Of a stretch of 64,000 nt of DNA, positions 1 to 64,000 are shown piece by piece. The notes under the pieces were generated by a model. That model worked only from the letters and a program-made list of their open reading frames with translations. It ran no database searches and was not told the DNA's origin. Every line of letters starts with the position of its first letter. Positions within the stretch are counted from its first letter, which is position 1. Origin of the DNA: a virus (taxonomy: Duplodnaviria > Heunggongvirae > Uroviricota > Caudoviricetes). The stretch lies in the IMG/VR virus record IMGVR_UViG_3300009856_000010, positions 1-64,000 of that record; one strand, given 5' to 3'. Made by a program: the position numbers and the translations under genes.

Positions 1-85
1 GCGTCCAGTCCTCTAATCCATTCGTAACTTGATGATTGATTGAGTGCACTTTCTTTTATATCTCCCATTGCCTATGTGATTTTTA

Positions 86-120
86 AGGGACGTTTAAATT
101 CAATATAAAAAACGTCCAGT
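86..120. terminator. hairpin downstream of the tail-fibre gene
   Basis: Inverted repeat 88-95 / 110-117 (8-bp stem GGACGTTT/AAACGTCC) read directly, flanked by A/T runs. Confidence 0.3.
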
Positions 121-161
121 TTAACAATTAATTAAATTATCTCTTTTGTAATAAATATTTC

Positions 162-3100
162 TCATTTCCTTGCGTACTGTTTAGTCATAGTACTATTCTC
201 AAAAAAACGCAAACCATTAGATGGGTCAAGGTATGTATGCAAGTCTATATATCCATTACCAGCAGACCCTGCTATAAATTGATTCAATGTTGTACCAATC
301 AAGCTTTGTTCACTTGTGATAGTAGTGCCTGAATAATTTCGTAACCGAAGCCCTGCCATTGTTCCATCGCCCATGAATGCGATTTTTATAATTTCCATAT
401 TGTTTGCATTATACATTATGAATGAATTGCTGGCCGGGTCTAACACCATTCTGACCCCATTCTTGCGTGTGGTTACCTTGCCAATAAAGTCACCAGCCAT
501 TTCAACATTTCCATTTTCATCCCAAAATATATTCCCATCGGCAAGATGTCCGCTACCTATTGCCCGGATAACATTCTTCGCATTATTCGGGGATGGGCCA
601 CCCATCCAAAAATATCCTTCGCCGTCAAAGCCACCAGTAACATTGCCTTGACTATCTTTTATTAGGAACTGATTACCTTGAACAAATTCCAGTATTGCAT
701 CTTTTGCTATAATCAGTGAAGTGAATATGGCATTCACATTCAGCCCGAATGCTTCCCAGTACTCGGCATTTCCGGGGGCGTTTGCTGTTGTGCTCGTATG
801 TGTTTTAAGACACTTATACGCCTGCCACCCCGTTTGAAGCGAATTATCCCGTACAAGTGCTATATTGATATAGCGTGTACCTGAAGTCAATGCTTCATCA
901 TTGCGGTATTCATTGTTTAATCCCCATTCTGATTTTATCATAAGGCAACCGGGAATACCATCCTTACCAGAATCACCCGTAACACAAACACCCTCTGTGC
1001 GTGTGATGTTACCATCCGTATATGTGATAACCGAACGAGCCCATATATACCAGCCGGAGGCGGAAGATGGACGTGTAGTACTCCAGCTACCATCTACCAA
1101 TAATGTGGCAGATGAAGACCTGTAATACTCTTCAATCATCGACCGTATACCTACACCATTTTCTCCATTTTCTGCGGAAAGCTCATATTCATCGGTATTT
1201 CGTTCACCGGTTAGGATATATCTCAATGTTTTACCACCATCCTGAGTTTGCAATATTCGATTACCATCTTTGTCGGTCATTGTCCAAAGTGGAGGGTTTA
1301 TTGTTCCATCCATATTCTTGCATATCCACGTTGCACCACCCATACGAACCATTCCCAGATAAGGAACCCGCAGTCCTGTAGACCAGTCTCCAATGAGAGA
1401 GACACTATCTCCATCCTTTCCTTTTTCTCCTGAAACACATATTTCCGTTGTAGTTTTTGAAGTTCCATCTGTATATGTGATAACCGAACGTGTCCAATAG
1501 TACCAGCCGTTTTTCCAGTCCGGACGATTCTCAGTCCAGCTTCCACCTGCAAGTATTTGAGGAGAAGAAGATAGATAATACTCTTCAACGATAGATTGAA
1601 TTCCTATACCATCAATACCTGTGGGTAAACAAAACGGTTCTGACTCAGTTTCTGAATTATCGGTGTACACTGTTCTGGTTTTGCTCCAGATAAATTTCCC
1701 AGTTTCCCAATCAGGTGCAGTTGTTTGCCACCCGACAGTTGGAGCAACCGTCTGGCTTGTGGAGACTGCGTATAGTACATCCGTTTCTTTCACCCCTTTC
1801 AGAATCGCTGTAGGATCAAGGAGTAAATCCCAATCTTCCGATTGAACATATTCATGAATGATATATCCCCATGTTGCATCCCCTTTCTGTTTTTGCAATA
1901 AGCGACTTCCATTTTCGTTTGTAACAAGTGGATATGGTGCTTCTGAAGTCTCTTTGTTGCTAATGAAAACCTTTCCGGCAAATGAGAGTATGGTATTCTT
2001 CGCATAAGGAGTACCTTCTGTATTCCATGCTGGGGCACTGGTTATTCCGGTCCCATCATCCCCATCCTTTCCAGGCGCAACCATTATTACCCAATCTGGA
2101 TTATCTTTATCAGGGATAGTTTTTGTTCCGTCCTCATTGATGCATAACCATACGCCACCCTCATGACTAACTTCATCATAAAAGTTCACTTCATCGCCCG
2201 ATTTCCAATTTGGTAAATAGTTCGGTAATGGCGCAGTGGTTCCATCCGGTTTAATTTGATGGATGGCACCAGTCATATAAATACTATCTAAATAAGCCGA
2301 ATAACCGGTCATGGTTTTTCCATGCACGGTCATGTTAGATAAATCACCTGTTTGCTGTGCGATATTCGCTGCACTTATCTCAAATGTGGTTTGTTTCCAC
2401 AGCATACGAGTATACGTCCTGGTTTCATATACTGAAGTCTGGCGGTCTTTGTTACTCACATTCCCATAGACAACAAAATGCATCATCTCACTCGGATGAT
2501 AGCTATGTTTCCATCTTTCACTTATGGGACGAAGATTATATTTAAACTGTTGATTTCGGTCTCCAACAACTTCAGTTATCAGGAAATAAGCAGTGTAGAA
2601 TCCAGCATACGTACGATTGCCACAACTATCGTCCATATCTTCGGTAGCGTTGATCGTTGGCTCAAGAGAGTGAAAAATACCCATACAGATATCATTCACC
2701 GCCACCGCTCCTATTTGACCATCTTGCAAATCCAAATCAACAGTACGTGTATTCATATCTATCGACTTGATAACACCGCCACCCGGGGCTCGCCACTTAT
2801 CTCCTAAACTAACTTCTACACTATTGAATATAATTTCTGGAACAACGAGTTTGCGACGAATAAAGAGAGACTCAATTTCCCCATTAGCATATTGATCAAA
2901 AAAACCACCAACTCCAGTAAATCCAGGAACAAAATCCTTTCCTATTTTGAGTCCTTTCAAAAAAGTAATTAAACCTTCTGAAATATCATCGAATAACTTG
3001 CTTAAAAAACGTTCGCCTACATATTTACTTGTTACTAATGAGGTATCGCTTACAGGAACATCCTTATCACTATCCGTACTCCTCTTTATGTCATTAATCT

Positions 3101-3644
3101 CTTTATCCCGCAAAAAGAATTTATTTACAACAAAAGATGAAAATGTTTTTAGGACCTCTATCAAGTCTGTAACCTTATTCCATCTAAACATCTGACGCCA
3201 TTCGGCACCTGTTTCTTCGTTCGCAAACTGATTCGTATTTAGAATACCAGTTTTTAAAACGTCCTCCCAGTACCGATCTACTTTAGTGCCACCGGAGTTC
3301 GCAGATGCACTAATCTTTCCTAAATAGATATAGTAATAATCACCAGAGCTTAATTCAACTTCTTCGTCTGCATAAACTACCAAAGCCTTTGTGCCTACCT
3401 TTTCCAACCTAGCATACACATACTTGGCGTCAACAGTTTCAAAATAGCTATTGAAGGCTTCCAGCGTCCACTTCCGGTAATTTCGACTGGCATCGTAGTC
3501 AATAACACCTTGTACAAATGCCATAATTACGGAACCGCCCAATACTGTCACCTGATTATAATCTGGATCTTCCAACGCGTTCAACGTAAACGTTAAAGCT
3601 GATGGAGACATCCAATAATTACTTTGAGTGGTTACAATTGCCAT
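162..3644 (-). CDS. tail fibre / receptor-binding protein (1160 aa) with an internal ~65-aa tandem domain duplication
   Basis: Largest distal ORF of the structural string with Gly/Ser/Thr/Asn-rich composition. Two copies of IEEYYxSSS..GSW..RP..GWYxWxRSVITYTDG (nt ~1000-1140 and ~1440-1590). Late-promoter motif lies immediately upstream. Confidence 0.45.
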   Translation of the reverse strand: MAIVTTQSNYWMSPSALTFTLNALEDPDYNQVTVLGGSVIMAFVQGVIDYDASRNYRKWTLEAFNSYFETVDAKYVYARLEKVGTKALVVYADEEVELSSGDYYYIYLGKISASANSGGTKVDRYWEDVLKTGILNTNQFANEETGAEWRQMFRWNKVTDLIEVLKTFSSFVVNKFFLRDKEINDIKRSTDSDKDVPVSDTSLVTSKYVGERFLSKLFDDISEGLITFLKGLKIGKDFVPGFTGVGGFFDQYANGEIESLFIRRKLVVPEIIFNSVEVSLGDKWRAPGGGVIKSIDMNTRTVDLDLQDGQIGAVAVNDICMGIFHSLEPTINATEDMDDSCGNRTYAGFYTAYFLITEVVGDRNQQFKYNLRPISERWKHSYHPSEMMHFVVYGNVSNKDRQTSVYETRTYTRMLWKQTTFEISAANIAQQTGDLSNMTVHGKTMTGYSAYLDSIYMTGAIHQIKPDGTTAPLPNYLPNWKSGDEVNFYDEVSHEGGVWLCINEDGTKTIPDKDNPDWVIMVAPGKDGDDGTGITSAPAWNTEGTPYAKNTILSFAGKVFISNKETSEAPYPLVTNENGSRLLQKQKGDATWGYIIHEYVQSEDWDLLLDPTAILKGVKETDVLYAVSTSQTVAPTVGWQTTAPDWETGKFIWSKTRTVYTDNSETESEPFCLPTGIDGIGIQSIVEEYYLSSSPQILAGGSWTENRPDWKNGWYYWTRSVITYTDGTSKTTTEICVSGEKGKDGDSVSLIGDWSTGLRVPYLGMVRMGGATWICKNMDGTINPPLWTMTDKDGNRILQTQDGGKTLRYILTGERNTDEYELSAENGENGVGIRSMIEEYYRSSSATLLVDGSWSTTRPSSASGWYIWARSVITYTDGNITRTEGVCVTGDSGKDGIPGCLMIKSEWGLNNEYRNDEALTSGTRYINIALVRDNSLQTGWQAYKCLKTHTSTTANAPGNAEYWEAFGLNVNAIFTSLIIAKDAILEFVQGNQFLIKDSQGNVTGGFDGEGYFWMGGPSPNNAKNVIRAIGSGHLADGNIFWDENGNVEMAGDFIGKVTTRKNGVRMVLDPASNSFIMYNANNMEIIKIAFMGDGTMAGLRLRNYSGTTITSEQSLIGTTLNQFIAGSAGNGYIDLHTYLDPSNGLRFFENSTMTKQYARK

Positions 3645-3659
3645 TTAGTCTTCTTTTCT

Positions 3660-3704
3660 TTTTATGCAAATATAGATTACACACTGAACCGAGCAGGGAC
3701 AAGG
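3660..3704 (-). promoter_or_regulatory. late promoter: GTCCCTGCTC -33-like element + 16 nt + TATATTTG (-7 box, TAnnTTTG), ~23 nt before the tail-fibre ATG
   Basis: Minus-strand reading of 3667-3674 gives TATATTTG. 3691-3704 gives CCTTGTCCCTGCTC. The same architecture recurs upstream of the tape-measure gene and the 12071 gene. Confidence 0.45.
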
Positions 3705-4739
3705 CTATACGCGAGTTCTTAGGCTTCCTCCAATATCCGGACGTACGGAAAACTGTATCTGTGGAAAATCATTAGCAGCTTGGTTTATTCCTTTTACTTC
3801 TTCATCTGGAAGAATGCTGCATGGTATCCAATATCCGTCTACAAACATCCAAGCTTGTTCGGTATTTAAAAACTCGTGTGTCCACCAATCTGCCCATTGT
3901 TCATCTACCGGACCGCTGGACATTTTCAACGTTCTTCTGTCTGTAATCTTTCGGACAATATTCCGGCGAAACTTATTAAACGAACCAGGCGCAGTAACTA
4001 TAAACTGTTCAACGGATTTCTCTATCACCGATTCAGGTAAACAAATTGCCGAAATACTTTCAATAACCCCTAACCTGTTTACAAACTGAAACTGAAAGCG
4101 ATTAGGTTCGGCAGAGATTACATAGATAGTATGTCCATCATACGTTACTGAACCGCCAATACTAGCTAATGGATATGCTTTTACTGTAGGTCCGGTGGTT
4201 ACTCCTGTCTGTATAGATGCAGGAGCTGGGAGCGTTACGGGATAAAATAACGTTTCGGAGGTGGCACATATTTCCCCAAAACTTGGTTTTCTTGTGAACT
4301 TCTGAATACTGCGCGTTACTCCTGATATATATCGTTCCATGTCGGAAAACGAACCCATCAGGGAATTAAGTGTTCCCCCATAGTCTCTCTCACCTACTTT
4401 TTCATACAGAACACCATCCTTCATGTATTCATCGTATGCTTTCAAGGTATATTTTAGGAAAGGGTAAGTGTAACTCTGTGTCAGATACGTATGTTCAAAC
4501 AGTTCGGCCACACTACGAAGTGCGGAAGATATATCTATCTGAATGATTTCGCCATCACCGGCCGGAGATGAGAATGTATAGGTATCGAAGTCCGTACTTA
4601 CGTCGGTCATTGCTACTGTCACTTCCAACTTTACTCTATGAAAGTTCACTTTGCTACCTAAAAACTCTGCGCCTACACTAATCATTATAGGACTTCCGCA
4701 GAGTAAACTGCCTGATGTTACCTGTATAGATGTTGCCAT
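3705..4739 (-). CDS. hypothetical tail/baseplate-associated protein (344 aa)
   Basis: ORF translationally coupled between the 857-aa protein and the fibre; no recognisable motifs. Confidence 0.3.
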   Translation of the reverse strand: MATSIQVTSGSLLCGSPIMISVGAEFLGSKVNFHRVKLEVTVAMTDVSTDFDTYTFSSPAGDGEIIQIDISSALRSVAELFEHTYLTQSYTYPFLKYTLKAYDEYMKDGVLYEKVGERDYGGTLNSLMGSFSDMERYISGVTRSIQKFTRKPSFGEICATSETLFYPVTLPAPASIQTGVTTGPTVKAYPLASIGGSVTYDGHTIYVISAEPNRFQFQFVNRLGVIESISAICLPESVIEKSVEQFIVTAPGSFNKFRRNIVRKITDRRTLKMSSGPVDEQWADWWTHEFLNTEQAWMFVDGYWIPCSILPDEEVKGINQAANDFPQIQFSVRPDIGGSLRTRV

Positions 4740-4740
4740 T

Positions 4741-7314
4741 TTAAATTGAATAAAAATCTATTTCCACCAATTCGATTCCTTTCTGTACGGATATATGGGT
4801 TTTTACTTTATTGATCCATCCTATGTATCCGCCTATATTATATCTGCGGTGCCAATTCTGAGGAATATCCATGAGTTCTGAAACTTCGCAAAGCAAACGG
4901 ATGGTGTATCGCTTACGATTGAGCATGAAATGTGCATGCTCGGACATAAACGTGTCGAATAATCCGCGACTACGGACTTTGGTTACAATGTTTCCTTGTG
5001 AGTCGCGGATGTCATCGTTACATAAGATTTTACCGTCTACTTCTTTGTAAGCACGAACTTTTAAAGAAAAACGTTCGTCATCGCCAATGCCTGGGGCAAC
5101 ACCATTATAATCGTATTCGCGAGCCCAATTATCAATAGAATCACTACTCATAGCATACTGACCCACGGTCATGCGCCACTTACTGTTTCCAAAACCATCG
5201 TAGTTGTAGTCATATCGTTCAATTTCACTATCCGAACCACCACCGCGCATAATGGCTACTGAAAGTCCCCAGTCGTATGTTTGAAGCGGAGAGTTCCCGT
5301 CATCGGTAGATGTTGGATCGTAACTCTCGTCTGTTTTAAGATGGCCGCGGACGATGAAGTCTGCATGATCGCTACCAACAAGATAGTCCAAGAATGCTTC
5401 GATATTTTCATGCCACATGTCTTCGTCTATAAATGGAGCAAGTATAGACCCTTTCTTGTCACTGTTTATACCGGAAATAGTATGGCTAATACCCGTTTCT
5501 GAATCTTTGAAGCTATAGCTGTTGGTCGAACCGACATCTCTTTGGTTTTTCGCATTGACATCGTTGAATATAACCGGTTGAAACTCACTGGACAGATCTA
5601 TTATAAAATCTTCGTTCTCTTCGCTACAATCACCAATTTCCACACCTTTGTACGCTCCAACTTCAAATAGGGCAGGTTTTAATTCATTGACGGTTTCGGC
5701 ATCTGCATTTACTTTTAACCGGTATGCATTGCCTGTGTTTACGTCAATATAACAAGTCAAGTCTGAACTGGATTGTTTCTTTAATATTTCTAGATACGTT
5801 TTCGTACTGTCTACTTTGGAGTAGTCCGTATAGTCGTAGTTAGTATCATAATCTTTCTGTCCGGACCGGATAATATCACTTTTCTCCTTATTCGAACTCT
5901 CGGCATCATACTTCATCCGGAATCCCGTGATTTTCTCTACCACTTTGTTTACAGATATCACCTGGCACTTGAGTTTAACAGAATCTTCTTCATTCCGGTA
6001 TAAATCACGAATAAGTCGTGGAGTGACGCTTTGTGCTTCGTAGTCGAGCATAAACTTAATACCAAATGATGCCCACAATGAATCTATAATAGAACTGACA
6101 GAGGCATCTGGGAAGTTCTTTGAATTGGCATACATAGTCATAATATTGGCTGCGATATTCATTACTGGATCTTTTGGAATGAATCGGGCTGAAACAATTT
6201 CTACGCCATCAACTTTTTGCCCTACGGTATAAAGTTTTCCATCAATAATAGCACTGGTTACTTCTTTTGTTGGGTTATAAGTTAATTCTAAACTGCCACC
6301 CGTACTGCGGGAAGATAACCAACGATTTATTGCAGTAATAGATGTAAAGTCAAATTCTGAGGTAGGCTTACTTGGAAACTTTCGTTCTAAATCATACTTG
6401 TGGTGCGTAGTGAAGAATGCCAACCGGGATAAATCTCCTACACTTAGCAGATTTGTATTGCTGTATGATAGCCCCAAATATTGGAATAAACAATCTAAAA
6501 AATATAATACATAAAAGCACAGTCCACTTTGCGGGCGATCGGCTTCCAGTACATAGTATGGATCATAGGTGTCTTTTGTACTTACTTTATCTCCAGACGT
6601 TCCGTCTTCCTCTTTCTCATAATGTGTATAACACACACGCGCATTACAGTATGGTCTTTGTGGATAACCGTCTGTCACATTAATGAAATGTTCTTTTATG
6701 GATGGGCGACCATTCTTTCCTTTATTTGCCACCTGTGTCGTTTCATTCACAACATTACATATACCAGGAAAGGAAAACCCTAATGCCTGTAATTCAAAAG
6801 CATTTGCAACCGTTTGAAATTGCATTTCATTATCCTTATAGTATTTAGTGGACTTTTTTCCTCGATATCCTACTTCCACGTCGTACCGATATTGAAACTC
6901 CGCATATACATTGCCAATCATTTCACCAATCTGGATTTTTTCTTTCAGCGGAATATCCTGGCAATTCAATTCGGTAATCATATCTGTAAGCGAACGGACG
7001 GTAGAAATCATGGAGAACGAAATGTCCGAATCCAGTTCCTGTTCCTCACTGATTTGTAAGCGTCCACTGCGAAAAGGCATACCATCGGCTATAATCTGCA
7101 TGGGGGAGTGTTCCAACTCCACGGCACGCATATCACTCTTTTGATCGTCCAAGTTTTTAAGTAGCTTACGGTTTCCTTCCATGGGGACGGTAGATTCGTA
7201 GGCAAATGACTCGTGGTCGTTGAAGTAGGGGTTTACATCTTCTATGTCAATTCCGAATTCATCCGGGAGCGTCATATATTCATCATTGACACGTATAGCT
7301 AAATGGTCGTTCAT
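4741..7314 (-). CDS. large hypothetical structural protein (857 aa), tail/baseplate candidate
   Basis: Long ORF immediately upstream of the fibre-proximal genes with ATGA start/stop coupling to its neighbour; no catalytic motif recognised. Confidence 0.3.
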   Translation of the reverse strand: MNDHLAIRVNDEYMTLPDEFGIDIEDVNPYFNDHESFAYESTVPMEGNRKLLKNLDDQKSDMRAVELEHSPMQIIADGMPFRSGRLQISEEQELDSDISFSMISTVRSLTDMITELNCQDIPLKEKIQIGEMIGNVYAEFQYRYDVEVGYRGKKSTKYYKDNEMQFQTVANAFELQALGFSFPGICNVVNETTQVANKGKNGRPSIKEHFINVTDGYPQRPYCNARVCYTHYEKEEDGTSGDKVSTKDTYDPYYVLEADRPQSGLCFYVLYFLDCLFQYLGLSYSNTNLLSVGDLSRLAFFTTHHKYDLERKFPSKPTSEFDFTSITAINRWLSSRSTGGSLELTYNPTKEVTSAIIDGKLYTVGQKVDGVEIVSARFIPKDPVMNIAANIMTMYANSKNFPDASVSSIIDSLWASFGIKFMLDYEAQSVTPRLIRDLYRNEEDSVKLKCQVISVNKVVEKITGFRMKYDAESSNKEKSDIIRSGQKDYDTNYDYTDYSKVDSTKTYLEILKKQSSSDLTCYIDVNTGNAYRLKVNADAETVNELKPALFEVGAYKGVEIGDCSEENEDFIIDLSSEFQPVIFNDVNAKNQRDVGSTNSYSFKDSETGISHTISGINSDKKGSILAPFIDEDMWHENIEAFLDYLVGSDHADFIVRGHLKTDESYDPTSTDDGNSPLQTYDWGLSVAIMRGGGSDSEIERYDYNYDGFGNSKWRMTVGQYAMSSDSIDNWAREYDYNGVAPGIGDDERFSLKVRAYKEVDGKILCNDDIRDSQGNIVTKVRSRGLFDTFMSEHAHFMLNRKRYTIRLLCEVSELMDIPQNWHRRYNIGGYIGWINKVKTHISVQKGIELVEIDFYSI

Positions 7315-7961
7315 TCGTCAAGTGGTTTTAGGTTCAATTTCTTATTGCCATTCATGTAGATTTTGCGGGGGGAATGTGCATATACTTCTGCATCGCCAAT
7401 AGCGGTAATACTTTGCCATCCATTAGCATCGACGGTAGAAGTACCGCCTGCCACAAGTGTGCTGCTGTCGTAGGTATGGATAAAGTTGTTACCTTGCGCA
7501 TTGCCGGAACTGCGGTCGTGCAGATATCCTACGGCATTCCCATCAAATGTTCCGGAAGAGAATTCACGCAAATGAACAATAGATTCTTCTTTGGCAAACA
7601 CCTTAGCGTGCCCACTGGCATCCACCTCTGACTTCCCGTAAACATAGCTTTCCGAAGTTCCACCTACATAGATTGTTTCTTTTGGATTGTGTATAAACAC
7701 GATTCCACGGTCTGCATTGCAATTATAAAATAACCCTTGTTTTTGAAATTCTTCCGCATTGGCTTCGTAGTGTGCTTCCAAGAAAGGGAATACATCGTCA
7801 GAGTGCATGCCACGCCCCAATAACTCGGCTATATATTTTTTGAATATGGCAACCATTTGGTTAAAGTTGTCTACATTCATAGCATCTTTAAATCCGGGTA
7901 TGCAAGAACCGTTCTTTCTTGCTATATCCAGTACTGCATTTTTTGCTTCTTCAAATCCCAT
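7311..7961 (-). CDS. hypothetical protein (216 aa)
   Basis: ORF with overlap coupling to the downstream gene. Confidence 0.3.
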   Translation of the reverse strand: MGFEEAKNAVLDIARKNGSCIPGFKDAMNVDNFNQMVAIFKKYIAELLGRGMHSDDVFPFLEAHYEANAEEFQKQGLFYNCNADRGIVFIHNPKETIYVGGTSESYVYGKSEVDASGHAKVFAKEESIVHLREFSSGTFDGNAVGYLHDRSSGNAQGNNFIHTYDSSTLVAGGTSTVDANGWQSITAIGDAEVYAHSPRKIYMNGNKKLNLKPLDE

Positions 7962-7966
7962 AACTT

Positions 7967-8917
7967 TTATTTTTTTCTGTTCATTGCTTCTATCTGTTCA
8001 TTCTGCACCACCATATCATTCAGATGTTGAAGAACTACGGTATACAGTTTCCGATTCTGCTCATCCTCATTCTGATTCAAATACTTTTCCAGCGTTGCCG
8101 TAGTACGGGTATACAGATCCAACGGATTTGTTTGCGCCTGTTTTTTCGGGCTTTCACTCTTGAAACATTTGGGGTATTTTCCTTTCAGGTAGTTCATCAT
8201 TCCCGTCCACCAGAAAAGAACAACCTGAAATTGTTCGTCCGGGAAGTTGCGGAAGTACAGGGAATTGTCCGAACTTTGATTGCTTACATACGTAAAATCC
8301 TTTTCCTTTCGCTTCGTCTCTTCGTTTACCGACTTTATCCGGCGGCAGAAGATGGTAGCCAGAAATAACGCTTTGGCAGAATTGACATGCTTTCGCTGTT
8401 TCTTTATTTCGGATGAGGAGTACTTGCCAGATTGTTGCATCACTAACAAGTGGTTTTCCTGATTGATGTAGTAACTCATATAATCGCAAGCGATGCGGTA
8501 TTGTCGCCAACTGAAATTCTGCATCAATGCCGACGGACCTTTAAATGTGGTAAACCGACGGCGGATGGTAGGGTAGGGGAAACGGGTAAGAGTAGACGGT
8601 TTGTCTATCCACTTCATGTTCTCCTGTATCCAGTAGTGTATCTGCCACAAATAGAGGTGAAAGGTGTCTTTCTGTTTGTTTCGTACAACGTAATATTGTT
8701 CTTCGACCGCTACTTCGGGGTTGATACTTTCTACCAATTCCAGTTCGGCAAGCTTGAGAAACATGGAAACTTTGGCGGCAAGGGAGTTGAATGGTCTTCT
8801 GTTTGAAGAACGCTTGGCTTCGGTAATTAAAACTTCGGCTATGGTTTCCAACTCCTTTACGGTCATGGCATTCCATGAAGTGGGTAAGTGTAAGTCTATT
8901 CGTTCGGGTGTATACAT
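7967..8917 (-). CDS. hypothetical protein (316 aa)
   Basis: ORF in the structural gene string. Confidence 0.3.
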   Translation of the reverse strand: MYTPERIDLHLPTSWNAMTVKELETIAEVLITEAKRSSNRRPFNSLAAKVSMFLKLAELELVESINPEVAVEEQYYVVRNKQKDTFHLYLWQIHYWIQENMKWIDKPSTLTRFPYPTIRRRFTTFKGPSALMQNFSWRQYRIACDYMSYYINQENHLLVMQQSGKYSSSEIKKQRKHVNSAKALFLATIFCRRIKSVNEETKRKEKDFTYVSNQSSDNSLYFRNFPDEQFQVVLFWWTGMMNYLKGKYPKCFKSESPKKQAQTNPLDLYTRTTATLEKYLNQNEDEQNRKLYTVVLQHLNDMVVQNEQIEAMNRKK

Positions 8918-8925
8918 ATTATATA

Positions 8926-9933
8926 TTACTCTACAGGCTTGGTTATAAATAGTGCATTGCCCTTACGATTGTTTTCCCACTTGGGGGCTGGGTTTACCGG
9001 TTCGGGGTTTACGGGTTGCGGTTTCTTATAGAACGGTGAAGCCTTTACGGCTTCGCCAAAAGCATCCTGATGCGCAGCAATGTATTCCATTGCCTCTTTG
9101 GTGTTTCCGATAGCTTCGTCTTTGGCTTCGGGACGTTTAAACAGTTTGCTGCGGGCTTCCACATGCAGGGCGAGGGCACGTTGCAGGCGAACGACGGCAC
9201 GTTTCTGTTCGGTGTTCAATTGACCGGTCTGGTACTGTTTAATCAGGTCGTCGGTGAGGTCATCGCCCAGCTCGGGGCGAAGGATCATTTCCTGGCAGTA
9301 GCGGATGTCGGGTAGCATTTGAATGAACTTCTCTCTCGATTCGTAGATGTCTACAAACTCGTTGAACTTGGTGGCCGTGTTGATAAACAGTCCATCGGCC
9401 AGGTAGTAGTACCGGCTTCTACGCCACAGTTCTACGATAACGGCTTCGTCCGGAGGCGTATCGCCTTCTTTCTCCGGTTCCCATGTACCAAACTCCTGCG
9501 CCCATTCTTCGAGTTGAATAAGCAGGCGGTTGATGCCGGCATGGGCTTCTGTTCGGCAGGTGGATTTGTAGGTAGATATTGACTTTTCGTTGGCATTGTC
9601 GTAATCGTCGGTACTGACTATGTTAATACCTGATTCGTTAATGCTGACTGCTGAAATTCCTGCGGCGCGCATAAAGGCATCGTACACAATAGGTTTTTGG
9701 CAGAGTACGATGAGTTGTTCCCATGCGCTACGATGCTTGGCATTATGGGGCAAAAGAAGGTCTATATCTGTCGATTCATATTTTTCTTCTATGGCCCGAT
9801 AGAGCGGCTTACCTACTTTCTCTAACAGAAAGTCGTGGGTGCTACTCTCGAAAAATCCCATCATGCGGGCAATGCTTTGCATGGCATGAGTGGGGAGGTG
9901 CATGGTTAGTTCGTCAAGGGTGCTTATAATCAT
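8926..9933 (-). CDS. hypothetical protein (335 aa), possible minor head protein
   Basis: ORF immediately downstream of the putative portal gene. Confidence 0.25.
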   Translation of the reverse strand: MIISTLDELTMHLPTHAMQSIARMMGFFESSTHDFLLEKVGKPLYRAIEEKYESTDIDLLLPHNAKHRSAWEQLIVLCQKPIVYDAFMRAAGISAVSINESGINIVSTDDYDNANEKSISTYKSTCRTEAHAGINRLLIQLEEWAQEFGTWEPEKEGDTPPDEAVIVELWRRSRYYYLADGLFINTATKFNEFVDIYESREKFIQMLPDIRYCQEMILRPELGDDLTDDLIKQYQTGQLNTEQKRAVVRLQRALALHVEARSKLFKRPEAKDEAIGNTKEAMEYIAAHQDAFGEAVKASPFYKKPQPVNPEPVNPAPKWENNRKGNALFITKPVE

Positions 9934-9940
9934 AGTTGTA

Positions 9941-11749
9941 TTATACTTTAGTTTCTTCCATTCCGTTTTTATTCCTGTCCAGTGTGGTAAGTGTCATTTG
10001 TTTTACCCGCCAAACAAGGTGAGAGTCCCATTCGTTGAACTGGCTGATTACCTCCAACGCTTTGAGTACAATGTTCTGTGTGGGTGCCATTTGTAACTGT
10101 TTCAACAGATACATTTCGCGTTGATAGGTACCCCCGCTACTTCCGCTTCGTCCGGGAACTGCACCAATCAGATCGGGGTGTATTTCGAGGGCAAAGAAGA
10201 TGATGCTGGCTACTTCTTCGAGTTCTGTTTTGTTTGCATCGGCCGTACCTTTGCTGTTGTAGGGTATTTCGACAATGCGGTAGGCATCGTGCTGTTTGCC
10301 ATCGGCTCCGGTGAAGGAGAATGATAACAAAGACTGCCCACTGTTTCCACGATCATTCAGAAACGTATTTATTTCATCGAATATCTGGTCACGAATGGCT
10401 CCCCGTTCTGCTGATGTATTGCATCGCTCTTGTTGGTACAGTTTGTTCAGATAATCCAGATGCACATAGATAATTCGCCCGAAAGAGTTTGAATTCTTCT
10501 TCCGTGTGGCCCGGTCCGAAATAATGGTACTGGCATAGTTGTATATATCTCCTCCGAAGATACTCCACCACGATGGCTGTGGATAATATGGCCGACCGAG
10601 GGTAGGGTAGTAGGAAGGGAGAATGAACCGTGTTGGACGATCGGCAATCTTTGTTTTACGCAAGCGGGCTTTGCGTACATCACCGTCCAATGTATTAAGC
10701 GGATGGGTGGGGTCGAGCGCGCGGATGGCAGACATGGTAAGATCTTCTTTCGTATCTACCAACTTGTCGTCCTGCCAACGGTTGCTGACGTACACGTAGT
10801 TTATGCGGTTATCATCGTCCATTCGTTCCAACCGGCAGGTGAGGGAACTGCGATAATCCATGCCTGTGGCCTTGGGCTTCCACACCCGGCTATCCTTGGT
10901 CAATGGATCCTGGCTGAGCTGGATTTCAGGGAAGCATATACCCAGCGAACACATGTCGCCAAAGAGTTTGAGCAAGATAAGGTCTAGGTTGTTCTTTTTG
11001 GTAAAATCGGATACATCTTTGCTGGTTTGTTCCCAGATGGCGTAAGCTTCTTCGGCATCTGCGATTTGCTTCAGCAAACGGTCTTCTATTTGCTGGTTTA
11101 CCCTTATTTCGGCATCACTTGAGAATGAATCTTTGGGTGTGTTCATTCCGAAGCTTTGTTCATCTTCCCGTTCTTCAATGTTTTCTTTCTGGCGTTTGGG
11201 CAGTTCAATGCCTTTTTCTTTGCAGGCGGCATAATGTTGGCTCAGTGCCAGTTGTAAAGAAAGTATCTGCCCCTCAATAAGCAACCCCGCATTGGCGTAA
11301 TCCACTTCTTCGGTTTGAAGTGAACCATTAGAGTAGTAAGAATGACGATACTTTGGTTTCGGACCTAATCCGGCAGCGGTATCGGTATTGAATTTAATAC
11401 CGGCAGCGGTGTAGGGCAGGAGAGAAGTGAGCAAAGCAATGATGTTAGGCAAGCGATTTCCTGCTCCCCATTCCATCCAACCTTTACCGGGAGTACCTAT
11501 TGCATCGTATCCGGTTTGTTCGTTTCCAACGGATGCAAATATATCTCCGCTTTTGGAAGCAGCTTTTTTGCTGTCTCCGTGGATAACGACGTTCAGAACA
11601 TCGCTCCATCCCGGTGTGTCGGCATTGGCTTTTCCTCCAAAGAAGTGGTGCGCGGGAAAGGCGACATAGCCGTCGACCATAGCCTGTTTAATCTGCTTTG
11701 TCGCCGATGCGCCCGCTGAAGGTTTAGGTTTATTTCGTTTTGATGCCAT
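9941..11749 (-). CDS. putative portal protein (602 aa)
   Basis: Size and position (first large gene after terL once the moron island is skipped); no diagnostic motif, so call is inferential. Confidence 0.35.
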   Translation of the reverse strand: MASKRNKPKPSAGASATKQIKQAMVDGYVAFPAHHFFGGKANADTPGWSDVLNVVIHGDSKKAASKSGDIFASVGNEQTGYDAIGTPGKGWMEWGAGNRLPNIIALLTSLLPYTAAGIKFNTDTAAGLGPKPKYRHSYYSNGSLQTEEVDYANAGLLIEGQILSLQLALSQHYAACKEKGIELPKRQKENIEEREDEQSFGMNTPKDSFSSDAEIRVNQQIEDRLLKQIADAEEAYAIWEQTSKDVSDFTKKNNLDLILLKLFGDMCSLGICFPEIQLSQDPLTKDSRVWKPKATGMDYRSSLTCRLERMDDDNRINYVYVSNRWQDDKLVDTKEDLTMSAIRALDPTHPLNTLDGDVRKARLRKTKIADRPTRFILPSYYPTLGRPYYPQPSWWSIFGGDIYNYASTIISDRATRKKNSNSFGRIIYVHLDYLNKLYQQERCNTSAERGAIRDQIFDEINTFLNDRGNSGQSLLSFSFTGADGKQHDAYRIVEIPYNSKGTADANKTELEEVASIIFFALEIHPDLIGAVPGRSGSSGGTYQREMYLLKQLQMAPTQNIVLKALEVISQFNEWDSHLVWRVKQMTLTTLDRNKNGMEETKV

Positions 11750-11753
11750 TATA

Positions 11754-12071
11754 TTAATGCGTTAAGAATCTTACTCCGTCAATTTCGATAATCAGGTAAT
11801 CGCATACCCGGCGTATCTCGGTGCTATTTACAAACTTGATGCTGCGTTGCAGATGCCGGGTATCTACACTGATACATACCACATTGCCGCTTTGAACCTT
11901 ACCCTCTTGGGTGATGTAGCGAATAAAGAAAGGTACCCGTTCCTTGAATGGAGCGTTTTCGGGTGGATTGAACCCCGTTTGCTTCTGACCGGTAATCGGG
12001 TCATTCCAGCGAAATTTTTCTGTGTAATTCCGTATTTCTAAAAAACTTTTAGTGGGTTGCTTCCTCGGCAT
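11754..12071 (-). CDS. hypothetical small protein (105 aa)
   Basis: ORF preceded by a late-promoter motif. Confidence 0.3.
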   Translation of the reverse strand: MPRKQPTKSFLEIRNYTEKFRWNDPITGQKQTGFNPPENAPFKERVPFFIRYITQEGKVQSGNVVCISVDTRHLQRSIKFVNSTEIRRVCDYLIIEIDGVRFLTH

Positions 12072-12099
12072 AACGATTACTTTTAGTTGTTACCATTGA

Positions 12100-12142
12100 A
12101 AGCAAAGTTAATATGAGGGCAGGATGGGGTAGGGACAAGGTT
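12100..12142 (-). promoter_or_regulatory. late promoter: TTGTCCCTACCC + ~15 nt + TAACTTTG (-7 box)
   Basis: Minus-strand reading of 12104-12111 gives TAACTTTG; 12127-12140 gives CCTTGTCCCTACCC. Confidence 0.4.
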
Positions 12143-12162
12143 TGATGGGGGAGAAAAGTGCC

Positions 12163-12280
12163 AAAAAATGGCACGGTGAGGTACAAGAAAACCTCACGGT
12201 GCGGTTTTAAAATCTCGCACCGAGAGGAATCGAAGTTTCGCACTGTGCCATTTTTCGATACCGCACCGTGCCGTTTTTTA
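12163..12280. repeat. nested-palindrome intergenic element, copy 1 (5 CACGGTGCG/CGCACCGTG units; outer arms AAAAAATGGCACGGTG...CACCGTGCCGTTTTTT)
   Basis: Read directly; related copies at 24645-24786, 38495-38607 and 62664-62781. Confidence 0.6.
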
Positions 12281-12404
12281 AGACTTCTGTAGGGAAATCC
12301 CTATTTCTTTGCTTTACGCAAACATTTAATCATGTATTCTTTGCGTAAAGCAAAGTTTTATATATCTTTGTAATGTAAAGCAAGGGGCTTTACTAACAAT
12401 TGAA

Positions 12405-12752
12405 ATGATGGAACAATTAATCGACAGAGTTTGGGATTACTCACTAAACAACCCGGACGGTTTCACTCTCAACATTGAGACCATGAAACCCATTAAGTAC
12501 GGAATCTCGGTAGCGTATCTGGAAACGCAAAACAGTTTCGGAAAAGAGAGTTTAAACGGAGTTATTAACCACGCTTTAAAAAATGGAAAATCGGTCGGCG
12601 GCTGGCTCGATACGGAAACCAACCGATACTATTTCGATAGCGTAAAAATCTTCAAAAACTGGCAGGTAAGTGAAGCGATTGAATTTGCAAAGCAGAACGA
12701 ACAGCTTGCGGTTTTTGATTTAACGAACTTAAAAGAGATTAGAATAAAGTAA
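12405..12752 (+). CDS. hypothetical protein (115 aa), moron island
   Basis: Plus-strand ORF in an AT-rich island antisense to the structural gene string. Confidence 0.3.
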   Translation: MMEQLIDRVWDYSLNNPDGFTLNIETMKPIKYGISVAYLETQNSFGKESLNGVINHALKNGKSVGGWLDTETNRYYFDSVKIFKNWQVSEAIEFAKQNEQLAVFDLTNLKEIRIK

Positions 12753-12813
12753 GGGGCTTGCCCCTTGCTTTTGTTTCATCAAGAATAATATTAACCATTA
12801 AAATAAAAAAAGA

Positions 12814-13041
12814 ATGTTTGAAACCAAAGCGAATACAATAACCCGATGGGGTCTCACAATCAGAGGTTCTGATGTGTATTTCCCGACTAAGGAAATGGCA
12901 ATAAAAATCGGTAAGATGACACTAAAGATGAACCCAGAGACAAAGATGTTTGAGGAGTATCGACTTTGGGATAGAACTTTCCGAAAGCCCAAATTGATAG
13001 ACGAACAGAGATTTGATAGGACTATATTAATAACAACATAA
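12814..13041 (+). CDS. hypothetical small protein (75 aa)
   Basis: ORF in the AT-rich island. Confidence 0.2.
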   Translation: MFETKANTITRWGLTIRGSDVYFPTKEMAIKIGKMTLKMNPETKMFEEYRLWDRTFRKPKLIDEQRFDRTILITT

Positions 13042-13274
13042 TGAATAAATTATGGAAAAGAAAAAACTTCAAATTGACGTATTGAGACAAGTACCCGATA
13101 CAGAATTAATGGAATGGAATGCAATGTATGGATGGACAATCACATTTATAAATTCTTCACCCATAAACATACTTATGAGGAACTTATTAAAGAAGGATTC
13201 TTTGTGCGCGACGGGAAAGAAGAAGATAGTGCAGGAGTAATAAATACAACCCCTACTTTTATAGAGAAATAATT

Positions 13275-13685
13275 ATGAAAACAAACAGCATAACCGCCTA
13301 CAACCGTATGGGCATCCACATGGAAGTGTTGGAGAATGATACGGTAAAAGTTACCCAAAACCGACTGATAAACGGATATATCCTAAATCAGAAGCAGCTT
13401 ATTGAACGTGGAAAAGAAATCTTTCCGGATAAGAAAATCATTCCGGTAGTGTTCTCCATAAACGTTCACGAAATAGATATTGCGTGGATTGAGGGCAAAA
13501 TGGAAGAGTTTGGAATAAAACGGAAAGACCTGATAAAACAATTAGCTTTTGATGAATCATCATTAAGCTTAATGCTTTCCGGAAAAAGAGAATTATCAAA
13601 GCCTGTACGGGCTACTTTTTTCTATTATTTCCTTACGTATGAGTTGAATAGGGATTTAAGGGAGGAGTTGAATAATGCCGAGTAG
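13275..13685 (+). CDS. protein with C-terminal XRE-like helix-turn-helix (136 aa)
   Basis: C-terminal segment RKDLIKQLAFDESSLSLMLSGKRELSKP resembles an XRE HTH; the stop codon lies inside the terminator hairpin. Confidence 0.35.
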   Translation: MKTNSITAYNRMGIHMEVLENDTVKVTQNRLINGYILNQKQLIERGKEIFPDKKIIPVVFSINVHEIDIAWIEGKMEEFGIKRKDLIKQLAFDESSLSLMLSGKRELSKPVRATFFYYFLTYELNRDLREELNNAE

Positions 13686-13700
13686 AATATACTCGGCATT
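13664..13700. terminator. bidirectional terminator hairpin (11-bp perfect stem AATGCCGAGTA / TACTCGGCATT) between convergent genes
   Basis: Perfect inverted repeat 13664-13674 / 13680-13690 followed by ATTTTGTATTT. Confidence 0.5.
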
Positions 13701-13715
13701 ATTTTGTATTTCTAT

Positions 13716-14723
13716 TTAATCTTTCCAAACATCAAAATGCCTCCAGTTCCCATCTTCTGGAAAACCCATGTCTTTGATCATTACTAATTTTCCTGCATTC
13801 TGAATTAAATCTATCAATGCGGATTTAAAATTACTATCTGGGCTAATGATCTTTAAAATATATTGGATGCAACAAAGAAAAGCAAATAGCTTATTATTTC
13901 TTGTTGATTCAATGATGTCTCGGCTTAGAAATGAGTAATTAGTATTATAAGGAAGGGTTATGTTAATAATGAATCGTTTGTTCCATATACGACTATGATG
14001 CGCACAGCAATTTCTAAGAGTGGAAATCCCATGAAGCCAATTAGCAAAAACCTTCCAATTGGTTAATCCAAATTCATAGGCTAACTCTTTCTTGTTATCA
14101 TCGTTTATTAGAAGTTCATACAATCGACTAAGTGTACCTAAAGTTATAGTTTCCAATGTCATCCAGGCAGGAGGCATTTCAGGACTTGAATATCTGTTAT
14201 AATAATGTTTTATAAAATCCTCATTACTGCGACCAACTTCTTTCTCAATATCATCAGCCAATATATTGAAATGGAAAACTTCTTCTTTTTCATAACCGGT
14301 TGTTCCATCTTCCTTTTTAACTTCATTAGTCACAAAATAAGATTTATCCAAAAATAAGGATTCATCCTCAAACCAATGACTGTCATTCGTCTTATCGCAA
14401 TATATTTGAGTCATTTTAGCACGAACAGCTACTTCTATTTTTTCTATTGCATTAAAAATCAACGAACGTAACCGTCTGTCAAAGCAATATAAATCAATTA
14501 TATCACAGAAATGAATGTCTTTTCTAAAAAAACGGTGATCAGCATCCTCGTTTTCATTATCCTGAAAAGGGAAAGTATATGCTCTTAACCGGTAATAACT
14601 TATATTTGAAAGGTATGATTTAGCCAGTTCTTCATCATCAACAATAAGTCCTCTCGACTTCAATTTTTCAAGTTGTTGTTCAATAGATATTGGCGTTTTC
14701 CGGTATGGTATTTTTTCTTCCAT
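13716..14723 (-). CDS. Abi_2 family (AbiD/AbiF-like) abortive-infection protein (335 aa)
   Basis: Motifs YYRLRAYTFPF and LRNCCAHHSRIWN match the conserved Abi_2 signature (R..AHH.R.WN). Confidence 0.55.
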   Translation of the reverse strand: MEEKIPYRKTPISIEQQLEKLKSRGLIVDDEELAKSYLSNISYYRLRAYTFPFQDNENEDADHRFFRKDIHFCDIIDLYCFDRRLRSLIFNAIEKIEVAVRAKMTQIYCDKTNDSHWFEDESLFLDKSYFVTNEVKKEDGTTGYEKEEVFHFNILADDIEKEVGRSNEDFIKHYYNRYSSPEMPPAWMTLETITLGTLSRLYELLINDDNKKELAYEFGLTNWKVFANWLHGISTLRNCCAHHSRIWNKRFIINITLPYNTNYSFLSRDIIESTRNNKLFAFLCCIQYILKIISPDSNFKSALIDLIQNAGKLVMIKDMGFPEDGNWRHFDVWKD

Positions 14724-14853
14724 TTAAAGAGCAAAGGTTATAAAACTCGAAGACCTCCCCGGGTGCGCTGATCTAACGGGAAGCGTGGGAGGTCATATTG
14801 AGTACAAAGATAGGATTTCTTTTTGAATTACCAAAATATTTCCATAAAAATAT

Positions 14854-16848
14854 TTATCCCCTTCTTGGTAAACACATCCCCTCCATACTATGCTGAAAAT
14901 ACTTCACGCCAACAAATAGACTATCAAAAGCATCGCTCCCGTCAGTACGGTACTGCAACAAATTTTGTTCAGTTTCGCCTAACTTTTCACCTGCCTTATT
15001 CTTTTTGAAACCGCCATAACCATTTAGTACTTCGGCATTTTCCATCGCCACAATCAACGATTCGTTATTGTCTACATTGATCCGAATAGCGGGATAAGAG
15101 ATGCCTGCCAATGATTCGTTTATATCTTTGAATTTCAATGCATGTTCCATCGGGCGACCCATGTCTATGGCGTTCACCTCCCAACCCGCACGTGATAGTT
15201 CTTCGATAACCACATCCTTAAAGTCTTGCTGTCCCTCGATGGCATATCCGCGAAACTTAGCTGTACTATCATAATAGTAGTTTACTTGTCGGCACGTTTG
15301 AAGGTGAGGGGCGTAATACTTTGTCCAGTCTTTCATCAATTCACGCAACTTTCGCTCGTTCTTTACATACATGGAACTAAGTACCATCAACGCATCGCCG
15401 TGTGCCTCCGGGCAATGTTGCACCTGCCCCGTTATAACCCAGCTAATGTTCGCCCCATAATCCAGTGCAATGTGTAGAGGAAGATTACGTTCCACATCTC
15501 CGTCTAAAGTGCAGTTCTCTTTCATGTTCTGCAATTCAACGAAGTTGGGCGTAACGTAATCGGTGTCTATTTTCCTTCCACCAACGATGGTACTTGCCGT
15601 TTTCTTAACCATACTATTCTCAATAGCCTGGCAAGAACTTGGTACATAACCATGTTCATTTACAACATCCAGCATGGCATAAAAACCGTCACCCGATTTT
15701 TTCATCTTCTGGTTAAGTATGGAAACCGCGAATAGGAGCGGTGGAAGCGCGCGTTTCATGTCTGCAATATAAGATTCTCCGAGTAAATCAATGTTATCAA
15801 GACTCGATGCTTTATAAAAGGCAAACGTATTGCATTGCATCTTCTTAATGTGCTTTCTAACCTTGTCAGACTTTTGTAGCATTTGCAACTCTGCATATTC
15901 CTCTCTGGTAATGAGGTATTCGTAGTTGAAAAGCAATTCGGCATCTTGAGAAGAAATGACATTGTAGTTTACCAACATATCAATGTTTTGCTTGTTAATG
16001 CCCGGTTTTGGCAACATCTTGAAAACACCCTGCCTTACATGGCAAGCATTGGCCACTAATTGTATTTCTTCGCGTTTCTCTTCGGATACGGTTAATACCT
16101 TGTATCCCATTTTCTTGGCTTTGCGAAGCAATTCGTTGAAGAACATAATTCTACCGGCATATTCATCTAATTTCCCTTGCAATTCTTTAGATGTTTTTCC
16201 GGCAAACTCTCCATCTTCAATAACCTTCAGGTTTTGCTCTTCTTCTTTCTCCATCCAATTCTCTTTTTGTGAAATGGCGGCATCACTAACAAAGAGAGTA
16301 CCTTTATAGTAAGGATTTTGGTCGCTAAAACGAGAATCTCCCATCGGATGAATGATGCCCGAAAGCGTTGCCTGCACTTCGGCATCAAACTTGCTTTTCT
16401 TTATGAATCGGGCTTCGTCCAGGATAAAGTAATTTACCGTCATGGAGTTGGCAGAACCACGTACCTCCAAACTGACTAAGTGCCACACAAAGCCATTAAA
16501 GAAGGTAATACAATGGCTCCAATCTTTCGGTTTGATAATAGGGCGGGGAATATTTAGTTTGGTAGGTGGCTGCCCCCACCAGAAATGCTGACCTTCACGC
16601 CAGCCCCAGAAACGTTCAATAGCCGCCAACGTGGCCGGAACGGTACGGGTAAACAACTGTTTCCTACTGTTTCCTGCCCAGATACCTGCACCTTGTGGCA
16701 TGGAAGACGTAACACGTCCGCTTTGTGGACCGATAATACCATCGGTTTTACCGAAACGGCGAGCTGCTATTACCCGAATGTGTTTTGCTCCGGAGTAGTA
16801 AATACGTTGCTGCATCGGGTTCATGTAGACCTCACGACGTTCAGCCAT
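14854..16848 (-). CDS. terL: terminase large subunit (664 aa)
   Basis: P-loop AARRFGKTDG near the N-terminus; Walker-B-like YFILDEARF; size and neighbourhood typical of TerL. Confidence 0.6.
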   Translation of the reverse strand: MAERREVYMNPMQQRIYYSGAKHIRVIAARRFGKTDGIIGPQSGRVTSSMPQGAGIWAGNSRKQLFTRTVPATLAAIERFWGWREGQHFWWGQPPTKLNIPRPIIKPKDWSHCITFFNGFVWHLVSLEVRGSANSMTVNYFILDEARFIKKSKFDAEVQATLSGIIHPMGDSRFSDQNPYYKGTLFVSDAAISQKENWMEKEEEQNLKVIEDGEFAGKTSKELQGKLDEYAGRIMFFNELLRKAKKMGYKVLTVSEEKREEIQLVANACHVRQGVFKMLPKPGINKQNIDMLVNYNVISSQDAELLFNYEYLITREEYAELQMLQKSDKVRKHIKKMQCNTFAFYKASSLDNIDLLGESYIADMKRALPPLLFAVSILNQKMKKSGDGFYAMLDVVNEHGYVPSSCQAIENSMVKKTASTIVGGRKIDTDYVTPNFVELQNMKENCTLDGDVERNLPLHIALDYGANISWVITGQVQHCPEAHGDALMVLSSMYVKNERKLRELMKDWTKYYAPHLQTCRQVNYYYDSTAKFRGYAIEGQQDFKDVVIEELSRAGWEVNAIDMGRPMEHALKFKDINESLAGISYPAIRINVDNNESLIVAMENAEVLNGYGGFKKNKAGEKLGETEQNLLQYRTDGSDAFDSLFVGVKYFQHSMEGMCLPRRG

Positions 16849-17566
16849 ACTGTTCCTCCGTTTCTATAAAAATGTCGTGTTCCGGTTCTTCTTCTATGGG
16901 GGCGGTTTCGTATTCGCCACGATCGTTCTTTACGAGATCTTCTACTTCGTTCTTTGTTAATCCGTACTTCTTGGCTATGCGTGCTTTCTCTTCGTCAGTG
17001 TAGTTTTCTCTATCCGGACGAACGACTGAAACATCGGAGGTAATGGTGATGTCGGTATCGGCAAGGTTCTCAAATCCTTGCTGGCGTTCATCGAATCCTT
17101 TGTACAAGTCCATTTTGAGTTTGGCACCGCTGGTAACGCTACGTTCATTTCCATTCTTCATACCTTCGGCAATAAGCCAGTCGCTGGCATCTACCACCTT
17201 TGCCTTTTCTATGTTAATGGTGCCGGTATTCAGTAAGCCTACAATATGGTCGAAGGTTGCGATATCGTTGGCTATTTCGTTGTAAGGCCGATCCTTTCCG
17301 GGGTAGATTTTCAAACGCTGACAACGTTCTGCATATTCTGCATTATTCTTTGCCTTATCCAACATATCGTCATAAGTGCGGCGGGCTATACGCCGACACA
17401 CATCCATAGGCTTTATCTGCTTATTGTTTAACCAAACCTGATAAGCTTCGTACACAATCATGGTACGAAGCTTTTGAGGCTCGGTCATGGCAATACTGCG
17501 AAGCGGTATGCCCTTGAAGATGAACTTATCTACCAGTTCCAGATAGTTGTCACTTACCCTTGCCAT
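16841..17566 (-). CDS. putative terminase small subunit (241 aa)
   Basis: Immediately upstream of terL with an 8-bp overlap and an acidic C-terminus; positional inference only. Confidence 0.35.
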   Translation of the reverse strand: MARVSDNYLELVDKFIFKGIPLRSIAMTEPQKLRTMIVYEAYQVWLNNKQIKPMDVCRRIARRTYDDMLDKAKNNAEYAERCQRLKIYPGKDRPYNEIANDIATFDHIVGLLNTGTINIEKAKVVDASDWLIAEGMKNGNERSVTSGAKLKMDLYKGFDERQQGFENLADTDITITSDVSVVRPDRENYTDEEKARIAKKYGLTKNEVEDLVKNDRGEYETAPIEEEPEHDIFIETEEQYG

Positions 17567-18119
17567 CTGCGTTTGAAGTCCATTTAAAATCCAACAGGTT
17601 CTTTACCTGTTCATTGTCCGACTCAATAAGTGGATGCAGGCGAAGTTTTGGAATAGCAGCCTCGAGTGCCGCTTTAAATAATGAAGAAGATCCACCTGAG
17701 TAACTGGAATAGTTGCTCAATATGAAATCCTTTTCAAGTAACATTGGGCCTTGCACCAGCAAATGATTAGAAAAGTTGGTTAGGGCAAACTGTCCGTCGG
17801 CCACTTGTGCAGAGGTAGCGTAATGTACCTGGGAGATGTTTGATCCAAATTCCGACAAAACTAAGTCGGCCTGATTGGTATTGGTAAGCAATACAACGCC
17901 CTCATACCAACCTTTTACAAGGTAGGTGTTTAACTTCCGGAGCAAGAATACATCTACTTCGGGGATAACAAGTACGCAAACCGCTTTCTCTACCAAGTAG
18001 CTGGCGGCTTTCATTAAGTCAATGACTGTCCAGTCCCCTCCGCTTTGGAAAAAAGCGAAGGGTTGTTTCAATACAGGGGGAAGCTGCTTATCAATGCAGC
18101 ATGGTTCAATGTAAGCCAT
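17550..18119 (-). CDS. hypothetical protein (189 aa)
   Basis: ORF overlapping its neighbours in the same gene string. Confidence 0.3.
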   Translation of the reverse strand: MAYIEPCCIDKQLPPVLKQPFAFFQSGGDWTVIDLMKAASYLVEKAVCVLVIPEVDVFLLRKLNTYLVKGWYEGVVLLTNTNQADLVLSEFGSNISQVHYATSAQVADGQFALTNFSNHLLVQGPMLLEKDFILSNYSSYSGGSSSLFKAALEAAIPKLRLHPLIESDNEQVKNLLDFKWTSNADGKGK

Positions 18120-18122
18120 AGG

Positions 18123-19271
18123 TTACTTCTCCTCTGGTTTAGGGGTTTGAGCGGCTGCGAGGTCTTCTTCCATCTTCGCTAGGATAACGTTGTACTCGGA
18201 AACATCTTCTCCGATAGCGACCAGCTCATCTATCTTCTCCTTTACCTTTTTGATTCGGGATGGCGTGAGTTTTACGTCCTTGCGGAGTATGTATGTACGG
18301 TGTTTATGTAGCAAATCTGCTTTTTCTGCTTTACCAATTTCGGGAGTTTCGGATCCATCTACAGATTTTTCTTCCTGCTTAACTACTTCCTTAGCAATTT
18401 TAGCAGTCATTTCCGCTTTCCATTCCTCACTCATTTTATTGCTATACTGCAACAGAATAGCTTTCAATGCCTCAATGCTGGAACCTTTTCCCTCCATTTT
18501 GGCTTTAAAATCGGCATGGGTTTCATCATGTTGAAGATAGATGTACAAAGTGGCCAGCTCTGCATTTACATCTTCATACACTTTCTTATACTTCTCGGTG
18601 TATTCAGCCGCTTCCTTGCTATAAGGTTCAATAAAGGAAGCCTTTTCCCCCTTGTCAGCAAGAATTTTTGCCTGCTCCGCAGATGCAGCAGATTTGGCAC
18701 GATAAAAACTGACTTGTTTAGTTTCTGATTGTAAAGCGGGGGACAGTAACCATGCTACATCTTTCAATTGTGGGAGTGCAGGATCTTCTTGCGTAGCAGT
18801 ATTGGCACCGACGGAAGAAAACAAATCAAACGAATCTTTATTTTTCTCCGAAGCGATACCTTCGGTAATGGCTTTGGCGGCGGATTCTGCTTTTGTAGGA
18901 CGACCACGCCTGCGGTTGGAAGCGGGTTGCATACCAGGTACGTTTACGAGTGTTTCTCTTCCTACTTTCACGTATTCTCCTTTTTCAATTTTCTCTTTGA
19001 TCCGGTCGATGTAGAAAGACATGCGATCTATACGGCGGGAGTAGTCGCGGAACATCAAGCTCTTTTTTACAAATTCCCGGCACATGGAGAATGCGCGAAG
19101 TAATTGCAAACCTTCTTCAAAGCATTTAATGTGGGCAGCTTCCCACGCGTCGCCCAGGGCACAAAGGGTTGGAAGTTTTTGTTCGTCGAACTTGGAAAAG
19201 TCCGTTATCCATTTTAACTGCTCATCGGCAGTCATGTTTCTGAATTCTTTAGGTTCATTACTCATGGTCAT
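18123..19271 (-). CDS. hypothetical Lys/Glu-rich protein with AT-hook-like RRRGRPTK segment (382 aa)
   Basis: Composition and RGRP motif; partial GTCCCT promoter motif upstream at 19331-19341. Confidence 0.3.
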   Translation of the reverse strand: MTMSNEPKEFRNMTADEQLKWITDFSKFDEQKLPTLCALGDAWEAAHIKCFEEGLQLLRAFSMCREFVKKSLMFRDYSRRIDRMSFYIDRIKEKIEKGEYVKVGRETLVNVPGMQPASNRRRGRPTKAESAAKAITEGIASEKNKDSFDLFSSVGANTATQEDPALPQLKDVAWLLSPALQSETKQVSFYRAKSAASAEQAKILADKGEKASFIEPYSKEAAEYTEKYKKVYEDVNAELATLYIYLQHDETHADFKAKMEGKGSSIEALKAILLQYSNKMSEEWKAEMTAKIAKEVVKQEEKSVDGSETPEIGKAEKADLLHKHRTYILRKDVKLTPSRIKKVKEKIDELVAIGEDVSEYNVILAKMEEDLAAAQTPKPEEK

Positions 19272-19415
19272 ACTATTTTTATGATTTATTGCATTACTGT
19301 ATTACAAAGATGAGCGTGCGCACGGGGAAAGTAGGGACACGAAAAAACCGCTTAGTAGGGTAAGCGGCTCTCTCAATGAAATGACAAAAATTAAAGTCGA
19401 AAAGGAGGGTATATG

Positions 19416-19964
19416 TTATCCGCCAGGAGGTGTATAACCTTCTACGAGTGCGTCGATATCGGTGATATCAACATACATGTTCATATACTTCACTGGCTGG
19501 AGTGTACCGGTAAGCGTAGTTGTACGGTCGTCGGCTGCTGCAGCACCAGTATCAGACTGAATTCCATCGGCATCAAAAACGATTTTACGAATAGGGTCGT
19601 ACATGATTTGGTACTCTTCGCCATCGGGAACGATAAAGAACAAATCAAGGTTGTTCAATGCGCGACCGGTTTTCGCAATAACTTTATTCACGGCTTCCAA
19701 AACAAATGTTCCAGTAAGCTTGAAACCTTTACGGCGACCCAGCGATCCGCCTGTAATTTTGTTTGACTCGTCTTTGCAATCAATGCGGTAAAGACCTTTT
19801 GCCGATTTGAACTTTGGCTCGCTGTACACATTGTCGGTAAGCGTCATCTTTTCGGAAAGATCACCCTTTACACCCACATACAATACAGAACCCAACCCAG
19901 CAAAGTTCTCTAAACATTGCTCGTCGTTGGTGATATGATCAAGGGTAGGACATTCTACTGCCAT
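19416..19964 (-). CDS. hypothetical structural protein (182 aa)
   Basis: ORF directly downstream of the major capsid gene. Confidence 0.3.
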   Translation of the reverse strand: MAVECPTLDHITNDEQCLENFAGLGSVLYVGVKGDLSEKMTLTDNVYSEPKFKSAKGLYRIDCKDESNKITGGSLGRRKGFKLTGTFVLEAVNKVIAKTGRALNNLDLFFIVPDGEEYQIMYDPIRKIVFDADGIQSDTGAAAADDRTTTLTGTLQPVKYMNMYVDITDIDALVEGYTPPGG

Positions 19965-20051
19965 AATGATATAATTTTAAAGTTTAGATTATTGATTTTA
20001 TTCGGGTGGTAACGAAATGATCTTCGTTACCACCTGATATGAGAGCGGTTG

Positions 20052-21326
20052 TTACTTCGCTTTGAAGATTGCCACCACGCCGTCAGGCTGACCTTTCGTT
20101 ACCACGGTAATCTCATCAGCTACCTGACCGTTGCTCCAACGAACGAACTCGCCTGCGGCTGTAGCGGTTGCTTTCAGCGTAAGGGTGGTGTTCGGAGCGT
20201 AGCCTTTAGTATTGTCGGGAGCAGCACCGTTCACAGTTACTGTACCTAATGTTGCATCACTGGATACAACAGAGTAAGTATCCGCAGTATAGTCGCCGGC
20301 ACCGGCAATCGGAGCAAGAGGAGCGTCTGTCATACAGAAGTGGCTTGGGTTTACGTTCACCACGCGAGTACCTTGTATGGATTGTACCTGAAACGAAATA
20401 TCGTCGTGGTCGGTATCGCTACCTTCACGAACGGAGACCTTTGTGCGGCTGTCCAAAGAGTTCACGCCATACTCGAAGTTGTCCGGAGTAGTAGCAATCA
20501 GCTTTTCTCCGATACCGAATGAAGATTCGGGACAGAGTTCTACGTTTCTCCATTCTGGAACTTTGTAGTTTCCATTATCAAGAATGGTCATTTCTCTGTT
20601 ATTTCCTTTGCTATTTGCATAAGCATCGAAAATCGCTGCTCCCGTTTCGTCCGAACAATACACCAACACTAAAGGAGCACTCTTTAGGTTTTGCGACCAA
20701 CTGTTCCTGAATTTTTTAAATTCTTTCCATGCATCAATGTCGGTAACATCAGCAGGCGCATCAATTGTACCGATAGATACCAAGTTGCCACGTTCTTTGC
20801 TAATGCGACTGAGCGCAATGTCTTCGTTCAGATAAGGGATGAACCCTGTGTACAGACGAAGATAATGGTTCGGCTGTGTAGAATCATCCGCAATGCTGTC
20901 ATCGCCATGCCACAAACAGTCAAAAAGGTCTTCACCATAGTCGGCTACTGCCGCATTGAAAGCCACTTCCGAAAGTGGATAAGAGAACGTTGCCGAACCG
21001 TCAACTGCTACAATTGCTTTTTCAATGTAGTTGTCTTTGTTGTCGGTGTAATGGTTCCATGCCAGGTGACATACCATTTCACGTTCTTCCAGGTATCCAA
21101 CCATGTTGTTTACCTTCTTACCTACTACTTTGCGTTCGGTGGTATGACCTTTGCGGTTCATCACGTGTTTGATGCTGCGGAATTGTAATCCGGAGATTAC
21201 TTTGATGCGCATGCGATCGAACACGTCCGGGCGGAAATAAGCACCACCCATAGCTATTTCAGGAGCGTACTGCGTAGCGATTTCCTGTAGAGCTTCGATT
21301 CCAATAAATTTAGCGTCTGCTGCCAT
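20052..21326 (-). CDS. major capsid protein (424 aa) with a C-terminal Ig-like extension
   Basis: Directly follows the prohead protease/scaffold gene with size typical of HK97-fold capsid proteins; the C-terminal ~90 aa are T/V/A-rich, resembling a beta-sandwich Ig-like decoration. Confidence 0.45.
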   Translation of the reverse strand: MAADAKFIGIEALQEIATQYAPEIAMGGAYFRPDVFDRMRIKVISGLQFRSIKHVMNRKGHTTERKVVGKKVNNMVGYLEEREMVCHLAWNHYTDNKDNYIEKAIVAVDGSATFSYPLSEVAFNAAVADYGEDLFDCLWHGDDSIADDSTQPNHYLRLYTGFIPYLNEDIALSRISKERGNLVSIGTIDAPADVTDIDAWKEFKKFRNSWSQNLKSAPLVLVYCSDETGAAIFDAYANSKGNNREMTILDNGNYKVPEWRNVELCPESSFGIGEKLIATTPDNFEYGVNSLDSRTKVSVREGSDTDHDDISFQVQSIQGTRVVNVNPSHFCMTDAPLAPIAGAGDYTADTYSVVSSDATLGTVTVNGAAPDNTKGYAPNTTLTLKATATAAGEFVRWSNGQVADEITVVTKGQPDGVVAIFKAK

Positions 21327-21390
21327 TTTTGTTAAAGTTTAGATTATTAGTATTGCTATTGATTTCTCGTTGTTGTTTGTAACTCTCCGC

Positions 21391-22944
21391 TTACTGCTTG
21401 TAGGCTTCGCTTTCCATCTTTTTGAGGTGCGCTTCCCTACGCTTCTTATTCTCGGATGGAGAAAGCGATGGATCGTGAGTATAGCCCACTTTCAATGATG
21501 GTTTTGTGCCGGACAAACCGTTGTTATCCGGACTAGCTCCTGCATCAGGTTTCGCACCAGCACCAGCATTCAGTTCTTCCACAGTTGTTTCCAGATCCTG
21601 AATGGTTTGGTCTTTCACCTGCATATCATCGGCTAGCTGTTGTTTCTCTGAATTAGCGGTTTCCAGCGCTGCTTCCAATTCCTGAACTTTGGTTTCGAGA
21701 GCGGTTTTATCCGCAATGAGGGCTTCTTTTTCGGATTCAAAACCGGCTACCTGTGTGGTAAGCGTTTCTTTATCCTGTTTCAGGGTGGTTACTTCGTCGG
21801 CCAACGTTTGTTTCTCGCCCTCGATGGTGCCGAGTTTTTCTTCCAGTGCGTCGGCCTGTTCGGGCTGAAGGGTTACGCATCCTTCCTTGTCGCTTTCCAA
21901 CGGACCTTCGCCGATGAAAGCACCCACTTGTGTGTACGTTTTACTCATATTTTCTGTATTTGAAGTTTGATTTGTTTTTGCTTTGGGTTTGAAATCAACC
22001 GGAGCGGCTGCTTCTTTGGATGGGATGGCTGCGCCTTTGCGTGCGGCATGGTCGTCCAAGATCATCTGTGCCAGTTCGGACAAGGAACAGAAACCGTCTA
22101 TCAGACTGCCTACCACATCTTTCATCTTGTACATGTCGCCAGTGAGTTGCTCTGCTTTGGCTTGCGTACGGTCTTTCTTGAAGTTGGCCAAAAGTTGTGC
22201 CAGATCGCGGTTGGTTTCTTCTTCCACAGCAGACATATCGCCTTCTGCGGCTTTGCGGTACCATTTGTTTTTATCGGGGCTGGCATCGGCGTAGTACTCG
22301 TGGTAAGTTTCGCCGGTAATGGCGTTCTTTGCTCCATCAGAAAGGGTGAAGAATGCGGAGTACATACCAAGGCTACCGAACTCGTCTTCGGGGTTGAGAG
22401 CCCATACACCATCGCAAATACCTGCGATGAATGCTCCGCCACTGGCTACGTCGCCATCGCAATACATATAAACTTTCTGCCCTTTGCTGTGGCAGTAGTT
22501 GATGGCCAGACGATAGTCGCGCAGAGTGCTTGCCATTCCTCCCGGTGTGGAGCAGTAGATGATGTGCCCTACGGTTTGCTTGATGTCGGCGGCACGGGTT
22601 AGCATATTGCGGTGGTCTTTACTTCCGTAGCTGCAATCGCCACCACCACGGGTCATCGGACCGGTAAGACGAACGATATTGATGATTTGGTCATCGTCTT
22701 CGAGGTCTTCCCAGTATTTGATTCTCTGGGCGTCGCCCATAAACACAACGGTATTGGCCGGTGGCCCTACTTGTTCGCCGGAGGCAGAGAAACGAATGAA
22801 AGCTTGCTGCTCGGTTTCCTTTATGATGGTTTCTGTGCGGTGCAGGTCGATGTTGGTAAGTATGCGGTTGCGCAGAGTGTCGAATACATCGGGTCGCATA
22901 CACACTTTGCAGTCGCTCGCTATCTCTATTAATGTTCTAATCAT
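21391..22944 (-). CDS. prohead serine protease (S49/ClpP-like) fused to a scaffold-like coiled coil (517 aa)
   Basis: Protease motifs GGGDCSYG, TPGGMAS and DGDVASGGAFIA. The C-terminal 150 aa are heptad-rich E/K/L/A/T, resembling a scaffold. Confidence 0.55.
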   Translation of the reverse strand: MIRTLIEIASDCKVCMRPDVFDTLRNRILTNIDLHRTETIIKETEQQAFIRFSASGEQVGPPANTVVFMGDAQRIKYWEDLEDDDQIINIVRLTGPMTRGGGDCSYGSKDHRNMLTRAADIKQTVGHIIYCSTPGGMASTLRDYRLAINYCHSKGQKVYMYCDGDVASGGAFIAGICDGVWALNPEDEFGSLGMYSAFFTLSDGAKNAITGETYHEYYADASPDKNKWYRKAAEGDMSAVEEETNRDLAQLLANFKKDRTQAKAEQLTGDMYKMKDVVGSLIDGFCSLSELAQMILDDHAARKGAAIPSKEAAAPVDFKPKAKTNQTSNTENMSKTYTQVGAFIGEGPLESDKEGCVTLQPEQADALEEKLGTIEGEKQTLADEVTTLKQDKETLTTQVAGFESEKEALIADKTALETKVQELEAALETANSEKQQLADDMQVKDQTIQDLETTVEELNAGAGAKPDAGASPDNNGLSGTKPSLKVGYTHDPSLSPSENKKRREAHLKKMESEAYKQ

Positions 22945-23199
22945 ACAATTGAGGTTTGGGTTATTTTTAGCGAAGTTCGTTTGTGTATGCTCGCTTGCAG
23001 GGACTTAAAACGGGGGTAAAACCTCAATCGGCGGGAAAAACAAAAGCCCGGCTATCATCGCTGACTGCCGGGCCGATTAACCTTTAATTAAAATGTCGAA
23101 AATTTGAAGTTGTTTTGTTGTACTAACCTAAAATCCTAACCATTATGAAGAAATCTTTTTCAAAAACAAAGTTACGTACACCTTTATATATATAGGGAC

Positions 23200-23715
23200 T
23201 TACCCTACAATAGGCTGAATGCCATTGATGTTGTTTATGTCGAAAGTAAGGGTAGTGGTGTAGCTGTCCGTTATGTTTTCTTCCGGGGTGAAGCGGTAGG
23301 CGTGTTCGGGACAGCGGACAAAGTAGAACTTCCCGTCGGATGCTTCGAGCAGCAAATCGTGGTCGGTTATGATCAAGTCGTCAAGGTATTCGGATTGCTC
23401 TACGGCATTTTGCATGGTTTTGAATTGTAGGTTTACGGCGTAGGTGTATCCGGCAATTGTTTTTTGCGGAGTGGCTTTTACGGTCCCTTTCTCGTCGATA
23501 AGAAAATCTTTCTCGTCGGACAGTTCTTCGGAATCGGTATAGGTGATAAATCTTTTTCGTCCGGCAAGGGAAGGAAGTCCGATTTCAAACAACGTGGTTG
23601 TTTTCTTGCGAACGTTAAAAGGAACCTGATGGTTGAGTTCACCAAAGGGGAAGGGGTAAACCGCGACGATGTCGAAGTATTGCTCGGTGGTGTAATTGCA
23701 TGAATTGTTTGGCAT
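23200..23715 (-). CDS. hypothetical protein (171 aa)
   Basis: ORF upstream of the protease gene. Confidence 0.3.
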   Translation of the reverse strand: MPNNSCNYTTEQYFDIVAVYPFPFGELNHQVPFNVRKKTTTLFEIGLPSLAGRKRFITYTDSEELSDEKDFLIDEKGTVKATPQKTIAGYTYAVNLQFKTMQNAVEQSEYLDDLIITDHDLLLEASDGKFYFVRCPEHAYRFTPEENITDSYTTTLTFDINNINGIQPIVG

Positions 23716-23848
23716 ATTGTTGGGTTTTTAAAGTGAATATCCGGAGTGACACGCGAGTGACACGCAACCCGCCTTTTTTGGGTGTTTTTTAACTTTTATT
23801 ATTAGCATCTGTTAATGAATGTGATAGAAAACGCAGTTATTTCTCTAT

Positions 23849-24541
23849 TTAACCGTGCTCGATAAACTCACTATCTGCATAAGACAGCTTTTTCCGCTTG
23901 CGATAGTAATTTCGTTTCAACGCCATTCGTTCTTTATCGTCGGATGAATTCCGAATATCATATCTCGTCATGAATCGATCTATAGTTTCTAATACGGGTC
24001 GGTCTATTCCGTTTTCGACACACCACTCATAGTCTTTTTTTATATAGGTAAAGAAAGCACTCCAAAACTCGTCGGACATCATATCGTATAATATCTTAGC
24101 GCCGCCTTCCATGAGCTGCCATTGACCGTTCGTTTTGCACATGCGGTTATTAACATAAACTTCGGGTGGCATCTGAATGCAAATATACTCACCATGCTCT
24201 TCGCCATTGACCGGAGAGACGCCAGCCAATTTGAAAATTTCAGCATCGTTCAAAATCTCACCTGTCGCTTTTGGTCCGGTAAATATCTGTTTTCTTCTCC
24301 CGTCTAAAGTGGTATATATGGTACTCCCGCGAAGCATTCGTCTCCATTGTCTTTCGCAAAAGCATCCAAATGGTACAATAAATTCGGTGGTGTTGCTTTT
24401 AAGCATGTGAGACAGAAATTTCCAGATAGGGGATAGTTTGTCGAATTTCATCATTCCCCCTAAAGGTATAGGGTTATTAGAGTCTCTGTTTCGAAAATAA
24501 GCTGCCACATAATGGGGTACACGCAGGTAAAAGTTAGCCAT
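23849..24541 (-). CDS. hypothetical protein (230 aa)
   Basis: ORF following repeat-element copy 2. Confidence 0.3.
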   Translation of the reverse strand: MANFYLRVPHYVAAYFRNRDSNNPIPLGGMMKFDKLSPIWKFLSHMLKSNTTEFIVPFGCFCERQWRRMLRGSTIYTTLDGRRKQIFTGPKATGEILNDAEIFKLAGVSPVNGEEHGEYICIQMPPEVYVNNRMCKTNGQWQLMEGGAKILYDMMSDEFWSAFFTYIKKDYEWCVENGIDRPVLETIDRFMTRYDIRNSSDDKERMALKRNYYRKRKKLSYADSEFIEHG

Positions 24542-24644
24542 ACTAAAGTTTAAATATGATTACAAAATAGTGACAAGTAGAGTAGTGGGGTAGGGGAGTA
24601 TGACGTGTTATTGCAAAGGTAGTGTTTTCTCTTTAAAAAACCGC

Positions 24645-24786
24645 ACCGTGAGGTATGAAAAAACGGCACGGTGCGGTTTGCGAAACTGCCACGGTGAGAT
24701 AAAATGAACTGCCACGGTGCGGTTTTTTAATGTCGCACCGTGAGAGATTTTGATACCGCACCGTGCCAGTTTTTTAGCGGTTTCAG
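24645..24786. repeat. nested-palindrome intergenic element, copy 2 (6 units)
   Basis: Read directly; begins AAAAAACCGCACCGTGAGG and ends GATACCGCACCGTGCCAGTTTTTT. Confidence 0.6.
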
Positions 24787-25464
24787 TCACTTTAAAAGGC
24801 GTTTTAGATTATCTTTCTGTCTTACGTTCGTAAATGCAGACAATTCTTTAATCAACTCAAGAATCTTCTCCTTCGGTGGTTCGGGTAGGTGGTGATTACC
24901 GCTATCAGCTCCGATGTTTACCACAACAGGACTACACTTTTTTATTAATTCGACCATTTCGGGGATATCAAAATCCAGAATTGGTTCTATGGTTACGTAT
25001 GCAGGGTAGTGCCCACCTATATAAACCATTGCGTCCGCTCTTTCTTGTGTTGTGGGCGCATTGCCCATACAGGGATACCAACGATTTGTTTCAATGGTGG
25101 TACATATTACAGACTTCCAAAATACAGGATGGGATATGAAGTCAAGTATTCTCGCAGGATTTTTGGATTGGAACAGGTAGTGATTATCTAACTTGTTACA
25201 ATGATCAAGCGTTTTGAGGATCCATTCTTTGGGATGGGCATCGGCAAATAGATCGTTACTGCTACCTACAAATATAGAGTTATCGCTTCCTAAATCGGTT
25301 TTGAATTCCCGTTCGTCCAGTCGCGCCGGGTTGAGTTTGCCCCAGCGCTTCATATAACAGTAACCGCAATCGTGCGGACAGGCACCTTTTACGGTATTCC
25401 ATGTATGGGTTACGAAGTCATACATGTTTCCTTTTGATGGATTCAGGCTCATGGTTCTACCCAC
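24787..25464 (-). CDS. radical-SAM-like protein (CxxxCxxC: GACPHDCGYCYM), 225 aa
   Basis: Cys triad spacing typical of the radical SAM 4Fe-4S cluster near the N-terminus. Confidence 0.35.
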   Translation of the reverse strand: MGRTMSLNPSKGNMYDFVTHTWNTVKGACPHDCGYCYMKRWGKLNPARLDEREFKTDLGSDNSIFVGSSNDLFADAHPKEWILKTLDHCNKLDNHYLFQSKNPARILDFISHPVFWKSVICTTIETNRWYPCMGNAPTTQERADAMVYIGGHYPAYVTIEPILDFDIPEMVELIKKCSPVVVNIGADSGNHHLPEPPKEKILELIKELSAFTNVRQKDNLKRLLK

Positions 25465-25874
25465 TCCTTTCTTTCCAAATTATATTTCTTTGTTGGGGTA
25501 CATATCCATTCGGGGTTGATGTGCAGATACTTTTCGGCTAATGGGAGTAACGCCGCAATGGCTTCCTTTTTAAATGTCTGTTCATCTTCAACAAGAATTC
25601 TACACTCCGGATCAATATCGCAACCGAAAGCCATATCGTGTACTTGTTCCCAAACGCTGTCTTCAATGCTATCAACAATGGTGCCTATGGCAGATTCCAT
25701 GTTAAAACGGCGGACAGGACCAACGCTGATAATCGGTGATATGGCTTCTCTGTCTTCAAATTCTTCATACTGCTCATCGTAACGGTGTTGGGCATCTTTT
25801 ACGGCATCCCAAATGGTGTCGTAAACTTCGAGACAGTTCCCGTTTTCGGGGAACCAGGAGTATTTGTTTGGCAT
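25449..25874 (-). CDS. hypothetical protein (141 aa)
   Basis: ORF. Confidence 0.3.
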   Translation of the reverse strand: MPNKYSWFPENGNCLEVYDTIWDAVKDAQHRYDEQYEEFEDREAISPIISVGPVRRFNMESAIGTIVDSIEDSVWEQVHDMAFGCDIDPECRILVEDEQTFKKEAIAALLPLAEKYLHINPEWICTPTKKYNLERKEWVEP

Positions 25875-25911
25875 AATCTATTTTCTTATATATTTGAATA
25901 TACTATATTTC

Positions 25912-26154
25912 TTATTTATCATCTAACGAATATTTCCCATCCCAGCCATTGTAAATATCCAATTCCCAGTAAGGTATTGCTTTCCAATACCATTTCTTTC
26001 GATATTTAGACCAATACCGGAAAACAATTATCATGTTTTCATACGCATTGCTGTCTGGGTCGGTGAGCACTGCATGGACATGACATAACACTTCTCCTAA
26101 CTGACTACCGGGAACACGCATTTTTATCTTGTCACCAACATTTACTAATCTCAT
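25912..26154 (-). CDS. hypothetical small protein (80 aa)
   Basis: ORF. Confidence 0.25.
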   Translation of the reverse strand: MRLVNVGDKIKMRVPGSQLGEVLCHVHAVLTDPDSNAYENMIIVFRYWSKYRKKWYWKAIPYWELDIYNGWDGKYSLDDK

Positions 26155-26172
26155 AATTTTAATTATACGGGT

Positions 26173-26829
26173 TCATATTCTCTTTCGTTTCACAAACTCC
26201 TTCAACCCATCCACCTGTTTCTTACTAAACATGGACAACATATACCCATTCGCCCTGAACTCATACAAGCACCGACATCTGAATTTTACCTTTGCATACA
26301 TACACCCGGTTAATCGAACAGATGCGCCTTGTTTCAGCATTTTCTTTTCTTTTCGCGGCAACCGTCGGCCACGTGAATCAAGCTTCCATTCCGGATTAAG
26401 TTTTCTGGGCATGGCGACAGAATGCTTTTTGCAATACCAGTTCTTCTTTCTGTCATAGGTGTAATTCGTCGGTTTTCCACACTTACAGCATTTGGTTAGC
26501 GGTTCGAACACCATGTTCGAATAAGCACAATGCTTGCAATAGGCATAACCATCCGTCCGGTCGCGCCGTTCCATTTCGTGGGTACAGGTTTGTATCTTTT
26601 GCCACTTCTCCCATGCTTGCTGCTCGGCTTCTTCTACGGTGGTACCTTCGCCACGGATAAAACACTTGGGTGTCCGGGGAAAGGCTTCAAAGAAAGCGGT
26701 AGTATAATTCCCTTTTTTTGAGAACACAATGCCTTTTGAACCGGCCTGACAAAAGAAACCCCATTCGTGTTTTGTTTCGTACTCGGTATCAGGACCGGAT
26801 CCAAAGTTCGATATCTTTATCTTACTCAT
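26173..26829 (-). CDS. Cys-rich putative zinc-binding protein
   Basis: Multiple CxxC pairs (CKHCAY, CCKCGK, CRC). Start placed at the internal Met (MSKIKI) giving ATGA coupling to the upstream gene; the longer ORF runs to 26877. Confidence 0.3.
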   Translation of the reverse strand: MSKIKISNFGSGPDTEYETKHEWGFFCQAGSKGIVFSKKGNYTTAFFEAFPRTPKCFIRGEGTTVEEAEQQAWEKWQKIQTCTHEMERRDRTDGYAYCKHCAYSNMVFEPLTKCCKCGKPTNYTYDRKKNWYCKKHSVAMPRKLNPEWKLDSRGRRLPRKEKKMLKQGASVRLTGCMYAKVKFRCRCLYEFRANGYMLSMFSKKQVDGLKEFVKRKRI

Positions 26830-27143
26830 ACTTCTTCCTCCTCCATTCCCGGCCGCCAAACCACTTCTTTCTCCCACTCATCAATGTTCACGACATCCCA
26901 ATCAATATGCAATCGCAGGATGTTTATTCGTCTCCACCGCCACTTAAATTCAAACGGTTTATACCATTTGTGCCAGTATATTCTAAACTTATGTCCGATT
27001 GTCTTGCTATATGTACGAATTATCACATAACCCATGCGACAATAGCGTTTACATGTTTCAATGTCCCTGTCGCTAAACGATGTAGCCGTAAAATCTTCCG
27101 TAACAACGGCATAACCGGTATAATACTTTTTCTTCTTTTTCAT
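26826..27143 (-). CDS. hypothetical protein (105 aa)
   Basis: ORF. Confidence 0.3.
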   Translation of the reverse strand: MKKKKKYYTGYAVVTEDFTATSFSDRDIETCKRYCRMGYVIIRTYSKTIGHKFRIYWHKWYKPFEFKWRWRRINILRLHIDWDVVNIDEWEKEVVWRPGMEEEEV

Positions 27144-27320
27144 GGTTTTTTCTCGTTAATCAGCTTTTCATACTCACACCTCAAAACAATTATATGGTTA
27201 CTATCCCAATAAGGAAATGATTTAGAAAACTTTTCTTTAAATCTCACATCAACAAGCACCTTATCTTTTGGAATATTCTCCCTTTGTTCGGCCATAGGAT
27301 GATTATGTATTTTTTCCATT

Positions 27321-27539
27321 TTACCTTTTATTTCTATGATTGTATCTTTTTATAGCATCCTTTTTACTATAGGCTTCTATTTCAACTCCTTTCACGGTGA
27401 ATAGGTGTAATTTTTTCGGTTGATTTTTCGGAGGATTCGGTTTAACTTCTTTATGTGATGTTCCAAACCCGTTTTTTGCATTTGATGCCAACGCAGCCAT
27501 AGCCAATGTCATCATTAGTTTTGATTTTATTTTATTCAT
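27321..27539 (-). CDS. small secreted protein (72 aa)
   Basis: N-terminal hydrophobic signal-like segment MMTLAMAALASNA. Confidence 0.3.
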   Translation of the reverse strand: MNKIKSKLMMTLAMAALASNAKNGFGTSHKEVKPNPPKNQPKKLHLFTVKGVEIEAYSKKDAIKRYNHRNKR

Positions 27540-27542
27540 CGT

Positions 27543-28373
27543 TTACAATTTTATCTCCTTCAGTTTTACTCCCCTTATTTTCGGATTCGCCCATTCCCGT
27601 TGAAACGCTTTCCACTCTTTATCATATTCCCCTTTGAAATCACGATACAGCATGGCCATAGGAACAAACCCCGCTCTCCATGTATCGTGCATCCGTTTCA
27701 GTGCCTGGTCTATTGTGTCTTTCTTCCAACCGCAAAGCACATAGGCATACATGTGGTGGGCACTACGGGTAAACCCTGCATCAAACAGCATTTTGCCTGC
27801 TTCCACCAGCGGTTCATAATCGTTGGGAGTATCGTAGGCGAAATAGATGCTACGTGGCTTCAGGTTGTGCAAACGTTCGGAGATGACAGGGGTGAGAAGC
27901 TTTGCTTCCAGCCCGCCACAAAATTCCGGCCGGTGCGGTTGTCGGGCCAACATCTCAAATACCCGGTCGATGTGCACATCAGAGCAGGCAAGCAGGTTGT
28001 CATCCGTCAGTATCCAACCGTCGGTAACGGGGAGTTCGCGGAGCTGCCCACCCTCACGCTTGGGTACCGAACAGAACCAGCAACGGTTTGGGCACCCGCG
28101 TGAGGTGATGACGTATCCTTTCTTCATGTACATGCCCGGCACAAAGTCGCCGCCGACTTCGTTGTATGCCGGTCCTCCGACTTTCACCGGTGCCACTGCC
28201 TGCCATGCCCGAGCGGCTTTCTCTGCCCAAGGGATATCCCACGTAAAGGCAACGGAGATGTGTACTTCGTCGGCATCGTCGAACAGGGTAGGGTAGCACC
28301 TTATGCGGACGTTCTCGTCGTCGGGCGTGGCTCTGGTTTCGGTGGGGAAGATGCGGAGGATTTTCTTTGGCAT
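27543..28373 (-). CDS. radical SAM protein (276 aa)
   Basis: Canonical Cx3Cx2C motif GCPNRCWFC. Confidence 0.45.
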   Translation of the reverse strand: MPKKILRIFPTETRATPDDENVRIRCYPTLFDDADEVHISVAFTWDIPWAEKAARAWQAVAPVKVGGPAYNEVGGDFVPGMYMKKGYVITSRGCPNRCWFCSVPKREGGQLRELPVTDGWILTDDNLLACSDVHIDRVFEMLARQPHRPEFCGGLEAKLLTPVISERLHNLKPRSIYFAYDTPNDYEPLVEAGKMLFDAGFTRSAHHMYAYVLCGWKKDTIDQALKRMHDTWRAGFVPMAMLYRDFKGEYDKEWKAFQREWANPKIRGVKLKEIKL

Positions 28374-28385
28374 GGTTGGCGAGGG

Positions 28386-29210
28386 TTATTTACGTATGTT
28401 CCACATTTTCTCGGTACCTTCGCTATTAAAGAGTACGTCGATGTTGGCTCCATTCTTCTTTTCAATAATATCCCAGGCTTTCAGTTGAATGAATTGGGCG
28501 GAAGTCAATCCCATTTCCTGTTGATAAGCTTTGTCGGATATGGCACGCTGACGTTCGGCAGCTTCGCGCGACTGTTCCATTTCTTTCCGGCGGTCCTGCG
28601 TAGTTTTTGCCTGGATCTGTGCGGCGGTATTATTCATTTCGGCCAACTGCGGGGCGTTTGGCATGGCTCTGCCAGTTATAACACTAATGACTTGTATGGG
28701 CATTTCGGCTTTCTCCGACAGCCTGGCTATATATCCTATCATGTCGTTCTTTACCATGGAGTCTATTTGCGCAATGACCTCACGGTTACTGGTTAAGTCG
28801 AACGGGCTATACTGCGATACATAATGGCGGGTCGTGTTGCAATAGGTTTCTTTTATATTATTGGCATACCAGTCCAGTCCGTAGTTGCTGAGTAATATGG
28901 GTGATTTACCTTTTGTAATCTGTAAGGTGATGTTTGTTTTAAAGTCTAGTGGTGTATTTTCGTTGGAGATAATGTCGTCCAACACTTCTTCGTACTTCAC
29001 CGGAATAATTTTAAAGTACTCTTTACTGGTACTGAATACGCACCAGGTAGAACCCGAACTCATCGGTTCCGCACTGACACCACCATGTCCAAAGAACCAC
29101 GGGTGTTTGATGAATACGCATTCTTCGTCGGCATCGGCACTGGCCAAATGACAGCTGGTTAAGAATGTGCAACAGAAGGCAAACAATAATAAGAATTTAA
29201 TTTGTTTCAT
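28386..29210 (-). CDS. lipoprotein (274 aa), probably surface-exposed
   Basis: Signal peptide plus lipobox LTSC; Cys followed by acidic residues (ASADADEE) as in the Bacteroidetes lipoprotein export signal. The C-terminal Q/E/R/A-rich segment is coiled-coil-like. Confidence 0.45.
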   Translation of the reverse strand: MKQIKFLLLFAFCCTFLTSCHLASADADEECVFIKHPWFFGHGGVSAEPMSSGSTWCVFSTSKEYFKIIPVKYEEVLDDIISNENTPLDFKTNITLQITKGKSPILLSNYGLDWYANNIKETYCNTTRHYVSQYSPFDLTSNREVIAQIDSMVKNDMIGYIARLSEKAEMPIQVISVITGRAMPNAPQLAEMNNTAAQIQAKTTQDRRKEMEQSREAAERQRAISDKAYQQEMGLTSAQFIQLKAWDIIEKKNGANIDVLFNSEGTEKMWNIRK

Positions 29211-29224
29211 GTTAAGTCTGGATT

Positions 29225-29584
29225 TTACAAAGCCCGTCCAAGGCTGATATGTTCTTTATAATATTCTTTCGGCTTACACTTAACCACGTGATAATCATAC
29301 TGATAAATGTAGCAACTATATGATACTTCACACGCAATCGCATAATTGGGGTAGATATGGCTCAGCACCGTGTCTGGATACGGATGCCCGTCGAGCCACT
29401 GTTCCAGCGTGTAATACTTCTGTGGTATTAAGGCGTGCGGATCGTCTAAGCTTTTGGTAATAGCATATAATTTATTTTTCCGCTTTTCGAGAAGATGTAT
29501 CCTTGCTCTCAGCCGCGATTCTTCGTTGCGGATGTTACACAGCAAGCGGTCTGCTCTTGATTGTTTGGATGATTCTTTTTTCAT
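29225..29584 (-). CDS. hypothetical protein
   Basis: Start placed at the internal Met (MKKESSKQ) giving ATGA coupling to the C5 methyltransferase; the longer ORF runs to 29650. Confidence 0.25.
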   Translation of the reverse strand: MKKESSKQSRADRLLCNIRNEESRLRARIHLLEKRKNKLYAITKSLDDPHALIPQKYYTLEQWLDGHPYPDTVLSHIYPNYAIACEVSYSCYIYQYDYHVVKCKPKEYYKEHISLGRAL

Positions 29585-30912
29585 GCTGCAATCCTTTCCC
29601 GCACTTCTTTCCAGAACGAAAGAATATATGCGATTACTTCTACCGTCCACCCGTTGCCTAACATCTTATATATTTGGGTATCGCTCACCACCCATTCATA
29701 CCAGGAAGGGATAGTCTGTAAGCGAGAGCATTCGAGTGGGGTAAGGCGACGGATAACACCTAATAGGCATAGCCAATTATTCTGTTCCCACGCATTGGCC
29801 GACAAAGTCGGTGCTTTATCCTCAAATAACCCACCGGTATTATTTCCACGTGGACGTTGGTAAACAGCATGTGTACCCGAACTCATATCAGCCAATAATG
29901 CAGGACAGATACCATTCTCGTCATAAATTCGGTCTTGTTGATAGGGTTGTATACCACCGCTTTGTTTGCTTGGATTGAGTTGGAGAATAAGATTGTCTTT
30001 TTGTACAGATGTAATTGTGTTCGTTTTCCCATCTGTACGAGGTTCTAATTGCTGGATGTTTTTTCTCTTTTCTTCAACTAATCCTGCCTCATACTCCTTC
30101 CTTATTTCTTTCCCATATTCGGTTCGTTTTGGAGAAAGACAGGCTGATTCTCTACCTCGCATAGCAACAGCAATATAATCTCCGCACCAATTAGTATATG
30201 ATTCACCCATCAATGGCAATGATTTTTCGCCATCAAATTGCGTATATCCTTTCTTTATCCTGAATTCCTTGGATATATACTTCATCATCTTCTCGGTATT
30301 CACATAATACTTCTCATCCACATCCTCCTCCAAAATATCCCGGAGCAACAAACCTCTATCTTTTGGTTGCGGAATATCGGTATATTCACTACTAAAGAAC
30401 CCCTCTTGATTCGTCCGGATATTACTCCAATACAGTCTATCCCTATTCTGCGCACTCACCAGGTTGCTATTGATGCGAACAGGCTTCAATCCACAATACT
30501 GTGTAATGATAGAACGATGCATCTTTTTCATATTCACATTTTCGAGCAGGAACTTGACGTTCGGATTCATGCTCCGGATATGGTTCAGAATATCAATGAA
30601 TACAAAGAACAGGCGACTGCGTGGGTCATCGAACGCCAGCTGCTTGCCGGCGAACGAAAACCCTTGGCAAGGTGATCCAGCCAAGAGCAGGTCAATAGAT
30701 GCCCAATCAATGTCCCATTCTCGCCACCGTTTCACATCGCCCAGTTGGATGGTACCCGGAAAGTTGTGCTGTGTTTGGAGTATGGCAAACTTGTCAATTT
30801 CCGAAGCATAGTACTTCTTTACGGGTACTCCGAGTAGTTTCATGGCGATTTGTCCGCAGGACATACCGTCGAAAAGGGAGAGGAGGGTGATACCGTTATT
30901 CTTTTTACTCAT
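29581..30912 (-). CDS. DNA (cytosine-5)-methyltransferase (443 aa)
   Basis: Motif I LSLFDGMSCG and motif IV GSPCQGFS (the PC motif). Confidence 0.7.
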   Translation of the reverse strand: MSKKNNGITLLSLFDGMSCGQIAMKLLGVPVKKYYASEIDKFAILQTQHNFPGTIQLGDVKRWREWDIDWASIDLLLAGSPCQGFSFAGKQLAFDDPRSRLFFVFIDILNHIRSMNPNVKFLLENVNMKKMHRSIITQYCGLKPVRINSNLVSAQNRDRLYWSNIRTNQEGFFSSEYTDIPQPKDRGLLLRDILEEDVDEKYYVNTEKMMKYISKEFRIKKGYTQFDGEKSLPLMGESYTNWCGDYIAVAMRGRESACLSPKRTEYGKEIRKEYEAGLVEEKRKNIQQLEPRTDGKTNTITSVQKDNLILQLNPSKQSGGIQPYQQDRIYDENGICPALLADMSSGTHAVYQRPRGNNTGGLFEDKAPTLSANAWEQNNWLCLLGVIRRLTPLECSRLQTIPSWYEWVVSDTQIYKMLGNGWTVEVIAYILSFWKEVRERIAA

Positions 30913-30914
30913 CC

Positions 30915-31373
30915 TTACTTCTTCTCCTCTTCCTCCGCTGTCTTATACGGAAACACATCCATAATCGCCGTTTCCGCTATTGATGCAATCTGATAATCAG
31001 CCATGGTACCTTTCATATCTTCGTCCAGCTTCTTCACAGCATCGCGTAAATCGGCAGCTTGTATCAGGACATTTGTTGCTGTCTTTTTCTCTGCACCCGA
31101 CTTTTCGTCCAGTGTGATAAAGAGCAATTTGCTTTTGAACCAACGGTCGGCGGTTTCTTCATCGGAGAAGAATATCTCACTGAAATTTGCGCGTTTGATA
31201 TCGGCAACGGTGAACTCTCCGGTTATAAACGGTTCCAGTTCCTTAATACATTTTCCTTCGGATTCAGTAAAAGACAAAGCATCGAATAAATAAGGTTCAG
31301 TAACCTTTTTGTTCATTCCGTTCTCCATTGTCTTTTCATAACGGATTTTCACTTCAAACCATGTGTGCATCAT
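30915..31373 (-). CDS. hypothetical protein (152 aa)
   Basis: ORF. Confidence 0.3.
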   Translation of the reverse strand: MMHTWFEVKIRYEKTMENGMNKKVTEPYLFDALSFTESEGKCIKELEPFITGEFTVADIKRANFSEIFFSDEETADRWFKSKLLFITLDEKSGAEKKTATNVLIQAADLRDAVKKLDEDMKGTMADYQIASIAETAIMDVFPYKTAEEEEKK

Positions 31374-31400
31374 TTTTTTTACTATTTTATTGATTAATAA

Positions 31401-31637
31401 TTAAAATCTAAACGGGTTATTATTCCCAAACCCACCGAAGAATGATTTCAGAAAATTTTCCTCCTTACACGAAATCACTTCAAGCTTCAGGAACTTATCA
31501 CCATGCTTTCGTTTCAAATATGATTCAAAAGAGGTGGTTGCGTCCAGTTCATTACACTTGTTTTTTACTCGGAATTCCTTGTCAAAAAGGATCCCGCAAG
31601 TAAGGATGATATTGCAAATTATTATGTATGTGTTCAT
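31401..31637 (-). CDS. hypothetical small protein (78 aa)
   Basis: ORF. Confidence 0.2.
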   Translation of the reverse strand: MNTYIIICNIILTCGILFDKEFRVKNKCNELDATTSFESYLKRKHGDKFLKLEVISCKEENFLKSFFGGFGNNNPFRF

Positions 31638-32029
31638 TCCTCGTCTTTTAATAATTTCAATGCCAATTCAGGATTTTGCGCAATGGCAATAGCTTTCAGT
31701 AATGTGTCTCCATCAATTTTTTCAGGCTGATAGGGTTGCGATACCAATGGCAGTTGTTCCGTTTTCATCTCGTCCAATTTATTATTGATAGCTGTAAATT
31801 GCTGATAGAAACGAGTTTCGGATTCCTGTCTAGCAACTTGAACTATGTGTTTCTCTATTTGCTCAAAAGGAATGGGAATTGCCATTACTGCGGCATTTTT
31901 TTGTTCCGAAACAAGCACTATATTAGATACTAGTCCGTCATTAACCATATATAGTCCCGAAGAAGGATAGGAAGATGTTTCCCATATATTTTTACCCTTT
32001 AAATCATATTCGCTTATCTCTATTATCAT
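31634..32029 (-). CDS. hypothetical protein (131 aa)
   Basis: ORF. Confidence 0.3.
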   Translation of the reverse strand: MIIEISEYDLKGKNIWETSSYPSSGLYMVNDGLVSNIVLVSEQKNAAVMAIPIPFEQIEKHIVQVARQESETRFYQQFTAINNKLDEMKTEQLPLVSQPYQPEKIDGDTLLKAIAIAQNPELALKLLKDEE

Positions 32030-32111
32030 AATTGATTTAAAATTTAATTAAACATAATTGCTGTAGCATTCCAAAACGCTTTAAAACGCTATTAAACATA
32101 AGGTTGATTAT

Positions 32112-32597
32112 CTACAATTTTTTGATTGTTCCTTGCTTCAATGCCGAGATGAAATTTGTTAATGACATTTTTCCACTTTTAGTTGGTTTCAGCATCATTC
32201 CGAAGCGTTCAATTTCTTCTTTTATATATTGCTTCTGCGCATCAGACGCAGCATAACAAACATATCCCTGTTCTGTATTTATCTTTGTAATTTTTGCCGA
32301 TATTTCTTTTCGGGATCCATACCAAAGCATTCCAACATATACATTCTTCTCATAGAAATCTTTTGCCTCTAAATACTCTTTGTTTCGCTCTTCCTCATAT
32401 TCCTTTTTCTTTTGTTCTCTTTTTTCTCCTTCGTAAAGTGTATACATTGGAATTGTAGCAAGAAGTTGCAACGCACCTAAGTTATTTCCACCAACAGGAA
32501 AAGGATATGTCCAACCGTTGAACGTAAGAGGGAAAGGTGGTTGCCCACCTTTCTTTGAGGTTTCAAATTCGTGTATTTTGTAGACTTCCATTGTCAA
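32112..32597 (-). CDS. hypothetical protein (161 aa)
   Basis: ORF. Confidence 0.3.
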   Translation of the reverse strand: MTMEVYKIHEFETSKKGGQPPFPLTFNGWTYPFPVGGNNLGALQLLATIPMYTLYEGEKREQKKKEYEEERNKEYLEAKDFYEKNVYVGMLWYGSRKEISAKITKINTEQGYVCYAASDAQKQYIKEEIERFGMMLKPTKSGKMSLTNFISALKQGTIKKL

Positions 32598-32617
32598 AGG
32601 AATAAAGGGTTAAAGAA

Positions 32618-32721
32618 CTATAGAAAAGCGCAAATAGGACGAACCTGGCTGTAGTTGCTCTTATAGTTGCTGCTCGTATCACCATCGTACCAATTGAGCA
32701 ACCAAGAGGACGACGCTGATT
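32618..32721 (-). repeat. DGR variable repeat VR1
   Basis: Aligned to TR 34630-34733; 7/7 substitutions in the core fall at TR adenines (coding strand). Confidence 0.75.
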
Positions 32722-33394
32722 GTTCCGTAGAAGTTTCGTGCCAGCCATAGAACAGCGGGTCACCCCCGCAAATAGTGAGGGCTGCATCTATCATATTCTT
32801 ATGCTTTTGAAGGAATATCTTTTCGCCCAAAGCAGAAAGGTACCATGTACCTGCCGGTATATTTCCACAAGAATACTCATCGCAATACTTAGCGGCCGGG
32901 CTTCCTGCTGCAACCAACTGGGCAGTATTGGCCTTACCGTTCCAATCCTCTTTTGCCTGGTCGAAATCTTCGTACTGATTGGATGTTGCTATTTCCCGTG
33001 ACGGTAAGTATTGAAGTTCTTCAGGAGAAGATTTCAAAGCAATTCCATACTTTCTATCGCCTTCTACCACAGCAATACATACGGGCGTTTGGTCTTGATA
33101 GTTTAACCATTCTCCCGGACGAATGCAGTTGTTCTCCATGGTCAGGATATAAACACCGTCGGCGCAACCGGCAGGGAAAGTAGAGGGAATAAACGCTTTT
33201 AAATCAGATTCGCATACCCAACCTATATCTTTAGGTTCAAGGCATATATAATAAAGTCCTTCCATTTCATAAGAATCACCTTCTTGTTCGGCAGGCTTAA
33301 ATGCTTTTTTTATCTCTACTACTCTTCCAATCAACTCCCTGTTAGGATGATCTGCGATAATAGCCTTATCGCCTGCTTTAAATTTCAATTCCAT
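32618..33394 (-). CDS. DGR target protein 1 (258 aa), DUF1566/C-type-lectin-like variable C-terminus
   Basis: C-terminus ...SASSSWLLNWYDGDTSSNYKSNYSQVRPICAFL aligns to the TR-encoded peptide; WYLSALGE motif is typical of DUF1566. Confidence 0.7.
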   Translation of the reverse strand: MELKFKAGDKAIIADHPNRELIGRVVEIKKAFKPAEQEGDSYEMEGLYYICLEPKDIGWVCESDLKAFIPSTFPAGCADGVYILTMENNCIRPGEWLNYQDQTPVCIAVVEGDRKYGIALKSSPEELQYLPSREIATSNQYEDFDQAKEDWNGKANTAQLVAAGSPAAKYCDEYSCGNIPAGTWYLSALGEKIFLQKHKNMIDAALTICGGDPLFYGWHETSTEQSASSSWLLNWYDGDTSSNYKSNYSQVRPICAFL

Positions 33395-34863
33395 ACATTT
33401 ATTCCTTTTAAAAGTTTCTTTTTCAATATTCTGTTTTTCTTATACTTATTCTTTACGCTGATTTTCTCGAAATGTCCACTGATGTAACACACCTTCCACC
33501 AGAGCGGAGAAATGCGGCGGGCGGCCTTGCGACGGATGCCATACGTAGAAAAGTGCGACATCATCCCGAAATATGAATTCATGCAAGAGGCAAAGTATTC
33601 GGCCTGCTCGTACACATATCCTTTGTCTGCGGCAGCCAACTGGTTTAGTTCGTCAATGCGGGCATAGAAACTGTTGCGACTGCGGTTGGCCACATACGTT
33701 CTGCCGGGCTTTACCACAGCGCCGATATATTTTACACCCTTTGATACGTGTTGAAGATAAATTTTGTCCGGGTGCAATGTCAATCCCAATGTGTGCAGAT
33801 AGTTGCGAATATCTGCAACGGCCTGTTTCAAGGCTTCGCGGTTGGTACTGATGATATAGAAATCATCTACATATCGACCGTAGAACGTGAAACGGTATTT
33901 CATCAGATGATCGAACGCATTGAGGAAGAAATTGGCACTCACCTGCGAAGTCAGGTTCCCGATTGGAATGCCGTGTCCTGCCGGAGAAGTGAACAGGCTT
34001 TTCCCTACCGGGAGCTCGGCCCATGCATCGGGGTGCGACTTACGGATACAATTCCGTTCGGGTTCGTTTAGAATGGTTTCCCGCATCAGGTAGATAAGGG
34101 TGTCTCTATCCGCGCCCGTATATCGCTCGGTGATAAACGAAGCGAGCATATCGCACAACTGACTGCGGGGGATACTCATAAAGAAACTGCGGATGTCGAG
34201 TTTCAAGGCCCAGCAATCTTTTGTATAATTGGCGGAGCATTGGCGGATATGATCTTCCAACGTCCGGATACCGAAATGTGTACCCTTACCTTTGCGACAG
34301 TTGCTTGTTTCGTCAATAAACAGTTCTTCGAGCAACGGGTTGATGCGGTTGATAAGCAGATGATGTATAATGCGGTCTCGGAACGATGCAGCGAATATTT
34401 CGCGCTTCACCGGTCGGGTGATAATAAACGTAATGCTGCGCTGCGGGTGGTAGGTACGGTTGTTTATTTCCTCACACAGTTCCACGCAGTTGGCTTCGTA
34501 GTTTACCTCGAACGCCATAGCACTGACTGTGTTACGTTTATTCTTCCGGCAATCCAGATACGCCGCAATCACATCTTCCAACCGAATGGGAGAAGCAAAC
34601 AGATAATCAGGACACGTTTCTACGGTTTCCTGTAGTGAAGCGCAAATAGGACGAACCTGGTTGTTGTTGTTCTTATTGTTGTTGTTCGTATCACCATCGT
34701 TCCAATTGAGCAACCAAGAGGACGACGCTGATTCTGTTGCCGATTTCTTAGTCTTAACTCCCCCATCGCAGGAAGTAGGCAACCCTTTTCTATCAGAAAA
34801 CAGGCTCTCTTCACAACCCCGTGAGGTTATGAACGCTGGCTCTTTAGTGTTGAATTTTTCCAT
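33385..34863 (-). CDS. DGR reverse transcriptase (ORF as drawn 492 aa; true start uncertain, RT domain begins after the TR)
   Basis: Motifs PIGNLTSQ (DGR-specific) and FYGRYVDDFYII (YxDD). The ORF reads in-frame through the TR (encoding ...WLLNWNDGDTNNNNKNNNNQVRPICASL) with no ATG between the TR and the RT domain. Confidence 0.75.
   Translation of the reverse strand: MEKFNTKEPAFITSRGCEESLFSDRKGLPTSCDGGVKTKKSATESASSSWLLNWNDGDTNNNNKNNNNQVRPICASLQETVETCPDYLFASPIRLEDVIAAYLDCRKNKRNTVSAMAFEVNYEANCVELCEEINNRTYHPQRSITFIITRPVKREIFAASFRDRIIHHLLINRINPLLEELFIDETSNCRKGKGTHFGIRTLEDHIRQCSANYTKDCWALKLDIRSFFMSIPRSQLCDMLASFITERYTGADRDTLIYLMRETILNEPERNCIRKSHPDAWAELPVGKSLFTSPAGHGIPIGNLTSQVSANFFLNAFDHLMKYRFTFYGRYVDDFYIISTNREALKQAVADIRNYLHTLGLTLHPDKIYLQHVSKGVKYIGAVVKPGRTYVANRSRNSFYARIDELNQLAAADKGYVYEQAEYFASCMNSYFGMMSHFSTYGIRRKAARRISPLWWKVCYISGHFEKISVKNKYKKNRILKKKLLKGINVWN
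34630..34733 (-). repeat. DGR template repeat (TR), adenine-rich AAC-codon tract
   Basis: Plus strand reads CTGGTTGTTGTTGTTCTTATTGTTGTTGTTCG, i.e. an (AAC)n Asn-codon tract on the coding strand; invariant in itself, variable in VR1 and VR2. Confidence 0.75.
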
Positions 34864-35183
34864 CCTGATATCTGTTTGCCTATTTTAGTTGTCAGCTCGG
34901 CCAATTCGGCAGCCTGACTGATTGTTATAATTTTCTTGTCCGTACACAGCCGGATAAGTGTTTTCAGTAACTCAAACTTTACCTGAAACCCTTCGAGGTA
35001 CATTGCTCTATTTGCCACATAAGTGTTAGCCAGATGAATGTATTCGAATAAATCCAGCGATACGGTTTCTATCTTCTGCCCGAAAGTATGTTTACGCGAA
35101 CGTGGGAACTGCATGGTGAGGTCTGTTATCAGACTCACCAATCTGTATGTTTCGCGATATACAGGCAGTTCCGACGTTGACAT
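34827..35183 (-). CDS. avd: accessory variability determinant Avd (118 aa)
   Basis: Four-helix-bundle family pattern LPVYRETYRL...FPRSRKHTFGQKIETVSLDLFEYIHLAN; located between target and TR as in canonical DGRs. Confidence 0.65.
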   Translation of the reverse strand: MSTSELPVYRETYRLVSLITDLTMQFPRSRKHTFGQKIETVSLDLFEYIHLANTYVANRAMYLEGFQVKFELLKTLIRLCTDKKIITISQAAELAELTTKIGKQISGWKNSTLKSQRS

Positions 35184-35213
35184 GGTTGGGTGAAGAATTA
35201 AAGCGTTAAAGGA

Positions 35214-35316
35214 TTATAGAAAAGCGCAAATAGGACGAACCTGGAAGTAGTAGAACTCATTGGTGCAGAACGTATCACCATCGTAACAACTGAGCAACCA
35301 AGAGGACGACGCTGAG
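35214..35316 (-). repeat. DGR variable repeat VR2
   Basis: Aligned to the TR; 14/15 substitutions fall at TR adenines. Confidence 0.75.
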
Positions 35317-36149
35317 TATTCCGTAGAAGACCAGATACCTCGCCAGTCCAGTGGCTTCCCTCCGCAAATGGTAAGGGATGCATCTATCATGTCCTTGTGC
35401 TTTTGCATGAATACGAGTTCGCCAAGGGATGGCAGGTACCAGTGCATACATGGCATACCCGGAGTGCTATATTTAGCACAGAACTGTGCTGCGGGAGATT
35501 TGTCTTCTAACAGATATTTGAAATGAGTAATGCCCGCAAAATCTATCTTAGCTTCAAATTGACTGGAAAATGCTTTGCTTAACACTTTGTTGGTATTATC
35601 ACTAAATTTCATAGATTCTTCGGAACCGGTCAGGGCAATAATTCGTTTCGTGTCGCCTTCGATGACGGCGATACCGACAGGTGTTAGTTTCTTATGACTG
35701 AACCATGCATCGGGGCGTATACATCTTTTGTTGGATGTTAGGATGTAAACCCCGTCGGGGGCTTCTTTATAATGAAAATTGGATTTTAGTTCGTCCAAAC
35801 TCTTGTTTATGTCTTTGAAAATTCCGGAGTAAAACAATCCAGACCATAATGAGTCTAAATCATCCGTTCCAACTATCTCAAGCGAATACTTTGGTTTCGA
35901 CAAATCAAATGAAATTTGAAAACCTTCTTTATTCCGTTCTGGAGTAATAATATACCCTTTCTCTTCAAGTAGCTGTCGCACAGAAGGTGCGAGTGTATCT
36001 ACATGAAAATATTCATGGTCTTCTTTTATAGCATCTGCTACGAACGTTGGAAGTTCTTTTAATAGATGTTCGCTTCGGTTGTTGAGAAGCATATTATAAG
36101 CTTCTCTTGCTGTAATTAGTTTCATGTTTAATCTTATTTTATAATTCAT
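35214..36149 (-). CDS. DGR target protein 2 (311 aa), DUF1566/C-type-lectin-like
   Basis: C-terminus ...SASSSWLLSCYDGDTFCTNEFYYFQVRPICAFL; HWYLPSLGELVFM motif; paralogous to target 1 over the C-terminal ~150 aa. Confidence 0.7.
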   Translation of the reverse strand: MNYKIRLNMKLITAREAYNMLLNNRSEHLLKELPTFVADAIKEDHEYFHVDTLAPSVRQLLEEKGYIITPERNKEGFQISFDLSKPKYSLEIVGTDDLDSLWSGLFYSGIFKDINKSLDELKSNFHYKEAPDGVYILTSNKRCIRPDAWFSHKKLTPVGIAVIEGDTKRIIALTGSEESMKFSDNTNKVLSKAFSSQFEAKIDFAGITHFKYLLEDKSPAAQFCAKYSTPGMPCMHWYLPSLGELVFMQKHKDMIDASLTICGGKPLDWRGIWSSTEYSASSSWLLSCYDGDTFCTNEFYYFQVRPICAFL

Positions 36150-36150
36150 T

Positions 36151-36474
36151 TTATTTATATCCCTTTTTAATCCGCCTCTCTATCTCCTTAACCTTTTCAA
36201 GTTCTCCTCTTCCCATATAGTACGCAATTTCAACCAATGCAAATACCGACAGAATAGGAACCCAATGGGGAGATTCACAACCTCTTACTTCTTCCGTTCG
36301 GAAACTCTCTGTTTCTACAGCCCTATGTAGATTGGTTAATACGGGATCCATCAAAGGTTCATCTGCTTTGTTCAGCCAATGCTTTTCCCAAAGTTCGGGA
36401 GGTAACATTTTTTTTATGTTGGATACATAATTATCTTCCGGTTGGCCAACTACCCAAGTGGATTTTTTATTCAT
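36151..36474 (-). CDS. hypothetical protein (107 aa)
   Basis: ORF. Confidence 0.3.
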   Translation of the reverse strand: MNKKSTWVVGQPEDNYVSNIKKMLPPELWEKHWLNKADEPLMDPVLTNLHRAVETESFRTEEVRGCESPHWVPILSVFALVEIAYYMGRGELEKVKEIERRIKKGYK

Positions 36475-37220
36475 TCTTTTACCAATTTATAATCATACAC
36501 CCACATCCACGGATTACTATCCCATGTACCTTTGCCATTGATTTTATCAAAGAGTGCCGCGTATGCTTTTTGCGGTGTTTCTTTAAGCGAAAAATACGAA
36601 CTGTATGCCAACTGCGGGGTTTCGCTAAGCGATAAACGTAAACTGTTAGACATCACTAAGCCCCATAACGATAAATCAGATTTAGAACCGTCTGGCATAT
36701 TTGCTCCCAAACACGTGACACCTTGGCTAATACCTTCCTTTATGCAATCTTCTTCAGATATATCCTGCAACCGTTCCGGACGAACACCCGTTATCTCAAT
36801 GAAGAACCGGGCAGCCTTGGCTGGCATAAAGAGTTTGTTAGACCAATGCTTAAAATCTTCGGGAAGAAACTGCAAAGACTGACCAATAATGCCACCAACC
36901 TGAAACCGGTACAGATACTGTGGAACTCCGTCTTTATCACCCAAATAGTAATAAGGTTCTTTGAGGTATATCCTCTCTCCTACCCTGTATTTGGGTTTGA
37001 ACTCTTTATGTGTTCCCGTCTCTGCCGACGTACCCCAAAAGCCTTGCATGTCGCTATCGACAGACATGGGGAAACGAGTGTGGTCGTGCAATCCGTCTGC
37101 GTCCGGCTGCTCGGACATAGTGCGACGGGTTTGATTTTTTATCTCTTCTATGTTGAGATGAAAAAGGGGTGGGATAAAACAGATGCCTTTCATACTTAAT
37201 TCTGTATCACAATTATACAA
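36471..37220 (-). CDS. hypothetical protein (249 aa)
   Basis: ORF overlapping the methyltransferase gene start; no firm motif. Confidence 0.3.
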   Translation of the reverse strand: MYNCDTELSMKGICFIPPLFHLNIEEIKNQTRRTMSEQPDADGLHDHTRFPMSVDSDMQGFWGTSAETGTHKEFKPKYRVGERIYLKEPYYYLGDKDGVPQYLYRFQVGGIIGQSLQFLPEDFKHWSNKLFMPAKAARFFIEITGVRPERLQDISEEDCIKEGISQGVTCLGANMPDGSKSDLSLWGLVMSNSLRLSLSETPQLAYSSYFSLKETPQKAYAALFDKINGKGTWDSNPWMWVYDYKLVKE

Positions 37221-37927
37221 GTCTCCACCATTGTTCCAGATTCCTTAAACTCTCCGCGGTCCACATCATACACATCGGCTTCTACTTTCTCAATCCATTC
37301 GCAGAACAGGCGTTCTTTCTTGCCCTCGGCAAACTGCCAGTGTTTGGATGCAATAGTCACAAGCCTTCCACCGGGTTTAAGGCACTCAAACATTTTACGG
37401 ATATGGTCTATATCCTGATTCTTTGCAAAAGGCGGATTGGCAACGATTACATCAAAAAAAGTGTTACACTCTGCAAGGAAGTCGGATCCCAATAGTTTGA
37501 AATGGTCTATTTTTGCAAGGAAAGATTGGTTGATATCCATTATCTCGTATCCAAATACATCCATTGCGGGAAACTCACGGTGAATGGCGTTCACTATTGC
37601 GCCACGTCCCGCACTGGGTTCCAGCACAATATCTTTGTTTTTAATCTCGGACAGCTCTACCAAATAGTCGGCCAAACTGTCGGGTGTGGCAAAGAATTGG
37701 TACTCTTTCTTCAGGTTTCGGTCTTCGGATGCGGTTATTTGTGCCAGCAAATCAGTAGGATCAGTAGGGAAAACAAAACCTTGTGTATTACCACCTTTCC
37801 ATTTTCCGCCGATAAATTCGAGTTGCTTTTTTATTTCGAGGTATTGTTTACGGTCTAATTGCACGGTGGGCAACTGAATGATGTTGCCGGATATGGTGCA
37901 TTGTTTTAGGATTTCGGTTGTTGTCAT
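37196..37927 (-). CDS. DNA methyltransferase, amino-methyltransferase type (N6A or N4C), 243 aa
   Basis: Motif I LEPSAGRGAI and motif IV VIVANPPF. Confidence 0.6.
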   Translation of the reverse strand: MTTTEILKQCTISGNIIQLPTVQLDRKQYLEIKKQLEFIGGKWKGGNTQGFVFPTDPTDLLAQITASEDRNLKKEYQFFATPDSLADYLVELSEIKNKDIVLEPSAGRGAIVNAIHREFPAMDVFGYEIMDINQSFLAKIDHFKLLGSDFLAECNTFFDVIVANPPFAKNQDIDHIRKMFECLKPGGRLVTIASKHWQFAEGKKERLFCEWIEKVEADVYDVDRGEFKESGTMVETCIIVIQN

Positions 37928-37940
37928 ATCATTTATATTA

Positions 37941-38138
37941 TTATAATTGTTCGTTCAGATTCAACCTATCTTTCAAGTCAGATATCATTGCATCAATAAT
38001 TTCCTTATGCCTAAAAGCCTTAATCTGATCTTCTGCATCGTAAGCTAAAGGTTCACTCATTGTATATCCACATTTTTTAGCTTCCAGTTCCCACTTCGCA
38101 ATAAAATCAAAGATTAATTCACTATCAACAGGTTTCAT
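37941..38138 (-). CDS. hypothetical small protein (65 aa)
   Basis: ORF. Confidence 0.25.
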   Translation of the reverse strand: MKPVDSELIFDFIAKWELEAKKCGYTMSEPLAYDAEDQIKAFRHKEIIDAMISDLKDRLNLNEQL

Positions 38139-38329
38139 CCTTCCACATCCTCATACACAAAAAGGACCCTATCGCAGTTATAGAGCCGATGTATCTCTTT
38201 TCGGATGATTTCAGGATCATCCGTTATATAGTTTTCTTTGATAGAAGCCGAATCTCCAGTCTCATACTTGATGTCAATCCTAGTAATCATATATTTCATT
38301 TCTTCATCGGATATAATTCATACATATTA

Positions 38330-38440
38330 TTACATCAAAAAAACATATTATGTATCTTTCTACACGCATAATATCTATTCCGCATACAAAAATACCACTA
38401 AAACATCCATTAAATGATATATTATATATGCTAAAAAACA
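38330..38440. promoter_or_regulatory. AT-rich intergenic region with iterated AAAAACATATTATG motifs
   Basis: Three near-copies read directly (aaaaacatattatgtatc, aaaaacatattatgccg, aaaaacattatttaac) plus an inverted cataatat. Confidence 0.3.
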
Positions 38441-38494
38441 TATTATGCCGTTTTAAAAACATTATTTAACTTTATAAATACAGATTATGTATGA

Positions 38495-38607
38495 AACCTC
38501 ACGGTGCGACACCAAAAAATGGCACGGTGCGAGACTTTCATCCCTCACCGTGCCGTTTCCTTTTATCTCACGGTGCGGTTTTTCGATACCGCACCGTGCC
38601 ATTTTTC
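38495..38607. repeat. nested-palindrome intergenic element, copy 3 (5 units)
   Basis: Read directly; ends GATACCGCACCGTGCCATTTTTC. Confidence 0.6.
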
Positions 38608-38615
38608 AGAAGTAG

Positions 38616-39074
38616 TTAGCCGAGCTCGCCACCACCCCCTCCGTTGCCGCCGCCGGAGTCGTTGCCATTGTCCTCTCCCCCGCTTCCTGTCCGGGTGAAC
38701 TCATTGTCGGTATAGATACCGATGTTGGCCACCATTTCGCGTAGCGCCTTGTTGGGCAGAAAGGTAATCTTTACCTTTTTGATACCCGCTTCGTCCGGAT
38801 TGTCGGAACTTTGGCTGCGCACTGCCGGCAGGAAAGTGCCGAACCCGTCCAGGCGAACACCATGCCCCTCGTTCAGGTACACACTCATGGCATCGACCAA
38901 CTGTGAGATGACGCTGCGGATCTGCGCTTTGTTGGTACCACTGTGCAAATGAATCTGATTGACCAGCCCCTCCGGATCCACCACCTTGCCACGATTGGCC
39001 GTGGCCACATACTTTACACGCTTATCGTCGGTAAAGTTCAACACCATTTTCTTAATCTCTACTCCAAGTGCCAT
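38616..39074 (-). CDS. HU-family DNA-binding protein with Gly-rich C-terminal tail (152 aa)
   Basis: VRLDGFGTF motif of the HU/IHF arm region. Confidence 0.5.
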   Translation of the reverse strand: MALGVEIKKMVLNFTDDKRVKYVATANRGKVVDPEGLVNQIHLHSGTNKAQIRSVISQLVDAMSVYLNEGHGVRLDGFGTFLPAVRSQSSDNPDEAGIKKVKITFLPNKALREMVANIGIYTDNEFTRTGSGGEDNGNDSGGGNGGGGGELG

Positions 39075-39222
39075 ACTGGTTCTCCTTTCTTTTAAATGAA
39101 TACTACGTCTGTGATTGACACTACAAAAATACCCCCGCCCGCCGAGCGGTATTTTCCGTTTACGGCAGGCAGGGGTACGAAACCGGTATGCAAAGGGTTG
39201 TTTATGGACCGAAATGGTATGT

Positions 39223-39435
39223 TTAGGGTTCGTCGAACGCTTCGAATATCAATGCTACCACCCGAGGGGGTAGCTCCACCCGGGAACGTGGGTCGAAACC
39301 CGAATCGGTGAGTAACTCCAGCAGTCCCGCCTTGCGGGCTATCCAGTTGTGCAGATTACGGCGGGCGGTAGAAGTCTTAGCCGTCCGGGGGAAATAGGCA
39401 TGTGCCAGTTCGGTAAAGGTATAGTGTTGGGCCAT
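39223..39435 (-). CDS. DUF4248-like small protein (start at the internal Met MAQHYTFTELA)
   Basis: Sequence MAQHYTFTELAHAYFPRTAKTSTARRNLHNWIARKAGLLELL, typical of Bacteroidales DUF4248 proteins paired with HU-like genes. The longer ORF runs to 39603 but its N-terminus is low-complexity. Confidence 0.4.
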   Translation of the reverse strand: MAQHYTFTELAHAYFPRTAKTSTARRNLHNWIARKAGLLELLTDSGFDPRSRVELPPRVVALIFEAFDEP

Positions 39436-40162
39436 AGATACAAAGATACAACGCACGGAGGGCGATGTCAATAGTTTGAGCCATTTATTTGTAAGAAGAA
39501 TTGAGAAAACGAACCGCACGGCGAAACACTTTTTCACACTTAAAATCACAGCCAAAACAGGGAAATCTTTCGTTTTCAATACGAAAGCAACCGTTTTTGT
39601 CAAACCGTACCATTGAATTGTACAGTTTTGACATTCTTTTGATAAGAGTTACAAGACTAATATTCAAAGACTTAAATATGTTTTTGTAGAATTGTTATTA
39701 TTATTAGGTAATTAATAAATAAATAAAATAATTATTTTATAATAGTGTAATGTATTTTCTGTGCAAATAGAGTACCCCGCACCCCTCTGAAAAGCCGTAT
39801 AGCAGACCCAAATTCATCCCACATATTTGCAACCTTATGATAAGTCGGATTGACGCACTTGGGCGGCGACTGTTACTTCTCTTTTTAGGGGGTATGGGGG
39901 AATCTTCTCTTCTATTAAAAAGTGCGTCAAGATTGGTTACTTTCGTGCGCACGAAAAAAAAATAGAGATAAATAGAAAGTGGCGAAATTGGTTACAAAGT
40001 TACAAATATCAAAAACAGAGATACCCCATGCGGGTAAATTGCTGTAAGTGAGCGAAAAAAGGAGAATACACCCTGCGGCATGTAGCCTACAATACCGTTA
40101 CAAAAACGGCTTCATTTTTTGTAACGGACCCGAAAAGCAATAGGAATCTCAACGATTTGAAT

Positions 40163-40216
40163 AAAAAAACACCCGCCGCAAATGTGAAATGGTATTAACA
40201 CTTTGCGGCGGGTGTT
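40163..40216 (-). terminator. rho-independent terminator downstream of dnaN (14-bp stem ACACCCGCCGCAAA / TTTGCGGCGGGTGT + T7 on the minus strand)
   Basis: Perfect 14-bp inverted repeat followed by TTTTTTT on the minus strand. Confidence 0.6.
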
Positions 40217-40243
40217 TAAATAAATGACCTTGCGGACGGGCGG

Positions 40244-41377
40244 TTAATCGTTCACCATCATCGGCATGAGCAACAATAGCATGGTATCATCGCCCTCTGC
40301 TTCGGTCATAATGCAAGCCCGTGAGGGATCGAAGAATGATAGCGTTACCTGTTCACTCTGCGCTGTATCGAGCAGCGTATTGAGGAATGTTCCTTTAAAG
40401 GCGATACGCAGCGCATCAGTAGCGTTGTGCGTGCCCGGCATGGTTTCTTCGCCGCTCATGGAGAAGTCATAGTCGTGGGCGGATAGTTTCAACGCTTCGC
40501 CTCCGGATAGGAGTTCCAGCACTACCTGACTGCTTGCTTTGTTCGACATGGATAGTACGCGCCGCAGGGCATCTTTCATCAACTTGCGGTCTGCCGTGAG
40601 GTGGATGTGGTTATCTGCCGGTATTACGCCGTTGTAGTTAGGGTACCGACCCTCTATCTGCGTACAGCTCAGGGTATAACCCTCGCCCTCTATCCGTACC
40701 CGGCGACTGTCTACGGTGAGTTTCACTTCTTCGCTCCGGGGCAGAACTTTCAGGATGTTTACGGTTTTGTGGGGCAGGATGAATCCGCCACGCTCAGCAA
40801 ACGGCAAATCGGGATGCCGACGGCGAATCAGCTTATGCCCATCGCTTGCTGCCAGCGTCAATCCATCGGGTTGCATATCTACATAGATGCCGTTCATTAC
40901 CGGGCGCAGCTCGTCATCGGCTACGTAGGGCAGGGCGCGGGTACATCCGTCCATCAGGATAGACCAGGGCATGGAAGCGCGTAGGGCGGTATCCTGCATG
41001 TCTACCTCGCCGGGGTACTCAATGGGGTCGATGGCCATAAAGGTGAATCGTCCTTGCTGGTAGCGCACTTCAACTTCCAGGTTGTTGGGGTTGATGTCGA
41101 ACGTCAGGGGTTGTTCGGGCATAGCGGATAGCATGTCCGACAGGGCTTTGGCGGGCAGGCAAAAGGCATCCATGCCGGTAGGATTGTCCTGAAGGTCAAT
41201 ATTGATCTGCATGGAGAGGTGGTTTTCCAAGTCGGATGCGGTGAACGTCCAGCGGCCTTCACCGTCCTGGCTAAACTTTACGGTGTCCAGTATGGGCAAC
41301 GTATTCTTGGGACTGATTACTTTGGCTGCTGTGGCCAATGCTCCGCGCATAGCGGAGGTGGATATTACGAATTTCAT
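40244..41377 (-). CDS. dnaN: DNA polymerase III beta subunit (sliding clamp) homologue (377 aa)
   Basis: N-terminus MKFVISTSAMRGALATAAKVISPKNTLPILDTVKF..., size and three-domain length typical of DnaN. Confidence 0.6.
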   Translation of the reverse strand: MKFVISTSAMRGALATAAKVISPKNTLPILDTVKFSQDGEGRWTFTASDLENHLSMQINIDLQDNPTGMDAFCLPAKALSDMLSAMPEQPLTFDINPNNLEVEVRYQQGRFTFMAIDPIEYPGEVDMQDTALRASMPWSILMDGCTRALPYVADDELRPVMNGIYVDMQPDGLTLAASDGHKLIRRRHPDLPFAERGGFILPHKTVNILKVLPRSEEVKLTVDSRRVRIEGEGYTLSCTQIEGRYPNYNGVIPADNHIHLTADRKLMKDALRRVLSMSNKASSQVVLELLSGGEALKLSAHDYDFSMSGEETMPGTHNATDALRIAFKGTFLNTLLDTAQSEQVTLSFFDPSRACIMTEAEGDDTMLLLLMPMMVND

Positions 41378-41622
41378 TGTTTTTCGGTTTCCTGGGGTTT
41401 TGGTTTTTCTCTCAAGGAGATGATTATCTCGCTCATTCCTTTACTGTCTTCGAGGATGATGCTTGGCTGATCCTGTGCTTTCATTACGGCAAGTGCCCAC
41501 CGGGCCATAAGCCGGGTAGCATCTGGTGGCGACAACTCTTTTGATGTGACGGGTGTGCCATCATTCTCCTTCAGGTGGAGAATGATGCGCCCGTCGGCCA
41601 TTACTTCGCTTTGTATCTTCAT
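41374..41622 (-). CDS. hypothetical protein (82 aa)
   Basis: ORF. Confidence 0.25.
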   Translation of the reverse strand: MKIQSEVMADGRIILHLKENDGTPVTSKELSPPDATRLMARWALAVMKAQDQPSIILEDSKGMSEIIISLREKPKPQETEKQ

Positions 41623-41635
41623 GCGGGGTGCGGGG

Positions 41636-42175
41636 TTAGAATGGGAGGTCGTCTCCCGGAATTACATGTCCGTTTTCGTCTACCGCTGGGGGTTTCCACT
41701 CGCCGGCAGCGGCAGCTGGTGCCTGGCCGGCAAATGCGGGGGCTTCTTTCTTCGGCATGGCAGTGAGGGTCCCGATACGCGATTTATTGCTTACGGAATA
41801 CTTGGCCTCTTTCAGTATGTCTTCTTCAGAAGGATTCTTCGCCATGTATTCGGCATCGGCACGCAAGCGTTTCTCGGCAGCGAGTTTTGCTTTATTGTCA
41901 AACGCTTCGGTGTAGGACACTTGCAGTTGATGGGTGGGCGGTTCTTGTTCGGGGTCCCGTTCCAAACATGCTTTACGGAAATTATCCTTCGTTTCCCATG
42001 CGCGGAGATTCAAGTAGGCGGCTTTGGCGTTACCTTGGTCATCGGCGGTTACTTTGATGTCGTTCCATCCGGTGGGGATTGCTACTACGGTTTGTGGTTT
42101 ACCGTTTACTTCGATTGATACTACTTTCGCACCTAATAGTTTTAATAGGTCTACGCTTCCTTTTAAATTTGCCAT
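41636..42175 (-). CDS. SSB-like protein with canonical acidic C-terminal tip ...GDDLPF (179 aa)
   Basis: Pro/Ala/Gly-rich linker followed by a DDLPF terminus as in bacterial SSB; the N-terminal domain is not a textbook OB sequence. Confidence 0.4.
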   Translation of the reverse strand: MANLKGSVDLLKLLGAKVVSIEVNGKPQTVVAIPTGWNDIKVTADDQGNAKAAYLNLRAWETKDNFRKACLERDPEQEPPTHQLQVSYTEAFDNKAKLAAEKRLRADAEYMAKNPSEEDILKEAKYSVSNKSRIGTLTAMPKKEAPAFAGQAPAAAAGEWKPPAVDENGHVIPGDDLPF

Positions 42176-42431
42176 TTGATTTGGTTTTAATGGGGTTAAT
42201 ATTGAGTTACTTAAAAATCGAGTGTATAATATCCACTATTGTCGTTATTCCGGTAACTTTGTTCCATTTGCATAAGTTGTGCTTTTGGATTCAAACCATC
42301 GTGAAACAACTATGAAAAAGGGAAATGTTCTGCTTTTAAAATAGAACTTGTCACCTAACCAATAGCCAAATCCATATCTGATGCTGAATATTTTCTTCAT
42401 TTTATCAATTTAAGAGGGGTTAATATTAAAT

Positions 42432-42623
42432 TTACTTACGTTTTATCTCATTATAAATCCGGGAGAGTAAAATAGATATTCCAATAAGTACATGGGCTAT
42501 GATTGCGAGCAATCCGTCTGTATTGCTACACCAGCCTATAGCCATTAGGAATAGAATAAATAGGCTAATGGCGATTTCTATTGGGGGTTTATGGTCTTTC
42601 ATGGGGTTTGTTGTTTTAATCAA
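42432..42623 (-). CDS. small membrane protein, 2 TM helices (63 aa)
   Basis: Two hydrophobic helices IEIAISLFILFLMAIGW and LLAIIAHVLIGISILL. Confidence 0.3.
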   Translation of the reverse strand: MIKTTNPMKDHKPPIEIAISLFILFLMAIGWCSNTDGLLAIIAHVLIGISILLSRIYNEIKRK

Positions 42624-43161
42624 ACTCTATCACTCTTTGCTTTTTCTTAATCACTACGTCATTTTTTAATAGCACCAGCCGACCATTCAATCCGCTTTCT
42701 TCTATTGCTTTGGTGTTATGTTCACCATAAGCAATTAGACAGGAACCGGCGCCGGGTCTATCACCTTTCGTTCCGTCCTGACGAAGAAACTGTATCCTTT
42801 TTCTGAAGAAGAATAATGAATCGGCTACATCAAGAACGTACTTCTGAAACCATGCCGAATCGAAACGATTATAAACAAGGGCTATCCCATTGCCATGTTC
42901 GGCTAACTTCTGCATAAATGCGGCAATCAATACTTTCTCGTAGGGAGGATTCAACCACACACGGCCGGACCATTTCTTAATCAAACCGTTGTCATCTATT
43001 GTATAGTATCTTTCTGCGGAATGGTTTATAGCAAGTGCTTTCAACGATGTGGACGGGTCCAAATCAAATCGCCCAAGGGAATGAATGATTTCGGGCGGCG
43101 TGTACCACTCGTTTGTCGCAGACTTGCCACCAGCACCGGCGGTTTGGAAATTTACGTTCAT
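42616..43161 (-). CDS. phage-type Dam DNA N6-adenine methyltransferase (181 aa)
   Basis: NPPY motif in WLNPPYEK; size and architecture of the small phage Dam family. Confidence 0.55.
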   Translation of the reverse strand: MNVNFQTAGAGGKSATNEWYTPPEIIHSLGRFDLDPSTSLKALAINHSAERYYTIDDNGLIKKWSGRVWLNPPYEKVLIAAFMQKLAEHGNGIALVYNRFDSAWFQKYVLDVADSLFFFRKRIQFLRQDGTKGDRPGAGSCLIAYGEHNTKAIEESGLNGRLVLLKNDVVIKKKQRVIEFD

Positions 43162-43181
43162 ATATCTTCTTCCTTATTTGA

Positions 43182-44018
43182 TTAATCAAACAACATCCCT
43201 GTGGATCTCGGCTCATAATTTATCCATATCACTTCCTGCACTTCACTGGATCTGATATTGTTTTTCTTTTGGGGGAATTTTATCATATTCCAATCTCCAT
43301 ATAATTCTTGCATGAGAGGGCAATCATAACTACTTATCATTGCTTTGCCTTCAATATGATGCAACCGTCTGGCCAGCTCACGATGTTGGTCTTCCGAAAA
43401 CTCATATTTGTAGTCATTGGACGAAGCACGGCATTCAAGAGGGTATGGTGGGTCAACATAGAAAAAAGCCCCGGGGAAATCTATCTTACTCAGACAATCA
43501 GAATAATCTAAATTGGTTATTTGAAAATTACTCCTGATAACATCGGCGACCTCATGCAACTTTTCTATTGCGTTGTTCCACCGTGATACAGTCTCCCCGC
43601 CTTGCGCATTTACATGTTTCTTAGCCATGTGCCAACCTTTGTTTTGATGCTGCGCACCCAGTCCGAAAAATGACTGGCGGATTCTTACATAAAATCGACG
43701 GGCCTGTTCAATAGAATCAGTAGAAGGCTCCCACGAGTTGTTGTATTCTTGTTCCGAGCAGGGTGTAAGAAGTAATAAGCGAATGAGTTCGGGTTCATGG
43801 TCTCTTAATACGGCAAAAAAGTTTGTAATATCGGCATTGATTTCATTAGCTGTTTTAATTACTCTTCCTTTATAGTTAAGAGACACAACCATACTTCCGG
43901 CAAACAAGTCTACCAAATGAGTGAAGTTGTCTGGAAAGTATTTATATAAATATTCCAGCCAGGTAAACTTACCACCGAAATAGTTGAAGGCAATTAATTT
44001 TTCTCTGTTCCCGCTCAT
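43182..44018 (-). CDS. D12-class DNA adenine methyltransferase (Dam-like, 278 aa)
   Basis: FNYFGGK motif I and FFYVDPPY motif IV. Confidence 0.65.
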   Translation of the reverse strand: MSGNREKLIAFNYFGGKFTWLEYLYKYFPDNFTHLVDLFAGSMVVSLNYKGRVIKTANEINADITNFFAVLRDHEPELIRLLLLTPCSEQEYNNSWEPSTDSIEQARRFYVRIRQSFFGLGAQHQNKGWHMAKKHVNAQGGETVSRWNNAIEKLHEVADVIRSNFQITNLDYSDCLSKIDFPGAFFYVDPPYPLECRASSNDYKYEFSEDQHRELARRLHHIEGKAMISSYDCPLMQELYGDWNMIKFPQKKNNIRSSEVQEVIWINYEPRSTGMLFD

Positions 44019-44028
44019 GGCTTATTTA

Positions 44029-44316
44029 TTAATCAAATAATGTAGGTTCATCTACTCGTTTGTTTTTCGCTTCAAGTTCTTTGCAAACGCAATCTTGGAA
44101 ACCATTAAAGTCATCCGAATCAATTAAATCAACCGTACATCCTTGTTTTACATGTTTACGCATATCTCGCTGCCACTCTGCATCTTCATAACAAAACGGC
44201 ACTCTTGCAACGGCGAATACAGCGGCGCACTTACAGGTTATTGCTTGGATTTTGGACATGGTTATTTGTTTAAAGGTTATTTGAATATCCTGTATATAAT
44301 ATCTGCTATCGCCCAC
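44029..44316 (-). CDS. hypothetical Cys-rich protein (95 aa)
   Basis: ORF. Confidence 0.25.
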   Translation of the reverse strand: MGDSRYYIQDIQITFKQITMSKIQAITCKCAAVFAVARVPFCYEDAEWQRDMRKHVKQGCTVDLIDSDDFNGFQDCVCKELEAKNKRVDEPTLFD

Positions 44317-44359
44317 CCTACTAATAAAGAAATGATAACGATTAGAAGGAGTTTCATGG

Positions 44360-44704
44360 CTACTCGCTTTTAGAATTAAGTTTCTTTATAGCAAATCTGC
44401 ATCCAGCAATAAATACATCACGTAATAGCACCGTTAAATCGGGGGATGCGTGTTGGCGTTCCGCATATTCTTGCGCTGCAACCTCCATGTCGACATTATC
44501 ACGCCAACCGAATTGCACTTCCATCTCCTTAAAGCGTAAAATCAATTCGCCTACAAGTAAGTCGTAGTCTTCGTTAGGGCGAGCAGGGACATGGCGCACA
44601 GGTACTTCTAGCGAGCGGAACATGTTGTCAGTCAGAATATCTACTTTTTTCAGTAGTTCGCTGTCAGACATGGTACATTTTCTAAAATTTACAATTCCGT
44701 TCAT
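44360..44704 (-). CDS. hypothetical protein (114 aa)
   Basis: ORF. Confidence 0.3.
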   Translation of the reverse strand: MNGIVNFRKCTMSDSELLKKVDILTDNMFRSLEVPVRHVPARPNEDYDLLVGELILRFKEMEVQFGWRDNVDMEVAAQEYAERQHASPDLTVLLRDVFIAGCRFAIKKLNSKSE

Positions 44705-44713
44705 GGTTCTTTT

Positions 44714-44956
44714 TTAAAGGTTATACAAAAAACACTTCCTAAATACCCCAACCGAGCAATAATGAATTCCCACATGCTCATCATGATTGGTTATTGGTTT
44801 ACCTGCTTCAATCCAGGCAGAATATTTTGGGCATTTATCCCTTGAATTGCAATCTTCCCAATGCGCGCCTGCGCGTCCATTACCGACATAAACACAACCT
44901 TGGCAGTAGGGTTTGTCTTTATTGGATTCGTTGAATTTTAGGGCTTCGTTGTTCAT
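44714..44956 (-). CDS. hypothetical Cys-rich small protein (80 aa)
   Basis: CQGC...CNSRDKC...C motifs. Confidence 0.25.
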   Translation of the reverse strand: MNNEALKFNESNKDKPYCQGCVYVGNGRAGAHWEDCNSRDKCPKYSAWIEAGKPITNHDEHVGIHYCSVGVFRKCFLYNL

Positions 44957-44970
44957 GTTCGTTTCCTTAT

Positions 44971-45399
44971 TTATTTAACTATAGCAATAATAGTAAGCGC
45001 TACCGCAGCCAACCAACCTAAAATTGTTAGCCCGATAAACTTCATTTTCCAATCTCGGAGCGCCTTTATTCTTCTATTGAAATAGTTTATATTTCCTATT
45101 TGCCGACCAAACCATTTTTGCATCATTTTTAATGCCCTACGCTCTACAAATGTTACGATATTGCGTTTGTCTTCTTCTTTTAATGGATATTTTCCATCCC
45201 AATTGCCGATGTAAGCAGATGCTTTGAATGTAAATTCATCTCTTACATCTTGTAGGCAGTCTAATTTCAAATGAATAGCGAAAGTGCCACGCTCCTGGTA
45301 CATTTTTAATGCGCGAGCATTAATTTCTTCTTCTGTCAATGTAGCCAATTCATTGAGTTTGTTATACTCTGTTTCTTTAAGTTGAATAATTTTTTCCAT
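44971..45399 (-). CDS. hypothetical protein with C-terminal TM anchor (142 aa)
   Basis: C-terminal segment FIGLTILGWLAAVALTIIAIV. Confidence 0.3.
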   Translation of the reverse strand: MEKIIQLKETEYNKLNELATLTEEEINARALKMYQERGTFAIHLKLDCLQDVRDEFTFKASAYIGNWDGKYPLKEEDKRNIVTFVERRALKMMQKWFGRQIGNINYFNRRIKALRDWKMKFIGLTILGWLAAVALTIIAIVK

Positions 45400-45426
45400 G
45401 GTTGATTATTATTTATATTGCTTTAA

Positions 45427-46275
45427 TTAATCTGTGCAAAATCCCGCCTGACATCCTGAACCAGTTCCAAAGAAAAAATCCAATTGTATAGGTAGTTTAC
45501 TTATTTGATAAAGATTCATATCATCTTTAAATGTATTGCCTTGCATGTATTCCGCTATGGCCGACCAATACATTATCGGTTCAGAAGTATCGAAATTCTT
45601 TCTTAATTGTTCTTTAGGTTTCCAAAAACAGTTTAGGCAGTTCGAATCTTCAGGAAAATAGATCATATCATTCTCCCAATATTTTTTTATGTGATAATGA
45701 GTAATTTTATCATCAATAAGTGGGAACTCTCCAATACGCCAATGAATTTCTTCCCACCGATTTATCCATCTACAAGATTTCTCTTGCCACTCTGCTCTAT
45801 TTGCATATTTGAAATATTCATTCAAGCGATTAGACCTTTCCAGTTCATCATACCGATATCCAATTCTCATTTTAACCGGAAGCTCATGGTATTTATACAG
45901 AAACTCAAATATGGGTTGCATTTTCAATATAGTAGTGCAAAACCTCTTCGCTCGATTGGGTATAGCCTTTTTCGTTCGAATCATATCCTCCCACCCCAAT
46001 CCACGTAGCCAGATGATTTCTCTACCAATCTTTTGTTCCAAGTCGAACATTACCCGAAGAATTTTAGGATCTTCCGATGTAGCAACAAACTCGGGATAAT
46101 GACTACAATACTTCTGTAATTTGTCATTAACCCTCTGCTTCATTTGTTTATCGATATCTCTACCGGCATTATGGCAATCAATACAGCACAACGCAAAGAC
46201 TTCAATATCCGCTGGATAATGAACAGCTATATAAGAAGAGGTTTTTCCGCCAGATAAACTATTGACTGTTTTCAT
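45427..46275 (-). CDS. PP-loop ATP pyrophosphatase, PAPS-reductase-like family (282 aa)
   Basis: SLSGGKTSS PP-loop motif near the N-terminus. Confidence 0.45.
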   Translation of the reverse strand: MKTVNSLSGGKTSSYIAVHYPADIEVFALCCIDCHNAGRDIDKQMKQRVNDKLQKYCSHYPEFVATSEDPKILRVMFDLEQKIGREIIWLRGLGWEDMIRTKKAIPNRAKRFCTTILKMQPIFEFLYKYHELPVKMRIGYRYDELERSNRLNEYFKYANRAEWQEKSCRWINRWEEIHWRIGEFPLIDDKITHYHIKKYWENDMIYFPEDSNCLNCFWKPKEQLRKNFDTSEPIMYWSAIAEYMQGNTFKDDMNLYQISKLPIQLDFFFGTGSGCQAGFCTD

Positions 46276-46289
46276 CAGTACCCTCCTAT

Positions 46290-49200
46290 TTAAAATGGCA
46301 AATCATCCGCTACCGCTTCCCCTGTCTTCGCCGGTTCACTCGTTGCTACCGTAGGCGCATTGTACCCGCCACCATAATTACCTTGTTTCCGATTGAGATG
46401 CTGCTGCCATTTCGTTTGCTGATCAAGGGTAAGCCCGGTTATCGGGTTATCATCCATATCGAGTATTGGTTCAGGATCTGGTTGGGTGTAATATTCCCGG
46501 CACAAGTCTTTAACTTCTTCAAAGGTGTTCGGTTCTTCTCCTTTCTTACAGAAGAATAGTACCTTGGTAGAATGCTTCAATACGCGGAACTCTACCTTAT
46601 CGTCTTTCTCCCACACTTTAGGGTCGCTGAAGTAAGAAACCTTGCACCACGCTTTAGTACGCATATACCTAATATCCCTGTTAGTCTTACTATTCAGACA
46701 AACATCTGGCAACATGACAAGATTGAACTCCCGGCAATAATCTTCCAACTTACCTTTGAAAGTAATCGGGGCAAACTTGTCTTTCTTATCCTCCGAACTT
46801 TCGCAGTACTCTACGTAGTCAGAGAAAATAGTGTCTAAATCAATCGGACAATTGTATATATAAGGTTTGGAGAAGAAATCTTCCACCCATTCTTTGAACG
46901 CTTTACCGAGTGATACAGTACGGCTACGTTCGTATAACATATCCATATTCGCAAGCACTTTCTCATCTGTATTCATACAGAACTGTACACCTATGGCACA
47001 GATATATGCCATTTGCGAACGGGATTTTAAGTTTATATCTTCAGGATTCTTGCGAAAGCCGGGCATAACATCGCTTATTTTTCGGTGTGCTACCTTTCTT
47101 TTCTCATCCCCACGATTAAAGCGGCTACTGAAACCGGTAAGAATGATTCGTCCAGATTCCGAAGGGCTATCTAACTTTAACTGATAGTTGCTTGTAACCA
47201 CATGTCCGGGGCTATCTTTTAAATCAACCCGAATTTCATCCTTATGCCGTTGGCGATACTGAAACCCACTGGTTACATAGTTGAACAACGGGCCTAAGTC
47301 CAGCCCCTTCCGATAATCCTCCCAGTGAATGACACGATGTTCGTGGTGCATATACTTGGCCAACAACAGGTGAAAGTCTCCATCTTTATCAATATTGCGG
47401 GCATTAATTTCCAACACCTTACCGGCACACGCCATAAACGTATTGGCAAAAGAAGATTTTCCGCTACCTCCTTCGCACTCCCCTTCTTTCTCTACCTTGT
47501 TTTCGGTGATATATGGAAAGTAGTTCGTTCCGCCGTCTTTGTACCGGAACAACGGGCGGCCAAGCGAGTAAAGCAAATTGGCCATACGGGCGCGAAGCAA
47601 TCGCTCATCCTCTTCAGAGAACTGTTCGCCTTTGCGGAGAAGATCCTCCTCTTTCTCAAAGTCCTGATTGGCAAAACAGCGGATTACTTGCAGGGGTTCC
47701 CACCACTCTTTCACTTCCTTGCCTTTGAAATCGAATATCCATTTATGAGTTTGCGACCAGGTCATCAACTCTGCCTTTTCTTTGTCAATCATGGAACGCG
47801 AGCATTCGGGATTCTCCTCCATTTCTGCAATGCGCTGTTTCCATGTTTCGTATTCCGGATTCAAGGATAATGTAAACGGTGGGTTATCTTTTCCGCATGG
47901 CATTTCAAAATCGAAAGGAAGTATCTGCGCGGTATTCACGTGGAAATCTATCTCGTTATAACTAACAAATTCAATGTTATCCGGAGTGATGCGCAGCGCA
48001 CCATTGCGGTAGAAGAAATAATCGAGCTTTGGCCCGTAACCCCTACGGTAATCTATATCCATTACAGGAAGGGTTACGGCTGTCTTTTCGTTAATGTCCT
48101 TGGCAGGCAGGATCGCGTTGGACATCTTGCGGAAATCTTCTGTTCCCGGACGGGCAATACGTTGGGCAAAACCAACCAACGTTTCCAGCGTGGCCGCCAA
48201 TATGGATTTATTGTCGAAGTAGCTAACGAAGCAACGGTCTATGCGGGCATATTTACCGATACGGTCGGCCGAACCGGATTCCACTTCGCGGCAATAGCCT
48301 TCGGTGGCCATGAACTGCCAGATACAAGCGAGGTCTAACTTGTAGAAGTATTCCAGCATCTTGTTTGTCTTCTTATCCCGCTTTTCGCTATAAATCAGCG
48401 GTTGGTTGGGCAGAGCTGCGGTGAGTTTAGATAAGAGCATCAGGTTGATGTCTTTGTCGTAGGCACCTTGCTCATCCTCCGTCAGGTTGTAGTTCATAAA
48501 GAACGAACGGATATCCCGGCAGGGTATATGTTGCCCACCAACGAACATAGCTGGGCTTTCTTTCAATACTTCCGGCAGCAAGGCCATGCGGAAGTCGTTA
48601 AAGCGCTTACAGATTTGAAAGGCTTTTTTCTTCCCCATGTTATCTATGTCGAACATCAGAAACTTGTTCGTGCCCAACTTTTTTAGTTGGGCAAACATAT
48701 AGGGTTCAAAGTTCTGCATGTTATCGGCCATCCATACCACGTGATAAAATATCTTCTCCAAATTTGGATTGTAGGAATGGGTGTGTCGAATACTGTTCAG
48801 GTGATAGTAGGCGTTTATGGCGTTTATTCCGTCTTTGCAGAGCAAAATGTTCTCTACGCGGATGTCTTCGTCGTCAAGGTCGGCTTCCATTTCTACCTGA
48901 TCTTTTCCCTCTCCTACTGTTTTAATATATGTTGTTGTGAGTTGCTCTCCTGTTTTTTGTGATTTTACGGCGTGTACCGGCAAATCTCCACCGAACACCT
49001 TGTTACTCACCATGTCGCCAAGTAGTTTACGATTGACACTGTATTCGGTTAACCCGTCTCTGTAAAAGAAGAAGTTTGCCCGCCCTGTAGTATCTCCATC
49101 GTGCCAATTGGGCTGAAAGATTTGCCCCCATTGTGCTTTCTTCTTTTTGGGAGACTCCTCATAATATACAAAGGCAAAAATGGGGAATAACGCATGTGAT

Positions 49201-49883
49201 TCCCTTTTTATACTGATTTCTTTGCCATCATTCCACTGTTTCGGCAGGGTATATGATTTTACCTGGTACAAACCAAACTCATCCTGCAACCTTTTCGTTT
49301 CAAAGTTGCTTTCGTCTGCCGACTTCTTATTGAAGTTAGGTCCAAAGGAATAAAGAAATACAGGCCGGTCATTGTGTACCTTTGCCGTGCGGTTTCCAGT
49401 CTCTTCCTTATACATTCGTTTGAGTTTACAGCCAAGTATTTGCAGGGCCTCGGGGGTAAAGTCGGCCATAAGTTCAAGGGTAAACTCATTCTGAGGGTTG
49501 CACTCTGAGATGTACCCATTCCTGCTATTATCGTCCAGTTCGGGGAGCGGGGTTTTCAGTATTTCGGAAAGGTTAGATAATATCTTCAGGTAATCTGCGC
49601 CGGTAGTAGACAATCCGCTGAGACGCGCTTCCAGTTCAATAGCCCCATATCCTGTAATCTTCAGTTCGTAACAGGAGAACTGAACAGCGTTGTATAAACC
49701 TCCCCGGCGATTCCCATTGCTTACACGGAAATGCGGTTTGGTGCTGTCCTTGCAGAAAGGGCAGAAATAGTAGGTGCTTTCCTTGTCGTTCTGCGTCTTG
49801 GCTTTCTTCATGCCATGGTGCGCAAGAACGGCGTGCAGGTCGGCGTTGGACAGTTCGTCTATGGGATTGTTATTAAATATCAT
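46290..49883 (-). CDS. primase/helicase fusion (1197 aa) ending in an SSB-like ...ADDLPF tail
   Basis: N-terminal zf-CHC2-like segment FCPFCKDSTKPHFRVS (DnaG-type primase zinc finger); Walker A EGECEGGSGKSS in the C-terminal half; C-terminus DDLPF. Confidence 0.55.
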   Translation of the reverse strand: MIFNNNPIDELSNADLHAVLAHHGMKKAKTQNDKESTYYFCPFCKDSTKPHFRVSNGNRRGGLYNAVQFSCYELKITGYGAIELEARLSGLSTTGADYLKILSNLSEILKTPLPELDDNSRNGYISECNPQNEFTLELMADFTPEALQILGCKLKRMYKEETGNRTAKVHNDRPVFLYSFGPNFNKKSADESNFETKRLQDEFGLYQVKSYTLPKQWNDGKEISIKRESHALFPIFAFVYYEESPKKKKAQWGQIFQPNWHDGDTTGRANFFFYRDGLTEYSVNRKLLGDMVSNKVFGGDLPVHAVKSQKTGEQLTTTYIKTVGEGKDQVEMEADLDDEDIRVENILLCKDGINAINAYYHLNSIRHTHSYNPNLEKIFYHVVWMADNMQNFEPYMFAQLKKLGTNKFLMFDIDNMGKKKAFQICKRFNDFRMALLPEVLKESPAMFVGGQHIPCRDIRSFFMNYNLTEDEQGAYDKDINLMLLSKLTAALPNQPLIYSEKRDKKTNKMLEYFYKLDLACIWQFMATEGYCREVESGSADRIGKYARIDRCFVSYFDNKSILAATLETLVGFAQRIARPGTEDFRKMSNAILPAKDINEKTAVTLPVMDIDYRRGYGPKLDYFFYRNGALRITPDNIEFVSYNEIDFHVNTAQILPFDFEMPCGKDNPPFTLSLNPEYETWKQRIAEMEENPECSRSMIDKEKAELMTWSQTHKWIFDFKGKEVKEWWEPLQVIRCFANQDFEKEEDLLRKGEQFSEEDERLLRARMANLLYSLGRPLFRYKDGGTNYFPYITENKVEKEGECEGGSGKSSFANTFMACAGKVLEINARNIDKDGDFHLLLAKYMHHEHRVIHWEDYRKGLDLGPLFNYVTSGFQYRQRHKDEIRVDLKDSPGHVVTSNYQLKLDSPSESGRIILTGFSSRFNRGDEKRKVAHRKISDVMPGFRKNPEDINLKSRSQMAYICAIGVQFCMNTDEKVLANMDMLYERSRTVSLGKAFKEWVEDFFSKPYIYNCPIDLDTIFSDYVEYCESSEDKKDKFAPITFKGKLEDYCREFNLVMLPDVCLNSKTNRDIRYMRTKAWCKVSYFSDPKVWEKDDKVEFRVLKHSTKVLFFCKKGEEPNTFEEVKDLCREYYTQPDPEPILDMDDNPITGLTLDQQTKWQQHLNRKQGNYGGGYNAPTVATSEPAKTGEAVADDLPF

Positions 49884-49895
49884 TGATTCTCAGGG

Positions 49896-50291
49896 TTACA
49901 GGTCGGCGGGGTCTACTCCCCACAGTTTGGGATACTTTATAATTTTGCTATACACATCCGGCGGATGATAGCCCCCTACCCCACTCCATCCGCTGAACTT
50001 TCCGCAGTATGGCGGAAGTACGGTGATTTTTCCTGTTTCTTGTTCATAGTCGAGATTGACAAAGAAATCCATGTTATTATAAATTTCGCACATGCCCACT
50101 ACCAGCGAGTAATTGGCGGGATCCTTTTTGCATAAGTTACCGACGAAGAAGTATTGTCCTACGTGAAGGGTAGAGAGGAAGGCGTATAGGGAGCGGTACA
50201 TGTTGTCGAATTTGTCCGCTCCCATATCTGCCCGTCGTTTCTTTACCCATGTGGCCTGTTTGAAATATGAGCCGCGTAGGGTTTTGAACAT
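49896..50291 (-). CDS. hypothetical protein (131 aa)
   Basis: ORF. Confidence 0.3.
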   Translation of the reverse strand: MFKTLRGSYFKQATWVKKRRADMGADKFDNMYRSLYAFLSTLHVGQYFFVGNLCKKDPANYSLVVGMCEIYNNMDFFVNLDYEQETGKITVLPPYCGKFSGWSGVGGYHPPDVYSKIIKYPKLWGVDPADL

Positions 50292-50548
50292 CAGTACTTC
50301 GGTGCGGCCTTATCGGGACCAGGATTGGCGAGGACTTTGTCGTTATCCAACGCAATGGGTGCTTTGGCTTTATCAATGTCAATGCGGGAAGTATCAAACC
50401 ATTGACCTTCTTTATAAACGCCATCAACTCCAACCTGTGGAGTTAAAAGATACTGATCACAACCACTGATATAGCTGCATGATCCGGTGATAATACCTGT
50501 AAAACCAGTAACAACGTCTTTTCCTGTAAATCCAAAATCGTTTCTCAT
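50291..50548 (-). CDS. hypothetical protein (85 aa)
   Basis: ORF. Confidence 0.25.
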   Translation of the reverse strand: MRNDFGFTGKDVVTGFTGIITGSCSYISGCDQYLLTPQVGVDGVYKEGQWFDTSRIDIDKAKAPIALDNDKVLANPGPDKAAPKY

Positions 50549-50560
50549 AATTGCATGTTT

Positions 50561-51175
50561 TTATTGTTCATTATTAAGTTTATCTCTTAACATTCTGTTT
50601 ACTTCGGTCACATTACGAGCCAATTGCATGGCGTCGGCCAATGATGAATGCTTTACCCAGTCTTTGTTTTTAGTCAGCACATCGTAAGGTTTATCCAATA
50701 CACCATGCACCAATTCAATGCCTTCTAAAATATATGTCCTGGCATCCCGCACCTGTGTGTGTTTCCATGGAACATCTTTTATCTGTAAGACGTTGCGGAT
50801 ACCCCAACGAAGAATAGGTATATCAAAGTCGCTACCTTGAGCCCAAATACATATTTCAACATCCTCCGGACCGCTAATGGATTCAACATAATTCACAAAG
50901 TTTTCCAACGCTTCCCTAATGGAAACCGGCGTTTGATTGGTTAATGCCGCTTTCGCTTCATCAGATTGTTCTGTCCAGAACTTCACAGTATCCTCCGAGA
51001 AGTGCATGCCCGAGAAAGCGCAAGTCGTTGCATTGACTGCTTCATAAAACTTCTGAATGTGCTCAATGATACCCTTCTCTTTATCGAATGGAACCGCTCC
51101 AATGCTCACAATAGCTGCGTTCTCATGTAGACTTAGCGTTTCGATATCTACAGCAATGTTTATTACCTTTTTCAT
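50561..51175 (-). CDS. DEDDh-type 3'-5' exonuclease (DnaQ-like, 204 aa)
   Basis: Exo I motif IAVDIETLSL and Exo III-like HSSLADA. Confidence 0.5.
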   Translation of the reverse strand: MKKVINIAVDIETLSLHENAAIVSIGAVPFDKEKGIIEHIQKFYEAVNATTCAFSGMHFSEDTVKFWTEQSDEAKAALTNQTPVSIREALENFVNYVESISGPEDVEICIWAQGSDFDIPILRWGIRNVLQIKDVPWKHTQVRDARTYILEGIELVHGVLDKPYDVLTKNKDWVKHSSLADAMQLARNVTEVNRMLRDKLNNEQ

Positions 51176-51516
51176 TCGTATCTTGCTTTTAAATTTAAAA
51201 ATTTGCTCCAGCGGATGAAATGTAACTCATACCCCATGGCAAAGAACATTTCCGTAATCATGCGCTCCAGATTCTTGTGCGACACCAATTTATGATCGAT
51301 ATACTTCATCGTCACCGTTACCCTATAATTGGAGTATCCTCGCCGATAGGGTTCATCTTCACTTGCGACTACACTAAACGACTTCATCACTCTTTGATTA
51401 AAGAGAGCCAGAAATACCCGCTCCACCTTTTCCTTCTCTATCAGTCGAAAAGAAAAGCGTTCTATGCAATCCGAGTCTTCGTCAATTTCATGTACGGCAA
51501 AGGCATCATCTCTCAT
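51172..51516 (-). CDS. hypothetical protein (114 aa)
   Basis: ORF. Confidence 0.3.
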   Translation of the reverse strand: MRDDAFAVHEIDEDSDCIERFSFRLIEKEKVERVFLALFNQRVMKSFSVVASEDEPYRRGYSNYRVTVTMKYIDHKLVSHKNLERMITEMFFAMGYELHFIRWSKFLNLKARYE

Positions 51517-52124
51517 ATTCTTTCATCTTTAACCAGGTTTATCAACTCTGCCAAATTGGTTGTTCCGGTACGCTTATATATTCGATTCATAAAGTTTTGA
51601 ATGCTCGATTTGGTTAACTGCATTACATCGGCGATCATCCCCGAATTTGTGGTACCCGATTGTATAAGATGCAACACCCTGCGTTCTTGCGGCGTAAACC
51701 CAAACTCCCTTTTCGCCCCACAGATAACCATAAAGGAATCTTTGTTCCGGTCGGCATATCCGTTCCATGGGCAAAAGGTTTGGCACCGGCATTGCCGGGG
51801 GTATTCCATTTTGAATCGAGTACCATCAAAATCCAGTTCGTGATCCAATTCACCAAAACAACAGGATAGGATAATGTGAACCACACGTAATACATACTGC
51901 CTTCTGTTTTGCTTAATCACCGCAAACAGACTGTTATTATATAGCTTTATATGTTGTTCTACGGCTTTTATCATGGTAGGATATCGACTGGATATTTCTT
52001 TCAATAGTTCCTCGCCGAATTCATATCCCTCCTGACTTTCTAAAGTGAAAGAAGTTTTGGGTTCAGCAGTCGTTATTTCCGTGATACCATTAAGCGATAT
52101 GTATGCTTCAAACTTACGCATCAA
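51513..52124 (-). CDS. LuxR/GerE-type HTH transcriptional regulator (203 aa)
   Basis: C-terminal segment LTPQERRVLHLIQSGTTNSGMIADVMQLTKSSIQNFMNRIYKRTG. Confidence 0.45.
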   Translation of the reverse strand: MMRKFEAYISLNGITEITTAEPKTSFTLESQEGYEFGEELLKEISSRYPTMIKAVEQHIKLYNNSLFAVIKQNRRQYVLRVVHIILSCCFGELDHELDFDGTRFKMEYPRQCRCQTFCPWNGYADRNKDSFMVICGAKREFGFTPQERRVLHLIQSGTTNSGMIADVMQLTKSSIQNFMNRIYKRTGTTNLAELINLVKDERI

Positions 52125-52515
52125 TCAAATCAACAAGGATTATAGACTCAATACCTTCCATTTCCCACGGCTTGAAATTGAATCCGGAAAACCGGCAAAT
52201 TACAGTCGTATTACCCATTCCAAACTCTTTCATGCGCTGTTTAAACAGCGATTTATTAGCCAAATGCTTGTAAAAAGTTTCATAGGAATCAAAATCTAAT
52301 TGGTTTTCATACGCGAACTGGTCTATTATTCTGCGTATGCCTCTCAATTCCCATTTATCAAATCCATCGCGAAAGAAACGGTTATATGCGGTACCATCCG
52401 ACATGCCTTTTTCTTGCATGGTTTCATATATCCTCCTCTTGTCCTCCGGAGAAAAATCATCGGATGTGGCACGGGTACCACACTTTAATATATTATCAAA
52501 CAATTCCTTTCGCAT
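52114..52515 (-). CDS. hypothetical protein (133 aa)
   Basis: First gene of the leftward transcription unit, diverging from the plus-strand regulator gene. Confidence 0.3.
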   Translation of the reverse strand: MRKELFDNILKCGTRATSDDFSPEDKRRIYETMQEKGMSDGTAYNRFFRDGFDKWELRGIRRIIDQFAYENQLDFDSYETFYKHLANKSLFKQRMKEFGMGNTTVICRFSGFNFKPWEMEGIESIILVDLIDA

Positions 52516-52635
52516 TATGCTGTTTATTTTTTAAATTTGAACACAAAGATATAACTTTCTTGATGAAAACATACGTATAATAATATTTTTCATTGAGATA
52601 ATGGATTTTTAACATTTTTATATGCTATATCGCGT

Positions 52636-53265
52636 ATGTTTAAATATAAAGCAACGAAAATAAAAGAACTGATCGCCAGCCGGACAATAAGGAAGGTGGA
52701 TCTTCGCAAACACTTTGATTACTCCAATGATGTGACTATTAACCGGTGGGAAAAAGGAGAGGAAATTTATGTCTCCAAACTTGCCGAAATCTGCAATTTA
52801 ACCAAGATGTCTATTTTGGAATTCTTTGAGTTCGACGAAAAAGACATAAAGCCCTATGGAATAAATACCCAAACTGAACCCGTAGTAACAGATATGCCTA
52901 TAACTGAAAGCGGATCCATAGAGCATATTCTAAAAAAAGAACGGGAAATCACCGAAATGAAACTCAAACATCAAAGTGAGATATTTGCTTTGAGAGAATC
53001 CCACATCAAAGAACTGACCCAAAATACGTTGAAGCTAAAGGAAGAAGAACGTGAAAACCTAAATAAACAACGCATACAGGACTGGGAACGCTTTGAGGAA
53101 AAGATGAAAGAGAAAGACCAGGAAATAACTTTGCTGAAAGAGGCTATGCTTGAGATGCAAATGCAATATAAAGAACTGGAATTGTCTACCTCGCACACAA
53201 CAACACGCACTAAAACACAATCGCTGGCGAATGAACCCGGCAGCACAACATACCAAAAAAAATGA
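52636..53265 (+). CDS. XRE-type HTH regulator with C-terminal coiled coil (209 aa), candidate repressor
   Basis: N-terminal HTH-like segment and a heptad-rich E/K/L C-terminal half; transcribed divergently from the main gene string. Confidence 0.4.
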   Translation: MFKYKATKIKELIASRTIRKVDLRKHFDYSNDVTINRWEKGEEIYVSKLAEICNLTKMSILEFFEFDEKDIKPYGINTQTEPVVTDMPITESGSIEHILKKEREITEMKLKHQSEIFALRESHIKELTQNTLKLKEEERENLNKQRIQDWERFEEKMKEKDQEITLLKEAMLEMQMQYKELELSTSHTTTRTKTQSLANEPGSTTYQKK

Positions 53266-54131
53266 AGAAAATAAAATTAAAGAAAAACAGTATTGCATCG
53301 TTATTATTAATAACGATGTTTTTTTCATGTGTAAACCACATCTCAGAAGAAGACACACAATCAACTAACTTGTCGATCGTAATAAATGGATACGAACAAA
53401 CTTTCTTTGATGACCCCACCAGGTCTACAGCAGCAGACGCATTCTCACGATTAACCGTATGTGTTTTTGCTAAAGGAGAAAAGACACAGGAAATAAAACA
53501 AATTTCAACAGAAAAAGATTTCGGAAATGTAAATTTAGTAATACCATACGGAGAACATCAGCTGGTTATTGTGGGACATAACAGTACCGGAGAAGCGATT
53601 GTCACTTCGCCTACAGCAATCTCGTTTATTGACGATCGGATAACGGATACATTTCATTATTACGAAGCAATCACCGTAGATAAAAATACACCGGAAGACT
53701 TAAACGTGGTACTTAATCGTTCTGTGGCCAAATTTGAGCTTGTGGCTACGGATATTATACCTTCCGATGCCAAAGAATTACATTTTACTATTACCGGTGC
53801 GGGAAAAGCATTAAACTCCGTTACCGGAATGGCTTCCGAGACCGTAAAGCAAGAAAAAACAATTAGTATCCCATCTTCGTATCTGAATACAAAGAACAAC
53901 ACCTTTATGTTCTATTCTTTTTTACCCGAAAATGAAACAGAAATAGAAGTTATAGCATCAGCAAGAAATACGAGCGATGTATCATTTCAAGAAGAAACCT
54001 TCACTAAAATTCCAATGAAGGTAAATCGCATAACCCGATACACTGGTGAGTTTTTTAGAAACGGAGCTTCTGTAACCGGAAACATTACAGTAAACAATAC
54101 TTGGGAAAATAATTTAGAGGTAGGGTTTTAA
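53262..54131 (+). CDS. lipoprotein, probably surface-exposed (289 aa)
   Basis: Signal peptide with lipobox FFSC followed by acidic/Ser residues (VNHISEEDTQS). Confidence 0.45.
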   Translation: MKKIKLKKNSIASLLLITMFFSCVNHISEEDTQSTNLSIVINGYEQTFFDDPTRSTAADAFSRLTVCVFAKGEKTQEIKQISTEKDFGNVNLVIPYGEHQLVIVGHNSTGEAIVTSPTAISFIDDRITDTFHYYEAITVDKNTPEDLNVVLNRSVAKFELVATDIIPSDAKELHFTITGAGKALNSVTGMASETVKQEKTISIPSSYLNTKNNTFMFYSFLPENETEIEVIASARNTSDVSFQEETFTKIPMKVNRITRYTGEFFRNGASVTGNITVNNTWENNLEVGF

Positions 54132-54138
54132 CCCCTAC

Positions 54139-57100
54139 CTACGATTTCCCGAATAATTTGTTCACCAGAGGATCACTCTTTTGCCTTTTGGCTTCATTCA
54201 ATCCGTTAATAACGTTTTGCATAAGAGGTCCTCTATCTATTCGTGCTCCAATACCATTTTCAAGCTGACGGTTTAGTTCGCTGTTTGTTCTGGTATTGGC
54301 ATCAATTACGCTCGCCATCGCTTCCAACATTGGGGCGAAACGCTCTTCGAAAACCGAACCAATAGCATCCTGCAATGATGTTTCGGAACCTCCATTGTCA
54401 GAAGAGCCAAATTGCTGTACGTTGCCCGCATCGTATGTACGATAAGATTTCCCGCTCCGGTTCTTATCAAATTGAACGATAGCTTTCATTAGATCGGGAC
54501 GGCTCATCATCATGGCAGCTGTGGTTTCTCTGCCGATAACCATTTCGGGCCCACGTTCGCCAACGAGTGCGGGCTGACCGTTGACGGTGGTAGCCACAGG
54601 GGAAGAAACCAAACCGGTAGACAGGTGATCCAAAGGGGTAGCACTATAGATGTGGCCATCATTGCCTATTGCTTGAACGTTTCCACTATCGTAGGTGAGC
54701 ATACCGGAAACAAGTTTGGTTTTAGTAACGGCTGCCGCCCCACTACCACCTCCACCAAACAATGAACCGACTTTGCCCATTGCTGCGGATAACAAGCCGT
54801 TAAGCAAAGCCGTAATAACAGCAATAAGAGGAATACCCCACCAACCGAGCTGTGCGATAGTTTGTGCGGATCCACTGGCAATACCAAGCACCGTATTCGC
54901 ACCTGCTTCGGCAGCCGATGTTGATACATTCTCGGCAGCTTGAGTTTTCTTTGCAATCACCGCTTGTTCGCCTATGCCAATCATAGCCTCGGTAACTGCG
55001 GCTGTTCCTTCGGTGGCAATAGTACCTTGTATATCTTGAGATTCAGATTCTACCTGTTCTTCTTCGTCCTTCTCACCTTTCTTGGCTTTGAGTTTGGATT
55101 TTCCCCACTTTACGGTTTCTTTCAGAATATCGCGCCCGGCTTTCTGTACGGACTTAACTTGGTTTTTACCCCCCTTTTTGTCGGTATCCGTCATATCTTC
55201 CTGGAACTCTTCTTCTCTCCGGGCCATGGCAGTACGGATGATTTGATGTTCAATTTGCTGTTTCACCCAATCAAGAATCATGTTTTTGGTGGCTTCGCCC
55301 ACACTGCGGACAAAATCCTCCATGGCTTTCTTCCTGTCCTCCAATCCCTCTTCACCACGAACAAAGACGGACTCGCCAAAGGCAGTACCAAAACTCTCCA
55401 TCGCATCGCCATACTCTTTCAGCCGGGAAAGACGTTCCTTGGTACTTTCTACCAGTTTTGCAGAGAGTTCGGAAGCTGCCTCTTGAACGGAAAGCATAGC
55501 TTCTTCTGTAGGCCGACCTTGCGATTCGAGATAGTTGTAAAAATCTTTTGCGGCTTCCAGTCGGTTTATGTACATCAACGTTTCTTGGTCCTGAATCATG
55601 GAAGGAGATGCTAAACCGATATCGCCATAAGCTTTATAAACATCAAGGGTGTCTTTATCTTTGGCTCCCTGAAGTTCATTGTCTTTGTATTGCTGCGTTC
55701 GCTGCCAACGCTCCTTTGCTATTTTCAATGAACGGTCTTTCGCTCTCTTTTCGGCTTCGGTAATGGCATCGCCATATTCAAGGGTCTTATAATAGAGGGT
55801 ACGATATTCATTGTCGGACATATTTAGCATCTGTGTACCAAATTCTTCCGAACTTGCGATAATATCCTTAAATGCTGCCAGTCCATCCGCAGAATTGATA
55901 TCTACATCATATAAACCGGAACTTATGCCGAGTAATTTCTTCATCCCAGCTTCGGCTGCTCTTTGCGCATCCGCATAACCATCTTCGGTTATATCGGCGT
56001 AATTGACAAAAAAGATACGGAGTTTCTCCAGTTGGTCTTGATACTGACGAGTAACCTGGCCGGTAAAATCATAACTCAACAACACTTTTTCAACTTCCGA
56101 CATCCGGTCGATCGTTATTTTCTGCATTTTCAGAATATCATCTTCCAGATTCTTCCAGATTCCGTCGTCTTCCTTTTCGCCAAACTTACGCAGATTGTTC
56201 CCTATCAGATCTAAATTCTTCTTCACCAGGTTATCAATGGCCTTCATAGAGTCTTCCGTCTTGGCCATATCAAAAAGAGGCAGGGATTCTAATTCTTCAC
56301 TCCATGAATTATCATCGCCATGAAGTTTTTTCCGGGCTTGGATACGAGTCTCCAAATGTTTATTCTGAATAGCGGTGAGTTCTTTTTCCCGTTGTTCTGT
56401 TGTTATCTTGCGGTCAATATAGGCTTGGTTGACCACCTGTTCTTGTTGTTTGTAGAACACTTCAATAGCGGACATGACGGCTTGGTATTCTCCACGAGCA
56501 GCTTTGAGTTCTTTATTACCCGTATTTCCTGTTTTTAAGAACTTTCCAAGTTCATTGTAACCCATGTTATTTAATTTGGCTTTCAACTCATCCAGTTGCG
56601 TCATCAAAGCATTCATTTCTTCTTCTCTGGATTTAAAGCCGCTTTCGGTAAATTGAGAGTAATCTTTGTCGGCCGCTATTTCTTTTCTCCAATCGAAAAG
56701 GGTTTTATATCTTTTCACTAACTGATCTACCGAAGCGGTTTCGATAGCAAAAGTCTCTCCTCCCCATGGGCTGGCTTTCTTGGGAGTATTATTTTCAATC
56801 CATTTGTTGTACCATTCCATAGAAGATTTCAGTTGGTCAAGCGCTTGGTGAGTAGGATTGTCTTTGATAAATTGGTTGGCAAAACCTACATATTGTTTTG
56901 CCGTATTCATAGCCATTCTCTTCGATTCTTCCGCTATAGCTTTATCGGTCGATTTCATTCCTGCCAGATAGCCATTCATATCAGTGGTTAAGCTATTAAG
57001 CAAATTTTGATTGGCTTTCGCCATATCTTTAGCAGAACCTTCTACAATGCTTTTACCAGCGACTGCACTTGCCGAAACTTCTGCCTGAACCCGCTTCTGT

Positions 57101-60100
57101 GTATCCACAAACTTTTGTACCTCTCCGGCTATCTCAATCCACTGTTGATAGGAATACCAATTTTTAAATTGATCGCCTAACCCTGTTTGAATGGCCCGAT
57201 TAATTTCACCTACCGACTTATCAATATTTTCAGTGGTAATTTTCTGCACCAAAGCCATAGCGTCGCTGGCAAATGTTTCCCCGATACCACGTTGTCCAGA
57301 GAATATATCATAAAGTTTAGACATAGACTCTGCTGCTTTATCGGCATACTTGTTTATCGAAGTCTGCCTCATGGCATCCTGCATTTCTAAGGCTATACGT
57401 TCCCGAAGTTTGGCATTAATGAGTTCATGAGCAGCAGCAACTTTTTCAGCACTATCTTTCTCAGACAACATAAAACCGAGATATGTTCCGTATTTATCAT
57501 TGATTTTCTGTATAAGCGATGCGCGTTCACCAGTCTCAGCATTTGCCTTTTCTAAAGCTCCGAAGATGGCATCTAACTCTATCTTTTCTTTTTGAAGTTT
57601 GGTGTTGAAATCCTGAATAGCAGCGGTAGCCGCACTTACTTTATCCTTAAATAATACGAAATAAGATACTACGGCAGTAATTGCACTTAGAAGTATACCA
57701 AACCAGTTTGCCTTCATAACTGCATTCAAACCTTTCCATGCTTTGGTACCTAAGTTTACATAAGTAGTTTTTGTGAATATAGCTTTCCCAACATTCAATA
57801 TTTTGGTTCCTATTGCGGCCCAATCGGCTTTGTTCATTAATGAAATATACTGTACCCAAGTTGCTCGCCCCAGTGTTAGTTGAACCGTTACAGCAGCTAA
57901 AGCAGATGCCAGCGTTCTTAATCCTGTATAGTTCCGGTCTAACCATTTAGGTATATTGCTGATTGCGGTTAATACCTGAGTCAGCCACTCTACCATCCTA
58001 CTATTAACAAAGTTCTCGCGGATGGCATTACCCATACGAGCAAGTATTGCAGCCGCATTCTCGTTTTTAATATTGTATTCATTAGTTACAGAAACAGCTT
58101 CGTCAAAAGCTTTATTAGAAGTATATAGTTGCGCTTTGAGCAACTCTGTGTTACCGATTAAGGACGAAAGTACAGCCGTCAATCTTGCCCCATCACTTCC
58201 TAAATCTCCCATCAACGGAGCCAACTCGGAAAGTCCACCACGTCGCGACAACCCCTCGAACACCATCATCGCAGCATCCATCGTTTTTCCGGCATCAAGC
58301 AGTTCTTTCAATGCAGATTCGGTAACTCCTGATACCTGGGCTACACCGCGAGTACTGGTTTGCAATGTGACTAAAAACTTGTTCAGGGCGGTAGCCGAGA
58401 CTTCCACGTTTTGTCCCAGCGCATCAGTGGTCCCTCCCAATCCTATGAGTTCGGCCATGGTTAGTTTGCTTTGAGCCGCTATACCACCTAATCGCTTGGC
58501 AAAATCAACCATATATCCCTCACTGGCCGTACTACTCTGCCCTATTTCATTGATAGCACTACCCGTAGCCAGCAAAGCCCGTTCTACACCCATCTTGGCT
58601 GTAAGCCCAAGCACATCACTGATCTTCATAAGATTTTTAACGGCTTCAGCTCCACCCAAATCTTCGCCCAACGCAACAACTAATTGGTTACCGGCACGAA
58701 CAAACTGCAATACGTTTGCTGTACCCGTAATACCGAGTTTACCAGCCTGAAAAGCTAAATCGTGAAGCTCTTGCTGAAGAGTACGAGTATCAATGCCATC
58801 AATTGCTTTGCTAAGTTCAGTTACCTGGTTAGTTGTCAAGCCTGTAGTCTTCTGAATATCAGCCAGAGAATCACTAAGTGCTATGTTGTCTTTAACTGCA
58901 CCGGTGATTTTATTTTTAATGACATTAAATACCCCATAGATACCAACGTATGCAGCCAGACGTTTCATCACACTTGCAATCGTTGAATCTTGCTGCTTCC
59001 AGCTTTTATTTACCTCGTCTAACTGTCGCTTAATGCGGGAATACTCTGCGGATTTTTTCACATAGTCTTCTGTTCCCCTGTTGGCCTTTCCTATTTCCTC
59101 CTCAAGCTGCTTGGCAGCCTGTTTAAGATCATCTAGTGATGCTGTTTTTATATTGTTGAGTACTTGCTGTACATCAACAGTCTGTCGTTCTGTTTCATCA
59201 AGTGCCCCATTTAATGCCTGTATTTGTTGGCGAATACCCTCCCGGCGAGGATCGCGCATGGTCATCTGGTTAAGTTGATTGTTCAACTCCGCAATAGCCT
59301 TCCGTATTTGTTCAGGAGAGAATGATTTAGGATCGGAAAGGATAGCGGCTACATCCAATGTTTCCCGTTGAACGTTATTTAAACGTTCAGCAATATGCTG
59401 CAACTGGTTATCCACTTCTTGCAAGCCTGTAGCATCAGTTGCTTGCAGTGAATCGCGAAACTCACGTAAAATGGCTGCTGCTTCTTTTAATTGCCCAATA
59501 GTAGCAGTATCGTCCGATACTAATGATTTGGCAGTATCAACCGACATTTTTTGTTGCTGTTCGGAGAATTGTGCAAGGTAATCTTTGGCTTGCTTTATTT
59601 TGTCGTTGTAATTATTCCACTCCTGACCACCAAGTACTACCGAATCGCGCATGCGCTCCATTTCGGCAATAGCCCCTTTGATGTCACTTGAACTTGCACT
59701 GGACAAATTACCCATAACTAAGTTAGGGTCCATTCTGGACAAATTATCCAGTGTTTTTTCAATCGATTTTATCTGCTGTTCCTGACGAATCCATTCTTGT
59801 GTTCCCCGCTCTGTACCCGACTGTACATCTCTAAGTTGTGTTAATGCCTTACGCAGTGTTTTTTCGCTGGCTGTATCAAGGTTTTGCATAACCTTTTCTA
59901 CATTCACATACCCTACTTCGAGTCTCTTAATTTGAGCAACGATCTGTTCATATTGAGATTTTAACTTATCTAATTTGTCAGAATCATTCCCTGTAAGGTT
60001 GTTCATCTCCTTAGCAGCAGATTTCAACGCTGAAACTAACATACCCCGAGAATTTCCCGCAAGGTTTTGAATTATATCATCCAGGTTAATGTATTCCTTC

Positions 60101-60309
60101 ACATTCTCCCTAACAGCACGATTTATGGCTTTCAACTCCTTCTCCATCACCCGATACTCTGTTGTATCACCCTGTCCGGCAGCTTTCATTGCTTCCATTT
60201 GGGTAGTAAGATTTTCCGCCTGATGTTTAAGAGCTTCAAGTACTTTTTGCGCCTGAGCACCATTCATAGTAAGAACGATATGCGCTTTACTGACATTATT
60301 ATTTGCCAT
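54139..60309 (-). CDS. tail tape-measure protein (2056 aa)
   Basis: Very long coiled-coil-rich N-terminal half; central TP901-like core (LTAKMGVERALLATGSAINEIGQ...); hydrophobic/Gly-rich segment GWWGIPLIAVITALLNGLLSAAMGKVGSLFGGGGSG near the C-terminus. Confidence 0.6.
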   Translation of the reverse strand: MANNNVSKAHIVLTMNGAQAQKVLEALKHQAENLTTQMEAMKAAGQGDTTEYRVMEKELKAINRAVRENVKEYINLDDIIQNLAGNSRGMLVSALKSAAKEMNNLTGNDSDKLDKLKSQYEQIVAQIKRLEVGYVNVEKVMQNLDTASEKTLRKALTQLRDVQSGTERGTQEWIRQEQQIKSIEKTLDNLSRMDPNLVMGNLSSASSSDIKGAIAEMERMRDSVVLGGQEWNNYNDKIKQAKDYLAQFSEQQQKMSVDTAKSLVSDDTATIGQLKEAAAILREFRDSLQATDATGLQEVDNQLQHIAERLNNVQRETLDVAAILSDPKSFSPEQIRKAIAELNNQLNQMTMRDPRREGIRQQIQALNGALDETERQTVDVQQVLNNIKTASLDDLKQAAKQLEEEIGKANRGTEDYVKKSAEYSRIKRQLDEVNKSWKQQDSTIASVMKRLAAYVGIYGVFNVIKNKITGAVKDNIALSDSLADIQKTTGLTTNQVTELSKAIDGIDTRTLQQELHDLAFQAGKLGITGTANVLQFVRAGNQLVVALGEDLGGAEAVKNLMKISDVLGLTAKMGVERALLATGSAINEIGQSSTASEGYMVDFAKRLGGIAAQSKLTMAELIGLGGTTDALGQNVEVSATALNKFLVTLQTSTRGVAQVSGVTESALKELLDAGKTMDAAMMVFEGLSRRGGLSELAPLMGDLGSDGARLTAVLSSLIGNTELLKAQLYTSNKAFDEAVSVTNEYNIKNENAAAILARMGNAIRENFVNSRMVEWLTQVLTAISNIPKWLDRNYTGLRTLASALAAVTVQLTLGRATWVQYISLMNKADWAAIGTKILNVGKAIFTKTTYVNLGTKAWKGLNAVMKANWFGILLSAITAVVSYFVLFKDKVSAATAAIQDFNTKLQKEKIELDAIFGALEKANAETGERASLIQKINDKYGTYLGFMLSEKDSAEKVAAAHELINAKLRERIALEMQDAMRQTSINKYADKAAESMSKLYDIFSGQRGIGETFASDAMALVQKITTENIDKSVGEINRAIQTGLGDQFKNWYSYQQWIEIAGEVQKFVDTQKRVQAEVSASAVAGKSIVEGSAKDMAKANQNLLNSLTTDMNGYLAGMKSTDKAIAEESKRMAMNTAKQYVGFANQFIKDNPTHQALDQLKSSMEWYNKWIENNTPKKASPWGGETFAIETASVDQLVKRYKTLFDWRKEIAADKDYSQFTESGFKSREEEMNALMTQLDELKAKLNNMGYNELGKFLKTGNTGNKELKAARGEYQAVMSAIEVFYKQQEQVVNQAYIDRKITTEQREKELTAIQNKHLETRIQARKKLHGDDNSWSEELESLPLFDMAKTEDSMKAIDNLVKKNLDLIGNNLRKFGEKEDDGIWKNLEDDILKMQKITIDRMSEVEKVLLSYDFTGQVTRQYQDQLEKLRIFFVNYADITEDGYADAQRAAEAGMKKLLGISSGLYDVDINSADGLAAFKDIIASSEEFGTQMLNMSDNEYRTLYYKTLEYGDAITEAEKRAKDRSLKIAKERWQRTQQYKDNELQGAKDKDTLDVYKAYGDIGLASPSMIQDQETLMYINRLEAAKDFYNYLESQGRPTEEAMLSVQEAASELSAKLVESTKERLSRLKEYGDAMESFGTAFGESVFVRGEEGLEDRKKAMEDFVRSVGEATKNMILDWVKQQIEHQIIRTAMARREEEFQEDMTDTDKKGGKNQVKSVQKAGRDILKETVKWGKSKLKAKKGEKDEEEQVESESQDIQGTIATEGTAAVTEAMIGIGEQAVIAKKTQAAENVSTSAAEAGANTVLGIASGSAQTIAQLGWWGIPLIAVITALLNGLLSAAMGKVGSLFGGGGSGAAAVTKTKLVSGMLTYDSGNVQAIGNDGHIYSATPLDHLSTGLVSSPVATTVNGQPALVGERGPEMVIGRETTAAMMMSRPDLMKAIVQFDKNRSGKSYRTYDAGNVQQFGSSDNGGSETSLQDAIGSVFEERFAPMLEAMASVIDANTRTNSELNRQLENGIGARIDRGPLMQNVINGLNEAKRQKSDPLVNKLFGKS

Positions 60310-60339
60310 AATCCTTTGGTTTAGGTATTTCGTTTGATT

Positions 60340-60382
60340 ATGACAAAGCTACAATGGCCATCAGCCGGAGCAGGGACACGGC
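60340..60382 (-). promoter_or_regulatory. late promoter: GTGTCCCTGCTCC + 16 nt + TAGCTTTG (-7 box) upstream of the tape-measure gene
   Basis: Minus-strand reading of 60344-60351 gives TAGCTTTG; 60368-60379 gives GTGTCCCTGCTC; same spacing as the tail-fibre promoter. Confidence 0.45.
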
Positions 60383-60461
60383 ATTTCTTGTAGGAATCGT
60401 GTAAAATTCATTTGATTATTTCTATCTTTGCGATGTATCAACTCACATTAAAACTTTACGT

Positions 60462-60890
60462 ATGAAGAAACTTATTTGGATGATGGCAATGGTATTGCCA
60501 ATGGTGGTGTTTATGGGGTGTTCGAGCGATGAAACTACAGAATTACCACATTACCCTGATTTAATTAAAGGCGGATGGTCTATATACGAGATAGATGGAA
60601 AAAGTGTTGAAGGTCAAGGCGTAGTATTAGTTTTTCAAGACAATTACGCCATTTCTAAAAACTACCCATACGAAGGAGAAACGCACTATCACATGAAACA
60701 TGAGCCAATTACGGCTTTCAAATTAACAATATCAGGTTCTACTGATGTTTTTTATATGGATGTTTATGGCACGAGTGAGAAAAAAGGAATATTCGACTTT
60801 TTCTATGAACATGGCAAGGACGGTAAAGAACCGGAATACATTTGCCGGATGAAAGGACGTAAGATGGATATAACAGAAGAAACCGAATAA
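60462..60890 (+). CDS. lipoprotein (142 aa)
   Basis: Signal peptide with lipobox FMGC followed by SSDETTE. Confidence 0.45.
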   Translation: MKKLIWMMAMVLPMVVFMGCSSDETTELPHYPDLIKGGWSIYEIDGKSVEGQGVVLVFQDNYAISKNYPYEGETHYHMKHEPITAFKLTISGSTDVFYMDVYGTSEKKGIFDFFYEHGKDGKEPEYICRMKGRKMDITEETE

Positions 60891-60914
60891 TAGATACCAT
60901 AAAATAAACTTCTT

Positions 60915-61127
60915 ATGAAAGAAAAATCAAATAAACCAGTCGATTCTATTGATGAAAAAGAATGGGAAAGTCTTCTACCACCACAAGAGAGAAAAGATAA
61001 GAACATCTCCGAACAAGAATTTCGCTCTGATATTCGGACTATAAAGAACTGGGTGCAATTCTTTGGCGTACTCTACATAGTCAGTTTAATTATAGGAGTT
61101 ATACTATATATCACTCAAAGTAACTGA
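60915..61127 (+). CDS. small membrane protein (70 aa)
   Basis: C-terminal TM segment FFGVLYIVSLIIGVILYI. Confidence 0.3.
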   Translation: MKEKSNKPVDSIDEKEWESLLPPQERKDKNISEQEFRSDIRTIKNWVQFFGVLYIVSLIIGVILYITQSN

Positions 61128-61214
61128 ATGTAGTAATCACAATTTAGCCACTATAAAACAAATTTAAAAGATTTATTTCTTGCGCATCCCAAATATTATC
61201 CCAATATTTGCAGT

Positions 61215-61436
61215 GCTAAACAATCGTAACTAAAGTTACACAACCGCTGAGTATCGGATTACTGCTCACGATGTTTTATTGCGGGCATTTTTTATGTCCA
61301 CACGTTTTATAAGATATTGCGGCCACCATTTCCACTGTATATATAACTCTGCGGAGTTGTAACTTACGGTTGTTTAGCGACGGGAAATGTGTGGCCGTTT
61401 TTTTATCACACTAAAAGCTAAACAACCGTAAGTTAT
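61215..61436. promoter_or_regulatory. 33-bp imperfect inverted repeats (61215-61247 / 61351-61379) flanking a ~100-bp segment, plus a third half-copy at 61418-61436
   Basis: GCTAAACAACCGTAAGTTA at 61418-61436 is the exact reverse complement of 61361-61379; 61215-61233 is a 2-mismatch direct copy. Confidence 0.4.
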
Positions 61437-61499
61437 GAAAACAAAAAACGAAACTTCAATCCATGCTATCAAACAGCAAAAGGTTGAATTAAAAAATCA

Positions 61500-61754
61500 A
61501 TGGGAACATCTACCTTTGTACACGAGGGTTGCACTACTACGTGTATGGCTGTCCAAAGAACACACACACTCTTTTCCGGAGATGACCAGGAAATTGTAAC
61601 CAATGCCAATCTGCTGCGCATGGCACATGCCGGTATTGCGTTCTGCACAATGGCGTTGTCGGCAAATTCCAGTGCAGTTGTAGCACTAATCAGTCTAATA
61701 TGGTTTGGTACGGCGCTGGCCGATTTGAGAAAGAATTTAAAGAAGAAACGATAA
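61500..61754 (+). CDS. hypothetical small protein (84 aa), hydrophobic C-terminal half
   Basis: ORF downstream of the inverted-repeat region. Confidence 0.25.
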   Translation: MGTSTFVHEGCTTTCMAVQRTHTLFSGDDQEIVTNANLLRMAHAGIAFCTMALSANSSAVVALISLIWFGTALADLRKNLKKKR

Positions 61755-61773
61755 TTAATAAAGATAGTAGATT

Positions 61774-62322
61774 ATGGATGCAAAAATACAAAGGTCGGTT
61801 AATATCATCGATCAGGTAATAAACAATATAACCCTGCCATTGGCAGTGATGTCCGAAACAGAAATCTCCATCCTATTCAGTCGGGTATTTTCCCACAAAG
61901 ATGCCGATCTGGTGAAACACTACATTGGTGAGTTTGTGCATAACAATCGGAAGAACTTCGGAGGATGGTTCTTTAGTTGTGAACCTCAGATAATAAGAGA
62001 ACTCTTTGAATATTATGAGATGGATATGGAACCAGACCAATATCCGGACTCGGCAAAGCGTTATATGGCGCAGATTAAGGGAAAAAGCAAAGAAGAAACT
62101 CTACCATTTGAATATTATATCATTTATCAATTCTACCTAATGGCAGGGAACAACTCGCTGCAACTGCTGGAGAAGATAGTTCCTGAAGCATACAACAGGA
62201 TAGAAACCCGCGGAATGGATTTATATGGAAACGGTGTGAACTGGTCGAAAGCATGGAATGTGCTGAGCGACGCGGAACGAAAGAGGTTGGTGGATTATTT
62301 GTTGAATGAGTATAAAGGGTGA
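61774..62322 (+). CDS. hypothetical protein (182 aa)
   Basis: ORF. Confidence 0.3.
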   Translation: MDAKIQRSVNIIDQVINNITLPLAVMSETEISILFSRVFSHKDADLVKHYIGEFVHNNRKNFGGWFFSCEPQIIRELFEYYEMDMEPDQYPDSAKRYMAQIKGKSKEETLPFEYYIIYQFYLMAGNNSLQLLEKIVPEAYNRIETRGMDLYGNGVNWSKAWNVLSDAERKRLVDYLLNEYKG

Positions 62323-62665
62323 GATTATGAGCAATGAACGTTACCTCAGATTCAAAATCACCGGTATTCATTATCTTGAAGATGAAAAAACAAAGGAATT
62401 GGTAGAAACCTTAAAACCTGGTGATAAGCTAACCCTCGAACGAGATTCAGATAACTTTTACGATGAGTGGGCCATGGAAGTTTATTCGGATTATACCCTA
62501 ATAGGATATGTTGAATCCGGACAATCAAAAAATGAGAAACTATGTAAATTGAAACGCAAAGGAGCAATATATAGATGCCAAGTAGACGCTGTTATATTAA
62601 ATGAAGCAAAAACACCTATAGTTTATGCCAAAGCATTCTATTTGGCTGAAGATGAAATAGACTAA
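62306..62665 (+). CDS. stand-alone HIRAN-like domain protein (119 aa)
   Basis: Pattern GDKLTLERDSDNFYDEWAMEVY...IGYVESGQS resembles the HIRAN consensus (L.L.RE..N.YD.NAI.V....G..IGYV). Confidence 0.35.
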   Translation: MSIKGEIMSNERYLRFKITGIHYLEDEKTKELVETLKPGDKLTLERDSDNFYDEWAMEVYSDYTLIGYVESGQSKNEKLCKLKRKGAIYRCQVDAVILNEAKTPIVYAKAFYLAEDEID

Positions 62666-62781
62666 AAAAACGGCACGGTGCGGTATCAAAAACTCGCACT
62701 GTGCCGTTTCCTTTTACCGCACCGTGAGGTTTTGGCGAATGGCACCGTGCCGTTTTTTCATACCTCACGGTGCGGTTTTTC
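62664..62781. repeat. nested-palindrome intergenic element, copy 4, between convergent genes
   Basis: Read directly; AAAAAAACGGCACGGTGCGG ... CCTCACGGTGCGGTTTTTC. Confidence 0.6.
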
Positions 62782-63286
62782 ATGTGGTCGTTTGATGGTT
62801 ATCAGCATCTACTCCAAAAGCATTGATTATCATCACGTTTGCCTGGTAGGTATATTCATTCATAAAATATCTCACCATGCGCCGACGTAAGTGGCGGAAC
62901 TCACTGGATATAGCCGGGCGGTGTGTTTTCCCTGCTTTAGGGTTCCAGTTGGTGGTATATCTGCTTTTAAAAGTAGCCGGACTGCTACGAGTCACATCGG
63001 ATGCGGAACGCCCCGCCCCTACTCCAAGGTCTACAAAATTCAGGTAATAGTTGTAGAAAAAATCAATCCGGGCATTGTCTATCATAGCATCTTTCACCTG
63101 AAAATAGAAAGAGTCCATAGCAGCCCCAGTACTTTTCCATGAACCAGGCTTTGCTCTCAGGTTTTTTTGAGCATAACCCGGATAAACTTCATAAGGGAAT
63201 ATACCTTGTACTTTGAAGTTTCGGTATAGGTTCTCAAGGGTGTCGAGAGCCATGAGTTCGAGTTTACGGTCTATTGATATTGCCAT
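62780..63286 (-). CDS. hypothetical protein (168 aa)
   Basis: ORF. Confidence 0.3.
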   Translation of the reverse strand: MAISIDRKLELMALDTLENLYRNFKVQGIFPYEVYPGYAQKNLRAKPGSWKSTGAAMDSFYFQVKDAMIDNARIDFFYNYYLNFVDLGVGAGRSASDVTRSSPATFKSRYTTNWNPKAGKTHRPAISSEFRHLRRRMVRYFMNEYTYQANVMIINAFGVDADNHQTTT

Positions 63287-63295
63287 AACACTTAC

Positions 63296-63967
63296 TTAAA
63301 AAATGATTTTTTTATTTCTATACCACGAACCGGAAATTAATCCATCTGGATGAACAATAATCTCACGAAGCACATTATCTTTTTCAACCTTCTCTATATT
63401 ATGGAGTAATACCATATTACTATGCGAAAGAGTTATGTTCGCTCCATTATAGTTCCATGTTTCATATACATAATAGTCCTTCAACACCTGTTCAATCAAC
63501 ATGGCATTTTGATATAGGTACCATTTTAAAGAATCAATCGTATAAACACTTTTATCTTCCAAAACAGATATTAATTGTCGGATACTGAAATCGTCTACAA
63601 GATCTTTATAATGGTTTACGAATTCAAGAATTTCATCAACTGACTTCATGCCATACTCATTAATAACTGACTGAATGCGTATTTTTGAGTGAGGAAATTT
63701 CTCACGAAGATCTTCCAAATCTCCTTTTGTTATATGACTAAGACCACAATCTTTATCATCACCAATTTTATGTCTGGAAATATTTATCCAATCCGGCGAA
63801 ACTCCCAGACTTTTAATACAGGTCGCATTCGTGTTTATCGTGAGAAAACATGAATATTCGCGTATAATGTTTAACGCATCGGTCAAATGATTACATAGAA
63901 AAGGTTCTCCGCCAGTCACAGAAATGGTCGTCAGATGCCCTTGCTCGCTCATCTGCTTCAACAACAC
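63296..63967 (-). CDS. radical-SAM-family protein; the frame may continue beyond 63967 toward the window edge, so the N-terminal Cys motif is not visible
   Basis: ISVTGGEPFL glycine-rich SAM-binding motif typical of radical SAM enzymes (QueE/activase/viperin-like). Confidence 0.35.
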   Translation of the reverse strand: MLLKQMSEQGHLTTISVTGGEPFLCNHLTDALNIIREYSCFLTINTNATCIKSLGVSPDWINISRHKIGDDKDCGLSHITKGDLEDLREKFPHSKIRIQSVINEYGMKSVDEILEFVNHYKDLVDDFSIRQLISVLEDKSVYTIDSLKWYLYQNAMLIEQVLKDYYVYETWNYNGANITLSHSNMVLLHNIEKVEKDNVLREIIVHPDGLISGSWYRNKKIIF

Positions 63968-64000
63968 TTTTAAGTTTCTTAAGAACTTTTCAGGGTTTTC

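What the first reader, a model, noticed from the sequence alone, without database searches (positions are those of the whole stretch)
3660..3704. Conserved late-gene promoter architecture TGTCCCT(G/A)C(T/C)C - N15-16 - TAnnTTTG
Upstream of the tail-fibre gene (3660-3704), the 12071 gene/portal block (12100-12142) and the tape-measure gene (60340-60382), the minus strand carries a GTCCCT-containing element at the -33 position. It is followed at a fixed 15-16 nt by a Bacteroides-type -7 box (TATATTTG, TAACTTTG, TAGCTTTG) 23-35 nt before the ATG. Weaker GTCCCT copies precede the 382-aa gene (19331-19341) and the prohead protease (22998-23006, 23178-23186). The replacement of the usual -33 TTTG by TTGTCCCTGCTC suggests a phage-specific late sigma factor or activator site.
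Basis: partly seen in the sequence, partly recalled or inferred. Interest (0 to 1): 0.6.

Follow-up and report, generated by a model that had tools for sequence, protein, structure and literature searches.

The report
Conserved late promoter of Bacteroides phages
A five-base box (GTCCC and close variants) lies exactly 21 bases upstream of the normal Bacteroides promoter box in front of every virion-gene operon of this uncultured gut phage and its relatives, and is most likely where a phage-made activator turns on late genes.

Summary
Three minus-strand sites (3667-3701, 12103-12137, 60344-60378) read TGTCCCT(G/A)C(T/C)C-N16-TAnnTTTG exactly. That is 3 exact matches of the refined pattern against 0.22 expected, and 4 against 0.11 with two mismatches allowed.

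Comparison with about 70 related phage loci (1.26 Mb) decides the matter. GTC(C/A)C sits upstream of TAnnTTTG at exactly 21 nt in 53 unique sites, against 5 or fewer at any other spacing. 49 of 56 relatives carry the element upstream of the portal gene. 63 of 74 unique sites precede homologues of this phage's virion genes, and none has the canonical -33 TTTG.

A second, unrelated phage group uses GTCC(T/C)-N21/22-TAnnTTTG.

Best reading: a late promoter class that keeps the host sigma-A -7 box and replaces the -33 box with a site for a phage-encoded activator. No sigma gene was found. The best, unproven, candidate is an early 202-aa protein (51513-52121) with a cysteine cluster and a LuxR/NarL-type helix-turn-helix. 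It was not detected in all motif-bearing phages.

I rate it a new variant of a known kind, of moderate interest.

The parts
3667..3701 (-). S1: late promoter of the tail-fibre gene (162-3644). TGTCCCTGCTC-N16-TATATTTG, starting 3 nt after the stop codon of the 344-aa gene.
   Evidence: Sequence; exact pattern hit; tail-fibre PHROG hits; 11 unique orthologous sites before tail-fibre homologues in relatives.
12103..12137 (-). S2: late promoter of the 105-aa gene, the portal gene and the five genes after it (12071 down to 3705). TGTCCCTACCC-N16-TAACTTTG.
   Evidence: Portal assignment: 24.5% identity to the annotated portal of Polaribacter phage Leef_1. 49 of 56 related loci carry the element upstream of the portal gene.
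60344..60378 (-). S3: late promoter of the tape-measure gene (54139-60309). TGTCCCTGCTC-N16-TAGCTTTG.
   Evidence: PF10145 hit. Conserved at N21 before the tape-measure gene in L007, L008/L010, L013, L209, L210 and L211, although the flanks have diverged.
19305..19339 (-). S4: late promoter of the operon 382 aa, 189 aa, 241 aa, terminase (19271 down to 14854). TGTCCCTACTT-N16-CATCTTTG, with a weakened -7 box.
   Evidence: The orthologous promoters in L015, L016, L017, L209 and L211 also read GTCCC-N21-CAnnTTTG. 11 unique exact sites precede 382-aa homologues.
22971..23004 (-). S5: probable late promoter of the operon prohead protease, 424 aa (capsid?), 182 aa (22944 down to 19416). GTCCC-N21-GAACTTCG, a poor -7 box.
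   Evidence: protease phrog_53. Relatives have GTC(C/A)C-N21-TTTCTTTG before the protease gene. 5 unique exact sites precede protease homologues.
23167..23199 (-). S6: GTCCC-N20-TAACTTTG, an atypical spacing. It is followed by about 90-125 nt with no ORF and then the 23045-23074 terminator. It may drive a small RNA; its status is uncertain.
   Evidence: Only 2 of the family-wide sites use spacing 20, against 53 at 21. No Rfam hit.
44581..44591 (-). S7: exact copy of TGTCCCTGCTC inside ORF 44360-44704, with no -7 box. Unexplained; it may be an orphan binding site.
   Evidence: The ORF has no homologue in the relatives, so conservation could not be tested.
23746..23762 (-). Tandem TGTCAC-N5-TGTCAC (11 bp start to start), 28-45 nt upstream of the 171-aa gene (23200-23715), with no -7 box at the fixed distance. 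Probably further binding sites for the same factor.
   Evidence: The tandem is conserved in L017, L019-L021 and L210-L211 although the proteins are only 27-30% identical. There a -7-like box lies 9-10 nt upstream of it, an operator-like position.
19341..19374 (-). Intrinsic terminator hairpin plus U-tract, ending just upstream of S4.
   Evidence: Folding energy -19 kcal/mol, z = -7.3.
23036..23074 (-). Intrinsic terminator hairpin plus U-tract, about 30 nt upstream of S5.
   Evidence: Folding energy -20.6 kcal/mol.
12158..12174 (-). Terminator-like hairpin plus T-run, about 20 nt upstream of S2. It is the last unit of a 23-bp-period repeat array.
51513..52121 (-). Candidate trans-factor: a 202-aa protein that is the second gene of the early operon, which runs divergently from a cI-like HTH gene. 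It has an N-terminal domain of unknown fold, four conserved cysteines and a C-terminal LuxR/NarL/GerE helix-turn-helix.

Best explanation
These are the promoters of the phage's late (virion) transcription units. Each unit starts, usually just after the terminator of the unit before it, with (T)GTC(C/A)(C/T), exactly 21 nt of unconserved spacer, then the Bacteroidota sigma-A -7 box TAnnTTTG. A short A-rich leader and the first gene follow.

Proposed mechanism:
- Host RNA polymerase with its primary sigma factor reads the -7 box.
- The canonical -33 TTTG is absent, so the promoter is weak or silent on its own.
- A phage-encoded DNA-binding activator made early occupies the GTCMY box, at about -38 to -34, and recruits or stabilises the polymerase. 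This switches on the head, tail and packaging genes.
- The arrangement resembles class II activation or the T4 MotA-type architecture.

The most likely activator in this window is the Cys-cluster/LuxR-type protein at 51513-52121, but its identity is the weakest step.

What is shown: the motif, its fixed spacing, its conservation and its association with virion genes.
What is inferred: use of host sigma-A, dependence on an activator, late timing, and the identity of the activator.
For: The motif is real in the window.

Family-wide spacing: 53 unique sites at N21 against 5 or fewer at any other spacing, and control 5-mers give flat profiles.

Without conditioning on the -7 box, 55 of 123 intergenic TGTCMC sites have the -7 box (one mismatch allowed) at N21, against 10 of 450 coding sites.

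The spacers and flanks have diverged while the box and spacing are kept. 49 of 56 loci carry the element before the portal gene, and it precedes the tape-measure gene in 7 phages.

63 of 74 unique sites precede homologues of the window's virion genes, and 0 of 74 have TTTG 17-23 nt upstream.

185 kb of early-region loci hold only the tape-measure sites plus one GTCAT site.

In the window, complete canonical TTTG-N17-23-TAnnTTTG promoters lie before accessory genes instead: the Abi-like gene 13716-14723 and the plus-strand gene at 12405.

Terminators lie directly upstream of S2, S4 and S5.

The host is Bacteroides: a relative is integrated in Bacteroides sp. GCA_028690125.1. TAnnTTTG is that phylum's sigma-A -7 box (PMC7366714).

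Activator rather than sigma:
- no sigma domain in any early protein
- a tandem GTCAC-N6-GTCAC with no fixed -7 box is conserved before the 171-aa gene

Candidate protein: LuxR/NarL fold, early-operon position next to the cI-like gene, and homologues in 65 fetched loci.

An early 'transcriptional regulator' next to the tape-measure gene of the Quimbyviridae prophage LoVE has been hypothesised to activate middle-late genes (bioRxiv 10.64898/2026.06.25.734096).
Against: There are no transcription data, so start sites, timing and dependence on a factor are all untested.

The LuxR-type protein was found only in the window's own subclade, in a separate group of about 100-kb phages, and in one locus (L137) of the second motif-bearing group.
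- It was not detected in the more distant portal subclades, nor in most loci of the second group, that clearly carry the motif. Those loci cover only about 10 kb each side of the probe gene, and the collection searches depend on shared patterns or words.
- Its recognition helix varies while the motif is conserved.
- The family is small: about 30-40 full-length representatives at 50% identity.

The about 100-kb phages that encode a homologue show no motif in the roughly 20 kb sampled.

The same motif in two unrelated phage lineages could instead point to a host factor.

S5 and S6 depart from the consensus, and S7 is intragenic.
Confidence: 0.55

Rival explanations
1. The activator is a different phage protein, not the LuxR-type one. 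One example is the conserved 230-aa protein of unknown fold encoded at 23849-24541, immediately upstream of the late region. Another is a small uncharacterised early protein. The promoter logic stays the same and only the trans-factor differs.
For: - The 230-aa family occurs in several portal subclades that carry the motif (L017, L019-L024, L040, L048, L070, L071, L209-L211) and in the about 100-kb group.
- Late activator genes often sit just before the late operons; this rests on established knowledge of lambda Q, P2 Ogr and Mu C.
- The LuxR-type protein is not detected in many motif-bearing phages.
Against: - The 230-aa protein has no recognisable DNA-binding domain.
- The single-sequence structure model was unusable, with pLDDT 48.
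- Its distribution is also incomplete in the fetched loci.
Confidence: 0.2
2. The box is read by a host component rather than a phage protein. That could be a host transcription factor, or host sigma-A region 4 accepting GTCMY as an alternative upstream element. The phages would then simply exploit a pre-existing host promoter type.
For: - The same GTCC(C/T)-N21/22-TAnnTTTG architecture occurs in a second phage group with different gene content.
- No single phage regulator was found in all motif-bearing phages.
Against: - The genome-wide start-site study of B. thetaiotaomicron reports only the canonical motif and an unrelated near-palindromic PM2 (PMC7366714).
- A scan of reference genomes with TTTGTCCC-N21-TAnnTTTG gave mostly intragenic, chance-like hits, also in Bacteroidota (19 of 22 inside long ORFs).
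- A constitutive host-read promoter would not give temporal control of virion genes in a temperate phage.
Confidence: 0.15
3. A dedicated alternative sigma factor, phage- or host-encoded, recognises both boxes: GTCMY as its -35 element and a TAnnTTTG-like -10 element.
For: - The short, asymmetric box at a rigid distance from the downstream element is typical of sigma recognition.
- Only 64 kb of an 83-kb contig was visible, so a sigma gene could lie outside the window.
- Divergent phage sigmas such as T4 gp55 escape profile searches (established knowledge).
Against: - No Sigma70_r2 or r4 hit in any window protein scanned, even at E up to 5 for the unknown early proteins.
- The downstream box is indistinguishable from the host primary-sigma -7 box.
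- The tandem GTCAC sites without a fixed -7 box do not fit a -35 element.
Confidence: 0.08
4. A chance or non-regulatory repeat, for example a remnant of duplication or a recombination or packaging signal.
For: Three identical 11-mers within one genome could come from duplication. The hexamer GTCCCT alone is not enriched.
Against: The rigid spacing to the -7 box, the orientation toward genes, the intergenic location, and conservation over phages with only 37-63% portal identity and unalignable spacers.
Confidence: 0.02

Closest known systems
Canonical Bacteroidota primary-sigma (sigma-ABfr) promoter: TTTG at -33 and TAnnTTTG at -7 (Bayley et al. 2000, as summarised in PMC7366714)
   Same: - The same -7 box.
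- The same distance from that box to A-rich, Shine-Dalgarno-less leaders and start codons.
- The same phylum of host.
   Different: - The -33 TTTG (17-23 nt upstream) is absent in 74 of 74 sites.
- A GTCMY box at a rigid 21 nt replaces it. The published -33 box has variable spacing.
Phage T4 middle promoters: MotA box at -30 plus the sigma-70 -10 element, activated by sigma appropriation through AsiA and MotA (PMC6755090, PMC2988021)
   Same: - The architecture matches: the host primary-sigma downstream element is kept.
- The upstream element is replaced by a short, asymmetric, phage-specific box at a fixed distance.
- The arrangement defines a temporal gene class.
   Different: - No MotA or AsiA homologue was found.
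- The box sequence and position differ (about -36 against -30).
- The class is late virion genes rather than middle genes.
- The host phylum is different.
- Remodelling of sigma is pure speculation here.
LuxR/NarL/GerE-family activators acting at sites that overlap the -35 region (class II activation; for example GerE at late sporulation promoters, LuxR or TraR at their boxes, NarL heptamers TACYYMT). The site details are from my own knowledge.
   Same: - The candidate protein has this DNA-binding fold.
- The target is a short pyrimidine-rich box overlapping the -35 or -33 position.
- Tandem copies occur at one site.
   Different: - It has no receiver or autoinducer domain. Instead it has a novel N-terminal domain and a four-cysteine cluster.
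- Most promoters carry a single 5-7 bp box rather than a dyad.
- Binding was not tested.
Dedicated late-gene activators of temperate phages (P2 Ogr / P4 Delta zinc-finger proteins, Mu C and Mor, lambda cII at -35-less promoters). From my own knowledge.
   Same: A phage-encoded activator made earlier in the cycle turns on promoters that lack a good upstream element. It may also bind metal: Ogr is a Cys4 protein, and here four cysteines are conserved.
   Different: - No sequence or fold relationship was detected.
- Those activators bind further upstream, or as dyads or direct repeats that flank -35.
Candidate family 'Quimbyviridae' (PMC8008677) and its prophage LoVE (bioRxiv 10.64898/2026.06.25.734096)
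   Same: - A Bacteroides host.
- A large temperate genome.
- A DGR nested among methyltransferase and defence genes.
- An early 'transcriptional regulator' next to the tape-measure gene, hypothesised to activate middle-late genes.
   Different: - Membership was not tested by phylogeny.
- No nucleotide or close protein match in the GenBank phage collection.
- Neither paper describes a promoter motif ('promoter' occurs 0 times in one and once, unrelated, in the other).

Membership tests
Bacteroidota sigma-A (sigma-ABfr) promoter | -7 box TAnnTTTG | tested here: met
   Exact in S1-S3. One mismatch in S4 and two in S5.
Bacteroidota sigma-A (sigma-ABfr) promoter | -33 box TTTG about 17-23 nt upstream of the -7 box | tested here: not met
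   0 of 74 unique sites have it. Where the window does have the complete canonical pattern, it lies before accessory genes.
Bacteroidota sigma-A (sigma-ABfr) promoter | Transcription starts a few nt downstream of the -7 box and depends on sigma-A holoenzyme | not testable with these tools
   Needs dRNA-seq, 5'-RACE or in vitro transcription.
T4-type sigma appropriation (MotA/AsiA middle promoters) | Host primary-sigma downstream element kept, with the upstream element replaced by a phage-specific box at a fixed distance | tested here: met
T4-type sigma appropriation (MotA/AsiA middle promoters) | Homologues of MotA and AsiA are encoded | tested here: not met
   No such Pfam or PHROG hit among the window proteins scanned. 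About 19 kb of the contig lies outside the window.
T4-type sigma appropriation (MotA/AsiA middle promoters) | Remodelling of sigma region 4 and activator contact with sigma | not testable with these tools
   Biochemistry or cryo-EM is required.
LuxR/NarL/GerE-type transcription regulator (protein at 51513-52121) | C-terminal four-helix LuxR-type HTH domain | tested here: met
LuxR/NarL/GerE-type transcription regulator (protein at 51513-52121) | Known N-terminal regulatory module (receiver domain, autoinducer-binding domain, or none) | tested here: not met
   The N-terminal 140 residues match nothing in the PDB or the viral structure library. Four conserved cysteines (87, 111, 117, 134) lie within them.
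LuxR/NarL/GerE-type transcription regulator (protein at 51513-52121) | Sequence-specific binding to the GTCMY box | not testable with these tools
   The co-occurrence test was inconclusive. The protein is absent from the fetched parts of many motif-bearing phages.
Sigma-70-family factor (ECF or phage late sigma) | Sigma region 2 (core-binding and -10 recognition) domain in a phage protein | tested here: not met
Candidate family Quimbyviridae | Placement in the TerL, portal and MCP trees of Benler et al. | not tested
   No reference sequences were retrievable. Only shared traits were seen: a DGR among methyltransferases and a Bacteroides host.

The most novel reading that the evidence does not exclude
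A Bacteroidota counterpart of sigma appropriation. A small phage protein with a sigma-region-4-like (LuxR-type) HTH and a Cys4 metal site would act as a surrogate upstream-element reader at about -36. It would redirect host sigma-A polymerase from TTTG promoters to GTCMY promoters. This switch would be shared by several otherwise unrelated lineages of abundant gut phages.
Probability: 0.15. Interest if true: 0.75.

Novelty: new variant of a known kind. Interest (0 to 1): 0.5.

Why it matters
Transcription control in phages of Bacteroidota, the dominant Gram-negative phylum of the human gut, is almost unknown outside the crAss-like phages, which bring their own polymerases.

What this motif offers:
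- A simple, sequence-only rule, GTC(C/A)(C/T)-N21-TAnnTTTG. It marks the late operons in a large clade of uncultured Bacteroides phages (more than 600 portal clusters at 90% identity) and, with a slight variation, in a second group. This helps annotate genomes in which most proteins have no known family.
- A concrete, testable model of the lysogeny-to-lysis transcription cascade: early activator to late promoters.
- A candidate activator to clone.
- If the promoters are silent without the phage factor, a compact orthogonal promoter/activator pair for engineering Bacteroides.

It is not a new principle. Activator-dependent late promoters that keep the host -10 element are textbook in other phyla.

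Tried and rejected
**Searches that found nothing useful**
- Megablast of 24 kb against GenBank phages: no match.
- Portal query as a single protein against IMG/VR: no match.
- Exact 11-mer composite scanned in IMG/VR: 6 hits, all intragenic chance matches in unrelated contigs.
It says nothing about host use.
- No tRNA and no Rfam family in the window.
- Literature searches found no description of this motif.

**Attempts blocked by the tools**
- I could not fetch the remaining ~19 kb of the phage's own 83-kb contig. The two terminal window proteins are not on record.
A profile search against PDB sequences found nothing.
- The AFDB fold library was unavailable.

**Tests that were inconclusive**
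- Regulator and motif co-occurrence. Pattern scans with two regulator alignments found it only in the window's subclade and in a group of about 100-kb phages. Matching contigs by length between the portal and regulator hit lists gave only the two contigs already known. HMMs of the HTH alone and of the Cys region alone found no further copies in the second phage group apart from L137.
- Co-variation between recognition helix and box. GTCCC and GTCAC occur together within single phages, so the C/A difference is degeneracy, not specificity.
- The about 100-kb phages have almost no intergenic -7 boxes in the sampled region, so no alternative box could be derived.

**Readings rejected**
- That the TATCTTTG box at 14805-14812 drives the terminase gene. 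It lies downstream of terminase and drives the Abi-like gene.
- That GTCCCT at 86-91 is a site. It has no -7 box.

Full report
**1. The observation**

- S1 3701-3667: TGTCCCTGCTC-N16-TATATTTG
- S2 12137-12103: TGTCCCTACCC-N16-TAACTTTG
- S3 60378-60344: TGTCCCTGCTC-N16-TAGCTTTG

Statistics for the window:
- The composite pattern with up to two mismatches occurs 4 times against 0.11 expected from dinucleotide-preserving shuffles.
- The fourth hit is S4 at 19339-19305, with CATCTTTG as its -7 box.
- The refined pattern GTCMY-N21-TAnnTTTG occurs 3 times exactly against 0.22 expected.
- Neither part is enriched alone: GTCCCT gives 12 hits against 20 expected and TAnnTTTG gives 53 against 61. The signal is in the combination, the orientation and the intergenic position.

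Small corrections:
- The spacing is 16 nt in all three sites.
- The weak copy reported at 23178-23186 is really at 23194-23199 and has a spacing one base short (S6).
- A third exact TGTCCCTGCTC lies inside an ORF at 44581-44591 without a -7 box.

**2. What the window is**

The window is 64 kb of an 83-kb metagenomic contig of an uncultured tailed phage. It has no nucleotide match in GenBank phages.

Recognisable genes, almost all on the minus strand:

| Gene | Coordinates | Evidence |
|---|---|---|
| Tail fibre | 162-3644 | |
| Portal | 9941-11749 | 24.5% identity to an annotated portal, |
| Abi-like accessory gene | 13716-14723 | |
| Weak terminase match | 14854-16848 | |
| Prohead protease | 21391-22944 | |
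| DGR with two lectin-like targets, among several DNA methyltransferases | 32618-36149 | |
| Sliding clamp, HU-HIG and DUF4248 genes | 38616-41377 | |
| 1197-aa primase-helicase-like protein | 46290-49883 | |
| Tape-measure protein | 54139-60309 | |
| cI-like HTH gene, plus strand, divergent from the operon starting at 52515 | 52636-53265 | |

A relative is integrated next to host genes in Bacteroides sp. GCA_028690125.1. This is therefore a temperate Bacteroides phage.

Its traits resemble the candidate family Quimbyviridae (PMC8008677). I did not test membership.

**3. Comparative test**

I fetched three sets of related loci:
- around homologues of the regulator (L007-L014)
- around the portal (L015-L076)
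- around the tape-measure gene (L209-L211)

Together with the window, the first two sets come to 71 sequences and 1.26 Mb, with portal identity of 37-63%.

Results:
- **Spacing.** The histogram of GTC(C/A)C upstream of TAnnTTTG has one spike at exactly 21 nt. It holds 53 unique sites, against 5 or fewer at any other spacing from 0 to 59. Four control pentamers give flat profiles.
- **Aligned sites.** Only (T)GTC(C/A)C and TAnnTTTG are conserved. T precedes the G in 44 of 52 sites. The 21-nt spacer is unconserved, and an ORF usually starts 13-61 nt after the box.
- **Unconditioned test.** Without requiring the -7 box, 55 of 123 intergenic TGTCMC sites have it at N21, against 10 of 450 coding sites.
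- **Portal gene.** At the orthologous position upstream of the portal gene, or of the small gene before it, 49 of 56 loci carry the element. The boxes are GTCCC, GTCAC or GTCCT and the spacers cannot be aligned.
- **Tape-measure gene.** The same holds in seven phages. In L209-L211 the box directly follows a terminator T-tract.
- **Downstream genes.** Of 74 unique exact sites, 63 precede homologues of the window's virion genes: 105-aa gene 15, tail fibre 11, 382-aa gene 11, tape measure 6, portal 6, protease 5, others 9.
- **Canonical -33 box.** None of the 74 has a TTTG 17-23 nt upstream.
- **Early regions.** 185 kb of early-region loci contain only the tape-measure sites and one GTCAT site.

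The motif is therefore a conserved, functional, late-gene-associated element.

**4. Anatomy in the window**

The virion region is cut into units, each opened by one of these elements. S2, S4 and S5 sit just after a hairpin terminator.

| Promoter | Unit |
|---|---|
| S5 (23004) | protease, 424 aa, 182 aa, then terminator |
| S4 (19339) | 382 aa, 189 aa, 241 aa, terminase |
| S2 (12137) | 105 aa, portal, five more genes |
| S1 (3701) | tail fibre |
| S3 (60378) | tape measure |

Complete canonical TTTG-N17-23-TAnnTTTG promoters occur instead before accessory genes: the Abi-like gene and the plus-strand gene at 12405.

If TAnnTTTG occupies about -12 to -5, as in published Bacteroides promoters (PMC7366714), then GTCMY lies at about -38 to -34. 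That overlaps the place of the -33 box. This positional statement is an inference, not a measurement.

**5. Who reads the box**

No sigma-70-family domain was found in any protein of the window. This includes the unknown early proteins scanned at E up to 5.

The one activator-type DNA-binding protein is the 202-aa product of 51513-52121. It is the second gene of the early operon, next to the cI-like gene. Its features:
- **N-terminus:** the first 140 residues match nothing.
- **Cysteines:** four conserved cysteines suggest a metal site.
- **Distribution:** its synteny is conserved. Homologues occur in 65 fetched loci, always in the same early position.

A 2026 preprint on the Quimbyviridae prophage LoVE reports an early 'transcriptional regulator' near the tape-measure gene and hypothesises that it activates middle-late genes.

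One further observation favours a DNA-binding protein over a sigma element. A tandem GTCAC-N6-GTCAC, 11 bp start to start, lies upstream of the 171-aa gene with no -7 box at the fixed distance. It is conserved in relatives whose proteins are only 27-30% identical.

**6. Limits of the regulator assignment**

- The family was detected only in the window's subclade, in a separate group of about 100-kb phages, and in one locus (L137) of a second motif-bearing group.
- It was not seen in the fetched parts of the more distant portal subclades, nor in most loci of the second group. Those loci cover only about 10 kb each side of the probe gene, and the collection searches depend on shared patterns or words.
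- The recognition helix varies.
- The family is small.

A conserved 230-aa protein of unknown fold just upstream of the late region (23849-24541) is an alternative candidate. Nothing could be learned about its fold.

I put about 0.55 on the wider statement that a phage-encoded activator works with host sigma-A.

**7. A wider distribution**

The primase-helicase query also brought in a second, unrelated group of 30-40-kb contigs: L106, L108, L111, L131, L133, L135, L136, L142, L147, L155 and L159.
- Each has two to four sites reading GTCC(T/C)-N21/22-TAnnTTTG.
- All are intergenic, in the sense orientation, and lie directly before operons.

The architecture is thus not confined to one phage family. 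This either widens the reach of the activator model or favours a host-encoded reader. The published B. thetaiotaomicron start-site study does not report such a class. My reference-genome scan was uninformative.

**8. Comparison with known systems and verdict**

In working principle the closest parallels are:
- T4 middle promoters: host -10 element kept, MotA box in place of -35
- class II activation by LuxR/GerE-type proteins
- late activators of temperate phages (Ogr, Mu C, lambda cII)

It is not a member of the canonical sigma-ABfr promoter class, because the -33 box was tested and is absent. It is not a member of the MotA/AsiA system, because no homologues were found.

I found no description of this motif in the searchable literature.

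I rate it a new variant of a known kind. Interest is moderate.

Noticed in passing
window 12172-12268, 24642-24766, 38500-38604, 62674-62776: Four arrays of 3-5 copies (some only about 60-70% identical) of an 11-bp unit CAC(G/C)GTG(C/A)(G/C)GT. The period is a strict 23 bp, the orientation alternates, and A/T tracts flank the units. They fold into tandem hairpins and sit at borders between gene modules. The first ends 35 nt upstream of late promoter S2. Relatives carry different repeat units at the same place (L016 GTCTCGCAGTAGG, L018 TTGTTAAGT). They could be protein-binding arrays or compound bidirectional terminators.
   Followed up: partly
window 23746-23762 (minus strand): Tandem TGTCAC-N5-TGTCAC upstream of the 171-aa gene, conserved in L017, L019-L021 and L210-L211. 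In those relatives a -7-like box lies 9-10 nt upstream of the tandem. The same factor might therefore repress there.
   Followed up: partly
window 23040-23199 (minus strand): S6 (GTCCC-N20-TAACTTTG) is followed by about 125 nt without an ORF and a strong terminator. This may be a phage small RNA. It has no Rfam match.
   Followed up: partly
window 32618-36149: A diversity-generating retroelement: reverse transcriptase 33385-34863, bAvd 34827-35183, and two Lcl_C/lectin-like candidate target genes (35214-36149 and 32618-33394). It is nested among DNA methyltransferase genes, as described for 'Quimbyviridae'. The template and variable repeats were not mapped.
   Followed up: no
window 44581-44591: An exact third copy of TGTCCCTGCTC inside ORF 44360-44704, with no -7 box. 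The ORF has no homologue in the relatives.
   Followed up: partly
window 23849-24541: A 230-aa protein of unknown fold, conserved in several subclades and in the about 100-kb phage group. It sits just upstream of the late region, behind a -7 box (TACCTTTG; no -33 TTTG upstream) and one of the 23-bp repeat arrays. It is an alternative candidate late regulator.
   Followed up: partly
window 13716-14835: An Abi-like (phrog_2158) accessory gene between the terminase and portal blocks, with its own complete canonical promoter TTTG-N19-TATCTTTG. It is probably expressed from the prophage.
   Followed up: no
L011 about 7100-7900 and L016 (Bacteroides sp. JAQVBV010000010.1); window 54131-54139: In the integrated relative, host genes abut the DUF6562-like gene. 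The attachment site of this phage type therefore lies between the 3' ends of the tape-measure gene and the DUF6562-like gene. No integrase gene was seen in the window. In IMG/VR relatives (contig 3300045988_166558) the tape-measure gene sits instead between the replication and head modules.
   Followed up: no
L085-L105 and L161-L208 (IMG/VR contigs of about 100 kb): A separate phage group shares the module 133-aa protein, Cys-cluster/LuxR regulator, primase-helicase. The regulator is 25-30% identical and the primase-helicase 22-24% identical. This group has no detectable homologue of the portal. The genes are so tightly packed that almost no intergenic -7 boxes exist in the sampled 20 kb.
   Followed up: partly

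What the first reader, a model, noticed from the sequence alone, without database searches (positions are those of the whole stretch)
12163..12280. Four copies of a ~115-bp nested-palindrome element built from CACGGTGCG/CGCACCGTG units
Copies at 12163-12280, 24645-24786, 38495-38607 and 62664-62781 each contain 5-6 alternating-orientation ~12-bp units. Their outer arms are mutual reverse complements (AAAAAATGGCACGGTG ... CACCGTGCCATTTTTT), forming nested hairpins with T-runs in both orientations. All four sit at intergenic module boundaries: terL/moron versus the portal block, the early genes versus the head block, after the HU gene, and between convergent genes at 62.7 kb. They look like a family of bidirectional intrinsic terminators or a protein-binding site reused as module punctuation. 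They spawn artefactual ORFs with the shared peptide PHR(E/A)V..YLTV(P/R)FF.
Basis: seen in the sequence. Interest (0 to 1): 0.6.

Follow-up and report, generated by a model that had tools for sequence, protein, structure and literature searches.

The report
Phased hairpin-repeat terminator arrays in phage
Four intergenic spots in this uncultured Bacteroidales phage each carry 5-6 copies of a 23-base "half-terminator" unit built on the same seven bases, which most likely stop transcription in both directions at gene-block borders; this is a tidy variant of a known kind of signal, and its rigid spacing is still unexplained.

Summary
The four sites are arrays of 5, 6, 5 and 5 units. Every unit carries the heptamer CAC[G/C]GTG, and units lie exactly 23 bp apart in mixed orientation. 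The heptamer occurs outside the arrays only at chance level.

Canonical unit: AAAA-YSK-CACGGTG-CGR. Read on the other strand, this is a stem arm followed by a T-tract.

Each array folds into very stable hairpins on both strands, and these are followed by U-runs. Arrays B, C and D begin within about 0-11 nt of stop codons, and D fills a convergent gene gap.

Related uncultured phages carry the same kind of array at syntenic junctions, with the same 23-bp register and compensatory flank changes. More distant relatives have ordinary single hairpin terminators at two of these junctions.

Best reading (about 0.6): compound bidirectional intrinsic terminators or insulators, a lineage-specific repeat family. 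The small ORFs over them are artefacts, because a 23-nt period cannot hold a reading frame.

A plain terminator model does not explain two things. The heptamer is nearly invariant (42 of 46 units), and there are no indels in 37 inter-unit intervals. These leave room for a sequence-specific protein or for unit-wise turnover. There is no Rfam hit and no RAYT gene, and I found no prior description. Interest is moderate.

The parts
12163..12280 (.). Array A: 5 units with cores at 12172, 12195, 12218 (CACCGAG), 12241 (CACTGTG) and 12264; orientation ++---. It lies between the start of the 105-aa gene (12071, - strand) and the 115-aa moron gene (12405, + strand).
   Evidence: RNA fold -54.5 (+) and -51.6 (-) kcal/mol, z -6.8 and -5.8. 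An orthologous 5-unit array sits at L127:13195. In L128 the array lies directly between the terL stop and the 105-aa gene.
24635..24779 (.). Array B: 6 units with cores at 24644 to 24759, all exact; orientation -+++--. It starts about 11 nt after the stop codon (24787-24789) of the 225-aa DUF5131/radical-SAM gene on the - strand. It lies upstream of the 230-aa gene that opens the block running to terL.
   Evidence: Fold -72.4 and -67.3 kcal/mol, z -9.7 and -9.5. The ortholog in rel1 (L127:2101) has 5 units, and the window copy has one extra unit, seen as a 24-nt gap.
24614..24621 (-). TACCTTTG, a match to the Bacteroidetes -7 promoter box TAnnTTTG. It lies 22 nt downstream of the last unit of array B on the - strand.
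   Evidence: Read. The consensus is from my own knowledge of Bacteroides promoters. The same box (TATCTTTG) lies 21 nt after the orthologous array in rel1. Promoter function is inferred, not tested.
38494..38606 (.). Array C: 5 units with cores at 38500 to 38592, all exact; orientation ++-+-. It ends 9 nt from the stop codon (38616-38618) of the HU-HIG DNA-binding protein gene on the - strand.
   Evidence: Fold -48.9 and -56.5 kcal/mol, z -7.0 and -6.5.
62664..62781 (.). Array D: 5 units with cores at 62674, 62697 (CACTGTG), 62720, 62743 and 62766; orientation +---+. It exactly fills the gap between the stop of the HIRAN-domain gene (62663-62665, + strand) and the stop of the 168-aa gene (62780-62782, - strand).
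   Evidence: Fold -67.8 and -62.4 kcal/mol, z -9.4 and -8.4, with two hairpins per strand and the distal one followed by a U-run. The ortholog in rel1 (L148:5817) is about 93% identical between unalignable flanks.

Best explanation
Each site is a compound, bidirectional, Rho-independent terminator or insulator assembled from a repeated 23-bp 'half-terminator' unit.

The unit. It consists of an A-tract, a 13-nt GC-rich arm (YSK-CACGGTG-CGR) and a short linker. On the complementary strand the same unit reads as arm plus T-tract.

How it would work. The heptamer is palindromic except for its central base, so any two arms in an array can pair. The 3-nt flanks and the linkers extend particular pairings into stems of 12-21 bp. 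Transcripts entering from either side therefore meet one to four strong hairpins, each followed by a U-run. The stems are far longer than in ordinary terminators. This would make termination robust next to a terminating ribosome and possibly resistant to antitermination, and it could also give a stable 3' end to the upstream mRNA.

Where the arrays sit. They lie at borders between transcription blocks, often where blocks of opposite orientation or cargo genes meet. They evolve by substitution with compensation in the flanks and by gain or loss of whole units.

Shown: the repeat anatomy, the folding potential, the positions, and conservation and turnover among related phages. Inferred: actual termination, and the reason for the multi-hairpin design.
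For: Anatomy.
- 46 units in 9 arrays from 4 phages give the logo aAAAA-Y-S-K-CACGGTG-C-G-R. In the 37 units used for the logo, A fills positions -6 to -4 in 30-35 units.
- Every array has hairpin-plus-T-run sites, 1-4 per strand, with dG -11 to -38 kcal/mol. The single exception is one strand of one array.

Folding.
- Whole-array folds are -49 to -72 kcal/mol, with z -5.8 to -9.7 on both strands.
- With the heptamers held fixed, shuffling only the flanks and linkers still loses 9-33 kcal/mol (z -2.4 to -8.7). Stem extension is therefore built in.

Position.
- B and C start 9-11 nt after stop codons.
- D fills a 114-nt convergent gap.
- In L128 the array follows terL by about 50 nt.
- In L148 it follows a stop codon by 10 nt, and in L149 it sits between convergent genes.

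Ordinary terminators at the same junctions.
- The HIRAN convergent junction of L149 carries one 17-bp hairpin flanked by A and T runs.
- The terL junction of L142 carries a simple bidirectional hairpin.

Evolution in the window-versus-rel1 orthologs.
- Alignments are gap-free inside the arrays. Substitutions are 3% in the heptamer, 21% in the flanks and 32% in the linkers.
- Flank changes are compensatory in array A: TGG/CCA becomes CGG/CCG, and CCT/AGG becomes (A)GG/CC(G).
- Three mismatches are G.U wobbles on one strand.
- One whole-unit indel occurs at B.

Literature. Typical terminator stems are 7-9 bp, and a 15-bp stem confers resistance to processive antitermination in pLS20 (PMC10325885). 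Terminators placed a few bp after a gene are inhibited (abstract of PMC4824070, seen).
Against: - There are no transcript 3'-end data.
- Array A, and its ortholog in rel1, lies between divergently oriented genes, so it ends no adjacent gene there. This is explained historically by cargo inserted between terL and the array, but the array is retained all the same.
- The pairing topology is not conserved between orthologous arrays.
- A pure RNA-hairpin constraint does not predict an invariant heptamer (42 of 46 exact), because stems could covary.
- It also does not predict zero indels in 37 loops and linkers.
- Neither strand is consistently the more stable relative to gene direction.
- Most other gene-block ends in the window use plain hairpins or none, so the elaborate form is not required for termination.
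Confidence: 0.6

Rival explanations
1. Arrays of operator or roadblock sites. A sequence-specific DNA-binding protein, from the phage or the host and probably a dimer reading the near-palindromic CAC-N-GTG, binds cooperatively to sites 23 bp apart. It would act as a transcription roadblock or insulator, a silencing site or a nucleoid-organising site. On this view the hairpin potential is secondary.
For: - The heptamer is invariant while flanks and linkers diverge (3% against 21% and 32%).
- The exact 23-bp register holds in 37 of 37 intervals across four phages, irrespective of unit orientation.
- Array D is an island of about 93% identity between unalignable flanks.
- A centre-to-centre spacing of 23-24 bp is that of cooperatively bound lambda operators, and about 22 bp is typical of plasmid iterons (my own knowledge).
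- The phage encodes candidate binders: a 209-aa Cro/CI-type HTH_26 protein, a 203-aa GerE/LuxR-type HTH protein, an HU-HIG protein next to array C, and DUF4248.
- Bacteroidaceae MAGs carry an unrelated-looking palindromic element with the same heptamer at the same 23-bp spacing.
Against: - The unit is polar beyond the heptamer: an A-tract on one side only, and flanks that are never the self-complementary CCG...CGG.
- The non-core sequence is arranged to extend the stems, and flank changes are compensatory. Neither is needed for duplex binding.
- T-runs follow the 3' arms exactly as in terminators.
- No repressor, integrase, Rep or Par gene is adjacent to any array.
- The match to the MAG elements may come from ascertainment, because the scan pattern demanded this heptamer and this spacing.
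Confidence: 0.2
2. A REP/BIME- or MITE-like selfish palindromic repeat that has spread within this phage lineage. Any terminator, mRNA-stabilising or RNase III-processing effect would be a by-product. Its main evolutionary effect would be to supply short homologies for module exchange, as with the PeSL cassettes of T4-type phages.
For: - Near-identical terminal units occur at all four sites (TTTTYGATACCGCACCGTGCC).
- Clusters have mixed orientation and fixed linkers, as in BIMEs (PMC3333891).
- Whole units are gained or lost.
- The arrays adjoin cargo hot spots: Abi_2, HTH, methylase and umuDC-like genes differ between relatives at these junctions.
- The gene next to B is the most diverged in the block, at 53% against 72-93%.
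- The family is restricted to a narrow clade.
Against: - No Y1/RAYT transposase, or any other transposase, is detected by Pfam among about 68 window proteins.
- There are no solo units and no target-site duplications.
- The arrays are orthologous and syntenic between phages with 70-93% protein identity, so they are old and vertically inherited rather than recently transposed.
- None occurs inside genes.
- No recombination breakpoint could be mapped exactly to an array.
Confidence: 0.12
3. The repeats encode small proteins sharing the PHREV..YLTVPFF peptide.
For: ORFs of 42-64 codons span the arrays on both strands and share peptide motifs.
Against: - The repeat period of 23 nt is not a multiple of three, so successive units are read in different frames.
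- The ORFs lie on either strand.
- Conservation between orthologs tracks the heptamer and the stem flanks, not codon positions.
- The shared peptides are simply translations of the shared DNA unit.
Confidence: 0.01

Closest known systems
Bidirectional Rho-independent (intrinsic) terminators, including long-stem antitermination-resistant ones such as pLS20 TerR (PMC10325885)
   Same: A GC-rich stem flanked by an upstream A-tract and a downstream T-tract, so that it works on both strands. Placed after stop codons and between convergent genes. Stems are much longer than the usual 7-9 bp.
   Different: Here 4-6 arms are chained at an exact 23-bp period and give several alternative or nested hairpins. 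All arms share one invariant heptamer, and the same element recurs at several sites and in related phages. Ordinary terminators are unique sequences.
REP/BIME elements of enterobacteria and pseudomonads (PMC3333891)
   Same: Short, imperfectly palindromic, intergenic repeats clustered in both orientations with defined linkers. They often lie at 3' ends of genes and are known to affect termination and mRNA stability.
   Different: No RAYT (TnpA_REP) gene. The host is a phage genome with only about 4 clusters. The unit is a 13-nt arm rather than a 35-40-nt self-folding REP. The period is a strict 23 bp, and there is no sequence similarity.
PeSL promoter-terminator cassettes of T4-type phages (PMC2839356, PMC4122927)
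   Same: A conserved intergenic stem-loop motif repeated through a phage genome at the borders of plastic or cargo regions. It is proposed to punctuate transcription and to mediate modular exchange.
   Different: A PeSL is a single stem-loop fused to an early promoter. Here there are multi-unit phased arrays, and a promoter-like box follows only some of them. Recombination at the arrays is not demonstrated.
Stoperators of cluster A mycobacteriophages (PMC9283540, PMC6550527)
   Same: One short conserved sequence occurs at many intergenic sites across a phage genome and stops transcription there.
   Different: Stoperators are single asymmetric 13-bp sites oriented with transcription and bound by the immunity repressor. 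They are not hairpin arrays with U-tracts. No cognate repressor is identified here, and orientation is mixed.
Uptake sequences (DUS/USS) of Neisseria and Haemophilus, which occur as inverted pairs in terminators (my own knowledge)
   Same: A sequence-specific motif kept invariant for a reason other than pairing, yet deployed as inverted repeats that double as terminator stems.
   Different: There is no evidence here for any DNA-uptake or other recognition system. Those are chromosomal elements rather than phage elements, and they have no fixed period.

Membership tests
Intrinsic (Rho-independent) terminator | Stable GC-rich RNA hairpin immediately followed by a U-rich tract | tested here: met
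   There are 1-4 hairpin-plus-T-run sites per strand in 17 of 18 array strands, with dG -11 to -38 kcal/mol. Whole arrays have z -5.8 to -9.7.
Intrinsic (Rho-independent) terminator | Located at the 3' end of a transcription unit | tested here: inconclusive
   Met for B, C, D (both strands), L128, L148 and L149, which lie 0-50 nt after stop codons. Not met for A and its rel1 ortholog, which lie between divergent genes.
Intrinsic (Rho-independent) terminator | Transcripts actually end there | not testable with these tools
   No RNA data are available for this uncultured phage.
REP/BIME | Associated RAYT/TnpA_REP (Y1 HUH transposase) in the genome | tested here: not met
   A Pfam scan of about 68 window proteins found no Y1_Tnp or other transposase. 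About 19 kb of the 83-kb source contig lies outside the window and was not seen.
REP/BIME | Each repeat is itself an imperfect palindrome of about 35-40 nt with a conserved 5' tetranucleotide, clustered in alternating orientation | tested here: not met
   The units are 13-nt arms that do not self-fold beyond CAC/GTG. Their flanks are never self-complementary, and orientation is mixed rather than alternating.
PeSL cassette | Stem-loop fused to a conserved promoter | tested here: inconclusive
   A TAnnTTTG box lies 21-22 nt after array B and after its ortholog. At A and C the nearest such boxes are about 55-110 nt away, and D has none.
PeSL cassette | Copies coincide with indel or replacement breakpoints between close relatives | tested here: inconclusive
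   Cargo differs next to A in all relatives, and the flanks of D are unalignable. No breakpoint was mapped inside an array. Only one close relative is available, as fragments.
Stoperator / operator array | Cognate sequence-specific DNA-binding protein | not testable with these tools
   Candidate HTH and HU proteins exist, but binding cannot be assessed.
Stoperator / operator array | Site orientation correlates with the direction of transcription | tested here: not met
   Both orientations occur within every array.
Iterons / ParR-type centromere | Phased short repeats adjacent to the rep or par gene they serve, usually next to an AT-rich unwinding region | tested here: not met
   The phasing is met (23 bp). 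No Rep or Par gene adjoins any array, there are four or more dispersed copies, and the arrays sit tightly after stop codons.
CRISPR array | Repeats of 23-50 bp separated by unique spacers of similar length | tested here: not met
   The whole period is 23 bp. The 'spacers' are 10-nt A/T-rich linkers, and orientation is mixed.
Any Rfam family | Covariance-model match at the gathering threshold | tested here: not met
   No hits in the 64-kb window.

The most novel reading that the evidence does not exclude
The invariant heptamer CAC[G/C]GTG, held at a rigid 23-bp register, is read by a sequence-specific protein of the phage or of its Bacteroidales host. The arrays would then be protein-dependent insulators, roadblocks or genome-organising sites, or processing sites, rather than simple intrinsic terminators. 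The palindromic chromosomal elements of Bacteroidaceae MAGs, which carry the same heptamer at the same spacing, would be the host's own sites for that factor. That would define a previously unrecognised Bacteroidales DNA or RNA recognition system that phages plug into.
Probability: 0.15. Interest if true: 0.7.

Novelty: new variant of a known kind. Interest (0 to 1): 0.4.

Why it matters
If these are what they appear to be, they offer three practical things:
- compact, very strong, orientation-independent terminators or insulators for Bacteroides genetics;
- a sequence-level marker of transcription-unit borders in a widespread but uncultured phage group of about 83-110 kb, for which almost no gene has an annotation;
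- a simple search signature for the clade.

The part that does not fit is the frozen heptamer and the indel-free 23-bp register. It can be tested cheaply by mutating the heptamer with compensation and by shifting the spacing. The outcome would either reveal a new sequence-specific factor or show how multi-partner pairing and unit-wise turnover can freeze a repeat.

Tried and rejected
Searches that found nothing or nothing related.
- Rfam at gathering threshold over the whole window: no hit. tRNA/tmRNA: none.
- GenBank phages. Megablast of 15 kb gave nothing, and blastn of array D gave nothing. tblastn of the 664-aa protein gave only about 28%-identical annotated large terminases.
- IMG/VR. The three-heptamer pattern found only GC-rich tandem repeats. 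The terminal-unit pattern found nothing, and a search for terL relatives found nothing.
- JGI metagenome contigs. A specific three-unit pattern found nothing. A mixed-orientation pattern gave 12 hits, none of this family.
- GTDB genomes. More than 120 hits, mostly plain 23-bp tandem repeats in GC-rich genomes. None belongs to the phage family.
- Literature search by sequence words returned only primers and unrelated text. A search for REP-like elements in Bacteroides found nothing relevant.

Hypotheses rejected.
- Coding small ORFs: the period is not a multiple of 3.
- CRISPR: the period is too short.
- Replication-origin iterons or centromeres: no rep or par neighbour, and GC skew shows no switch at the arrays.
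- RAYT-driven REPs: no transposase found.
- An RNA with one conserved fold, such as a riboswitch or sRNA: the topology differs between orthologs.

Leads that did not hold up.
- I first thought rel1's B-site array was inverted relative to the window. Unit-by-unit alignment shows the same orientation, with one extra unit in the window.
- I looked for variant arrays with other cores in array-less relatives. L142 has three GAGGTCGTGAC-type units, but at 25 and 22 bp spacing and without U-tracts. The L145 and L128 candidates are not periodic.
- The resemblance of CACAGTG plus 23 to V(D)J recombination signals was noted and dismissed as coincidence.

Full report
**1. The observation**

All four copies are present at the stated coordinates. 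The heptamer CACGGTG/CACCGTG occurs 23 times in the window, against 4.25 +/- 2.0 in dinucleotide-preserving shuffles; no shuffle reaches 23. Eighteen occurrences lie in the four clusters, and the five solo copies equal the chance level. The 9-mer CGCACCGTG with up to 1 mismatch gives 24 hits against 6.7 expected, 21 of them in the clusters.

Heptamers start at:
- 12172 + 23i (5 units);
- 24644 + 23i (6 units);
- 38500 + 23i (5 units);
- 62674 + 23i (5 units).

Three of the 21 cores carry a single substitution. Orientation, taken from the central G or C, is mixed rather than alternating: A ++---, B -+++--, C ++-+-, D +---+.

**2. The unit**

I put 37 units from three phages into one orientation. 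The consensus is aAAAA-Y-S-K-CACGGTG-C-G-R, followed by a weakly T-rich linker. A occupies positions -6 to -4 in 30-35 of the 37 units. The left and right 3-nt flanks are never complementary to each other.

The unit is therefore polar. On one strand it reads as an A-tract plus a 13-nt arm. On the other strand it reads as an arm plus a T-tract. I call it a half-terminator.

The heptamer is palindromic except for its centre. Arms of either orientation can therefore pair, with a central mismatch when they share orientation, and the flanks decide which arms pair best.

**3. Folding**

Each window array folds at -49 to -72 kcal/mol on both strands, with z -5.8 to -9.7 against shuffles.

I then kept the heptamers fixed and shuffled only the flanks and linkers. 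This still costs 9-33 kcal/mol (z -2.4 to -8.7; at most 3 of 200 shuffles are as stable, over 18 array strands). The non-core sequence is therefore arranged to extend the stems.

A scan for a closed hairpin ending at a T-run finds 1-4 such sites per strand in 17 of 18 array strands. Stems are typically 12-14 bp, and up to 21 bp, with loops of 8-12 nt. Typical terminator stems are 7-9 bp (PMC10325885).

**4. Gene context**

The window belongs to an uncultured tailed phage. Its source contig is 83,155 bp. Genes identified include:
- a distant large terminase, 14854-16848;
- a 2056-aa tape measure protein;
- a DNA polymerase III beta clamp, several DNA methyltransferases and a diversity-generating retroelement.

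The arrays sit as follows:
- Array B starts about 11 nt after the stop codon of a DUF5131/radical-SAM gene.
- Array C ends 9 nt from the stop codon of an HU-HIG gene.
- Array D exactly fills the 114 nt between two convergent stop codons.
- Array A lies between the start of a 105-aa gene on the - strand and a 115-aa gene on the + strand.

No transposase, integrase, Rep or Par gene was detected by Pfam among about 68 window proteins.

**5. Relatives**

Nothing similar is present in GenBank phages, IMG/VR or JGI metagenome contigs. Protein searches led to related contigs in Logan and ENA assemblies.

rel1 (SRR33527599) shows 70-93% protein identity and is fully syntenic. It has 5-unit arrays at the sites syntenic to A, B and D.

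rel2 (SRR31508470; terL 71% identical) has a 6-unit array directly between the terL stop and the 105-aa gene, with no cargo genes there. The A array was therefore probably once the terminator after terL. In the window phage and in rel1, cargo genes were later inserted between terL and the array; in the window these include an Abi_2 gene.

rel3 (ERR13998689; tape measure 48% identical) has a 4-unit array between convergent genes next to umuDC-like cargo.

In all, there are 9 arrays, 46 units (42 with an exact heptamer) and 37 intervals. Every interval is exactly 23 bp.

Four further relatives, with terL 67-71% identical, have no array within 10 kb either side of terL. Two of the corresponding junctions carry ordinary terminators instead:
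- a simple A-tract/stem/T-tract hairpin after terL in L142;
- a single 17-bp bidirectional hairpin at the HIRAN convergent junction of L149.

This replacement at the same positions is the best indirect evidence that the arrays do a terminator's job.

**6. Evolution of the arrays**

Orthologous arrays of the window and rel1 align without gaps. Substitutions are 3 of 105 in heptamers, 19 of 90 in 3-nt flanks and 56 of 174 in linkers.

Several flank changes are compensatory. In array A, TGG...CCA becomes CGG...CCG, and CCT...AGG becomes (A)GG...CC(G). Three imperfect pairs are G.U on one strand.

The pairing topology is not conserved. In window B the pairs are u0-u3, u1-u2 and u4-u5. In its ortholog they are u0-u4 and u1-u3, with a self-palindromic middle unit. 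What is preserved is strong hairpins with U-runs, not one particular fold.

The window's B array has exactly one more unit than the rel1 copy, seen as a 24-nt gap. Array D is about 93% identical between flanks that cannot be aligned. At A the whole intergenic region is 89% identical, and the interior of the array is its most variable part.

**7. Interpretation**

The best-supported reading (about 0.6) is a compound bidirectional intrinsic terminator or insulator built from phased half-terminator units, and a lineage-specific repeat family.

Two points from the literature suggest why a chain of long hairpins could be useful:
- Terminators placed a few bp after a gene are inhibited (abstract of PMC4824070, seen). 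B, C and D begin within about 0-11 nt of stop codons.
- An unusually long stem (15 bp) confers resistance to processive antitermination in pLS20 (PMC10325885).

Both links are inference.

A terminator model leaves two things unexplained. The heptamer is invariant although the stems could covary, and there are no indels in the loops and linkers. Three explanations remain possible:
- Multi-partner pairing freezes a near-palindromic core.
- Turnover by whole units, for which there is one observed case, regenerates the register.
- A protein reads the heptamer on DNA or RNA. This is the rival explanation, at about 0.2.

The polar A-tract, the stem-extending flanks and the U-runs argue that a protein is not the whole story.

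A REP/BIME- or PeSL-like selfish or recombinogenic repeat (about 0.12) is not excluded as an evolutionary description. It lacks a transposase, solo copies and mapped breakpoints.

Coding of the overlying ORFs is excluded in practice, because 23 is not a multiple of 3 and conservation follows the heptamer.

**8. A lead not followed to the end**

The GTDB scan returned mostly irrelevant tandem repeats. It also returned at least 10 copies, in Bacteroidaceae MAGs (RGIG5573 from sheep colon, and MAG29), of an intergenic perfect palindrome of about 76 bp. This palindrome contains four CACCGTG/CACGGTG heptamers at the same 23-bp spacing, with AT-rich linkers and flanks different from the phage units. 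Several copies lie between convergent genes.

Other Bacteroidales MAGs (Tannerella, Prevotellaceae) have tandem 23-bp palindromic units around the same heptamer.

My pattern required exactly this heptamer and this spacing, so the coincidence may come from ascertainment. The likely hosts of this phage group are Bacteroidales (terL homologues occur in Bacteroidaceae and Prevotella records). The match therefore keeps open the idea of a shared recognition factor.

**9. Verdict**

The feature is real, statistically unambiguous and conserved in a narrow phage clade. Its anatomy, positions and replacement pattern fit bidirectional terminators.

It is a new variant of a known kind. It resembles REP/BIME, PeSL and long-stem terminators in different respects and is a member of none. 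I found no prior description of it. Interest is moderate, at 0.4.

Noticed in passing
window 32597-36149: A diversity-generating retroelement. It comprises a reverse transcriptase (33385-34863, -), bAvd (34827-35183, -) and a 311-aa target gene (35214-36149, -). Three copies of a 137-nt repeat lie at 32597-32733, 34609-34745 and 35193-35329. These probably represent one template repeat and two variable repeats at the 3' ends of the 258-aa and 311-aa genes.
   Followed up: partly
L014, L027, L042, L073, L083, L093, L095, L106, L110, L123 (e.g. L095:3618-3700): Bacteroidaceae MAGs (RGIG5573, MAG29) carry a dispersed intergenic perfect palindrome of about 76 bp. It has four CACCGTG/CACGGTG heptamers at the same 23-bp spacing as the phage arrays, but different AT-rich linkers. 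Several copies sit between convergent genes. This may be a host-genome analogue or an ascertainment coincidence.
   Followed up: partly
window 12309-12355: An operator-like inverted repeat, TTTGCTTTACGCAAA ... TTTGCGTAAAGCAAA. It lies between array A and the 115-aa cargo gene, overlaps a TATCTTTG promoter-like box, and is conserved in rel1.
   Followed up: no
window 12405-14723 and the terL/105-aa junction of L127, L129, L142, L145: The junction after terL is a cargo hot spot. Different relatives carry an Abi_2 abortive-infection gene, HTH proteins, an N6/N4 methylase, or nothing.
   Followed up: partly
window 38330-38495: An AT-rich stretch next to array C contains three copies of ACATATTATG-like words, upstream of two small - strand ORFs of 54 and 65 aa. 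It may be a promoter or regulatory region.
   Followed up: no
L142:33-92: At the site syntenic to array B, a relative without CACSGTG arrays has three GAGGTCGTGAC-type units (+,-,-), 25 and 22 bp apart, right after a stop codon and without U-tracts. This is a different hairpin-unit cluster at the same junction.
   Followed up: partly
window 23849-24541: The 230-aa gene immediately downstream of array B is far more diverged from rel1 (53% identity) than its neighbours (72-93%). It is either fast-evolving or was exchanged.
   Followed up: no
L036, L052, L084, L118, L010, L070, L120, L050: Termite- and animal-gut Tannerella, Prevotellaceae and Bacteroidales MAGs contain dispersed tandem arrays of 23-bp units. 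Each unit is a palindrome centred on CAC[G/C]GTG, for example ggagtaCACCGTGtactcc. Their nature is unknown.
   Followed up: no

What the first reader, a model, noticed from the sequence alone, without database searches (positions are those of the whole stretch)
32618..36149. Complete diversity-generating retroelement with two DUF1566-like targets flanking the RT
The RT ORF carries the DGR-specific PIGNLTSQ motif and YVDD. Upstream lie an Avd-like four-helix-bundle ORF (34827-35183) and a ~104-bp TR (34630-34733) whose coding strand is an (AAC)n tract, NNNNKNNNN in frame. Two paralogous genes end in near-copies of the TR: VR1 (32618-32721) and VR2 (35214-35316). By manual alignment, 7/7 (VR1) and 14/15 (VR2) core differences sit at TR adenines, the signature of mutagenic homing. 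The architecture target-avd-TR-RT-target, with the second target overlapping the RT stop, is less common than the canonical single upstream target. Both targets are short proteins outside the tail module, so what they bind is open.
Basis: partly seen in the sequence, partly recalled or inferred. Interest (0 to 1): 0.85.

Follow-up and report, generated by a model that had tools for sequence, protein, structure and literature searches.

The report
Phage DGR with two flanking targets
This is a complete, apparently working diversity-generating retroelement in an uncultured phage that hypermutates the binding tips of two small lectin-fold proteins; it is a well-formed new example of a known system, not a new kind of system.

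Summary
All parts lie on the minus strand: target 2 (36149-35214), Avd (35183-34827), a 94-nt template repeat (34731-34638), the reverse transcriptase (to 33385), and target 1 (33394-32618).

- **Repeats:** recomputed alignments give 7/7 (VR1) and 14/15 (VR2) differences at template adenines (P = 1e-4 and 3e-8). No fourth copy exists in the window.
- **Enzymes:** the RT's best solved relative is the Bordetella phage DGR RT. It keeps IGNLTSQ, YVDD and the two residues that promote adenine mutagenesis. Avd passes Pfam's bAvd threshold.
- **Targets:** both end in a confidently modelled C-type-lectin domain of the DUF1566/Lcl_C type.
- **Architecture:** flanking targets are rare among 80 IMG/VR relatives but recur in the closest RT subclade. 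Multi-target DGRs are about 15% of known DGRs.
- **Context:** the locus sits among four DNA methyltransferases, far from the tail genes. This echoes a published Quimbyvirus case.

Verdict: a new member of a known kind, of modest interest.

Two side observations deserve follow-up. Short tandem CTTTAAC-like repeats lie just 3' of the VRs across this clade, and a covarying helix brackets the template. What the targets bind remains unknown.

The parts
35214..36149 (-). Target gene 2 (311 aa; a public gene call uses an internal start, giving 303 aa). The N-terminal ~120 aa are helical with no recognisable family. The C-terminal ~190 aa form a DUF1566/Lcl_C-type C-type-lectin domain.
   Evidence: ORF. 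Pfam Lcl_C E = 0.004, below cut-off. 50% identity to target 1 over 180 aa. AF2 pLDDT >90 for residues ~122-311. The 303-aa public call is P0122.
35222..35315 (-). VR2, the variable repeat at the 3' end of target 2. It has 15 differences from the TR core: 14 at TR adenines and one G>T.
35190..35221 (-). VR-specific 3' flank of VR2 (TTCTATAATCCTTTAACGCTTTAATTC), absent from the TR. It is a candidate IMH-distal target-recognition element. No hairpin is present.
   Evidence: The flank is 80% identical to the VR1 flank over 20 nt, against 51% for the paralogous domains. The CTTTAA motif is enriched 3' of VRs across the clade. No stable fold (z = +1.69).
34827..35183 (-). Avd accessory variability determinant (118 aa).
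   Evidence: Pfam bAvd 3.3e-19, 69.8 bits against a 40-bit cut-off. NCBIfam DivGenRetAVD 3e-15, below its cut-off. PHROG 'Avd protein of DGR' 7.9e-26.
34785..34801 (-). 5' strand of a predicted long-range RNA helix that brackets the TR (GUUUUCUGAUAGAAAAG). It is a candidate 'cPRT Stop'-type duplex of the DGR RNA.
   Evidence: RNAalifold on six relatives gives 15 pairs, 7 with compensatory changes and 92% of cells paired. Duplex energy is -10 kcal/mol. The region upstream of the TR evolves with pN/pS ~0.75-1.5 and low pS, which indicates a nucleotide-level rather than protein-level constraint.
34638..34731 (-). Template repeat (TR) core, 94 nt with 28 adenines. The local alignment extends it to 34630-34735. 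The mutagenised tract is 34706-34661 and holds 24 adenines.
   Evidence: This gives about 2.8e14 DNA variants and 1.3e14 peptide variants per target. One AAG codon can mutate to a TAG stop.
34625..34640 (-). 3' strand of the TR-bracketing helix (CUUCACUACAGGAAAC). It overlaps the TR-specific (IMH*-like) end of the template.
33385..34590 (-). DGR reverse transcriptase. The mechanical ORF runs on upstream to an ATG at 34863, in frame through the TR. The real start is unresolved, because no ATG lies between the TR and the RT domain and the only candidate is a TTG near 34575.
   Evidence: Pfam RVT_1 4.2e-24. PHROG reverse transcriptase 2.8e-93. Best PDB hit is bRT 8UB7 at 6.7e-23, with the R74 and I181 equivalents, IGNLTSQ and YVDD conserved. 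More than 6,600 homologues at E <= 1e-10.
32618..33394 (-). Target gene 1 (258 aa). Its start overlaps the RT stop by 10 nt. The N-terminal ~66 aa form a small beta-rich domain (phrog_2529, function unknown). The C-terminal 180 aa form a DUF1566/Lcl_C-type C-type-lectin domain.
   Evidence: phrog_2529 4.6e-6 and phrog_4245 1.5e-9. AF2 pLDDT >90 for residues 79-258. Foldseek hits 4EPS at E = 6e-5 and Lcl C-terminal domain 8Q4E at 5.6e-4.
32626..32719 (-). VR1, the variable repeat at the 3' end of target 1. It has 7 differences from the TR core, all at TR adenines.
32598..32625 (-). VR-specific 3' flank of VR1 (TTCTATAGTTCTTTAACCCTTTATTCC), absent from the TR. The next gene is not avd. No hairpin is present.
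   Evidence: (z = +0.56).

Best explanation
This is a complete, probably active DGR of the avd-TR-RT type, carried by an uncultured phage whose contig is at least 83 kb.

**Proposed mechanism (inferred by homology to the Bordetella phage BPP-1 system):**
1. The cassette target2-avd-TR-RT-target1 is transcribed from the minus strand.
2. An RNA containing the TR, probably closed by a helix between sequences just 5' and 3' of the TR, is bound by the RT-Avd complex.
3. The RNA is reverse-transcribed with random misincorporation opposite the 24 adenines of the central tract.
4. The mutagenised cDNA replaces the last ~90 nt of either target gene. Homing is directed by the shared GC-containing 3' end (CCAGGTTCGTCCTATTTGCGCTT) plus a VR-specific flank that the TR lacks.

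**Outcome:** each target can take about 1e14 variants of a roughly 15-residue surface patch on a DUF1566/Lcl_C-type C-type-lectin domain. The scaffold residues stay fixed.

**What the targets are:** the two proteins share the variable ligand-binding domain but have unrelated N-terminal domains. I infer that these N-terminal domains place the same kind of variable binder in two different settings.

**Shown:** gene content, family assignments, the adenine-specific TR/VR pattern, the fold, the architecture and its recurrence in relatives.

**Inferred:** current activity, the RNA helix, the role of the flank, and what the targets bind.
For: - **TR/VR pattern:** 7/7 and 14/15 mismatches fall at TR adenines (P = 1e-4 and 3e-8). 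27 of 28 TR adenines are at codon positions 1-2, and both VRs stay open. The two VRs differ from each other, as expected for independent homing events.
- **RT:** nearest solved structure is bRT. The signature IGNLTSQ, YVDD and the R74/I181 equivalents are conserved (their roles are described in 10.1101/2020.04.29.068544).
- **Avd:** above Pfam's cut-off.
- **Target fold:** C-type lectin, nearest to 4EPS and Lcl_C. 25 of 41 short relatives hit Pfam Lcl_C.
- **Relatives:** the closest RT relatives have the same cassette. L002 has three adenine-biased VRs on both sides of avd-TR-RT (13/14, 14/15 and 15/17).
- **Contig ends:** contig L085 starts and ends in VR 3' ends, L003 and L084 end at the start of a downstream VR, and L086 starts in an upstream VR. 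This is as expected if repeated or heterogeneous VRs break assemblies.
- **RNA helix:** the TR-bracketing helix has 7 of 15 pairs with compensatory changes. It matches the distal upstream/downstream duplex reported for 207 of 278 Avd-type DGRs.
- **Flank:** the post-VR flank is conserved between the two paralogues well above the rest of the gene.
Against: - There is no direct evidence of ongoing diversification. Only one copy of this phage exists in the collections searched, so VR heterogeneity could not be scored.
- VR2 carries one non-adenine (G>T) change.
- The RT start codon is unresolved.
- No GC hairpin follows either VR. That element is needed for efficient homing in BPP-1, although only 34% of DGRs have one.
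- The RNA helix rests on six sequences in two sublineages, and it was predicted from the same alignment on which it was scored.
Confidence: 0.9

Rival explanations
1. A fossil DGR. The cassette once diversified both targets but is now inactive, and the VR differences are relics.
For: No population data could be obtained. VR2 has one non-adenine change. The RT lacks an obvious ATG start after the TR. No hairpin follows the VRs.
Against: All ORFs are intact. The catalytic and mutagenesis-promoting residues are conserved. The TR and the non-adenine VR positions are identical over 94 nt except for one base, although the paralogous genes are saturated elsewhere (34% third-position identity). That argues for recent homing. 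Contigs of close relatives break at VRs.
Confidence: 0.08
2. Ordinary paralogous repeats. The three copies are a duplicated gene end kept similar by gene conversion, and the adenine bias is a coincidence of an A-rich tract.
For: The TR core is 30% adenine and the asparagine-rich tract is low in complexity.
Against: The hypergeometric tests already allow for the adenine content (P = 1e-4 and 3e-8). Direction is consistent, because only the non-coding copy next to the RT carries the adenines. An Avd and a DGR-clade RT sit exactly between the copies. 69 related loci show a TR/VR pair with the same adenine bias.
Confidence: 0.01
3. The RT is made as a fusion protein. Translation would start at the ATG at 34863 and run through the TR-encoded peptide into the RT, so the template also encodes an N-terminal extension of the enzyme.
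For: One open frame runs from 34863 through the TR into the RT, and no ATG lies between them. The closest relatives P0002-P0006 have the same fused frame, and P0002 and P0003 also lack an internal ATG.
Against: The region upstream of the TR evolves with pN/pS of 0.75-1.5 and depressed pS. That is a nucleotide-level constraint, not a protein-level one, and it is explained by the covarying RNA helix. Many relatives start the RT with an ATG just after the TR. A TTG at about 34575 gives an N-terminus of normal length. In Bacteroides phage Bacuni_F1 the TR is annotated as a separate small ORF.
Confidence: 0.15

Closest known systems
Bordetella phage BPP-1 DGR (mtd-avd-TR-brt), the prototype
   Same: It shares the Avd + TR + RT core in the same order, and adenine-specific TR-to-VR transfer into the 3' end of a C-type-lectin-fold gene. 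The RT is the best solved relative (8UB7, E = 6.7e-23), with the IGxxxSQ signature and the R74/I181 equivalents conserved. A distal duplex brackets the template, as in the cPRT Stop.
   Different: BPP-1 has one target, the tail-fibre protein Mtd, in the structural module, followed by a GC hairpin. Here there are two small targets with a DUF1566-type (CLec2) rather than Mtd-type domain, one on each side of avd-TR-RT. They lie far from the tail genes, and no hairpin follows them.
Bacteroides phage Bacuni_F1/F2/F4 DGR (MT635598 and relatives; cultured B. uniformis phages)
   Same: It has a short (253 aa) target annotated 'fimbrial tip protein, DUF1566', then Avd, then a TR that forms a small DUF1566-like ORF, then the RT. 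Its target is the only cultured-phage hit to the window's targets (27% identity).
   Different: It has a single target, upstream only and directly after structural genes. The genome is 40 kb and the phage is unrelated (TerL search).
Quimbyvirus ('Quimbyviridae') DGR (Benler et al. 2021, PMC8008677)
   Same: It is a gut Bacteroidota phage DGR with two VRs. One target is non-structural and sits within 7 kb of four methyltransferases. In the window, both targets lie in a region with four DNA methyltransferases within about 14 kb.
   Different: The Quimbyvirus RT is split over three frames, its two targets are far apart, and one of them is next to the tail fibres. Here the RT is one ORF and both targets abut the cassette. 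No sequence relationship between the phages was detected.
DUF1566/CLec2 'category d' DGR targets (Legionella LdtA; Bacteroides ovatus BACOVA_04982, PDB 4EPS)
   Same: They share the VR class and fold. 4EPS is the top structural match and the Lcl C-terminal domain is second. About half of category d targets are short DUF1566-only proteins.
   Different: LdtA and the Bacteroides pilus-tip proteins are secreted or lipoprotein surface adhesins of cells. The window's targets are phage-encoded, show no signal-peptide-like N-terminus by inspection, and carry novel N-terminal domains.

Membership tests
Diversity-generating retroelement (DGR) | RT of the DGR clade with the [I/V/L]GxxxSQ signature and a YxDD catalytic motif | tested here: met
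   IGNLTSQ and YVDD are present. The best PDB relative is bRT 8UB7 at E = 6.7e-23, against 2e-7 for group II intron RTs. The R74 and I181 equivalents are conserved. No full RT phylogeny was built.
Diversity-generating retroelement (DGR) | A TR/VR pair whose differences fall almost only at TR adenines | tested here: met
   VR1 7/7 and VR2 14/15, with P = 1.2e-4 and 2.9e-8.
Diversity-generating retroelement (DGR) | The VR lies in a protein-coding target (usually at the C-terminal end), with adenines at codon positions 1-2 of the TR | tested here: met
   Both VRs cover the last ~33 codons of intact ORFs. 27 of 28 TR adenines are at positions 1-2.
Diversity-generating retroelement (DGR) | An IMH at the VR 3' end and a non-identical IMH* at the TR | tested here: inconclusive
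   A shared unmutated 3' segment, CCAGGTTCGTCCTATTTGCGCTT, is followed by a VR-specific sequence (TTCTATA...CTTTAAC...) and a TR-specific sequence (CACTACAGG...). The layout fits IMH/IMH*, but function was not tested.
Diversity-generating retroelement (DGR) | A GC-rich inverted repeat (hairpin/cruciform) 3' of the VR. This is an accessory feature, present in 34% of DGRs. | tested here: not met
   There is no stable fold 3' of either VR (z = +0.56 and +1.69). Many RT relatives do have one. The feature is not a defining one.
Diversity-generating retroelement (DGR) | Ongoing diversification, seen as VR heterogeneity in a population | not testable with these tools
   No reads are available and no second copy of this phage was found. 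The only indirect support is that contigs of relatives break at VRs.
Avd (bAvd, PF22296 / NF033474) | Profile match above the curated threshold; a small four-helix-bundle protein encoded next to the TR and RT | tested here: met
   Pfam bAvd scores 69.8 bits against a 40-bit cut-off. NCBIfam DivGenRetAVD scores 56 bits, below its 80-bit cut-off. The PHROG Avd match is 7.9e-26. No structure was predicted and no PDB sequence hit was found.
DUF1566 / Lcl_C (PF07603) C-type-lectin targets (CLec2, category d) | Pfam match above the gathering threshold | tested here: not met
   15.0 and 17.8 bits against a 34.9-bit cut-off.
DUF1566 / Lcl_C (PF07603) C-type-lectin targets (CLec2, category d) | C-type-lectin fold matching solved DUF1566/Lcl_C structures, plus homology through intermediates | tested here: met
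   AF2 pLDDT is above 90 for both C-terminal domains. Foldseek finds 4EPS at E = 6e-5 and Lcl_C 8Q4E at 5.6e-4 for target 1; target 2 was not fold-searched. 25 of 41 relatives found by profile search hit PF07603, the best at 3e-9.
Wu et al. 2018 Architecture B (avd-TR-RT core) | Gene order avd, TR, RT on one strand, with the target(s) adjacent | tested here: met
   The order is target2-avd-TR-RT-target1, all on the minus strand, with gaps of 30 nt or less or overlaps between genes. I did not look up which of the 48 published sub-architectures this corresponds to.

The most novel reading that the evidence does not exclude
The two diversified proteins may not be virion receptor-binding proteins. 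They may instead be intracellular, DGR-varied binders used in phage-host conflict, for example to capture or block variable host restriction or defence components. They share one hypervariable lectin-type domain, which sits on two different N-terminal effector or adaptor domains.

The evidence that leaves this open is as follows. Both genes sit in the replication and DNA-modification region with four DNA methyltransferases, about 18 kb from the tape-measure gene and about 29 kb from the tail-fibre gene. They have no signal-peptide-like N-termini. The whole cassette recurs next to SSB, DUF4494 and Rep genes in relative L002.
Probability: 0.2. Interest if true: 0.8.

Novelty: new member of a known kind. 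Interest (0 to 1): 0.35.

Why it matters
This is a clean, fully annotated example of a multi-target phage DGR whose targets lie outside the structural module, in a phage lineage with no cultured or GenBank relative. That makes it a useful test case for an open question: what do non-structural phage DGR targets do?

It also defines a small RT subclade (the window, L002, L003, L084-L086) in which targets sit on both sides of avd-TR-RT.

Two cis features could be tested directly in the reconstituted DGR systems now available. One is the tandem CTTTAAC-like repeats 3' of the VRs, found in place of or in front of the known hairpin. The other is a covarying helix that brackets the TR.

None of this changes what is understood about how DGRs work.

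Tried and rejected
- **Looking for this phage elsewhere.** All searches failed:
  - megablast of the locus against 50,697 phage records gave no match;
  - an exact-pattern scan of IMG/VR for the VR/TR 3' end gave no hits;
  - a single-protein RT scan of IMG/VR confirmed nothing;
  - an exact look-up of the identical RT (P0001, from an 83,155-bp JGI contig) returned no DNA.
- **Pattern scans of metagenome and genome contigs.** Each gave 11 single hits in unrelated taxa. None shows similarity to the locus by blastn, so they are chance matches. VR heterogeneity could therefore not be scored.
- **Word-indexed homologue search for the targets.** It found only the protein itself, its paralogue and two distant proteins, which wrongly suggested a very rare family. 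The exhaustive profile search corrected this to 3,490 cluster representatives.
- **Rfam.** No family reaches its gathering score in 30000-38500.
- **Quimbyviridae membership.** I considered it and have no support for it. The best TerL match in the phage collection is below 30% identity, to Microcystis, Polaribacter and Porphyromonas phages.
- **TR-RT fusion protein.** I considered it and think it unlikely on the codon-level evidence.
- **A fourth VR.** I considered one at 49090-49113 (24 nt, 3 mismatches). I rejected it because it lacks the 3' repeat end and lies in the N-terminal part of a 1197-aa ORF.

Full report
**1. What is in the sequence**

All features lie on the minus strand, in this order:

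| Feature | Coordinates | Size |
|---|---|---|
| Target 2 | 36149-35214 | 311 aa |
| Avd-like ORF | 35183-34827 | 118 aa |
| ORF holding the template repeat and the RT | 34863-33385 | 492 aa |
| Target 1 | 33394-32618 | 258 aa |

- The ATG of target 1 overlaps the RT stop by 10 nt. Intergenic gaps are 30 nt or less.
- Ungapped local alignment pairs TR 34735-34630 with VR1 32723-32618 and with VR2 35319-35215.
- Over the 94-nt core (TR 34731-34638, 28 adenines), VR1 differs at 7 positions, all TR adenines. VR2 differs at 15 positions, 14 of them TR adenines plus one G>T. The hypergeometric probabilities are 1.2e-4 and 2.9e-8.
- In frame, the TR reads SASSSWLLNWNDGDTNNNNKNNNNQVRPICA, and 27 of its 28 adenines are at codon positions 1-2.
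- The mutagenised tract (34706-34661) holds 24 adenines. That allows about 2.8e14 DNA variants and 1.3e14 peptide variants per target. One AAG codon can become a stop.
- The 3' end of the repeat occurs exactly three times in the window and never in shuffles. Sensitive blastn finds no other VR.

**2. The enzymes**

- The RT matches Pfam RVT_1 (4.2e-24) and the PHROG reverse transcriptase family (2.8e-93).
- Its best solved relative is the Bordetella phage DGR RT, bRT (8UB7, E = 6.7e-23). Group II intron and retron RTs score about 1e-7.
- The residue-level alignment shows IGNLTSQ aligned to bRT 181-187, the bRT R74 equivalent conserved, and YVDD aligned to the bRT catalytic motif. R74 and I181 promote adenine mutagenesis in bRT (10.1101/2020.04.29.068544).
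- The small ORF exceeds Pfam's bAvd threshold (69.8 vs 40 bits). It matches the PHROG 'Avd protein of DGR' (7.9e-26) and NCBIfam DivGenRetAVD below its cut-off.

**3. The targets**

- The two proteins share 50% identity over their last 180 residues and nothing before that.
- Pfam gives only sub-threshold Lcl_C (former DUF1566) hits.
- The word-indexed search found almost no relatives. An exhaustive profile search found 3,490 cluster representatives at E <= 1e-3. They include many ~200-260-aa proteins of the same design and giant proteins with several copies of the domain. 25 of 41 short relatives hit Pfam Lcl_C.
- AlphaFold models place residues 79-258 of target 1 and about 122-311 of target 2 at pLDDT above 90.
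- Foldseek against the PDB, run on the target 1 model, returns 4EPS first (Bacteroides ovatus BACOVA_04982). A Bacteroides DGR study uses that structure as its reference for pilus-type variable proteins. The Legionella Lcl C-terminal domain comes second, followed by snake-venom C-type lectins.
- The N-terminal domains are modelled poorly.
  - Target 1 has a beta-rich ~66-aa domain matching phrog_2529, of unknown function.
  - Target 2 has a ~120-aa helical region with no family match.
- By inspection, neither protein starts with a signal-peptide-like segment.

**4. Context**

- The window is phage DNA. It holds a tail-fibre-like gene (162-3644), a weak terminase match (14854-16848) and a head protease (21391-22944). 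It also holds a tape-measure gene (54139-60309), a sliding clamp, an HU-like protein and DUF4494.
- Four DNA methyltransferases lie at 29581-30912, 37196-37927, 42616-43161 and 43182-44018.
- The DGR sits among the methyltransferase and replication genes, about 18 kb from the tape-measure gene and about 29 kb from the tail-fibre gene.
- No phage in GenBank is close. TerL is below 30% identical to anything there, and there is no nucleotide match.

**5. Relatives and architecture**

- The RT has more than 6,600 homologues at E <= 1e-10. The best non-self hit is 67% identical.
- I ran my own TR/VR detector on 80 IMG/VR loci (RT 39-54% identical), three Logan loci and the window.
  - A TR/VR pair with at least 75% of mismatches at adenines was found in 69 loci.
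  - 61 of them have one same-strand VR upstream of the RT. In 59 of these it lies 600-1000 nt away, which is the VR-avd-TR-RT arrangement.
  - One has a single same-strand VR downstream (L008), and four have a single VR downstream on the opposite strand.
  - One has two VRs upstream (L064), and one has a VR upstream plus another 7.3 kb downstream (L078).
  - Only the window and L002 (RT 56%) have same-strand VRs close on both sides. L002 has three VRs (13/14, 14/15 and 15/17 mismatches at adenines) and sits next to SSB, DUF4494 and Rep genes.
- Short contigs carrying the next-closest RTs are bounded by VRs.
  - L085 begins and ends in VR 3' ends.
  - L003 and L084 end at the start of a downstream VR.
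  - L086 begins in an upstream VR.
- So the flanking layout is a trait of this RT subclade. The contig ends are what repeated or heterogeneous VRs would produce.
- A gut phage DGR with a non-structural target among four methyltransferases has been described for Quimbyvirus (PMC8008677).
- Cultured Bacteroides phage Bacuni_F1 has a short DUF1566 target-avd-TR-RT cassette.

**6. Cis elements**

- *No hairpin.* Neither VR is followed by a hairpin. This is not unusual, because only 34% of DGRs have one.
- *A conserved VR-specific flank.* Each VR is followed by a sequence that the TR lacks: TTCTATA(G/A)(T)(T/C)CTTTAAC(C/G)CTTTA(T/A)T.
  - The two flanks are 80% identical over 20 nt. The paralogous domains upstream are 51% identical, and 34% at third codon positions.
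  - Because the TR lacks this sequence, homing cannot be what keeps the two flanks alike.
- *The motif across the clade.*
  - CTTTAA occurs in 23 of 45 dereplicated 50-nt stretches 3' of VRs, against 0 of 43 stretches 3' of TRs.
  - TTTA[AT]C occurs in 53% of the stretches 3' of VRs, against 3.5% of random windows.
  - The motif often forms 2-4 tandem ~9-nt units, followed in many loci by a GC hairpin with a GAAA or GGTA loop.
  - It also follows VRs that are not next to avd (window VR1 and two VRs of L002), so it goes with the VR rather than with the avd promoter.
  - It is not enriched in the window overall (22 found, 30 expected).
  - I found no description of it in the DGR papers I searched. 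That is not proof that it is new.
- *A helix that brackets the TR.*
  - The stretch between avd and the TR is conserved in six relatives, with pN/pS of 0.75-1.5 and low pS. This is a constraint on the nucleotides, not on a protein.
  - RNAalifold pairs 34801-34785 with 34640-34625 across the TR. The helix has 15 pairs, 7 of them with compensatory changes.
  - For the whole predicted structure, 91% of cells are paired, against 35-51% when the partners are slid.
  - This corresponds to the distal upstream/downstream 'cPRT Stop' duplex seen in the bRT-Avd-RNA structure and predicted in 207 of 278 Avd-type DGRs (10.1101/2023.10.23.563531).
  - Caveats: there are only six sequences in two sublineages, and the structure was derived from the same alignment.

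**7. The RT start**

- The mechanical ORF begins at an ATG overlapping avd and runs in frame through the TR. No ATG lies between the TR and the RT domain.
- Given the codon-level result, I think a TTG near 34575 or another non-ATG start is more likely than a TR-peptide-RT fusion. This remains unresolved.

**8. Verdict**

- The finding is a real, complete and probably active DGR.
- It is a new member of a known kind. Its flanking-target layout is uncommon among relatives but recurs within its subclade. Its genomic context has one published parallel.
- What the two variable proteins bind, and whether they are virion or intracellular proteins, is open.
- Interest is modest (0.35). The non-structural reading and the VR-flank repeats are the parts worth an experiment.

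Noticed in passing
window 32598-32625 and 35190-35221 (minus strand); also 3' of VRs in L002, L006, L007, L017, L020, L027-L041, L046, L063 and others: Two to four tandem ~9-nt CTTTAAC-like units lie immediately 3' of the VRs and never 3' of the TRs. CTTTAA occurs in 23 of 45 stretches 3' of VRs against 0 of 43 stretches 3' of TRs. In many relatives a GC hairpin with a GAAA or GGTA loop follows; the window has the repeats but no hairpin. This is a candidate VR-specific recognition element. I found no description of it in the DGR papers I searched.
   Followed up: partly
window 34785-34801 paired with 34625-34640 (minus strand): A predicted 15-bp long-range RNA helix brackets the TR, with 7 pairs showing compensatory changes among six relatives. 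It resembles the published cPRT Stop duplex of DGR RNAs. Two further covarying hairpins are predicted upstream of the TR, at alignment columns 5-28 and 55-102.
   Followed up: partly
window 33385-34863 (minus strand): The RT ORF is open and in frame from an ATG inside the avd 3' end, through the TR, into the RT domain. No ATG lies after the TR. The closest relatives share this layout. Codon analysis argues against protein-level selection upstream of the TR, so the true RT start is unknown and may be a TTG near 34575.
   Followed up: partly
window 29581-30912, 37196-37927, 42616-43161, 43182-44018: Four DNA methyltransferase genes (one C5, one Dam-like, one D12-class N6A and one N6/N4-like) lie within about 14 kb around the DGR. 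Two radical-SAM-like ORFs (24787-25464, 27543-28373) and an SPFH protein (28386-29210) are also nearby. Together these look like an anti-restriction or DNA-modification island.
   Followed up: partly
window 49090-49113 (minus strand), inside the 1197-aa ORF 46290-49883: A 24-nt match to TR positions 25-48, with 3 mismatches and in the same reading frame (NWHDGDT against NWNDGDT in the TR). It lacks the 3' repeat end and lies in the N-terminal part of the ORF. It is probably chance or a remote lectin-like motif, not a VR.
   Followed up: partly
L001 10001-10699 (Logan SRR30543675 contig, 53 kb): The closest non-self relative of the targets found by the word-indexed search (P0123, 33% identity, 232 aa) is encoded directly after a tail-fibre gene in an integrase-bearing prophage. 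No repeat pair at all was detected in that locus. So the same domain family occurs in a tail context without diversification.
   Followed up: partly
window 13716-14723 (minus strand): This ORF matches a PHROG annotated 'abortive infection resistance protein' (1.3e-53) and sits next to the putative terminase. It is a possible counter-defence or superinfection-exclusion gene.
   Followed up: no
L002 333-998 and 1039-1755: In the related phage fragment L002, a fourth paralogue of the target domain (gene 333-998) lies next to the remote VR-bearing target but has no detectable VR. The target family there has expanded to four copies, of which three are diversified.
   Followed up: no
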